Shown piece after piece: positions 1 to 34,730 of a DNA stretch of 34,730 nt. The translations under genes were made by a program, and so were the position numbers. This DNA comes from Candidatus Coprovivens sp. (GTDB lineage: Bacteria; Bacillota_I; Bacilli_A; RF39; UBA660): positions 1 through 34,730 of the forward strand of contig JBJFGS010000042.1 in NCBI GenBank assembly GCA_051892935.1, written 5' to 3'. The number at the start of each line of letters is the position of its first letter. The stretch's first letter is position 1. Under the pieces are notes generated by a model that saw only the letters and a list, made by a program, of their open reading frames with translations, was not told the DNA's origin and made no database searches.

Positions 1-47
1 AACTAAATTTTCTAATTTTTTGAGATAAGTAGTTTGTCAACACTCTG
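1..47. mobile_element. End of an IS/MITE-like repeat; terminal sequence TTTGTCAACACTCTG at 33-47 (IS1182-like terminus)
   Basis: 33-52 matches the reverse complement of 34677-34696 at 19/20 nt and abuts a perfect hairpin. Family assignment is from recollection of IS1182-type ends. Confidence 0.55.
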
Positions 48-80
48 AAAAATAATATACAAAATGTATATTATTTTTTT
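48..80. terminator. Hairpin, bidirectional terminator-like
   Basis: AAAAATAATATACA-aaa-TGTATATTATTTTT perfect inverted repeat with A/T tails. Confidence 0.6.
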
Positions 81-150
81 GTTTCTACCAACGGTATACA
101 GTTACTACTTGAATTTAATAGTATAATTTTAATAACAAAGGAGTGATAAT

Positions 151-743
151 ATGAACCAACAAAAAATATGGAACTTTATAGCAGAATGCCGTCAAGAAAA
201 GAAAATGTATCAGACAGAATTAGATAATAAAATAGGAGTTACAGATAAAGCAATAAGTAAATGGTAAAAAAGTCGTTGTTTACCTGATATTTAGTTATTT
301 AAACCTTTATGTAATGCACTAGATATATCAGTAAATGAACTTATAAATGGTGAAAAGAACAAAAAACAAAAGAAAGAATAATAAAAAACTTAGTAAAAGA
401 AAAATTTGAAACAACAGATGATAGGTTATATAAAAAAGAACTTAGTGAAGAAGAATATGTATCATATGACATTGAATTAAATATATTAAGTTACTCTTAC
501 AAAGAAGATGAAGATAATTATATTCATGTTAGTAATTATTTATTTTCACTTAACACTCAGGTACAAAATGAATCTTTTGATGTACATGGATATAGAGAAG
601 GTAAAGAATATAATTATACTTACTTTGTAAAAAGTGAAAAGATAAGATACAATAATAACTCAATAAAAATATCTGATGCATGGCAAATAGCAAAAAATTA
701 TACAAATCTCTATAAAGAATATCAAAATAAACTTTACAAGTAA
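151..743 (+). pseudogene. XRE-family HTH transcriptional regulator pseudogene
   Basis: RBS AAGGAG, ATG 151. Reads MNQQKIWNFIAECRQEKK..GVTDKAISKW*KSRCLPDI*LFKPLCNALDISVNELINGE with stops at 265 (TAA) and 292 (TAG). A start-less open frame continues in another phase to TAA 741-743. Confidence 0.85.
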
Positions 744-817
744 TAACAAAGCTTGGTTAATCCAAGGTTCTTTTTAATTTGCCTTATTTTGTGGTATACT
801 ATAAACAGGTGATAACT

Positions 818-1852
818 ATGGGAAAAATAGGATATTTATTTAAAAGAATAACAAATATGAGTTATAAAAAAATGTTTGACACTATTAACGAGATTCACGA
901 AAAAAGTGGGAAACCAAAAATAAATATATTTTTTGATATAATTCATTGTGGTTTAAAATATCAAGCTGGATACATGGATTACAAATTGTTTGAAATGTAT
1001 AACCTTAACGAAAAACAAAGAAAAACAATAGTAACAAGAGGCATTAATAATAGTATTGTAAAAAAATATAACAATCCAGAATATACAAAATATTTTAGTG
1101 ACAAAATAGCTTTTAACAAAAAATTCAACAAATATCTTCTACGAGATTGGATGGAAGTTGATGGTACAGAAGAAAACTACGAAAAATTTAAAGAATTCTG
1201 TGATAAACACACTAGCATTTTAGTAAAACCTTTATCAGAAAGTTGCGGTAAAGGAGTTGAAATATTTAAAGTAAATAAAAAAAATATAAAAGAAATATAT
1301 AATAATCTAATAGAAACAAAAAGATATTTAGTAGAAGAAATTGCCGTTCAATGTGAAGAAATCTCCAAATTACATCCATCATCTATAAATACCATTAGAA
1401 TGGTTACACTAAATAGTGAAATAGTAGCAGCATTTTTAAGAATAGGTAATGATAATAATGTAGTAGACAATTTTAATCATGGTGGACTAGTAGCTCCAAT
1501 AAATATTGAAACAGGAATTATTGACTATCTTGCAATAGATAAAAAGATGAACATCTATGAAAAACATCCTTTAACAAATGAGTCGATATTATGGTTTAAA
1601 ATTCCTAAGTGGCCAAGAATAAAAAGATTTGTTATACAAGCATCAAAAGAAATCCCTGAGGTTGGATATGTTGGTTGGGATGTTTGCTTAGGAACAAAAG
1701 ATCCATTCCTAATTGAAGGAAACGAATTCCCAGGACATGATTTATATCAATTACCACCTCATAGAACTGATGGAATAGGCCTTATGCCTAGATTTGAGAA
1801 AGCTATGAATAAAAAAGGAGAAGGAAAAAATGAAGATAGCAATAGCAACTGA
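818..1852 (+). CDS. Sugar-transfer-associated ATP-grasp protein
   Basis: ATP-grasp motifs VKPLSESCGKGV, SINTIRMVT, DNFNHGG, GWDV, IEGNEFPG. ATG 818 follows AGGTGA. Confidence 0.8.
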   Translation: MGKIGYLFKRITNMSYKKMFDTINEIHEKSGKPKINIFFDIIHCGLKYQAGYMDYKLFEMYNLNEKQRKTIVTRGINNSIVKKYNNPEYTKYFSDKIAFNKKFNKYLLRDWMEVDGTEENYEKFKEFCDKHTSILVKPLSESCGKGVEIFKVNKKNIKEIYNNLIETKRYLVEEIAVQCEEISKLHPSSINTIRMVTLNSEIVAAFLRIGNDNNVVDNFNHGGLVAPINIETGIIDYLAIDKKMNIYEKHPLTNESILWFKIPKWPRIKRFVIQASKEIPEVGYVGWDVCLGTKDPFLIEGNEFPGHDLYQLPPHRTDGIGLMPRFEKAMNKKGEGKNEDSNSN

Positions 1853-2279
1853 TCATAATGGAGTAAACGAAAAAAAAGAACTAATAAAAATATTAAATGA
1901 ATACGAATTCTTAGATAAAAGTCCGGTTAACAATGATACGGATGATTATCCAGATTTTGCCTTTGCAGTAGCTGAATCAGTAAAGAAAAAAGAAGTTGAT
2001 TTAGGTGTTCTTTTATGTGGAACTGGTATAGGAATGAGTATTGCCGCAAATAAAGTAAAAGGTATAATATGTGGTCATTGTTCAACAAAAGAACAAGCAC
2101 ATTTAACTAAAGAACACAATCACGCTAATATAATAGCATTAAGTTATAAACAAGATATCAAAGAACTAGCTGAAATGATAAAAGAATTTGTTGAAACAAC
2201 CCCAAGTACAGAAGAAAGACATCTTAGAAGAGTAAATAAAATCATAAAATACGAAAATGGAGAATATAATGAATTATAA
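1830..2279 (+). CDS. rpiB: Ribose-5-phosphate isomerase B (RpiB/LacA/LacB family)
   Basis: IATDHNG, DDYPD, LCGTGIGMSIAANKVKG, HNHAN, RHLRRV. Confidence 0.95.
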   Translation: MKIAIATDHNGVNEKKELIKILNEYEFLDKSPVNNDTDDYPDFAFAVAESVKKKEVDLGVLLCGTGIGMSIAANKVKGIICGHCSTKEQAHLTKEHNHANIIALSYKQDIKELAEMIKEFVETTPSTEERHLRRVNKIIKYENGEYNEL

Positions 2280-2472
2280 ATTATTTATTTACATAATTTC
2301 TCTATTTGCAAGTATATTCGCACTATCAGGAATAAACTTTGATGGCTTTATTAAAACTAATAAAGCCATAGAAGCAAGAGTACTAGTAATATTATTAAGT
2401 CTAGCGCTTAGTTATTTGGTAACAGGATTTATTACAGATTTCTCAATCGTAAGCTCTATTATAAAAGGATGA
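2269..2472 (+). CDS. Small two-TM membrane protein, YwzB/DUF1146-like
   Basis: ALSGINFDGFIK..EARVL..LSLALSYLVTGF pattern. Position upstream of spoIID as in Bacillus. Confidence 0.7.
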   Translation: MNYKLFIYIISLFASIFALSGINFDGFIKTNKAIEARVLVILLSLALSYLVTGFITDFSIVSSIIKG

Positions 2473-3362
2473 TTAGATTGAATAAAAAATTAATATACAT
2501 TATTGTAGTATTAATTCCTATTTTAATAATTAGTTTCTTATTTAAAGAAACTAATTTTATTATACCTAAAAATAAACATAGTGTTGATAAAGTGATAGTA
2601 ATAATAAATAATCAAGAAAAAAATATAAATTTAGAAGACTATATAATAGGAGTAGTAGCCGGTGAAATGCCTGCTTTATTTGAAGAAGAAGCTCTAAAGG
2701 CACAAGCCATTGCTGCTAGAACATATCTAATAAATCATTTACAAAATAACAATACAATATCTAATACAACAGATGATCAAGTATATCTTACAGAAGAAGA
2801 ATTAAAAGTAAAATGGCAGACCAATTATGATAAATACTACAATAAAATAAAAAAAGCTGTAGAATCAACAGAAGGATTAATAATGTACTACGAAGGAAAA
2901 CCAATAAAGTCATACTATTTTTCCAAAAGCAATGGTTATACAGAATCATCATTAAATGTATTTAATGAACAAAGAAACTACCTTAATATAGTAGCATCCC
3001 CATTTGATGAAGATAATTCATATACAACAGAAATATCCAAGCAAGAATTTTGTAATAAACTAAACATTACATGTAATAAAATAACTATAGAAAACATAGA
3101 AAAAGACAACTCAAACAGAGTATCAAAAATAACAATTAATAATAATGAATACACAGGTATAGAAATAAGAAAAATATTATCATTAAGATCAACAGATTTC
3201 ACTATAACAATAAATAATGATTTAATAACAATTACCACTAAAGGATATGGACATGGTGTTGGAATGAGTCAATATGGGGCAAATAATATGGCAAAACTAG
3301 GATATACATATGAAGAAATATTAAAATACTATTATCAAGATATAGAAATTGATAGTATTTAG
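2469..3362 (+). CDS. spoIID: Stage II sporulation protein D (lytic transglycosylase)
   Basis: LEDYIIGVVAGEMPA, EALKAQAIAARTY, LSLRSTDF, GYGHGVGMSQYGA, ILKYYY, N-terminal TM. Confidence 0.93.
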   Translation: MIRLNKKLIYIIVVLIPILIISFLFKETNFIIPKNKHSVDKVIVIINNQEKNINLEDYIIGVVAGEMPALFEEEALKAQAIAARTYLINHLQNNNTISNTTDDQVYLTEEELKVKWQTNYDKYYNKIKKAVESTEGLIMYYEGKPIKSYYFSKSNGYTESSLNVFNEQRNYLNIVASPFDEDNSYTTEISKQEFCNKLNITCNKITIENIEKDNSNRVSKITINNNEYTGIEIRKILSLRSTDFTITINNDLITITTKGYGHGVGMSQYGANNMAKLGYTYEEILKYYYQDIEIDSI

Positions 3363-3391
3363 GTATATTTCTTTTTTTATTGTCCAAACTT
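3363..3391 (+). promoter_or_regulatory. Candidate forespore sigma-F/G promoter of spoIIQ
   Basis: GTATA-14 nt-GTCCAAACTT approximates GYATA..GGnnAnAHTR. spoIIQ is sigma-F dependent in Bacillus. Confidence 0.4.
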
Positions 3392-3414
3392 ATTATTAGA
3401 AAGGTTGGAAAAAA

Positions 3415-4035
3415 ATGACAAAGAAAAGATTAAAAGAATGGGTAATACCTACATTAGCATTACTAATATTAATTGGTCTACTACTTATTTACTATTTACT
3501 AAGTAATCTATCAAATGTAAATCTAATACCAGAAGATACTTATTTTACTAACGTATTAATAGAAACCCAAAATACACTAGATGTTAATAAAGTAATAGAA
3601 ACAGGAGTTATAAACCCATATAAAGGAGATAATATAACAATAAGTAAATATTATTACAATAAGAATGAAGAAGAAACAAGACAACAACAATCATTAATAA
3701 AATATGAAAACATTTATATGCCAAATACTGGTATATTATATTCGAGTGACAAAGAATTTGAAATAGTATCAGTATTAGATGGAAAAGTAATTTCAATAAA
3801 AGAAGATGACATACTAGGAAATATTATTGAAATAGAACATCAAAATAATATAATAACAATATATCAAAGTGTTAAAAATGTTAAAGTAAAAGTAGGAGAT
3901 AGAATATCTAAAGGTACAATAATAGCATTAAGTGGACCAAATAAACTAGAACAAGAAAAAGAAAATTGCTTACATTTTGAAGTATATAAAGAAGGTAATT
4001 TAGTTAATCCACTAGAACTTCTTGAAAATAAATGA
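3415..4035 (+). CDS. spoIIQ: SpoIIQ-like M23/LytM protein
   Basis: N-terminal TM, YMPNTGILY, YQSV in place of the metal-binding YxH, CLHFEV..NP, downstream of spoIID. Confidence 0.8.
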   Translation: MTKKRLKEWVIPTLALLILIGLLLIYYLLSNLSNVNLIPEDTYFTNVLIETQNTLDVNKVIETGVINPYKGDNITISKYYYNKNEEETRQQQSLIKYENIYMPNTGILYSSDKEFEIVSVLDGKVISIKEDDILGNIIEIEHQNNIITIYQSVKNVKVKVGDRISKGTIIALSGPNKLEQEKENCLHFEVYKEGNLVNPLELLENK

Positions 4036-4613
4036 AAAGAAAAACAATAACTCTTCAGTTCATACAAAATGGAATTATTATATTAAGTAAAGAAGCAAAT
4101 AACTATCTGTTAGAAAGTGTTGATAACTATAAAATTATTAACAGAGAAAAATTTATTTTAGAAATGAATGAAATATTAAAAAAAACAAATATAAATAATT
4201 CTCTATTAACTGATAATATAAACATAATAATAGATAATACATATTCAGAATTAGATAAAGAAAATATAAATGATGTATTTATTGGATTATCATTCAATAA
4301 AATAAAATTTTTAGAGTTAACAAAACTATTCAATTTAAAAAAACAAGAACTATTAATAGATATATCCACAAATAATATTAAAATATATTATATAGATGAA
4401 GTAATTGATCAAAAAATATACTTCAATAAATATAACCAAATACTATCTATATTTATAAAAAATATTACCAATATACATAATATAAAAACAATAAAATTAT
4501 TTGGAAATAAGTGTAATAACAAAAAAATAATTAGCATATTAGAAAAATATTCAAGTGCTGAAGTATATATTTATTCACAGCCTCATCAAGTACCCATAAC
4601 CTTATTAACATAA
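4032..4613 (+). CDS. Hypothetical protein; probable highly degenerate MreB/Mbl-like actin fold
   Basis: Colinear resemblance to four MreB segments (see findings) and syntenic with mbl. Confidence 0.45.
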   Translation: MKRKTITLQFIQNGIIILSKEANNYLLESVDNYKIINREKFILEMNEILKKTNINNSLLTDNINIIIDNTYSELDKENINDVFIGLSFNKIKFLELTKLFNLKKQELLIDISTNNIKIYYIDEVIDQKIYFNKYNQILSIFIKNITNIHNIKTIKLFGNKCNNKKIISILEKYSSAEVYIYSQPHQVPITLLT

Positions 4614-4667
4614 TATATAGAAAAAAATAAATATTATGATATAATATAGGTACGGAGGATGATGGAA

Positions 4668-5207
4668 ATGAAACTAAATATTCGTGGAGAGAAAGTTACA
4701 ATTACTCAAGCAATGAAAAATTACATTACAGAAAAACTAGCGAAAGTGGATAAATATTTCGAAAATCCAGAAGAAATAAATGCTAATGTTCTTGTAAGAG
4801 TTAAAGGTTTAGAACAAATTATTGAAGTAACTGCTTTGACTAAGAAATTCACTCTAAGAGCAGAGGAATCTAATGAAGACTTTTATGCAGCAGTTGACTT
4901 AGTAGTAGCTAAACTAGAAAGACAAATGAGAAAAAATAAAGATAGATTAAATAAAAAATACAAAAATGTTGAAACTCTTGAATTCAATTTTGATTATGAA
5001 CCAGAAGAAAAAGAAGAGGAAGAAAATGTAAGTGCTATAGTAAAAAGGAAAAATATTTCAATGAAACCAATGGATGAAGAAGAAGCAGTACTACAAATAG
5101 AACTTCTAAATCATGATTTCTTTGTATTTAAAAATATCGATGAAGAATGCGTATCAGTTATTTATAAAAGAAAAGATGGCAATTACGGAATAATCAACAT
5201 GAAATAA
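4668..5207 (+). CDS. hpf: Ribosome hibernation promoting factor, long form (HPF/YvyD)
   Basis: LNIRGEKVTIT, LRAEE..DFYAAVDLVVAKLERQMRK, KPMDEEEAVLQIELLNHDFFVF, YKRKDGNYG. Confidence 0.95.
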   Translation: MKLNIRGEKVTITQAMKNYITEKLAKVDKYFENPEEINANVLVRVKGLEQIIEVTALTKKFTLRAEESNEDFYAAVDLVVAKLERQMRKNKDRLNKKYKNVETLEFNFDYEPEEKEEEENVSAIVKRKNISMKPMDEEEAVLQIELLNHDFFVFKNIDEECVSVIYKRKDGNYGIINMK

Positions 5208-5226
5208 GGAGCAATGCTCCTTTTTT
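5206..5226 (+). terminator. Rho-independent terminator after hpf
   Basis: AAGGAGCA-a-TGCTCCTT followed by T run. Confidence 0.75.
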
Positions 5227-5390
5227 ATTGCTTATAAAATACTAAATATCATCAAAATAACAAAAATATAAGCCTTTTTATTGAATTTATTAAAAAAATA
5301 ATTTACAATATGAATTACGCGAATATCAAAGCAAAAAATATTTAATACTTGACATATTTTTGATATAATATAACACGTGGAGGAATGCAT

Positions 5391-7889
5391 ATGGGATTTT
5401 TTAGAAAATTAATTGACTCAGAGTATAAAGAATTAAAAAGGTTTGAAAAAATAGCAAATGAAATAGACGCATTAAGTGAAGAAATGGAAGCTTTAAGCGA
5501 TGAAGAATTAAAAGCAAAAACAGCAGAATTTAAAGAACAATTGGAAAATGGAACAGATTTAGAAGATCTTGTAGTACCAGCATTCGCTGTAGTAAGAGAA
5601 GCTGCATATCGTGTAATTGGTGAAAAACCTTATTTCGTTCAAATATTAGGTGGTTTAGCAATTCATTATGGTAATATAGCAGAAATGAAAACTGGTGAAG
5701 GTAAAACTTTAACAGAAACAATGCCAACATACTTAAATGCTTTAACAGGTAAAGGTGTTCACATTGTAACAGTAAATGAATTTTTAGCAAAACGTGACTC
5801 AGAGTGGATGGGCAATATATTTAGATTCTTGGGATTAACTGTTGGTCTAAATATGAGAGAAATGTCACCTTCTCAAAAAAGAGAAGCATATAATTGTGAT
5901 GTTTTATACTCAACAAATAATGAAATCGGTTTTGATTATTTAAGAGATAATATGGTAGTTAGAGCTAAAGATAGAGTTCAAAGACCATTAAATTTCTGCA
6001 TAGTTGATGAAGTAGACTCTATTTTAATAGATGAAGCAAGAACACCATTGATTATTTCAGGTGGAAAATTTGATTCAAAAGACTTATATACGTCAGCGGA
6101 TAGAGCTGTAAAAAAATTAGATGCTGAAGATTATACTGTAGATGAAAAAACAAAAAGTGTATCATTAACTGAAAGTGGAGTAGAAAAAATAGAAAAAACA
6201 TTCCATGTTAAAAACTTATATGATATAGAAAATGCAGTATTAGTTCACCATTTAAATCAAGCATTAAAAGCAAACTATGGATTTAAAAACGATGTTGATT
6301 ATGTAGTAGAAGATGGAGTAGTAGTAATTGTAGATCAATTTACTGGTCGTTTAATGCATGGTCGTCAATTTAGTGATGGTTTACACCAAGCTATTGAAGC
6401 TAAAGAGGGCGTAAAAATAAATGAAGAAACAAAAACAATGGCTACAATAACATTCCAAAATTTGTTCAGAATGTATAATAAATTATCTGGTATGACAGGT
6501 ACAGCTAAAACAGAAGAAGAAGAATTTAGAGATATTTATAATATGTACGTAATTCAAATTCCAACTAACAAACCTGTTATAAGAGAAGATTTACCAGATT
6601 TAGTATATGCAACTGAAAAAGGTAAATTAAAAGCTATAGTCAATAAAATTAAAGAAATTCATTCGACAGGACAACCAATATTAGTTGGTACTGTATCTGT
6701 TGAAAACAATGAAAAATTAAGTGCACTTCTAAAAAAAGAAGGATTAAAACATGAAGTTTTAAATGCTAAAAATCATGAAAGAGAAGCTGAAATAGTTGCA
6801 AAAGCAGGTGAAAAAGGTGCTATAACTATTGCTACAAATATGGCAGGACGTGGTACCGACATTAAATTAGGAGAAGGCGTAGTAGAATTAGGTGGCTTAT
6901 ACGTAATAGGAACTGAAAGACATGAATCACGTCGTATTGATAACCAATTACGTGGTCGTTCAGGACGTCAAGGAGATCCAGGTACATCTCAATTCTTTGT
7001 ATCATTTGATGATGATTTAATGAGACGTTTCGGAACAGACAAAATAAAGCAAATGCTATTAACTGCAGGCTTCACTGATGATCAAGCAATTCGCTCAAGA
7101 GCTTTTACCAAAAGTATAGAAACAGCTCAAAAGAGAGTTGAAGGAAATAACTATGATACTCGTAAATCACTATTAGATTACGATAACGTAATGAATGAAC
7201 AAAGAGAAATTATATATTCAAGAAGAAATGAAATCCTTGATCAAGAATCTATATCAGAAAGAACACAAGCAACATTTGATTCAAATATTGCAAATTTAGT
7301 AAATAACCACATCGAACCAGAAGGATATTTAACAGAAGATGATAAATCAGAAATTATTGAATATTTAAATACTAATTTAATTAAAACAACCAAATTAGAA
7401 GTATCAGAAATAGAAGATATGAAATCTGAAGAAGATGTAAAAAAATATCTAACAGAAAAAGTTAAAGCTGATTATGTCGAAAAAACTAAAGATGTACCAA
7501 AAGAGGTAATAGCAGAATTTGAAAAAGCTATAGCTTTAAGAGTAATCGATGAAGCATGGATAGACCACATTGGTGCTATGGAACATTTAAGAGAAGGTAT
7601 TGGACTTCGTGGATATGGTCAAACAAATCCTCTACAAGCATATACAATGGAAGGATATGAATTATTCGATGATTTAATGGGAAATATCGAATCAAAAATA
7701 TCAATCTTCTTATTGAAAGCTGAAGTAAGACAAAATACTGAAAGAAAAGATCAAAGTAGCAAAAAAATTATCCATGATACACATTTAAAAACAAAAGGAA
7801 CACCAATAAAAAAAGAACAAAAAATTGGCAGAAATGACAAATGCCCATGTGGCTCAGGGAAAAAATATAAACAATGTTGTGGCAAGTAG
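5391..7889 (+). CDS. secA: Preprotein translocase ATPase SecA
   Basis: MKTGEGKT, DEVDSILIDEARTPLIISG, ATNMAGRGTDI, QLRGRSGRQGDPG, C-terminal CPCGSGKKYKQCC zinc motif. GGAGG before ATG 5391. Confidence 0.99.
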   Translation: MGFFRKLIDSEYKELKRFEKIANEIDALSEEMEALSDEELKAKTAEFKEQLENGTDLEDLVVPAFAVVREAAYRVIGEKPYFVQILGGLAIHYGNIAEMKTGEGKTLTETMPTYLNALTGKGVHIVTVNEFLAKRDSEWMGNIFRFLGLTVGLNMREMSPSQKREAYNCDVLYSTNNEIGFDYLRDNMVVRAKDRVQRPLNFCIVDEVDSILIDEARTPLIISGGKFDSKDLYTSADRAVKKLDAEDYTVDEKTKSVSLTESGVEKIEKTFHVKNLYDIENAVLVHHLNQALKANYGFKNDVDYVVEDGVVVIVDQFTGRLMHGRQFSDGLHQAIEAKEGVKINEETKTMATITFQNLFRMYNKLSGMTGTAKTEEEEFRDIYNMYVIQIPTNKPVIREDLPDLVYATEKGKLKAIVNKIKEIHSTGQPILVGTVSVENNEKLSALLKKEGLKHEVLNAKNHEREAEIVAKAGEKGAITIATNMAGRGTDIKLGEGVVELGGLYVIGTERHESRRIDNQLRGRSGRQGDPGTSQFFVSFDDDLMRRFGTDKIKQMLLTAGFTDDQAIRSRAFTKSIETAQKRVEGNNYDTRKSLLDYDNVMNEQREIIYSRRNEILDQESISERTQATFDSNIANLVNNHIEPEGYLTEDDKSEIIEYLNTNLIKTTKLEVSEIEDMKSEEDVKKYLTEKVKADYVEKTKDVPKEVIAEFEKAIALRVIDEAWIDHIGAMEHLREGIGLRGYGQTNPLQAYTMEGYELFDDLMGNIESKISIFLLKAEVRQNTERKDQSSKKIIHDTHLKTKGTPIKKEQKIGRNDKCPCGSGKKYKQCCGK

Positions 7890-7915
7890 TAGGTTTTATA
7901 AGGGTTTGCGAGGAT

Positions 7916-7990
7916 TTTGACCACGCGAAATTTGACCAAAAACTACGATTTGACAACATTTTGACCACAGAATTTTGAATTGTGGTCAAA
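7916..7990. repeat. TTTGACCAC repeat cluster, putative integrase arm-type sites (left end of element A)
   Basis: Copies at 7916, 7931, 7949, 7960 and an inverted copy at 7982. Confidence 0.75.
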
Positions 7991-8019
7991 AATTACTCAA
8001 TGAATGTGATTAATGTTAG

Positions 8020-8049
8020 AAAGATGTCATCAAACGATGATATCTTTTT
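8020..8049 (+). terminator. Terminator-like hairpin downstream of secA
   Basis: AAAGATGTCATC-aaac-GATGATATCTTT plus T run. Confidence 0.6.
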
Positions 8050-8075
8050 GTTTGCTCACAGGAAGGAGTAAAAGT

Positions 8076-8744
8076 ATGGTAAGTGTTAGAAAGAGGATTA
8101 AAAGGAAATAGTGTAGAAAATCTATCGGTCAAGAATATAAAAAGATTACTTCTAATTTAGAAAAAGAATTAATCAAAAAAGAAAGTGTTCTAGAAAAGTT
8201 TATTAATAATTTAGAAGAACAATTAAAAACCAATAAACCAATACTATTTGATAAAGATCATGTAAGAGTAAGTAAAGAAACATTAGATTGTATGAATCAA
8301 GTAATAAAAGATGCTAAAAAGGTTATGGAATTTCAACCTAAAATGGAGCAATTATTTAAAGAAGCAAATACTTTTAGTAAGAGTCATCAAACATTAGAAA
8401 AAGAAAATAATAATCTTCAAAGGGAAGTAAATGTACTTACTACAATAAATCAAAATTTAACAAAGGAGAACCATCATCTTAAAGACTTTTTAAAAGCTAT
8501 TTTGGAAGTAATTAAAAATTTTTTTAGGGAATTACTACAAATTGGTAGTGAACCTGTAAAAGAAACTATTACAAGCGAAGTAAAGAAAATTTATCATACA
8601 GATTTTTTCAGTACTAAAGATGTGTTTGAAATATCTAAGGGTATTGATAAAGAAGATGAATTATTTGATTATGCAGAAATTCCAAATTATTATAAGATTA
8701 GAAATAAAAAATCATCTAACAAGGGTAGTGATTTATGCTTATAA
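8076..8744 (+). pseudogene. Deletion fusion: integrase-like N-terminus (MVSVRKR) plus C-terminal part of a MobV/Pre relaxase
   Basis: Strong RBS GGAAGGAG and ATG 8076 giving only 11 codons. The overlapping frame reads LERGLKGNSVENLSV / QEYKK (frameshift near 8130), like the end of a Mob_Pre domain, and continues into the coiled-coil ORF 8292-8744. Confidence 0.6.
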
Positions 8745-8811
8745 ATAATTTTTGGCGTTTGTAATCAACGAGTATTTATTATATAATTTAGTTATATTTG
8801 AGGTGGTAATA

Positions 8812-9900
8812 ATGTCTTTTTATGGTTTATTAAGAGAGTTGGAAAAAATAAATAGAGCTGCTGAACGTGAGCAGGCTAGAAGAGAAAGAATAAATGCAAG
8901 AAATCAAGAAATATATAGAAGAAATTTAGAGAAGCAACGAAAAGCAGATCATATGATTAGTCAGCAAAAAAAAGCAGATGATTTAACTAAAAAAATAATT
9001 GATCAATATACAGATTATGATAAGTTTAAAGATAAAATCTTATCTTACCCTAAATTTTTTAGGTTTGATGATTTTAAAAAGAAAACTATAAAAAAGAAAT
9101 TTGTGTATAATGTTCCTATGCCTCAAAAAAGTAGTAATTCTAGTCAAATTAAAGTTCCAAAAGAAAGCAAATTAGAACAAAAGTTAACTTTTTTACGAAA
9201 AAGAAGATTATCTATAGAAAACAAAAAACAAGAAATGGAACTAAAAGAAACTCAACAATATAATGATTTGCTAAAAAAATATGAAAGTAATAAGGCAAAA
9301 GCATTAAAAAAATTTGAATTAGAACAATTTAAATTAAATGCGGAAATAGATGAATTTAATAAATCCGTAGATAATTGGAAAAGTGGTTGTGCGAATTATG
9401 ATAAAGAATCAATTGATAAGTATTTAGCACATTTGCTAAATTTCTTTATTAATAATACAAATGACAAACTTGTTAGTAAAGTTAGATATGATTATATTGA
9501 TAATAAATTGATTTATGAAGTATTTTTAAAAAAAGAAAATGAATTATTTCCATGTGAAGGATACAGATATTATAAACAAAAAGATTCTATAGAACCTATT
9601 ATAACTAAGAAAACAACAATTAATACTATATTAAAAGAATTAATTCCTAATGTTGCTATAACTTTGATTGATATACTTTTTAAAAATGATGAACTCGATT
9701 TATTTAATGAAATAATTGTTAATGTTTATTATACAAGAAAGTGCTGTTCTTCTATTAAATTACTTAAAGATGAATATAAATCTTTTAACTTGAATGAAGA
9801 AGATGATTATTATTATGTTTATGATCATTATATGAAAAATTATAAAACGCTTACAACTGGTGTTAAACCTTATGATAGCATGTATGTGGAGTTGGTTTAA
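8812..9900 (+). CDS. Hypothetical protein resembling the N-terminal region of long Mrr-family restriction endonucleases, without the nuclease domain
   Basis: Charged helical N-terminus (RAAEREQARRER). YRYYKQKDSI..VAITLIDILFKND..IIVN..CCSSI..EY..FNL..VKP pattern, ending where Mrr_cat normally begins. RBS GAGGTG before ATG 8812. Confidence 0.55.
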   Translation: MSFYGLLRELEKINRAAEREQARRERINARNQEIYRRNLEKQRKADHMISQQKKADDLTKKIIDQYTDYDKFKDKILSYPKFFRFDDFKKKTIKKKFVYNVPMPQKSSNSSQIKVPKESKLEQKLTFLRKRRLSIENKKQEMELKETQQYNDLLKKYESNKAKALKKFELEQFKLNAEIDEFNKSVDNWKSGCANYDKESIDKYLAHLLNFFINNTNDKLVSKVRYDYIDNKLIYEVFLKKENELFPCEGYRYYKQKDSIEPIITKKTTINTILKELIPNVAITLIDILFKNDELDLFNEIIVNVYYTRKCCSSIKLLKDEYKSFNLNEEDDYYYVYDHYMKNYKTLTTGVKPYDSMYVELV

Positions 9901-9903
9901 TTT

Positions 9904-11256
9904 ATGGGAATGTTTTTTGGTAAAAAAGAAGAATTGGAAATTGCAAATAAAAAGATTGAAGAGTTGCAAAAAGGTAATGAAAGTTTATCAAGGGAAAATG
10001 ATGAATTAAAAAAGAAATTAGAGAATAAAAGTGAATTTCTAAATGAAGTAAAAAATGAAACAGCAAAATTAAGCAATGAAAAAATATCGCTTGAATCAAA
10101 AAAAGAAGAGTTGGAAAAAGAGTGTTCTGATTTAGAAAGCAAAATTGCTCTTAAGAGAAAAGAGTATGTTGAATTAGAAGACAAAGTATTATTACAAAGT
10201 TTCGGTTTATATGAGCCACAATATGATTTTGCTACTTCATCTTTATATAAAGATAAACTTACTAATATTAGAAAAAATCAAAGTGAAATGGTAAAAAATG
10301 GTAGTGCTGCTACATGTGCAAAAAAATGGATTATAGAAGGTAGTACAAGTAAAGGACAAAAATTTACAGATGATAATATTAAACAAATTTTGAAAACTTT
10401 TAATAATGAATGTGAAAATGCTATATTAAAGGTTAAGTTTAATAATATAGATTCTATAAAGAAGAGAATTACTACCTCTTTTAATTCATTGAACAAATTA
10501 AATATGACTAATAGAGTAAGTATATCTAAAAAGTATTTAGATCTAAAATATGATGAAATGTATTTAGCATATGAATATGCTCAAAAAGTACAAGAAGAAA
10601 AAGAAGAATTAAGAATTCAACGTGAATTACATAAAGAAGAATTGAGAGTTGCAAAAGAACTAGAAGAAAAACGAACTGAAATTGAAAAAGAGCAACACCA
10701 TTATAGTAATATATTAAAAAGAATTCTTGAACAAATAAATGTAGAAAAAAATGATGAAAGAAAACAGTTACTTTTTGAAAAGAAAGAGGAAATTGAAAAT
10801 AATCTGGTTGACTTAGATCAAGCATTAAAAGATGTAGATTATAGAGAAGCAAACCAAAGAGCTGGATATGTATATATTATTTCTAATATAGGAGCTTTTG
10901 GTAAAGATATATATAAAATAGGAATGACTAGAAGACTAGATCCTCAAGATAGAATTGATGAACTTGGAAGTGCTTCTGTTCCGTTTAGGTTTGATGTACA
11001 TGCCTTTATATTTTCAGATGATGCTCCAAAATTAGAAAATGCATTACATAAAGCGTTTGAAAAAAATAGGGTTAATATGATGAATAACAGAAAAGAATTC
11101 TTTAATATTACTTTAGAAGAAATTGAAAAAGTTGTAAAAGAAAACTATGACAAAATAGTAGACTTTAAACATGAACCTGATGCAGAACAATATAGAGAAA
11201 CATTAATTAAACTTGGTAAATCGTTACCAGTATTTGATGAAGATACTGAAAAATAG
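9904..11256 (+). CDS. DUF4041 plus T5orf172/GIY-YIG-like nuclease (PD-lambda-1/SNIPE-like)
   Basis: LLQSFGLYEPQYDF, TFNNECE..KVKFNN, RAGYVYIISNIGAFG..YKIGMTRRLDP.DRIDELGSASVPFRFDVHA, RKEFF. Confidence 0.9.
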   Translation: MGMFFGKKEELEIANKKIEELQKGNESLSRENDELKKKLENKSEFLNEVKNETAKLSNEKISLESKKEELEKECSDLESKIALKRKEYVELEDKVLLQSFGLYEPQYDFATSSLYKDKLTNIRKNQSEMVKNGSAATCAKKWIIEGSTSKGQKFTDDNIKQILKTFNNECENAILKVKFNNIDSIKKRITTSFNSLNKLNMTNRVSISKKYLDLKYDEMYLAYEYAQKVQEEKEELRIQRELHKEELRVAKELEEKRTEIEKEQHHYSNILKRILEQINVEKNDERKQLLFEKKEEIENNLVDLDQALKDVDYREANQRAGYVYIISNIGAFGKDIYKIGMTRRLDPQDRIDELGSASVPFRFDVHAFIFSDDAPKLENALHKAFEKNRVNMMNNRKEFFNITLEEIEKVVKENYDKIVDFKHEPDAEQYRETLIKLGKSLPVFDEDTEK

Positions 11257-11268
11257 AAAGGTAAAAAT

Positions 11269-12030
11269 ATGAATAATGAATATAAGTATTCAAGAGATGA
11301 AATTGTAGAAAAAATATATGAAGAAGAATTATCTATTAATGAATTGTTAAGTATAAAAAATCAAATGAAAGCTTTTAATTTTGATGAAGATGATTTTAAA
11401 TATGTTGATGAGATGATTGAAGATTGTTTTGATGTAATGGAATTAAGTCAGTTAAAAGAAATTAGAAACTATGTTATTGAGTTAAATATTGATACCATTA
11501 TTGTAGATAAATATATAAAGAGAAAATCTCCTTTAACAAATGAATTAATTGAGACTATGGAACCAGATGATATAGCTTATATAGTTAATGAGGGTGGATT
11601 AACGGTAGAACAAATGTTATTTATAAAAAAATTATGTAAAAATATAAAAATTGATTCAGATGTTTTGACTTATTTAGATGAATCTATAAATGATGAAATT
11701 TCAGACTTGGATTCTGAAGATGATATTATTGATACAAAGAGAATGTTTGATAAATATGGTATAACAAATGCTAAATTGAACAGAAAGTTAAGAAATGTTT
11801 CGGTAGATGATGGGGAAACAGCTGGTACAATTGAGAAACGAAAAAATAATGATTCTTCATTATCAGGTGAGATTTTGGTTTCTAATCTAGCTGAACATCT
11901 ATTTTTGTTTTCAGCATTAAATAATGATTCTTCGTCAACAAAGGAAGAAATAGATAATAATTATGAACTATATCAATATGAAGAGGAAGAACTTGAAGAA
12001 GATGATTATTATTATGAGGATTTAGACTAA
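11269..12030 (+). CDS. Very acidic hypothetical protein with two ~85-aa internal repeats
   Basis: RBS AAAGGT, D/E-rich, tail EEEELEEDDYYYEDLD. Confidence 0.8.
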   Translation: MNNEYKYSRDEIVEKIYEEELSINELLSIKNQMKAFNFDEDDFKYVDEMIEDCFDVMELSQLKEIRNYVIELNIDTIIVDKYIKRKSPLTNELIETMEPDDIAYIVNEGGLTVEQMLFIKKLCKNIKIDSDVLTYLDESINDEISDLDSEDDIIDTKRMFDKYGITNAKLNRKLRNVSVDDGETAGTIEKRKNNDSSLSGEILVSNLAEHLFLFSALNNDSSSTKEEIDNNYELYQYEEEELEEDDYYYEDLD

Positions 12031-12040
12031 AATGTCTTTT

Positions 12041-12082
12041 TAGTAACACACTACGATATTGGCAGAGTCAATAACTATGTGA
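12041..12082 (-). other. Putative MobV-type oriT (nic region)
   Basis: Minus strand reads TAGTGTGTTA (12044-12053), the pMV158-family nic motif, next to the imperfect inverted repeat TATTGGC-aga-GTCAATA. Confidence 0.5.
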
Positions 12083-12407
12083 GCCAAGGATAAACCCTTT
12101 GGAATCCCAATAAAGCACCAATACTACAAACTTTCGTAAGTAGTAAAGGCGCTTTTTTTATTTCAGCATTTAGCTTCATAAAAAAATAAAAAGACTTTTC
12201 TCACTTTCATTGAAATATTATTTCAACAAAACGTGTTCGTCTTTTTATTTGAAATACTTTCGCTACGTATTTTTCTATAATTAATGAGTATAATACAATC
12301 AGATGTTAAGATACAAAATTGTTAAAAAATAACATTTTGTATTTTTTAGAATACAAAATTGAAGATTACATAAAATAGTTATATAATCATACTGTGAGGT
12401 GATAATA

Positions 12408-13613
12408 GTGATTAAAAGAGAATTATATTTATCAAAAATAAGACCTTTTTATGAATCTGATTTAATAAAGGTTATAGTAGGAATAAGAAGATCTGGTAAG
12501 TCTACTATAATGATGCAAATTATGGATGAATTAAAAAATAATAATATTTCTGAAAAACAAATTATTTATATAAATTTTGAATATAAAGAATATTCTTTTA
12601 TAAAAAATGATGATGATTTATATGAATACATAAAATCACTTATTAAAAATGATTCTAAATATTATATATTCTTAGATGAAATTCAAAATGTATCTAAATG
12701 GGAAAAAGTAGTTAATTCATTTAAATCAAAAGAAAAGTATTCTATTTTTATAACTGGATCTAATAGTGATTTATTATCTGGAGAATTAGCAACTCATATT
12801 GCAGGTAGATATGTTTCATTTAAAGTATATCCATTTAAATTCTCGGAAGTATGTGATTTAAAAGAACTAAATGATAAAAACAAATATGAATTACAAGAAT
12901 CTTTTGATAATTATATTAAATGGGGAGGACTTCCTCAAAGATTTGAGTTTGAATCAGATATGCAAATTAGAACATATTTATCAGATGTATATGATTCTAT
13001 TATTGTAAAAGATATAATTGATAGATTTAAAATAAAAGATTTAGATTTATTTAATAGAATTGTTGAATATATTGTAACAACTCCATCAGAAACATTTTCA
13101 GCAGAAACTTTAGCAAATTACTTTTTGGGTAAAGAAGAAAGAGGAGTGGCTAAAAATACACTTTATAATTACTTAGAATATATGGTAAAAGGAAACTTAA
13201 TTAATAAATGTGAAAGATATGACATTAGAGGTAAAAGAATTTTATCGGGAAAATATAAATATTATTTATCAGATTTAGGATTAGGCATGATTAAAAATGT
13301 TAATAGAAGACCTCAGATGGTAGCGTATTTAGAAAATGTTGTGTATAATGAACTTCTAGTTCGAGGATATGATGTTTCGGTAGGAAATATTCAAAACGGA
13401 GAAGTAGATTTTGTAGCAACAAAAGATAATAATATTGAATACTATCAAGTTACATATACACTATCAACTGATGAAGTAATTGGAAGAAAATTTGGGGCAT
13501 ATAAATCTATTGAAGATAATTACCCTAAATATGTAATATCTACTGATACATTTGATATGTCACAAAATGGAATAATCCATAAAAATATAATAGATTGGCT
13601 TTTAAATAAATAA
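12408..13613 (+). CDS. AAA+ ATPase, AAA_14 plus DUF4143 (COG1373-like)
   Basis: GIRRSGKS Walker A, IFLDEIQ Walker B, ITGSNS, GGLP, KYYLSDLG, LENVV, EVDFV. GTG 12408 follows GAGGTGA. Confidence 0.9.
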   Translation: MIKRELYLSKIRPFYESDLIKVIVGIRRSGKSTIMMQIMDELKNNNISEKQIIYINFEYKEYSFIKNDDDLYEYIKSLIKNDSKYYIFLDEIQNVSKWEKVVNSFKSKEKYSIFITGSNSDLLSGELATHIAGRYVSFKVYPFKFSEVCDLKELNDKNKYELQESFDNYIKWGGLPQRFEFESDMQIRTYLSDVYDSIIVKDIIDRFKIKDLDLFNRIVEYIVTTPSETFSAETLANYFLGKEERGVAKNTLYNYLEYMVKGNLINKCERYDIRGKRILSGKYKYYLSDLGLGMIKNVNRRPQMVAYLENVVYNELLVRGYDVSVGNIQNGEVDFVATKDNNIEYYQVTYTLSTDEVIGRKFGAYKSIEDNYPKYVISTDTFDMSQNGIIHKNIIDWLLNK

Positions 13614-13657
13614 TTGATATAATGAAATAAGAAACAAAATGTTGTTAAATGATGATT

Positions 13658-13803
13658 CTTGTCCACATTTTGTCCACGTAACATATAAAATTAGTAATAT
13701 TTATAATATAGATAATACTAATAATATAATGTACTAAATGCCAATAAAATAAGGAAAAACACATAATACTATTTGGACCATATATAAAGAAAATATGGTC
13801 AAA
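13658..13803. repeat. Right-end sites of element A
   Basis: TTGTCCAC direct repeats 11 nt apart (13659, 13670), same spacing as 7949/7960, plus inverted repeat GACCATAT..ATATGGTC in 13773-13803. Confidence 0.65.
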
Positions 13804-13809
13804 GTTGGA

Positions 13810-13854
13810 GCATATAGATTAGAAAAGAAGTATAAATAATGTTGTGATAAATAG
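13810..13854 (+). repeat. Second, decayed copy of the secA 3' end (att site)
   Basis: gca tat aga tta gaa aag aag tat aaa taa tgt tgt gat aaa tag aligns ungapped, codon by codon, with cca tgt ggc tca ggg aaa aaa tat aaa caa tgt tgt ggc aag tag. Confidence 0.8.
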
Positions 13855-14070
13855 TTAAAAGTCTTGAAATAAAGGCTTTTTCTATACGTAAAATTAGCTA
13901 ATTTTATTTAGATACATTATTAAATACGCTGCGAGAAAGTATCTAAAAAGTATCTAGAAAGAAAAAGTAAACAAGGGAAACGTAATAATTTCAATGATTT
14001 AAAAGTTTTGAATCACTGCCATAATGATAGTGATAAAAGTATAGTATAATCTATATAGGAGTTGATAATA

Positions 14071-14573
14071 ATGAATTATATTATTAGAAAAAAGAAAGAA
14101 AAGATTGTGCAGATGTCGCTCATATTGTAACTGTAGCTTGGAATGAAACATATAAGGGAATAGTTTCAGATGATTTTTTAGAAGGATTATATTTAACTGA
14201 AGAAGAAAGAGCTATTAATTCATATAACAAATTTGATGAAAATGATAATCATCAATATGTTTTAGAAGTTGACGGTAAAGTAATAGGATTCGTTAATGTT
14301 GGTTCTACAGATGAAGATGAAAATGATAGTTGTGGGGAATTACATGCCATTTATATAATTAATGGTTATAAAGGTAATGGTTATGGTAAAAAATTAATAA
14401 ATGCTGGTGTAGAAGAATTAAAAAAAATGGGATACAGTAAAATGGTTATAGGATGTTTAGAAGGGAATACATCTAATGAATTTTATAAACACATAGGTGG
14501 TAAATTTATTAAGAAAAGAGTATTTAAAAAATTAAATCTACTAGAAAACGTTTATTATTTTGATGAAATTTAG
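14071..14573 (+). pseudogene. GNAT acetyltransferase split by a -1 frameshift (pseudogene or recoded gene); absent from the ORF track
   Basis: RBS AGGAG, MNYIIRKK, then the -1 frame ERKDCADVAHIVTVAWNETYKGIV..GELHAIYIINGYKGNGYGKKL..GCLEGN.SNEFYKHIGG to TAG 14571-14573. Confidence 0.85.
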
Positions 14574-14697
14574 ATACGTTTTTAGATACGTTCTGCTAGT
14601 GAAACATAGCATAACCGAGTGTAGCTAAGTGCATTAAAGTGCAAAGTTAAAGGGTAAAATGTTCTAAAGAGGAGCAGAATGACATATATTAAAAAGT

Positions 14698-14740
14698 CAT
14701 GTGGAAGTAGTAAAAAATATAAAGATGTTGTGGAAAGTAA
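14698..14740 (+). repeat. Third copy of the secA 3' end (att site)
   Basis: ca tgt gga agt agt aaa aaa tat aaa ga tgt tgt gga aag taa encodes CGSSKKYK / CCGK-stop with a 1-nt deletion. Confidence 0.85.
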
Positions 14741-14916
14741 CTCGCAAACTCAGATAATATAAGGTAAAACGCGAGTTTTTCTTTTTGTCAAAAAATAGAC
14801 CCAAATTGGCTTTAGAACCATTTTGTATTAAAAATAATCGTTTAATTGATACAGATTTATTGTTAGAACAATAATTCAAAAAAAATACGATATAATAGTT
14901 ACAGGAGTTGACTAAA

Positions 14917-15501
14917 ATGTCTAAATATAAAAAGATGAGAGAATACTCGCATGAAGAATTTGTAAAATTGGTTCTGAGTTTAACTGAAAAAGAATTATTA
15001 GAATTGAGTTCAAAGTATGGTGGATATCCCGTACTATTTAGAATGGCCTTAGATGAAAGAATTAACCATATACCATTTATTCAAACCGGATCAGCAATAA
15101 TAATTAGAAATGAAAAAGGACAAATACTATTACAAGAGAGAACAGATAGAAATAAATGGGGGCTACCAGGAGGCTGTCAAGATCTTGGGGAAGACTTAAG
15201 AGTAACAGCTGTAAGAGAAGCATTTGAAGAAACAGGAATTAAATTAAATCCAAATTCAATTGAATTAATAGATACGCTTTCTGGAGAAACAAGAAAGAAT
15301 AGCTATCCCAATGGAGATATAGTATATAATAATACATCCTTATATCTTGCAGATATTAATGATATAGATGCAAAAAGCCTAAAAGGAGATTCTGAAACAA
15401 AGAAATTACAGTTTTTTAATCCTAATGAAGTTCCAAAAAATATTATGGATGAAGACTTAATAAAATCATATATAACTTATATATCAAGAGTAAATAAGTA
15501 A
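14917..15501 (+). CDS. Nudix hydrolase
   Basis: Nudix box GGCQDLGEDLRVTAVREAFEETG, ILLQERTD..WGLPGG, YPNGD. Confidence 0.92.
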   Translation: MSKYKKMREYSHEEFVKLVLSLTEKELLELSSKYGGYPVLFRMALDERINHIPFIQTGSAIIIRNEKGQILLQERTDRNKWGLPGGCQDLGEDLRVTAVREAFEETGIKLNPNSIELIDTLSGETRKNSYPNGDIVYNNTSLYLADINDIDAKSLKGDSETKKLQFFNPNEVPKNIMDEDLIKSYITYISRVNK

Positions 15502-15670
15502 TATTCTAAAACATAAAATTAATAATTATATAAATATACCAACTTACAAAAGTATTATTCAAATTAAAGATTCATTCTTAAACACATAATAATTCTATAC
15601 ACACATATAAATAATTATTGACAGAAAGATTATATATATTATAAGATAAACCCCATAGGGAGAGTTTGGT

Positions 15671-16105
15671 ATGGAAAATACAATATAATATGAAAATGTT
15701 GAATGTCCTGATACAGAAGGACAACTAGGAAATATACCATTAGAAGATGAATAAGAAAACTATAGCAATTATGAATTAAGTGAAGCAATTTATAAAGAAG
15801 TCTTAAAAGTTGATAGATACGAATATTTAAAAGATTCGGAGAGTAAAAAAGCTAGATGTTTTGGAGTTCTCTCAGGTGTTATGGCTGCCCTAGCATTTTA
15901 TAGTATAGCAACTTATACTAGTGAAGAAGACTTTGCTAAAAGTGTATTATTTGTTACAGGTGGAATGGGTTGTTATAGGTCTTCGGTAGTAATTTTTAAA
16001 GCTCTTTATAGTAAAATGAAATATAATAAAAAAATAAAAGAATTAAAAAGAAATATAAAGAGCCTAGAAGAAATACAATCCCAAAAATTAAAAAAAGGAA
16101 TATAA
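15671..16105 (+). pseudogene. Two-TM membrane protein pseudogene
   Basis: ATG 15671 after GGGAGAG is in frame with ORF 15881-16105 but is interrupted by TAA at 15686 and 15752. Confidence 0.65.
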
Positions 16106-16108
16106 ATA

Positions 16109-16345
16109 GTGAAAATAAATATAAAAGATATTATAACTTTAAATGATAATAGAGAATATATAGTTGTCAGTAAAGTTAGTATTAAAGAAAAAATATATTA
16201 TTATTTAGTAGAAAATAATAATACAAGCAATATAATATTTTGTTACTTAAATAATAATCGTCTTGTAGAAATAAATGACAATGAACTAATTATTAAATTA
16301 TTACCACTATTTATAGAAGCAGCTAAAAATGATCTTGAAAGCTAG
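16109..16345 (+). CDS. Small hypothetical protein (weakly DUF1292-like)
   Basis: RBS AAGGA, GTG start, IITLNDNREYIVV..YYYLV, followed by a hairpin. Confidence 0.7.
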   Translation: MKINIKDIITLNDNREYIVVSKVSIKEKIYYYLVENNNTSNIIFCYLNNNRLVEINDNELIIKLLPLFIEAAKNDLES

Positions 16346-16356
16346 TAGTAAACTAT

Positions 16357-16386
16357 AAAAAATTAGAATTTAAATTCTAATTTTTT
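16357..16386 (+). terminator. Terminator hairpin
   Basis: AAAAAATTAGAATTT/AAATTCTAATTTTTT palindrome. Confidence 0.55.
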
Positions 16387-16532
16387 ATATGATTTATTTT
16401 CTTTATAAGTATATTTAATAAGATATTTATAAATTAAAACTATAAGAAAAAAAAGCCAACAAGAAATAAAACGTTAGTAAATAGTAATTAACATATCTGT
16501 GATATAATAAAACATATGAAAGGAAATAAACA

Positions 16533-16787
16533 ATGAGAGAAATTAAAGTAAATAGAATATATAAACATTTCAAAGGAGATTATTACTTAGTTGAAGATAT
16601 AGCAAAATACTCAGAAACTGAAGAAAAGGTTGTCATATATAGAAAACTATATGATGATGGAAGTTTATGGGTAAGACCACTCGATATGTTTCTAAGCGAA
16701 GTAGATCACGAAAAATACCCAAATGTAGAACAAAAATATAGATTTGAGTTACAAGAAGTAGAAAGTGTAGCAAAAAAATTTAAATAG
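16533..16787 (+). CDS. DUF1653 domain protein
   Basis: [22 protein letters not shown]....WVRPLDMF. Confidence 0.9.
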
Positions 16788-16849
16788 TTTCATAAAAATA
16801 ATATTATATAAAAAGTAATATTATTTTTTTATTAAAAAAAGAGTAAAAT

Positions 16850-16878
16850 TTGCTAAATAATATCTCCTATGCTAGAAT
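16850..16878 (+). promoter_or_regulatory. Sigma-A type promoter with extended -10
   Basis: TTGCTA-17 nt-TAGAAT with TG upstream of the -10. Confidence 0.55.
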
Positions 16879-16903
16879 ACTTAGCGTTTAAGAGGGGGAT
16901 ACT

Positions 16904-18298
16904 ATGACAACAATATCTAATAACTATTTTGAAGAATATACTACTTTTATAGAAGAATTACAAAAAGAAATTTTAAGAATTCAATTAAGATATGATGAAT
17001 GCCAAGCTTTAATTAGAAGTGAACTATCTAAAGGAATGATAGCAAAAGAAGTCGCAGAAAAAATGCTATCAGTAAAAATTAATCAATTTGCACCAAGTAT
17101 TGATCAAATGTATAGATTATCTAAAAGAGAAGTAGACTTCATTAATGAATACGCAGCTTTAGATGCTAATGGAAACATTCTAGCCACTATGTTAAAAGAA
17201 GAATATTTAGAAAAATCTGAATTGTTAGAGTATATTAAAAAATCTGTTTTAACAGCTCAATACTATGAAAATATGGATCCTGTAACAAAAAGGAACCATT
17301 TAAAAAGCGTATTAATAAATGGTGTAATGCAGAATATAAATAATTTAAAAGCTAAAGCTTCAGTTCTATTAAAAAAATATGGTGAAAAAATAAAAGAATC
17401 AAAAGGTTATCAACAAATATTAGCAGATATAGAAAAATATAATCATTCAATAGATTCTTTCGAACAAATAATGGATTGTGACGAACAAAAATTAATTGAT
17501 TTAATAGAATCGATATATAAAATAGATTATAAATACTATAACTGGTATATGAATATGAAATTAAAGAGTTTAAAAGAAAATGGAGAATTATACACAGATC
17601 ACTCTAAAACAATGGCAACCATAAACAGTTTTGCTCAAGATGTAATAGATAATCATACAAAGACAAAAGATTTAAGTAATTCATTATTTACACTTAATAA
17701 TAAATTACTATCATTCCTTGAATCAATAAGTTCATTTGATTTATCACAATTCTTGCCAAAACAACCTGCTAAACATTCAATATTTAAGAAATCTAAACCA
17801 GAAGATAATAAAGAAGTACTAAAATCTATATTTTATAACTTAGTTGCTTTACCAGGTGCAGCAGCATATATTCAAGCTACTTATGGAGATCCTAATAAAC
17901 CAGTAGATTTAACCGAGTGTTTTGAAAAAATATTTATTTCACAATACGAAGAAGAACAAACATATGTTGATATAAATATCTTTATTCGTGATTTTCAAAA
18001 ATTAGTAATTTCTTACTATAAAACAGTTATAGAAAAAGCTCAAAAAAGTCTGAATTCACAAATGAATATATCAGGAGGAGCAAAAGTTGCCCTTGCAAAT
18101 GGAGTAGAAAAAGGTTATAAAGAAGCCTTACTTCACGAACAAGCTTTTAATGCATCATCAATTAACTTATCATCTATATTAAAAGGTTTTACAACAGAAG
18201 AACAACAAAAAATATTTTCAAGTTTAACAGCAATTTTGGAACAAGGATATGGCTATAATCCTCAAAATCCAGATTTAATTCAAAAGAGAAAACATTAA
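16904..18298 (+). CDS. Hypothetical alpha-helical/coiled-coil protein (464 aa)
   Basis: Long ORF with RBS, promoter and terminator. No recognisable motif. Confidence 0.85.
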   Translation: MTTISNNYFEEYTTFIEELQKEILRIQLRYDECQALIRSELSKGMIAKEVAEKMLSVKINQFAPSIDQMYRLSKREVDFINEYAALDANGNILATMLKEEYLEKSELLEYIKKSVLTAQYYENMDPVTKRNHLKSVLINGVMQNINNLKAKASVLLKKYGEKIKESKGYQQILADIEKYNHSIDSFEQIMDCDEQKLIDLIESIYKIDYKYYNWYMNMKLKSLKENGELYTDHSKTMATINSFAQDVIDNHTKTKDLSNSLFTLNNKLLSFLESISSFDLSQFLPKQPAKHSIFKKSKPEDNKEVLKSIFYNLVALPGAAAYIQATYGDPNKPVDLTECFEKIFISQYEEEQTYVDINIFIRDFQKLVISYYKTVIEKAQKSLNSQMNISGGAKVALANGVEKGYKEALLHEQAFNASSINLSSILKGFTTEEQQKIFSSLTAILEQGYGYNPQNPDLIQKRKH

Positions 18299-18311
18299 TT
18301 ATTTAAAACTA

Positions 18312-18344
18312 AAAAAAAGGTTCAAAATAGTTGAACCTATTTTT
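18312..18344 (+). terminator. Terminator hairpin
   Basis: AGGTTCAA-aatag-TTGAACCT plus T-rich tail. Confidence 0.65.
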
Positions 18345-18413
18345 ATTATTATAATATTTGACATTTCTTTTATCATGAGATAATATATTGCCACTAAAAA
18401 GGGATGAAACTAG

Positions 18414-19799
18414 ATGAAAAGAAAAACAAAATTTAAACTAATAGCAGGTGTACTAGCTAGTTCATTATTTATAAGTGGATGTAAGTTAGATTATAATTAC
18501 ATAATAAAAAGCGCAAAAGCCGATGTAAAAAAGAATCCTAATACTTCAACATCAACTCCAGATAGAATAGAGTTAGATGAGACAGACCTAAAAAATCTAG
18601 AAGAAACCTTACCTAATATAGAGATATCAATATCTGAAACGCTTAATGAACATCAAGAAGAAGCAACTCCTTCTGAAGAAACTTTAGAATCTGAAAAAAT
18701 AGAAGAACAAGAAACAATACCAATCGAGTATACATATCAATGTGATGTTACTTATATGGAAAAAGAAACAGAATTAAAAGCAGGACCAAGTAGTGTTTAT
18801 CCAACAATCAGAAAACTTGAGATAAATGAAGAAGCAATAAAAATATTCACAGCAAAAAATGGATGGGATTTAATAAAAACAAAAGACTATGTTGGTTATA
18901 TAAAAAATGAAGCAATATCTTATCAAACAGAAGAAAGAACAACTAAAGAAAAATATACATTAACAGAACAAAAAGATATAGTAGTAACCACTTCAATGCT
19001 AAATTTTAGGATGGCTCCAACAGTTGAATCAAATATTATTAAAACATTTAATATTGATACTGAACTTGAAGTAATAGCAACGGTAGATAATGGATGGCTA
19101 GCAGTTAGATATAATGGTCAAGTTGGTTTTGTTCATGGAGGATATACAATATCAATGCTTGATATAGCTAATTCATTATATCCAGAATTAGAATTAGATG
19201 AGATAGATATAAAAAAAATAGTATATTCCACTACTAGTTTAAACTTGAGATGTGGTAGCAGCACAGACTTTGAATCTCTACTTATGTTAGAAAAATACGA
19301 AACTTTAAGAGTAATTGGTGAATATGATAACTGGTATTTTGTTTTAACTAATGAAAGAAACTTTGGATTTGTAAGTAAAGAGTATACAAAAGAACTAGAT
19401 GAAAAATGTATTGTAGTAGATAAAAGTTGTCAACAATTATATTATTATCACAGAAATAAATTAATATACACTACAGAAGTAACCACAGGAAAAGACTCAA
19501 CGCCTTCCGACACCGGATTATTTAGAATTTGGCGTAAGGACGCTGACACATATTTAACTGACAACAAAACATATAATTCCCATGTTGATTACTGTTTATA
19601 TTATAATGGAGGAGAAGCAATTCATGATGCAGATTGGCGTTATACATATGAAGTTCCAAATGTTCCAGAAAGTAAAAGATTTGGAAGTGAACTATATCAT
19701 ACATATGGAAGCCATGGTTGCATAAACACTCCCCACGATATTGCTGGAAAATTATTTGAAGAATCTGAAACTGGTGATAAAGTATTAGTCCATAAATAA
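18414..19799 (+). CDS. Lipoprotein with three bacterial SH3 domains and an L,D-transpeptidase (YkuD) domain
   Basis: Lipobox-like ISGC, LNFRMAP/LNLRCG..GW...Y....GFV repeats, IVVDKSCQQL, VTTG, AIHDA..SHGCIN catalytic motif. Confidence 0.9.
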   Translation: MKRKTKFKLIAGVLASSLFISGCKLDYNYIIKSAKADVKKNPNTSTSTPDRIELDETDLKNLEETLPNIEISISETLNEHQEEATPSEETLESEKIEEQETIPIEYTYQCDVTYMEKETELKAGPSSVYPTIRKLEINEEAIKIFTAKNGWDLIKTKDYVGYIKNEAISYQTEERTTKEKYTLTEQKDIVVTTSMLNFRMAPTVESNIIKTFNIDTELEVIATVDNGWLAVRYNGQVGFVHGGYTISMLDIANSLYPELELDEIDIKKIVYSTTSLNLRCGSSTDFESLLMLEKYETLRVIGEYDNWYFVLTNERNFGFVSKEYTKELDEKCIVVDKSCQQLYYYHRNKLIYTTEVTTGKDSTPSDTGLFRIWRKDADTYLTDNKTYNSHVDYCLYYNGGEAIHDADWRYTYEVPNVPESKRFGSELYHTYGSHGCINTPHDIAGKLFEESETGDKVLVHK

Positions 19800-19821
19800 A
19801 CCCGATATATTCGGGCTTTTT
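19798..19821 (+). terminator. Terminator hairpin
   Basis: CCCGA-tatat-TCGGG plus T run. Confidence 0.65.
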
Positions 19822-19891
19822 CTTGATTAAAATTTGACAAAAAACACATTGTTTATTAGTATAAATAACTATAAAAAGGGGTTGTTTTTAT

Positions 19892-21670
19892 ATGAAAAAA
19901 AATACTAAGAATAGATTAATATCAAGTATTCTAGCCGGAATTATATTTCTAAGTGGATTATCATCCAAACCAATGAAAGCATATGCAAAAGAAATTGACT
20001 ATCCATCAACTTCACTAGATGATACATCATTTAATAATAAACCTACTTTTTTTTATAATCATAAACTGACTAAAGAAGAATTCCTAAATAATATTGAAGA
20101 TAAACAAAAAAGAAAGTATTACACACAATTATATGAACTATACGATTTTGATAAGTTTAATAGTCGTTCAGAAATACCACAATTTTTTCAAACTATATAT
20201 TCAAACAGATTCTCTTGTGGTACTATTCAAAGCGCCGGTTGTGGAATATCAAGTTTAGCTATGGTAGCATCATACTTATTTGATGAAATAATAACTCCTG
20301 ATATGATGACTATTTTCGATAGTGGTCCTAGCCCAGCATCAGCTTTCGAAAAAGCTATTAAAAAATTAAAATTAAATTGTGAAATCTATCGAGGTCAAGA
20401 AGCTACTGATAATTTGGATAAAGCATTAGATTCAGGACATCCAATAATAGCACTTATGGGTAGAAACTCTATATTTACAGAGAGAGGGCACTTTATTGTA
20501 ATTGCAGGAAAAAATTCAGAAGGAAAATACATTGTAAATGATCCTAACTTACAAAATTGTTACAATCCCCAAATGGTAGATAGATATACTAATGGCTTTA
20601 CTAAAGAAGAAATAACATTAGGATTAAATGGTATATATATTTTTGATACTAAGAAAGACTTTATAGATAAAAGAGATAAAACTATCTCAATAAAGAATGC
20701 TAGCAAAAAAGAATCAATACAATATGACTCTAATAGGTATATAGGATATACAACTCAAAGTGAACCATTAAAATCAGGTACATCAGAAAATCATAAAACA
20801 ATAACAAATTTAGAAATAAATTCCCAAATAACAAGAATATTATCAACAGGAAATGGTTGGGATTTAGTAAAGAGCAATAACTATATAGGTTATATAAAAA
20901 CAAATAACTTATCTTATACAAAAGAAATTGATAAAGAAGAATCTTCAATAACATATTATAAACAAAATGATATTGTAATTACAAATCAACAAGCCGATTT
21001 AAAAATATCCCCAACAAACTCATCAGAAACTATCATAAATATAGATGAAAAAAGTGAATTAGAAGTGCTAGCAACAACAGATTATAACTGGTTATTAGTA
21101 AGATACAATGGTCTTATAGGATATATTGCCAAAGAAAATACTATTTCACTATTAGAAAAAGCTCAACAACTATATCCTGAATTAAATCTAAATAACTTAA
21201 AAGCAATGAAAACTATTTATATAATATCAAATACAGAATTTCGAAGCGGAAATGGTGTAGAATTTCCTTCGCTTTATCAACTTGAAAGATATGAGACAAC
21301 AAGAGTTTTAGCCGAGTACAATGATTGGTATTTTGTATTAACAAATGAAAATAACTTTGGATTTATTGCTAAAAGTGATACTAAGGAAATAAAAGAAAAA
21401 GAAATAATAATAGATAAAAGTAGTAATAAGTTATATTATTACATAGATGGCGAAAGAGCATATACAATACCAGCAAATAATATTAAAAAGATTATATCTC
21501 CTCAAAATGGTTTTTATAGTATATTAGGCAAAAAAAGAGATTTAGTTTTATTTGATCAGCAAATAGGATGGCATAGTATATTTGATAATAGTAATTCAAA
21601 ATTAAATTCTTTTGCAAGAATAATATATAATGATATACAAACAGATGAAAGAGTTTTAATTCATAAATGA
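19892..21670 (+). CDS. Secreted protein: C39-like cysteine peptidase, three SH3 domains, inactive YkuD remnant
   Basis: Signal peptide ending AYA. PQFFQ..GCGISSLAMV, GHFIVI, VNDP catalytic set. C-terminal part colinear with 18414-19799 but lacks SHGC. Confidence 0.85.
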   Translation: MKKNTKNRLISSILAGIIFLSGLSSKPMKAYAKEIDYPSTSLDDTSFNNKPTFFYNHKLTKEEFLNNIEDKQKRKYYTQLYELYDFDKFNSRSEIPQFFQTIYSNRFSCGTIQSAGCGISSLAMVASYLFDEIITPDMMTIFDSGPSPASAFEKAIKKLKLNCEIYRGQEATDNLDKALDSGHPIIALMGRNSIFTERGHFIVIAGKNSEGKYIVNDPNLQNCYNPQMVDRYTNGFTKEEITLGLNGIYIFDTKKDFIDKRDKTISIKNASKKESIQYDSNRYIGYTTQSEPLKSGTSENHKTITNLEINSQITRILSTGNGWDLVKSNNYIGYIKTNNLSYTKEIDKEESSITYYKQNDIVITNQQADLKISPTNSSETIINIDEKSELEVLATTDYNWLLVRYNGLIGYIAKENTISLLEKAQQLYPELNLNNLKAMKTIYIISNTEFRSGNGVEFPSLYQLERYETTRVLAEYNDWYFVLTNENNFGFIAKSDTKEIKEKEIIIDKSSNKLYYYIDGERAYTIPANNIKKIISPQNGFYSILGKKRDLVLFDQQIGWHSIFDNSNSKLNSFARIIYNDIQTDERVLIHK

Positions 21671-21694
21671 AAAGTACTTATTTAAGTACTTTTT
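21670..21694 (+). terminator. Terminator hairpin
   Basis: AAAAGTACTTA-tt-TAAGTACTTTT. Confidence 0.65.
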
Positions 21695-21804
21695 TCTATT
21701 ATATATACACTTCTTTAACGATAATATAACTAAATAAATATAAATTACAATATCAAATGATATAATTTATTTAGGAATATTATAATTCTACTATAGGAGG
21801 ATAT

Positions 21805-23166
21805 ATGTTAGAAAAAGTATTTAAATTAAAAGAAAACAAAACAACAATATTAACAGAATTTATCGCTGGATTAACAACATTTATGGCTATTTCTTATATA
21901 ATTTTTATTAATCCATCGATATTATCTCAAACAGGAATGGACTACAATTCAGTATACGTAGCAACAATACTAGCCTCAGCACTAGGAACATTTTTAATTG
22001 GAATTATTGCAAATGTTCCTTATGTTCAAAGTGCAGGTTTAGGTTTAAATGCACTATTTACTTATACAATATGTGGAACATTGGGATTTACTTGGCAACA
22101 AGGTTTAGCTATGGTTTTTATATGCGGCATAATAAATGTTCTAATTACTATTACAAGTGTCAGAAAAAAAGTGATTAAAGCTATACCAGAGTTTATGCAA
22201 GATGCAATAACTGTAGGTATAGGATTATTTATTACATATATCGGTTTAAAAAGTGCTGGTATTCTAGAGTTTTCCGTTTCTAATTTAAACAACGGAATAG
22301 CATCAGCTCAAGATGTAGTTCCTCAATTATCAACGTTTAATAATTCCACAGTTATAGTTTCTTTAATAGGGCTAATAATAACAGCAATTCTATTATCTAA
22401 AAAAGTAAAAAATTCTTATCTTATATCAATAGTATTAACAACAATAGTTGGGTTATTATTCGGAATAACAAAATTACCAGATTTTTCAAACTATACTTTA
22501 ATACCATCAATAAGTCCAACCTTCTTACAATTAGATTTTAAAGGCTTATTAACGGCTAAAGCTGGATTAGTGACAATATTTATGACAATATTTACTTTAG
22601 TAATATCAGATTTATTTGATACAATAGGAACCTTTATAGGAACAGGTAAAAAATCAGGAATATTTAAAATAGATAAAGATGGAAATATGCCAAAAAACTT
22701 AGAAAAAGCCTTAGTATGTGACTCATCTACAACCATAGTAGGTGCCTTACTAGGAACAAGTAATGTAACGACATATGTTGAAAGTAGCGTAGGAATCGAA
22801 GCAGGTGGTAGAACAGGTTTAACTGCCGTATCAGCTGCAATATGCTTTATACTATCACTATTCCTAGCTCCGATAGTTGCCTGTGTACCAATGGCAGCAA
22901 TTGCTCCAGTACTAATATTTGTAGGATTATCTATGATAGAAAATGTTATTAAAATAGATTGGAAAGATATTTTAGTTGCTATTCCAGCATTCTTCATTAT
23001 TATAATGATGCCTCTTTCATATTCTATAACAACAGGTATTCAATTCGGATTTATCTTCTATATAATAGTATATCTTGTAAATAGTAAAGGAAAAGAAGTA
23101 TCACCAATTATTTATATATTTACTATATTATTTATTTTAGATTTTATATATAAAGCACTTTATTAA
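21805..23166 (+). CDS. NCS2/AzgA-family purine permease
   Basis: EFIAGLTTF, GLGLNALF, VGIGLFI..IGL, DLFDTIGT, TTYVESSVG..AGGRTGLTA, PLSYSITTGI. Confidence 0.93.
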   Translation: MLEKVFKLKENKTTILTEFIAGLTTFMAISYIIFINPSILSQTGMDYNSVYVATILASALGTFLIGIIANVPYVQSAGLGLNALFTYTICGTLGFTWQQGLAMVFICGIINVLITITSVRKKVIKAIPEFMQDAITVGIGLFITYIGLKSAGILEFSVSNLNNGIASAQDVVPQLSTFNNSTVIVSLIGLIITAILLSKKVKNSYLISIVLTTIVGLLFGITKLPDFSNYTLIPSISPTFLQLDFKGLLTAKAGLVTIFMTIFTLVISDLFDTIGTFIGTGKKSGIFKIDKDGNMPKNLEKALVCDSSTTIVGALLGTSNVTTYVESSVGIEAGGRTGLTAVSAAICFILSLFLAPIVACVPMAAIAPVLIFVGLSMIENVIKIDWKDILVAIPAFFIIIMMPLSYSITTGIQFGFIFYIIVYLVNSKGKEVSPIIYIFTILFILDFIYKALY

Positions 23167-23177
23167 AGGAGAAAAAT

Positions 23178-24854
23178 ATGAAATATGATTTAGTATTAAA
23201 AGATATAACATATCTTGATGTAGTAGAAAAAAGATTAAAAAAAGCAGATATAGCCATCAAAGATAATTTGATTGCTGAAATTGGTGAAAACTTATATGGT
23301 GAAACCATAAAATTATGCACAAATAAATACTTAGTACCGGGATTTATTGACAGCCATATTCATTTAGAAAGTAGTATCATTAGTCCACCTGATTTCGCCA
23401 AGATGGTTGCTCCTCATGGAACAACAGCAGTTATAACAGATCCACACGAAATTGCCAATGTTTGCGGAATAGATGGAATAAGATGGATTATTGAAAAAAC
23501 TAATAATCTTCCTATAGATGTGTATATAATGATCCCATCATGTGTACCAGCTTCTTCATTTGATGAATCAGCTTATTCTTTAGACAGTAAAAGTATCAAA
23601 GAATGCTACAATCTTAATACAAATGGTAAAATTTTAGGTTTAGCAGAAATGATGAACTATCCAGGAGTTATTAACAATGATAAAGAAGTATATGAAAAAA
23701 TAAAAATTACCAAAGAAAAAAATCTCATCATAGATGGACACGCTCCGGGAGTATTAGGTAAAGACTTCGAAAAATACATTAGTGCAGGCATAGAATCAGA
23801 CCATGAATGTCGAACTTTATCTGAAGCCAAAGAAAAACTAGATATTGCCAAAAAATTAAATAAAAGATTTTATATTATGATTCGCCAAGGAACAGCCGCT
23901 AAAAATTTAGAAGCATTATATGAATTAATTAATATTCCTGAATATAAAGAATATATTACATTTGCAACAGATGATAAACATCCCGAAGAAATATACGAAG
24001 ATGGACATATAGATTCAATAATTAGGAAAGCTATAAAACTAGGAGCTTCTCCGATAGATACGTACATAACAGCATCATATAATGCTGCAAAATATTTTAA
24101 ACTTAATGACATAGGAATAATTGAAAAAGGTAAAAAAGCAAACTTAGTAATTCTAAGTAATCTAGAAAATTGCACTATAGAAAGTGTATATAAAGAAGGA
24201 AAACTTCTTACAGAAAATATAATTGATAATTGGCCAATACCTCAAGTATCTAAAGAATTAGATTCTAAAGTAAGAAATAGTATAAAAATGTCTCCAGTTA
24301 CTAAAGAAAACTTTATTTGTAAAGGAATACCAAAAAAAGTAATTGGTTTAGTTCCTGGAGAACTAGTAACTACTGATGAAGGAACTTCAACAGATTATAA
24401 TATTGATAAAGATATAATAAAAATAGTAGTTATTGAACCACACATAGGAACAATGCATACAGGAATATGTTATTTAAAAGGTCTAGGGTTAAAAAGTGGA
24501 GCAATAGGTACCACAGTTGCTCATGATTCTCACTATTGTATAATAGCAGGAACTAACGACGAAGATATAGCTTTAGTAGCCAATGAAATAAGAAAAATGC
24601 ATGGAGGAAAAATAGTAGTCAGAGACGGAAAGGTATTGGAAAGTCTTCCATTACCTATAGCAAACCTTATGACAGAAGAAAATCCATTAAAAGTAGTAGA
24701 AATAATGAATAAAATGAAAAAATGTATAAACATCGAAAACCCTAACATTGATCCTTTTATGAACTTATCATTTGTAAGTTTAGCTGTTATAGGAGACATA
24801 AGATTATTACCTGGTGGAGTATTTAACAATAAAAAATGGTGTTTTGAAAAATAA
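23178..24854 (+). CDS. ade: Adenine deaminase
   Basis: PGFIDSHIHLESS, DPHEIANV, GLAEMMN, DGHAPG, SDHE, TDDKHP, AHDSH. Confidence 0.93.
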   Translation: MKYDLVLKDITYLDVVEKRLKKADIAIKDNLIAEIGENLYGETIKLCTNKYLVPGFIDSHIHLESSIISPPDFAKMVAPHGTTAVITDPHEIANVCGIDGIRWIIEKTNNLPIDVYIMIPSCVPASSFDESAYSLDSKSIKECYNLNTNGKILGLAEMMNYPGVINNDKEVYEKIKITKEKNLIIDGHAPGVLGKDFEKYISAGIESDHECRTLSEAKEKLDIAKKLNKRFYIMIRQGTAAKNLEALYELINIPEYKEYITFATDDKHPEEIYEDGHIDSIIRKAIKLGASPIDTYITASYNAAKYFKLNDIGIIEKGKKANLVILSNLENCTIESVYKEGKLLTENIIDNWPIPQVSKELDSKVRNSIKMSPVTKENFICKGIPKKVIGLVPGELVTTDEGTSTDYNIDKDIIKIVVIEPHIGTMHTGICYLKGLGLKSGAIGTTVAHDSHYCIIAGTNDEDIALVANEIRKMHGGKIVVRDGKVLESLPLPIANLMTEENPLKVVEIMNKMKKCINIENPNIDPFMNLSFVSLAVIGDIRLLPGGVFNNKKWCFEK

Positions 24855-24881
24855 ACCAATAAATAGAAAGGTGTAATAATA

Positions 24882-25136
24882 ATGTTCAAAGAATTTACAG
24901 AATTTCCAAATCCAGAGAAAAAAGACTATGATATAGCATCATCTAAAGATATGGGAGAAATTAATCAATACCTTTTAGAAATAGTTGACCTAGTAGGTTT
25001 CTTAGAAGATGGAGAATGGGGAAAATATGGAATAACTGAAGAAGAATATATGCATCCTACAGAAGAAACAGTAAATAAAATAAGATCATATCTAAATAAT
25101 ACTATTCAAATAAGTCATTCCCCAATAAAGAAGTAA
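24882..25136 (+). CDS. Small acidic hypothetical protein
   Basis: RBS AAAGGTG, 84-aa ORF. Confidence 0.7.
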   Translation: MFKEFTEFPNPEKKDYDIASSKDMGEINQYLLEIVDLVGFLEDGEWGKYGITEEEYMHPTEETVNKIRSYLNNTIQISHSPIKK

Positions 25137-25191
25137 TCTTGTATTATTTCTTTTTTTATGCTAGTATAACAACCTATATAGGGGGATTACT

Positions 25192-25920
25192 ATGGGGTTG
25201 ATAAAAGACAATAGTTATATAGAAAAAATAGGTATAAAAGAAGTACTATTCACTACAAGACTAGATAATACTATATACTTATTAAATAATGGAAAAAAAT
25301 ATAAAAGATTCAATGAATCATTTAATGATTTAAGTGATAGTATAAATGTTTCTTTTAAAAAAAACTTAATACAACAAACGGATTATTATTCAGATGATTT
25401 AATATCGTTCCCTGAAATGGTAATATCTGATGAACATACTTTATATGGTATTGTTAGTGATTATGAAAAAGGTACACCTCTATCAAAAATAGATCCACTA
25501 ACAGAAATAGATCAACTAATACATATAATAGAAACATTAGAAAAAGGAACAATAAATATCTCAGATAAAGGTTGGAACTTAGAAGATTTACATGAAGATA
25601 ACATTATTATAAATGGAGATTCATCAGATAAACCAGTTCGTATAATAGATACAGATTTTTACCTTTTACAGATACAAAGAGATAGATTAGAATTATATCG
25701 TAATAATATGAAAAAAATATTTGCTTCAGTAATAAACACAGTATTACCAAGAATATTCATATCAAGTATATTAGAAGATAAAGAAATAAAAAGAAGCTAT
25801 CTTCTTGCATGTAATGGTTTAATAAAATGTAGTGAATTTCTTAAAACATTATTAGTAAAACTAAAAATGACATATTTAAAAGGACAAAACATTAAAACAC
25901 TACAAAAAACAATTAAATGA
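25192..25920 (+). CDS. Protein-kinase-like fold protein
   Basis: FP..V.......GIVSDY.KG hinge, DLHEDNIII catalytic loop, IIDTD metal-binding loop. No glycine-rich loop visible. Confidence 0.7.
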   Translation: MGLIKDNSYIEKIGIKEVLFTTRLDNTIYLLNNGKKYKRFNESFNDLSDSINVSFKKNLIQQTDYYSDDLISFPEMVISDEHTLYGIVSDYEKGTPLSKIDPLTEIDQLIHIIETLEKGTINISDKGWNLEDLHEDNIIINGDSSDKPVRIIDTDFYLLQIQRDRLELYRNNMKKIFASVINTVLPRIFISSILEDKEIKRSYLLACNGLIKCSEFLKTLLVKLKMTYLKGQNIKTLQKTIK

Positions 25921-25947
25921 ATGTGATATAATAAATGTGGTGATAAT

Positions 25948-27046
25948 ATGGAAATAAAAGAAATAAAAGCAAAAATAACAGAACTAGAAGAAAGACTAAA
26001 TATAATAAGGAGGTCTCTTTGACATAGATTCTAAATCTTCTGAAATAAGTTATATTGAAGAAAAAATGAATCAACCAGGATTTTGGGATAATATTGAAGA
26101 AGCAAATAAACTTAATAAGCAATTAACATTACTTAAGAAAGAAACAAGTGAATATAATAGAATAAATAAAGAAATAATAAGTAATAAAGAAATATTAGAA
26201 TTAATAGAATTAGAATATTCAGAAGAATTATTAAAAGAAATAGAATGTTCTTTAGTAGAATTGTCAAATAACATAGATGAATTAGAAATCAACACACTGT
26301 TGAGTGGTGAATATGATAATAACGACTGTTTTTTAGAAATTCATCCAGGAGCTGGAGGTACCGAATCATGCGATTGGGCCAGTATGCTACAAAGAATGTA
26401 TCAAAGATTTTGTGATAAAAATAATTTTACATATCAAATAATAGAACAGCAAGCAGGAGAAGAAGCCGGAATAAAGTCTGTTACACTTCACATAAAAGGA
26501 AATTATGCATATGGATATTTAAAATGTGAAAAAGGAGTCCATCGCTTAGTAAGAATATCTCCATTTGATTCAAATAAAAGAAGACATACATCATTTGCAT
26601 CAGTTTCCGTTGTACCAGAAATAGACCAAAGCATCAATATAGAAATAAAAGATGAAGATATTAGAATAGACACATACTGTGCTAGCGGACATGGCGGTCA
26701 AGGAGTAAATACAACTCCATCAGCAGTTCGTATAACCCATTTTCCAAGCAAAATAGTGGTAACATGTCAAAATGAACGAAGTCAAATCCAAAATAAAGAA
26801 CAAGCCATGAAAGTCTTAAAAAGTAAACTATTTGCTCTTGAAGAAGAACGAAAACAACAAGAAATAAATAAATTAAAAGGTATAAATACAGGTATAGACT
26901 TTGGTAGCCAAATTAGAAGTTATGTTCTAGAACCATACACTTTAGTGAAAGACAATCGAAGTAACTTTGAAATGAATGATGCTGAAAAAGTACTTGATGG
27001 AGATATAAAACCATTCATTGAATCAATATTAAAAATGAAACAATAG
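25948..27046 (+). CDS. prfB: Peptide chain release factor 2, programmed +1 frameshift
   Basis: ATG 25948, then AGG AGG TCT CTT TGA C (26008-26023) shifting into the frame of ORF 26066. GAGGTES, SPF and GGQ motifs. Confidence 0.97.
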
Positions 27047-27053
27047 AGGTGAA

Positions 27054-28376
27054 ATGATGAAAGAAACAATTGCTTATTTAAATAGCCTTCTTGAAGATAA
27101 CGATACTATTGTTATAGGTTTATCAGGTGGACCTGATTCTATGTGTTTACTAAATATAATAGAAAATTTAAATAAAAAAATAAAAATAATATGTGCACAT
27201 GTAAATCATAATATACGAGAAGAAAGTAAAGATGAACTATTATTTATAAAAGAATATTGTGCTCAAAAAGAACTAATTATCGAAACAACAACATTTGAAA
27301 AAAAATCCTTACATCAAGACTATAACGAGCTAGAATTAAGAGAAAAAAGATATGCATTCTTCGAAAAAATAATAAATAAATATAAAGCTAAATACTTATT
27401 TACAGCTCATCATGGAGATGATTTAATAGAAACTATTTTAATGCGTATAACCCGTGGTTCAAATTTAAAAGGATATACCGGTTTTCAAATAGAAACAACT
27501 AAAAATAATTACAAGGTAATTAAACCACTAGTCTTTATGACTAAAGATGATATTAATACATATAATAATGAAAATAATATTCCTTTTGTAACAGATAAAA
27601 CAAATAATGAAGATAAATATACTAGAAATAGATATCGCCACAATATTTTACATTTTTTAAAAAAAGAAAATAAGAATATCCACTTAAAATATTTAAAATT
27701 CAGTCGTGAATTACAAAAATACTATAATTATGTAGAAAAAGTAGTTACAAGAGAAATAAGTAACCGATATAATAAAAATACATTAGATATAAAAGATTTC
27801 ACTGGATTAGATAAACTTATTCAAGAAAAAATAATTGAATATATATTAGACGATAATTATATAAACAATTTATATTTAGTAAATGATAAACATACTAATT
27901 TAATTTTAAATATAATAGCAAATCCAAAACCAAATATAGAAATAAATCTACCTGATAATTTAAAAATAACTAAGACATATGATAAATTAAAAATTACACG
28001 TAACAAAAAAATAAATCAAGAATATAGATTACCAATTGTAGAAGAAACAAATTTACCAAATGGGAAAAAAATATGCATAATAAAAGAAACAGACAAAAAT
28101 AGTAATGATTATATAAGACTAAATAGCAAAGAAATAAAATTACCATTATATGTAAGAAATCGTAAAACAGGTGATAAAATACATATAAAGAATATGGAAT
28201 CACCCAAAAAAATAAAGGATATTTTCATAAATAGCAAGCTTTCTAAAGAAGAAAGAGATAATTGGCCAATCGTTACAGATAGCAAAGGTGTGATTGTTTG
28301 GATTCCAGGATTAAAAAAATCTAAATTTGATAAAGCAAAGGATGAAAACTATGATATAATATTATGGTATAATTAA
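27054..28376 (+). CDS. tilS: tRNA(Ile)-lysidine synthetase
   Basis: SGGPDS, HVNHNIR, TAHHGDD..ET, D.TN....YTRNRYR, C-terminal KKIKDIFIN.K. Confidence 0.95.
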   Translation: MMKETIAYLNSLLEDNDTIVIGLSGGPDSMCLLNIIENLNKKIKIICAHVNHNIREESKDELLFIKEYCAQKELIIETTTFEKKSLHQDYNELELREKRYAFFEKIINKYKAKYLFTAHHGDDLIETILMRITRGSNLKGYTGFQIETTKNNYKVIKPLVFMTKDDINTYNNENNIPFVTDKTNNEDKYTRNRYRHNILHFLKKENKNIHLKYLKFSRELQKYYNYVEKVVTREISNRYNKNTLDIKDFTGLDKLIQEKIIEYILDDNYINNLYLVNDKHTNLILNIIANPKPNIEINLPDNLKITKTYDKLKITRNKKINQEYRLPIVEETNLPNGKKICIIKETDKNSNDYIRLNSKEIKLPLYVRNRKTGDKIHIKNMESPKKIKDIFINSKLSKEERDNWPIVTDSKGVIVWIPGLKKSKFDKAKDENYDIILWYN

Positions 28377-28407
28377 ATTTATGAAAATTTTTAGAGGGAG
28401 AAACAGA

Positions 28408-30333
28408 ATGAAAAAAAGAAATAATACTTATGCAGCAATGGCTCCTTGGGCTATACTAGCTATAGCATTAGTAATGGCATTATTCTTTGTCAATGGAAAT
28501 AGTACAAAGATAAATGAACTAAAAACAGGAGAATTGATTCAAGCAATAAAAAACGAAGAAGTAACAGAAATTACAATTACTCCAAAAAGTAGTGAAAGTG
28601 TTTACTATATTGAAGGAAAACTAAAAGATTATGATAAAAACGAATCTTTTACAGCAAAAGTAATAAGTGAAGATGTTGACACTATTACAGAATATGCTAA
28701 AGAACAAAACATAAAAGAATATGATACAGAAAAAGATCCAGGTTCAAGTAACATTGGATATATAATTCTTAATATTGTTCCAATAGTAGTATTAATAGTT
28801 GCAGCATACTTTATGTTTACAAAACTAGCAGCTGGTAATAACAAATCTATGGATTTTGGAAAAAGTCGTGCTAAATTAAGTGAAGACGGCGGACAAGTTA
28901 GATTTAGTGATGTAGCTGGATTAAAAGAAGAAAAAGAAGAAGTTCAAGAACTAATTGATTTCTTAAAAAATCCAAAAAAGTTCCAAAAATTAGGTGCTAG
29001 AATACCAAAAGGTGTTTTATTAGTAGGTCCTCCAGGAACAGGTAAAACCTTACTAGCGAAGGCAGTAGCTGGAGAAGCTAATGTACCATTCTACTATATT
29101 AGTGGTTCAGACTTTGTTGAATTATTTGTTGGTGTAGGTGCATCACGTGTTAGAGATATGTTCAAACAAGCTAAACAAAGTGCTCCATGCTTAATATTTA
29201 TAGATGAAATTGATGCAGTAGGTCGCCAAAGAGGAACAGGTTTAGGTGGAGGACATGATGAACGTGAACAAACACTTAACCAATTATTAACAGAAATGGA
29301 TGGTTTTGGTGCTAATGAAGGAATAATAATTATTGCCGCAACAAATAGACCAGACGTACTTGACCCAGCATTACTAAGACCTGGAAGATTTGATAGACAA
29401 GTTACAGTAAGTTTACCAGATTCAAAAGAAAGAGAAGAAATACTTAATGTTCATGCTAAAAATAAAATATTTGCTCCAGAAGTAAATTTAGCTAATGTTA
29501 GTCAAAGAACTCCAGGATTTAGTGGAGCAGACTTAGAAAACTTACTTAACGAAGCAGCTCTACTTGCTGTTAGAAGAGAAAAAGAAGCTATAACAATGGA
29601 AGAAATAGATGAAGCAACAGACAGAGTTTTATTAGGCCCTGCTAAAACATCACGTCGTATTACAGAAAAAGAAAAACGTCTTGTTGCAATTCATGAAGCA
29701 GGACATGCTGTAATAGGCTTAAAACTACAAGATGCTCAAGAAGTTCACAAAATAACAATCATACCACGTGGTATGGCTGGTGGTTATACAATGATGCTTC
29801 CAAAAGAAGAAAAAATGGCTATTATGACTAAAGAAGAACTAATATCACAAATTACAGGCTTATTAGGAGGTCGTGCTAGTGAAGAAAACTTCCTAGGCGA
29901 AATAACAACTGGTGCATCAGACGACTTGAAAAAAGCAACAAAAATTGCTAGATCAATGGTAACTAAATATGGTATGAGTGATTTAGGACTAGTTCAACTT
30001 GAACATGAACAAGAAGGAGTATTCTTAGGAAGAGATTACAATAAATCTAAAGATTATTCTGATCAAGTTGCCTTAGAAGTAGATAAAGAAGTAAGAAAAG
30101 TACTTGATGAATGTTATAAAAACGCTAAAAAAATATTAGCTAAACATGAAACCTTAGTATTATTGCTTGCCGATACTTTAATGGAACATGAAACACTAAC
30201 AAGAGAACAAATTAAATCATTAGTAGAAACAGGTAAATTAGAACCAGAAAAAGATTCGACTACTACCGAAAAAGAAGAAAAAGCAACTAAAGAAGACAAA
30301 AAAGAAAAAAATAAAGAGTCAAAAAACGAATAA
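28408..30333 (+). CDS. ftsH: ATP-dependent zinc metalloprotease FtsH
   Basis: Two TMs, [40 protein letters not shown]. Confidence 0.98.
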
Positions 30334-30339
30334 TAAATA

Positions 30340-30375
30340 AAAAAGGGAACTAACATATAACAGTTTCCTCTTTTT
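30340..30375 (+). terminator. Terminator after ftsH
   Basis: GGGAACT..AGTTTCC imperfect stem with A and T tails. Confidence 0.55.
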
Positions 30376-30463
30376 ATTTTTAAATTTAATAAAACCTATG
30401 ACATTTCTTTATATATATGATAAAATTATCTAGAGAAATAATACATGAAAAGGTGGTACATAT

Positions 30464-31249
30464 ATGGCAAAAGTTATTTCACTTGTTAATCAAAAGGGTG
30501 GAGTTGGGAAGACAACAACTAGTATAAATTTAGCTGCCGCACTAGGAAAAGAAGGTAAAAAAACATTATTAATAGATTTAGATCCACAAGGAAATGCTTC
30601 CACAGGATTAGGATATAGCAATGGTGATTTTAAACATGATATATACGATGTTATGACCGGAGCTTGCACAATAACAGAAGGAATAATTAAGACAAAATTC
30701 AAAAATTTATCATTAATCCCTTCAACAATTAATTTAGCTGGCGTAGATGTAGAATTTGTAAAACAAATGCTAGAAAACAATGAATTTAGACAAAACGAAC
30801 AATTAAAAAATGCTATAGCTGAAATTCAAGATAAATTCGATTATATTATAATAGATTGTCAGCCATCTTTAGGAATAACAACAATGAATGCTTTGGTAGC
30901 AAGTAATTCAATAATAATTCCAGTTCAATGCGAATTCTTTGCTTTAGAAGGAATTACGCAACTACTAAATTCAATAATAATGGTTCAATCAAATATGAAT
31001 CCAGAACTCCGTATAGAAGGAGTATTACTAACAATGCTTGATGGAAGAACAAATATCGGTTTAGATGTAATCGAAGAAGTACGAAAATACTTTAAAAACA
31101 AAGTATTTAACACTATAATTCCAAGACTTGTAAGACTAGTAGAAGCACCAAGTCATGGAAAACCAATTAGTGATTACGATCCAACTAGTCGTGCAACATT
31201 AGCTTACCAAAATTTAGCAAAGGAAGTGATTAGTAGAAATGGAGACTAA
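30464..31249 (+). CDS. soj: ParA/Soj chromosome partitioning ATPase
   Basis: NQKGGVGKTT, IDLDPQGNAS, PVQCEFFALEG, EAPSHG. Confidence 0.96.
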   Translation: MAKVISLVNQKGGVGKTTTSINLAAALGKEGKKTLLIDLDPQGNASTGLGYSNGDFKHDIYDVMTGACTITEGIIKTKFKNLSLIPSTINLAGVDVEFVKQMLENNEFRQNEQLKNAIAEIQDKFDYIIIDCQPSLGITTMNALVASNSIIIPVQCEFFALEGITQLLNSIIMVQSNMNPELRIEGVLLTMLDGRTNIGLDVIEEVRKYFKNKVFNTIIPRLVRLVEAPSHGKPISDYDPTSRATLAYQNLAKEVISRNGD

Positions 31250-32126
31250 AAGAAAAGCTTTAGGTAAAGGATTAGAACAACTATTTTCTAACGAAGTAAT
31301 TGATTTTGATAATTTCGAAAAAAAGATAGTAAATGAATCAAAAGATAGTGATATAGTAGAAATACCATTAACAGAAATTCGTAGCAATCCTTATCAACCT
31401 CGTAAAGAATTTGATGAAAAATCCTTAAGTGAATTTGCTGAAAGTATTAAAGAACACGGTGTAATTCAACCAATAATTGTTAAAAAAAGTATTAAAGGAT
31501 ACGAGATAATTGCTGGAGAACGTCGTACTAGAGCATCAAAAATGGCTGGCAAAACAACAATTCCTGCTATCATAAGAGATTTCTCTGATCAAGAAATGAT
31601 GGAAATAGCTCTTATTGAAAATATTCAAAGAGAAGACTTAAATCCAATAGAAGAAGCCGAAGCTCTAGCCAAAATAATTGAAACAAGCAAAATAACTCAA
31701 GAAGAAGCATCTAAAAAATTTGGTAAAAGCAGGAGTTATATTACAAATATCTTAGGACTATTAAACTTACCAGAACAAACTAAACAATATGTACGCGAAG
31801 GAAAAATATCAATGGGACATGCTAGAGTACTTAGTAAACTATCAGATGAAGAACAAATAAATTCGCTAGCAAATCTTATTATTGAAGATGGCCTAAGTGT
31901 TAGAGAAACAGAGAAGTTAACAAGCAATTCAGATATGCCTAAGAAAAACAAAATAAAAAGGGAACCTATATATAATGCAAGACACACAATATATGAAAGT
32001 ATAATGCGTGAAAGAATTGGTACAAAAGTAAAAATAGGAACAAAAAAAATTGAAATTCCATACGATTCAGATAATGATCTAGATAGAATTCTTGATATAT
32101 TAGGTATTAGTATGGATGGTGAATAA
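31239..32126 (+). CDS. spo0J: ParB/Spo0J partition protein
   Basis: ALGKGL, NPYQPRK, IAGERRTRA, ENIQREDLNPIEEA, GKSRSYITN. Confidence 0.96.
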   Translation: METKRKALGKGLEQLFSNEVIDFDNFEKKIVNESKDSDIVEIPLTEIRSNPYQPRKEFDEKSLSEFAESIKEHGVIQPIIVKKSIKGYEIIAGERRTRASKMAGKTTIPAIIRDFSDQEMMEIALIENIQREDLNPIEEAEALAKIIETSKITQEEASKKFGKSRSYITNILGLLNLPEQTKQYVREGKISMGHARVLSKLSDEEQINSLANLIIEDGLSVRETEKLTSNSDMPKKNKIKREPIYNARHTIYESIMRERIGTKVKIGTKKIEIPYDSDNDLDRILDILGISMDGE

Positions 32127-32944
32127 TGATAGATTTTTTTAAAGTAATTTTAAACATAATTACCAAAAAAGAAGTATATGGAGTAATAGTAACACTAGCA
32201 ATAGCATATTTTATCTATAAAACAGCTACAATCATCTTGGATGAAGTTATCAACTACGGTAAAAACAACTATGAAAAGAAAAAAAGAAGAACAGTTACAA
32301 ATCTATTTCAAAATATCATAAAATACTTTATACTAATAGTTGCTGCTTTAATTATTTTAAGTATATATGGAATAAATGTTGGTGCTATGATAGCCAGTTT
32401 AGGAATTGCAGCTACTATCATAGGTTTAGCTTTACAAGATACTTTTAAAGATATAATAAATGGTATAAGCATTATTACCGAGAATTATTTTATTGTTGGA
32501 GATATTGTAAAATATAATACCTTTACTGGTGAAGTCATTGAATTTGGTTTAAAAAGTACAAAATTAAAAAATGCTAATGGTGAAGTTTTAGTTATTGCTA
32601 ATAGAAATATTTTAGAGGTAACAAACTTATCACAAAAAGAACAGGCGGTAATGATTAATATTCCATTACCATATGAACAACCAGTAGAAAAAATAGAAAA
32701 AATAATAAAAAGTCAAATACTGCCACAATTCCAAAAAATTGAAAATGTTAATAAAGACAGTGTAAAATACCTTGGAGTCAATGAATTAGCTGATTCTTGC
32801 ATTAAATATCTTGTTCAATTCAATTGTAAAAGAGATACTCATTGGCAAGCTAAAAGAGATGCCAACAAAATTATTCTAACAACATTAGCCAAGAATAAAG
32901 TAAGCATTCCATATCCACAATTGGAGGTGCATTATGAAAAATGA
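32126..32944 (+). CDS. Small-conductance mechanosensitive channel (MscS family)
   Basis: GLALQD..KDIING, VGD.V.....GEV..GLKST, IPYPQ. Confidence 0.92.
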   Translation: MIDFFKVILNIITKKEVYGVIVTLAIAYFIYKTATIILDEVINYGKNNYEKKKRRTVTNLFQNIIKYFILIVAALIILSIYGINVGAMIASLGIAATIIGLALQDTFKDIINGISIITENYFIVGDIVKYNTFTGEVIEFGLKSTKLKNANGEVLVIANRNILEVTNLSQKEQAVMINIPLPYEQPVEKIEKIIKSQILPQFQKIENVNKDSVKYLGVNELADSCIKYLVQFNCKRDTHWQAKRDANKIILTTLAKNKVSIPYPQLEVHYEK

Positions 32945-33128
32945 TTATAAACTAAATGATATCGTGGAAATGAAGAAACCCCATGCTTGTCAAACTAACA
33001 AATGGCAAATAACAAGAATGGGCGTAGATATAAAAATAAAATGTATTAATTGTAATCGAGAAATAATGATGGACCGATTAGAATTTAACAAAAAACTAAA
33101 AAAAGTAATTGGAGGAAATAATGAATAA
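32934..33128 (+). CDS. DUF951 (YyzM-like) protein
   Basis: DIVEMKKPHAC..NKW.ITRMG.DIKIKC..C.R.IMM.R. Confidence 0.92.
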   Translation: MKNDYKLNDIVEMKKPHACQTNKWQITRMGVDIKIKCINCNREIMMDRLEFNKKLKKVIGGNNE

Positions 33129-34653
33129 GTTTAAAGAAAAGATAACTTTAAACCCAGTTATGACCTTCATAATACTAATATTAATAACAATATTATTAAG
33201 TGGATTTCTAAACTTAATAGGGTTTGAAGCAACTTATAATAAAATTGATGTTGAAACTGGTGAATACATAGTAACATCAGAAAGCGTAGAATCGTTACTT
33301 AGTCTTAGTGGAATTAAGTACATATTTACTTCAACAGTATCAAATTATATGGCATTTACACCTTTAAGTATGTTAATAATTGTCCTAATCGGAATTGGTA
33401 TAATGGAAAAAAGTGGTTTTATAAAAACAACTTTTACAATATTGACCAAATACTGCCGAAAATACACCATCACATTTTGGATTGTATTTTTAAGTATATT
33501 AATGAGTATTGCAGGAGACTTAGGATATGTAATAATGATTCCTCTAGCAGCCTTAATGTTTAGTTATGGTCGAAGAAATCCCATACTTGGTATAGTAGCT
33601 ACTTATGCGGCATTAACTTGTGGTAGTGGAATAAACTTCTTACTAACGGCAGTAGATAGTGAAATGCTAAAATATACACTTGCTAATGCTCGAAACATAG
33701 ACTTAAACTATGCACTAGGAACAACAACATTCATATTTATGATGGCTATAGCGGTTGTTTTAATAGCAGTAATAATTACCATCATAACTGAAAAAGTAAG
33801 TGTGTCAAATGTTGAAAAATACGAATTTAAAGAAGAAAAGAAAGAATTAAGACTAGGAAAAAGAGAATATAGAGGTTTAATATTTTCTATAACAGCAGGA
33901 GCATTATACTTATTTGTATTTATATATAACATTATACCGGGATTACCATTCTCAGGTAATTTTCTTGATTATAGTCAAGAATTCTATATAGATAAACTCT
34001 TTAGCTATGATTCATTCTTTAATAAAGGATTTGTCTTTATTGTAACAATATTCTTTATTATATTAGGTTTATTCTATGGTATCGGTGCTAAAACAATAAA
34101 AAATAATAATGATTTCTGTGAAGACTTAACACATTCGTTAGATGGAATAGGTAGAACTTTAATTCTAATACTATTAGGTTCAATTCTAATAAATGTTTTT
34201 AAAAAGAGTAATATTGGAACAGTTTTAACAATAATGCTTGCCAACACAATAGAAAAGACTTCGTTTAGTGGTATACCACTTATCATCTTATTATTCGTTG
34301 TAAGTTTTATATCATCGCTTTTCCTAACGAATCCTACAGCAAAATGGGCAATAATATCGACAACAGCTATTCCAGCATTTATGAATAGTAGTTTAAGTCC
34401 AGAATTTGCTCAAATAATAACAAGATTTGGCGAATGTGCTACATTAGGATTAACACCATTACTTGCATACTTTACAGTATATATATCATATATTGAAAAA
34501 TACAACCAAAATGATGAACCAATAAGTTTATTCAGAACGTTGAAATATCAATTAGGGTATAGTGCAACAACAGCAATAGTATTATTGCTACTAGTAATAG
34601 GATGGTACTTAATAGGAATTCCAATAGGAATTAATGGATTAGTTACTACATAA
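33121..34653 (+). CDS. AbgT family transporter
   Basis: NPVMTFI, SLLSLSGI, F.PL..IIVLIGIGIMEKSGF, GRRNPILG, AKWAI, RFGE...TPL. GGAGG before ATG 33121. Confidence 0.88.
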   Translation: MNKFKEKITLNPVMTFIILILITILLSGFLNLIGFEATYNKIDVETGEYIVTSESVESLLSLSGIKYIFTSTVSNYMAFTPLSMLIIVLIGIGIMEKSGFIKTTFTILTKYCRKYTITFWIVFLSILMSIAGDLGYVIMIPLAALMFSYGRRNPILGIVATYAALTCGSGINFLLTAVDSEMLKYTLANARNIDLNYALGTTTFIFMMAIAVVLIAVIITIITEKVSVSNVEKYEFKEEKKELRLGKREYRGLIFSITAGALYLFVFIYNIIPGLPFSGNFLDYSQEFYIDKLFSYDSFFNKGFVFIVTIFFIILGLFYGIGAKTIKNNNDFCEDLTHSLDGIGRTLILILLGSILINVFKKSNIGTVLTIMLANTIEKTSFSGIPLIILLFVVSFISSLFLTNPTAKWAIISTTAIPAFMNSSLSPEFAQIITRFGECATLGLTPLLAYFTVYISYIEKYNQNDEPISLFRTLKYQLGYSATTAIVLLLLVIGWYLIGIPIGINGLVTT

Positions 34654-34681
34654 AAAACAATTGAACATTCAATTGTTTTTT
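34652..34681 (+). terminator. Terminator after the AbgT gene
   Basis: AAAAAACAATTGAA-ca-TTCAATTGTTTTTT perfect inverted repeat. Confidence 0.75.
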
Positions 34682-34730
34682 CAGAGTGTCGACAAAGTCG
34701 GCACTTTATTTTTTTTAATTTATATTGTAT
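34682..34730. mobile_element. Start of an IS/MITE-like repeat, terminus CAGAGTGTCGACAAA
   Basis: Inverted copy of 33-47 with 1 mismatch, directly after a terminator, at the window edge. Confidence 0.55.

Follow-up and report, generated by a model that had tools for sequence, protein, structure and literature searches.

The secA locus and its tail copies

The stretch of DNA analysed (hereafter the window; 34,730 nucleotides) derives from Candidatus Coprovivens sp. and carries an intact secA, three versions of the sequence encoding the zinc-finger end of SecA (the tail) and, further downstream, prfB:

5385..7889, + strand: secA, intact, 834 aa, C-terminal SEC-C zinc-finger motif (ORF and Pfam; SEC-C at residues 816-834)
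7846..7889, + strand: tail copy 1, the live secA end and attL of element 1 (by sequence comparison)
13811..13854, + strand: tail copy 2, displaced and decayed, at the junction of element 1 and cassette 2
14698..14740, + strand: tail copy 3, displaced, with one substitution (G>A) and a one-base deletion
25948..27046, + strand: prfB with a programmed frameshift site, located directly 3' of secA in relatives with an empty site

An earlier, sequence-only reading of this DNA had placed three tail copies here, and this was confirmed with an ungapped PWM built from intact tails. Copy 1 scored 61.2, copy 2 15.9 and copy 3 47.1 (its one-base gap being allowed), compared with a best score of -7.3 among 200 shuffles of the window. 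Chance similarity as the source of the copies was ruled out by these shuffles together with reversed controls. An origin from unrelated SEC-C genes, considered in the same reading, was also rejected, as array copies begin at the crossover and follow arm repeats. Copy 2 was found to contain six disallowed changes (four G>A and two to T), in agreement with its described decay mainly by G>A and C>T. Tail copy 1 differs at 2 of 44 nt from the tail of an IME group in other genera.

No further copy was found towards prfB (PWM scan of the window, positions 14760-26100), and none above noise elsewhere in the assembly to which the window belongs. The array had been proposed to separate secA from prfB. 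This holds for approximately 6.9 kb, the tail-bounded part, but not for the remainder of the 18.1 kb interval, whose genes are syntenic with congeners and lack a tail copy. Five sequencing runs matched the window stretch, with shares of 0.05-0.19, none reaching half and all too low to serve as evidence.

Interval 1

The first interval between tail copies (element 1) contains the following features:

7917..7989, + strand: left arm-type repeats, four direct TTGAC(C/A)A(C/A) and one inverted, of putative arm function
8076..8096, + strand: stub of the IME integrase gene intA, first ~7 codons (MVSVRKR) with ribosome-binding site, the remainder deleted; aligns to the start of the intact integrase of relative G004
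8097..8744, + strand: Mob_Pre (MOBV) relaxase gene, 3' half, fused by deletion to the integrase stub
8812..9900, + strand: cargo, 362 aa, without Pfam or PADLOC match
9904..11256, + strand: cargo, DUF4041/T5orf172, PD-Lambda-1-like anti-phage candidate (PADLOC E 3.5e-152)
11269..12030, + strand: cargo, 253 aa, acidic, without Pfam or PADLOC match
12026..12266, - strand: non-coding block conserved 3' of mob in intact IMEs, putative oriT
12408..13613, + strand: cargo, AAA_14 and DUF4143 ATPase, PADLOC candidate PDC-S01 (E 6e-145)
13659..13677, + strand: right arm tandem, TTGTCCAC twice

Judged by homology, interval 1 is an IME deleted from approximately codon 7 of its integrase into its relaxase, and it arose by IME decay with two predicted defence-like genes retained. 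The relaxase fragment corresponds to residues 223-423 of 429 (58% identity), its Pfam family being assigned from an intact relative. The right end of the element is 91% identical to that of an element in relative G007, with the tandem approximately 153 nt ahead of the crossover, the usual IME spacing. Within the putative oriT block, a MOBV-type nick motif (TAGTGTG/TTA, minus strand, 12044-12053) was identified by comparison with the pMV158 oriT, as given in the part of the source used (PMC5863519).

The sequence-only reading had assigned each interval its own repeat family at both ends. Families do differ between intervals; within interval 1, however, the words differ, with TTGACCAC-type repeats on the left and the variant TTGTCCAC on the right, which points to one family with a different word.

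CIMEs are elements that lack integration and transfer genes while keeping attL and attR, as set out in the sections used here of a review on ICEs, IMEs and CIMEs, among them the ICESt1/ICESt3 family of Streptococcus thermophilus, with tyrosine integrases acting at the end of a housekeeping gene (PMC5704250). Integrase and relaxase of interval 1 are both truncated, leaving no functional integration or transfer genes. As both ends and the oriT-like site are kept, the interval is by homology a CIME-like remnant. The function of copy 2, the junction common to intervals 1 and 2, is doubtful owing to its decay.

Interval 2 and the left end of a third cassette

Cassette 2, which makes up this interval, measures 887 bp and has TAGATA arms; behind it, the left end of a third cassette, absent from the earlier reading, was identified:

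13908..13957, + strand: left arm repeats of cassette 2, TTAGATAC-type direct pair and an inverted pair
14071..14573, + strand: GNAT acetyltransferase gene with one frameshift near its 5' end, the sole cargo of cassette 2
14569..14589, + strand: right arm tandem of cassette 2, TTTAGATAC twice (TTAGATAC-type)
14741..14830, + strand: left end of the third cassette, hairpin and TTAGAACC arm variant
14917..15501, + strand: NUDIX hydrolase gene, probable cargo of the third cassette

The stop codon of the GNAT gene falls within the first right-arm repeat. The window contains a single instance of the right tandem, which none of 100 shuffles reproduced; it lies 129 nt ahead of the crossover, as in prophages at secA. 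With the GNAT gene as its only gene, interval 2 has no functional integration or transfer genes; like interval 1, it retains attL and attR, with arm repeats at family spacing at both ends. The left end of the third cassette is 82-87% identical to cassette left ends in other genomes, and at locus L131 the gene that comes first after a TAGATA left end is a relative of the NUDIX gene. No right end of this cassette was found.

Arrays of secA tails across the family

Tail stacks of this kind are frequent among the uncultured gut bacteria of this family. A pattern scan identified at least two tails in 109 of 301 family genomes (at least three in 44, at least four in 15, with a maximum of 8), the reversed-pattern control yielding 0. 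Matches of the order-level scan lay almost entirely within the same family (199/200). Outside the family, 2 of 265 genomes of the class had a match to IME-type integrases; in one of them a tail lies at the start of a contig, and the other has none. In a scan of viral sequences, 8 of 15 loci proved not to be secA-array junctions, nearly all being other SEC-C genes, and were dropped from later counts.

Among arrays picked for their richness, up to 7 closed units of one to three genes were observed, nearly all co-oriented with secA, with a median length of 1.6 kb. Roughly half of the representative cassette proteins (49/97) have no Pfam match. Many cassettes appear by eye to have their own promoter-like sequence and terminator-like hairpin. 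Presence and absence in relatives with breakpoints at the tail had been anticipated, and is what was found, with an empty secA-prfB junction in relative G023 and arrays in others.

Integrases, IMEs and prophages at the site

The recombinases at the site are PF00589 tyrosine recombinases, and a quick tree, which warns of long-branch joins, divides them into two well-separated groups, those of IMEs and those of phages. Each system has its own arms and spacing, TGTCCAC-type in IMEs and TAGATA in temperate phages, and arm variants track the neighbouring integrase. At 25 of the best 30 IME-integrase loci a tail lies within 1.5 kb. Two earlier proposals are upheld, namely that the tail is the attachment site of several distinct tyrosine integrases and that elements supply their own recoded secA end, as synonymous tails travel with incoming elements.

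Genes intA and intB at locus L280 carry PF00589 and a SAM-like domain, so that an intact IME encodes its own integrase; an intact relative also has Mob_Pre, with a MOBV-type nick motif behind it. Closed IMEs of 10-14 kb have no obvious transfer operon, judged from ORF lists alone. On the phage side, two IMG/VR records of 40,114 and 35,139 bp (CheckV 100%, TerL present) both begin with a tail, a TAGATA left arm and a convergent integrase and end with a TAGATA right arm and displaced tail; TerL was present in 3/3 IMG/VR records. The G148 prophage encodes integrase, S24 repressor, TerL and portal, and is thus a temperate tailed phage. Of 300 family genomes, one has a TAGATA-type prophage integrase adjoining a tail and three more have sister integrases, indicating that helpers are rare.

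Intact integrase elements beside secA, which the sequence-only reading had suggested looking for, were present: an intact integrase follows 29 junctions, 24 of them at secA. Its proposed order, newest next to secA, therefore stands as a trend but not as a rule, with the other five lying elsewhere and copy 2 being more decayed than copy 3. The assembly that contains the window (92% complete) yielded neither an intact integrase from the two secA clades nor a TAGATA- or TGTCCAC-type arm set in junction context outside the array. The phage-type integrase of this genome, encoded on C41, was rejected as a helper, as it falls outside the secA clade in the tree.

Cassettes with TAGATA ends

Among the matches listed, 56 closed TAGATA cassettes were obtained, their TAGATA ends having been selected by pattern; 50 have TAGATA at the right end and 0 contain an integrase. 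No phage-integrase remnant was found in the TAGATA intervals among 140 closed intervals, nor any recombinase among the 97 representative cassette proteins at E<=1e-6. The array had been described as having lost its integrases, which applies to interval 1, where approximately 7 codons remain, but not to interval 2, which belongs to this integrase-free population with the matching integrase on prophages. Cassette ends match the ends of complete 35-40 kb secA prophages, and one 1,468-bp cassette ranked first of 177 cassettes for the left end of the 40-kb phage and fifth for its right end.

Twenty-one pairs of cassettes share at least 90% identity across 90% or more of their length. For the 7 pairs with both secA genes in view, cassettes are 96-100% and secA 64-74% identical, all genomes being metagenome assemblies in which collapsed repeats or misbinning can inflate identity. 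Near-identical cassettes often occupy different positions in their arrays. Two genera share a 962-bp cassette at 100% identity, its leading tail included, but with different trailing tails. In 10 of 19 clusters with a common downstream element, the entire tail is kept behind different upstream partners; in the other 9 the tails differ in their 5' half, which indicates that a second process acts too. One prophage adjoins secA directly in one host, whereas in a second host it follows an integrase-free cassette.

Proposed mechanism and alternatives

The best reading of these data is a CIME-type accretion at the secA tail with phage as helper, to which a probability of approximately 0.72 is assigned and in which the mobility of the cassettes is inferred. 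The Pro-Cys-Gly codons (C/C[A/T]TGTGG) opening the zinc-finger tail would be the crossover site, used by two distant tyrosine integrase families, one of 10-14 kb IMEs and one of temperate phages and satellite-like elements. Every element would bring a synonymous 44-nt tail copy (14 codons), so that integration would keep SecA intact and shift the prior tail to the far end of the element, with tails accumulating as junctions. That tails pile up through successive integration is shown, at the level of sequence, by genome comparison. Cassettes such as interval 2, with phage-type ends and one or few genes, would be moved by the phage integrase. As each junction consists of right arm, core and left arm and is thus attP-like, a prophage could excise together with neighbouring cassettes. 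The composite could be packaged, enter secA of a new host via either junction, and the prophage could later leave alone with the cassettes staying; free cassette circles formed in a lysogen would be an equally possible route. Breakpoints inside tails suggest that recombination between near-identical tails also deletes or reshuffles units.

An alternative is pure decay, in which every interval began as a complete IME or prophage and was reduced in situ, leaving cassettes as dead scars shared only through homologous recombination or inheritance. Interval 1 is clearly a remnant of this kind, arrays frequently contain broken IME integrases, most intact integrases adjoin secA, and the attL-cargo-integrase-attR layout of sister elements would give a cassette by one deletion. 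Against this, TAGATA cassettes hold no fragment of a phage integrase yet retain both arm tandems at fixed spacing, and the encoded motif has stayed intact in 188 of 231 displaced tails, even though these are not translated. The identity of shared cassettes exceeds that of the accompanying secA genes, often at other array positions, and 3 integrase-free cassettes sit between secA and an intact integrase element. Decay as the whole explanation is thus considered improbable.

Less probable still is that the commoner IME integrases (matches in 56 of 301 family genomes) move TAGATA cassettes in cis via a distant junction, with conjugation rather than phage packaging crossing genera. IMEs do carry Mob_Pre together with an oriT-like site, the crossover bases of the two systems are almost the same, and composites with very different integrases and att sites have been reported to excise, according to the part of the review used (PMC5704250). 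This route leaves unexplained the phage arm motif at both cassette ends and the C at position -1, which is kept in 95% of TAGATA but not in IME right ends. It may operate alongside the phage-helper model rather than instead of it. An integron-like platform, with a resident host recombinase (e.g. Xer-type) capturing and shuffling cassettes without a mobile helper, would suit the small co-oriented units, their cargo (GNATs, methyltransferases and restriction-modification pairs among them) and the rarity of helper prophages, but is the least credible of the three, since the site has no recombinase gene fixed next to it (at empty sites prfB simply follows secA), cassette ends match prophage ends with arm variants tracking the adjoining integrase, and junctions are duplicated gene ends, apparently not palindromic attC sites.

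Beyond accretion with phage as helper, it is tentatively suggested, at somewhat less than even odds, that TAGATA cassettes form a standing minimal non-autonomous class. Each would carry one to three genes, together with two phage arms and a recoded secA end of 14 codons, and a rare temperate phage would supply integrase and transport. For these gut Bacilli with their small genomes, this would amount to integron-like exchange on an essential gene, some cassettes fusing permanently to helpers as cargo slots.

These arrays offer a tangible path along which accessory genes, including those for defence and for modifying enzymes, can pass between genera of a large uncultured gut lineage. Mobile DNA has replaced the zinc-finger end of an essential protein time and again, at a site of a few bases for which phages and IMEs compete. 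If cassettes do move with the help of phages, this joins specialised transduction, CIME accretion and integron-like arrays. The 44-nt tail also provides a simple marker for mining cassettes.

Comparison with known systems

Searches of main texts, mostly open access, found no relevant paper on secA as an attachment site or island target, and nothing on RF39 and gene cassettes. Integrons are arrays of co-oriented single-gene cassettes with a repeated recombination site between them, and their cargo types are similar to those of secA cassettes. The secA arrays differ in having no fixed intI or attI and in using duplicated gene ends and arm repeats, apparently in place of attC hairpins; any integrase beside secA is part of a mobile element, and neither empty sites nor most arrays contain one.

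SCCmec and the Enterococcus cassette chromosome at rlmH also occupy the 3' region of a conserved protein gene, with direct repeats of ~50 bp, variable cargo and att-bearing remnants, according to the sections consulted (PMC6222049). They use large serine recombinases (CcrAB) and span tens of kb, whereas secA cassettes are 1-3 kb and the integrases at the secA site are tyrosine recombinases, not large serine recombinases of the CcrAB/C type. Tycheposon islands of Prochlorococcus, in the part of the account used, comprise tyrosine-recombinase elements, some satellite-like, that repeatedly use one site, with partial gene copies between elements and newer elements pushing older ones outward; they target tRNA and tmRNA genes, and that part describes no integrase-free cassette class with intact helper-phage ends (10.1101/2020.12.28.424599). 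The ssrA-specific islands of Dehalococcoides show many gene-end direct repeats 3' of one conserved gene, bounding tandem strain-specific islands, and CIME-like accretion is discussed for them in the portion used (PMC3146451). There, the recombinase is CcrB-like (DsiB), the target an RNA gene and the repeat 20 bp (PMC3146451), in contrast to the two tyrosine integrase lineages and the 44-nt protein-coding tail, varying at synonymous sites, of secA.

CIME/ICE accretion shares with the secA arrays its gene-end tyrosine integrases, integrase-free att-bounded elements and tandems. In the sections of the review used, tandems have chimeric internal sites, CIME-ICE tandems transfer, and prophages are among the tandem partners; the word secA occurs 0 times in the text covered (PMC5704250). 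The arrays described here differ from CIMEs in that the target is the secA zinc-finger tail, that they reach 7 closed units, and that the commonest units have phage-type ends with no trace of an integrase and can sit between the target gene and an intact helper.

Copies of the secA tail in the window

The terminal 44 nt of secA, termed here the tail, were found again at two positions between this gene and prfB:

5385-7889, secA, with a C-terminal SEC-C motif; tail copy 1 at 7846-7889
13811-13854, tail copy 2
14698-14740, tail copy 3
25948-27046, prfB, with the usual internal Shine-Dalgarno sequence and CTT TGA frameshift site

Scoring with a position weight matrix of intact tails gave 61.2, 15.9 and 47.1 (one gap allowed) for copies 1 to 3, the top score among 200 shuffles being -7.3. 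Interval 1, between copies 1 and 2, was found to have TTGACCAC-type end repeats (arms) at the left and TTGTCCAC at the right, with interval 2, between copies 2 and 3, carrying TTAGATAC at both ends. Thus the three tail copies and interval end repeats described in the sequence-only reading were borne out. Lesions were four G>A and two changes to T in copy 2, and one substitution and a one-base deletion in copy 3; G>A was the commonest lesion across displaced tails (18 of 57 counted). The six changes of copy 2 were all towards A/T within 44 nt, and its adjoining right end was 91% identical to that of a relative.

Distribution among relatives

Of 301 family genomes, 252 had at least one match to a degenerate tail pattern, 109 at least two, 44 at least three and 15 at least four; these counts are floors, as the pattern overlooks decayed copies, both of those in the window among them. 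The reversed pattern, used as a control on multiple matches, gave zero. In genome G023, an empty site, prfB directly follows secA. Rich arrays, hand-picked for this quality and with the two intervals of the window entered as one, contained 83 closed intervals (median 1.6 kb), mostly with a gene or two in the same orientation as secA; ten of the intervals matched the integrase profile of integrative mobilisable elements (IMEs). Outside the family, the IME integrase was identified in 2 of 265 class genomes, and an array was also present in one genome of the sister family. Among the matches listed, a collection-wide scan returned mostly uncultured Bacilli, including CAG:710 and CAG:878, which we take from these names to be of the order RF39.

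Origin of the tail and two integrase lineages

Across 360 junctions, of which up to four may be misclassed, the motif was intact in all 129 secA ends and in 188 of 231 displaced tails. Pairs of junctions with a common downstream element showed tail mismatches below background, dropping to zero at the 3' end, while pairs with a common upstream element were at background along most of the tail. Of 19 clusters, ten showed a tail conserved from the opening bases onwards and nine a tail that differed in its 5' half, the latter pointing to probable additional recombination between tails. The base preceding CWTGTGG was C in 95% of right ends with phage-type TAGATA arms and free in IME right ends, which suggests that the two crossovers may lie one base apart.

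The IME-type alignment had matches in 56 of 301 family genomes, and a tail lay within 1.5 kb of 25 of the best 30 integrase loci. Arms at these loci were TGTCCAC, TTTGCAAA, TGTGTGC, TTCCTC or similar, TAGATA arms never being seen there. Scanning for TAGATA left ends identified at least 123 loci (120 distinct ends, 79 with long flanks). Among the matches listed, 56 of the 79 closed at the next tail, none of these containing an integrase and 50 having TAGATA also at the right end, and two of the 23 open ends ran into an integrase, both being prophages with a convergent integrase, a repressor and recombination genes. In a viral collection, seven of 15 loci, from six records, were of this secA-prophage kind; two records, complete by CheckV and encoding TerL, have a TAGATA right arm and a displaced tail at their end, and cassette ends were found to align closely with the ends of these phages.

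A quick tree (63 rows) separated IME from phage integrases and placed those of the secA phages in one group (support 88). Beside it stood a sister group, of which three integrases likewise lie within secA-tail elements. Two of these three elements have the order secA, tail, arm, three cargo genes, second arm tandem and integrase; their arms are the variants TAGATCC or TGGAGCC, which are also found on integrase-free cassettes. Comparison of these loci shows the attachment site, tail replacement and two integrase lineages with matching arms.

In the TAGATCC group, inspection by eye showed a short relic resembling a tail ahead of the second tandem, which would fit fusion of a cassette with its helper. 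Viral records L235 and L239 carry, downstream of the lysin, a protease-like gene whose SEC-C tail closely resembles that of secA; this is unrelated to the array and possibly a secondary site.

Interval 1

Past its left repeats, interval 1 aligns with congener G004 as far as the first codons of an intact tyrosine integrase and then stops, the break being followed by a Mob_Pre relaxase gene of which the 3' half is left. Intact relatives are 10-14 kb, with the order tail, intA, a gene of about 220 aa, a replication-like HTH gene, an HTH_17 excisionase candidate, intB, Mob_Pre, a conserved non-coding block, cargo, right arm and displaced tail. The non-coding block is retained in the window, with TAGTGTG/TTA on the minus strand, the sequence described around the nick site of the pMV158 oriT in PMC5863519; we infer a putative oriT. 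By PADLOC, its cargo proteins include one like PD-Lambda-1 and an ATPase like PDC-S01. Between the live secA tail and that of an IME group in other genera there are two mismatches in 44 positions, which fits supply of the former by the interval 1 element. Comparison shows interval 1 to be a decayed IME.

The two tyrosine integrases of intact secA IMEs (L278, L280, L281, L282) are related. intA lies at the left end, whereas intB, placed between the excisionase candidate and mob, is also present in similar rep-xis-int-mob modules with no tail nearby. Relatives of the relaxase gene occur at congener loci L021, L022 and L027, which lack secA tails, and the first two also hold a relative of the oriT-like block and a nearby gene that, from its sequence, is presumably a serine recombinase. 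The mobilisation module is common to elements with different targets.

Interval 2 and the stretch to prfB

Interval 2 (887 bp) contains a single, frameshifted GNAT gene, and its right end matches those of cassettes with different cargo. At 14569-14573 the GNAT stop codon lies inside the first right-arm repeat, the gene abutting the arm with no spacer. Copy 3 is followed by a third cassette's left end and then by a NUDIX gene, with no right end detectable in the window. As prfB starts at 25948, the tail-bounded array covers about 6.9 kb of the 18.1-kb gap. Six of eight later genes tested had syntenic relatives in congeners G004 or G003. Two paralogous SH3-repeat cell-wall proteins (18414-21670), one with an L,D-transpeptidase and the other with a C39 peptidase domain, are syntenic in G004. 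The array looks inactive, judging by the lack of a helper integrase in the assembly, the decayed middle junction and the frameshifted cargo gene.

Probable cassette mobility, and cargo

Among 177 closed cassettes, 21 pairs shared at least 90% identity across 90% or more of their length. Both secA genes were in view for seven of these pairs, with identities of 96-100% for the cassettes and 64-74% for secA. One 962-bp pair was identical from the crossover to the right end, with a differing trailing tail. Subject to assembly caveats, this comparison shows recent transfer of integrase-free cassettes. The phage integrase would move TAGATA cassettes in one of two ways: they may excise as a composite with the prophage next to them, or circulate freely within a lysogen as circles. 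Junctions resembling attP would permit circular permutation and thereby account for a cassette ahead of an intact prophage. Twenty-nine junctions preceded an intact integrase, a count biased to loci fetched for their integrase: 24 were at secA and five behind another unit, three of these units being TAGATA cassettes.

The cargo was diverse (130 proteins, 97 clusters), with Pfam matches for 48, including seven GNATs, methyltransferases, kinases, a second methionyl-tRNA synthetase, ABC transporters and HTH regulators. In 47 of the 97 representatives plus four window proteins, PADLOC also identified a type II restriction-modification pair, an AbiL-like pair and a PDC-M59 pair. Judging by first residues, cargo genes of secA elements in other genomes (L283:8691-10613, L281:6603-7268 and L289, oriented 4119-5642) presumably encode proteins resembling a tetracycline ribosomal protection protein, a streptogramin-type acetyltransferase and an ABC-F protein.

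A 720-730 bp unit at L044 (oriented 8021-8750) and L045 (oriented 4573-5292), 96% identical across two genera, has no arm repeats, and its right end is decayed secA coding sequence from upstream of the tail. This suggests a rare second route, capturing host DNA along with the secA end.

Comparison with known systems

No paper describing secA as such an integration site was found in the literature searched, of limited coverage. Judging by the features tested, the array is neither an integron nor an SCC. The secA-tail array is real, and it works in the manner of CIME accretion (PMC5704250), Dehalococcoides ssrA islands (PMC3146451), SCC/ECC (PMC6222049) and tycheposon islands (bioRxiv 2020.12.28.424599).
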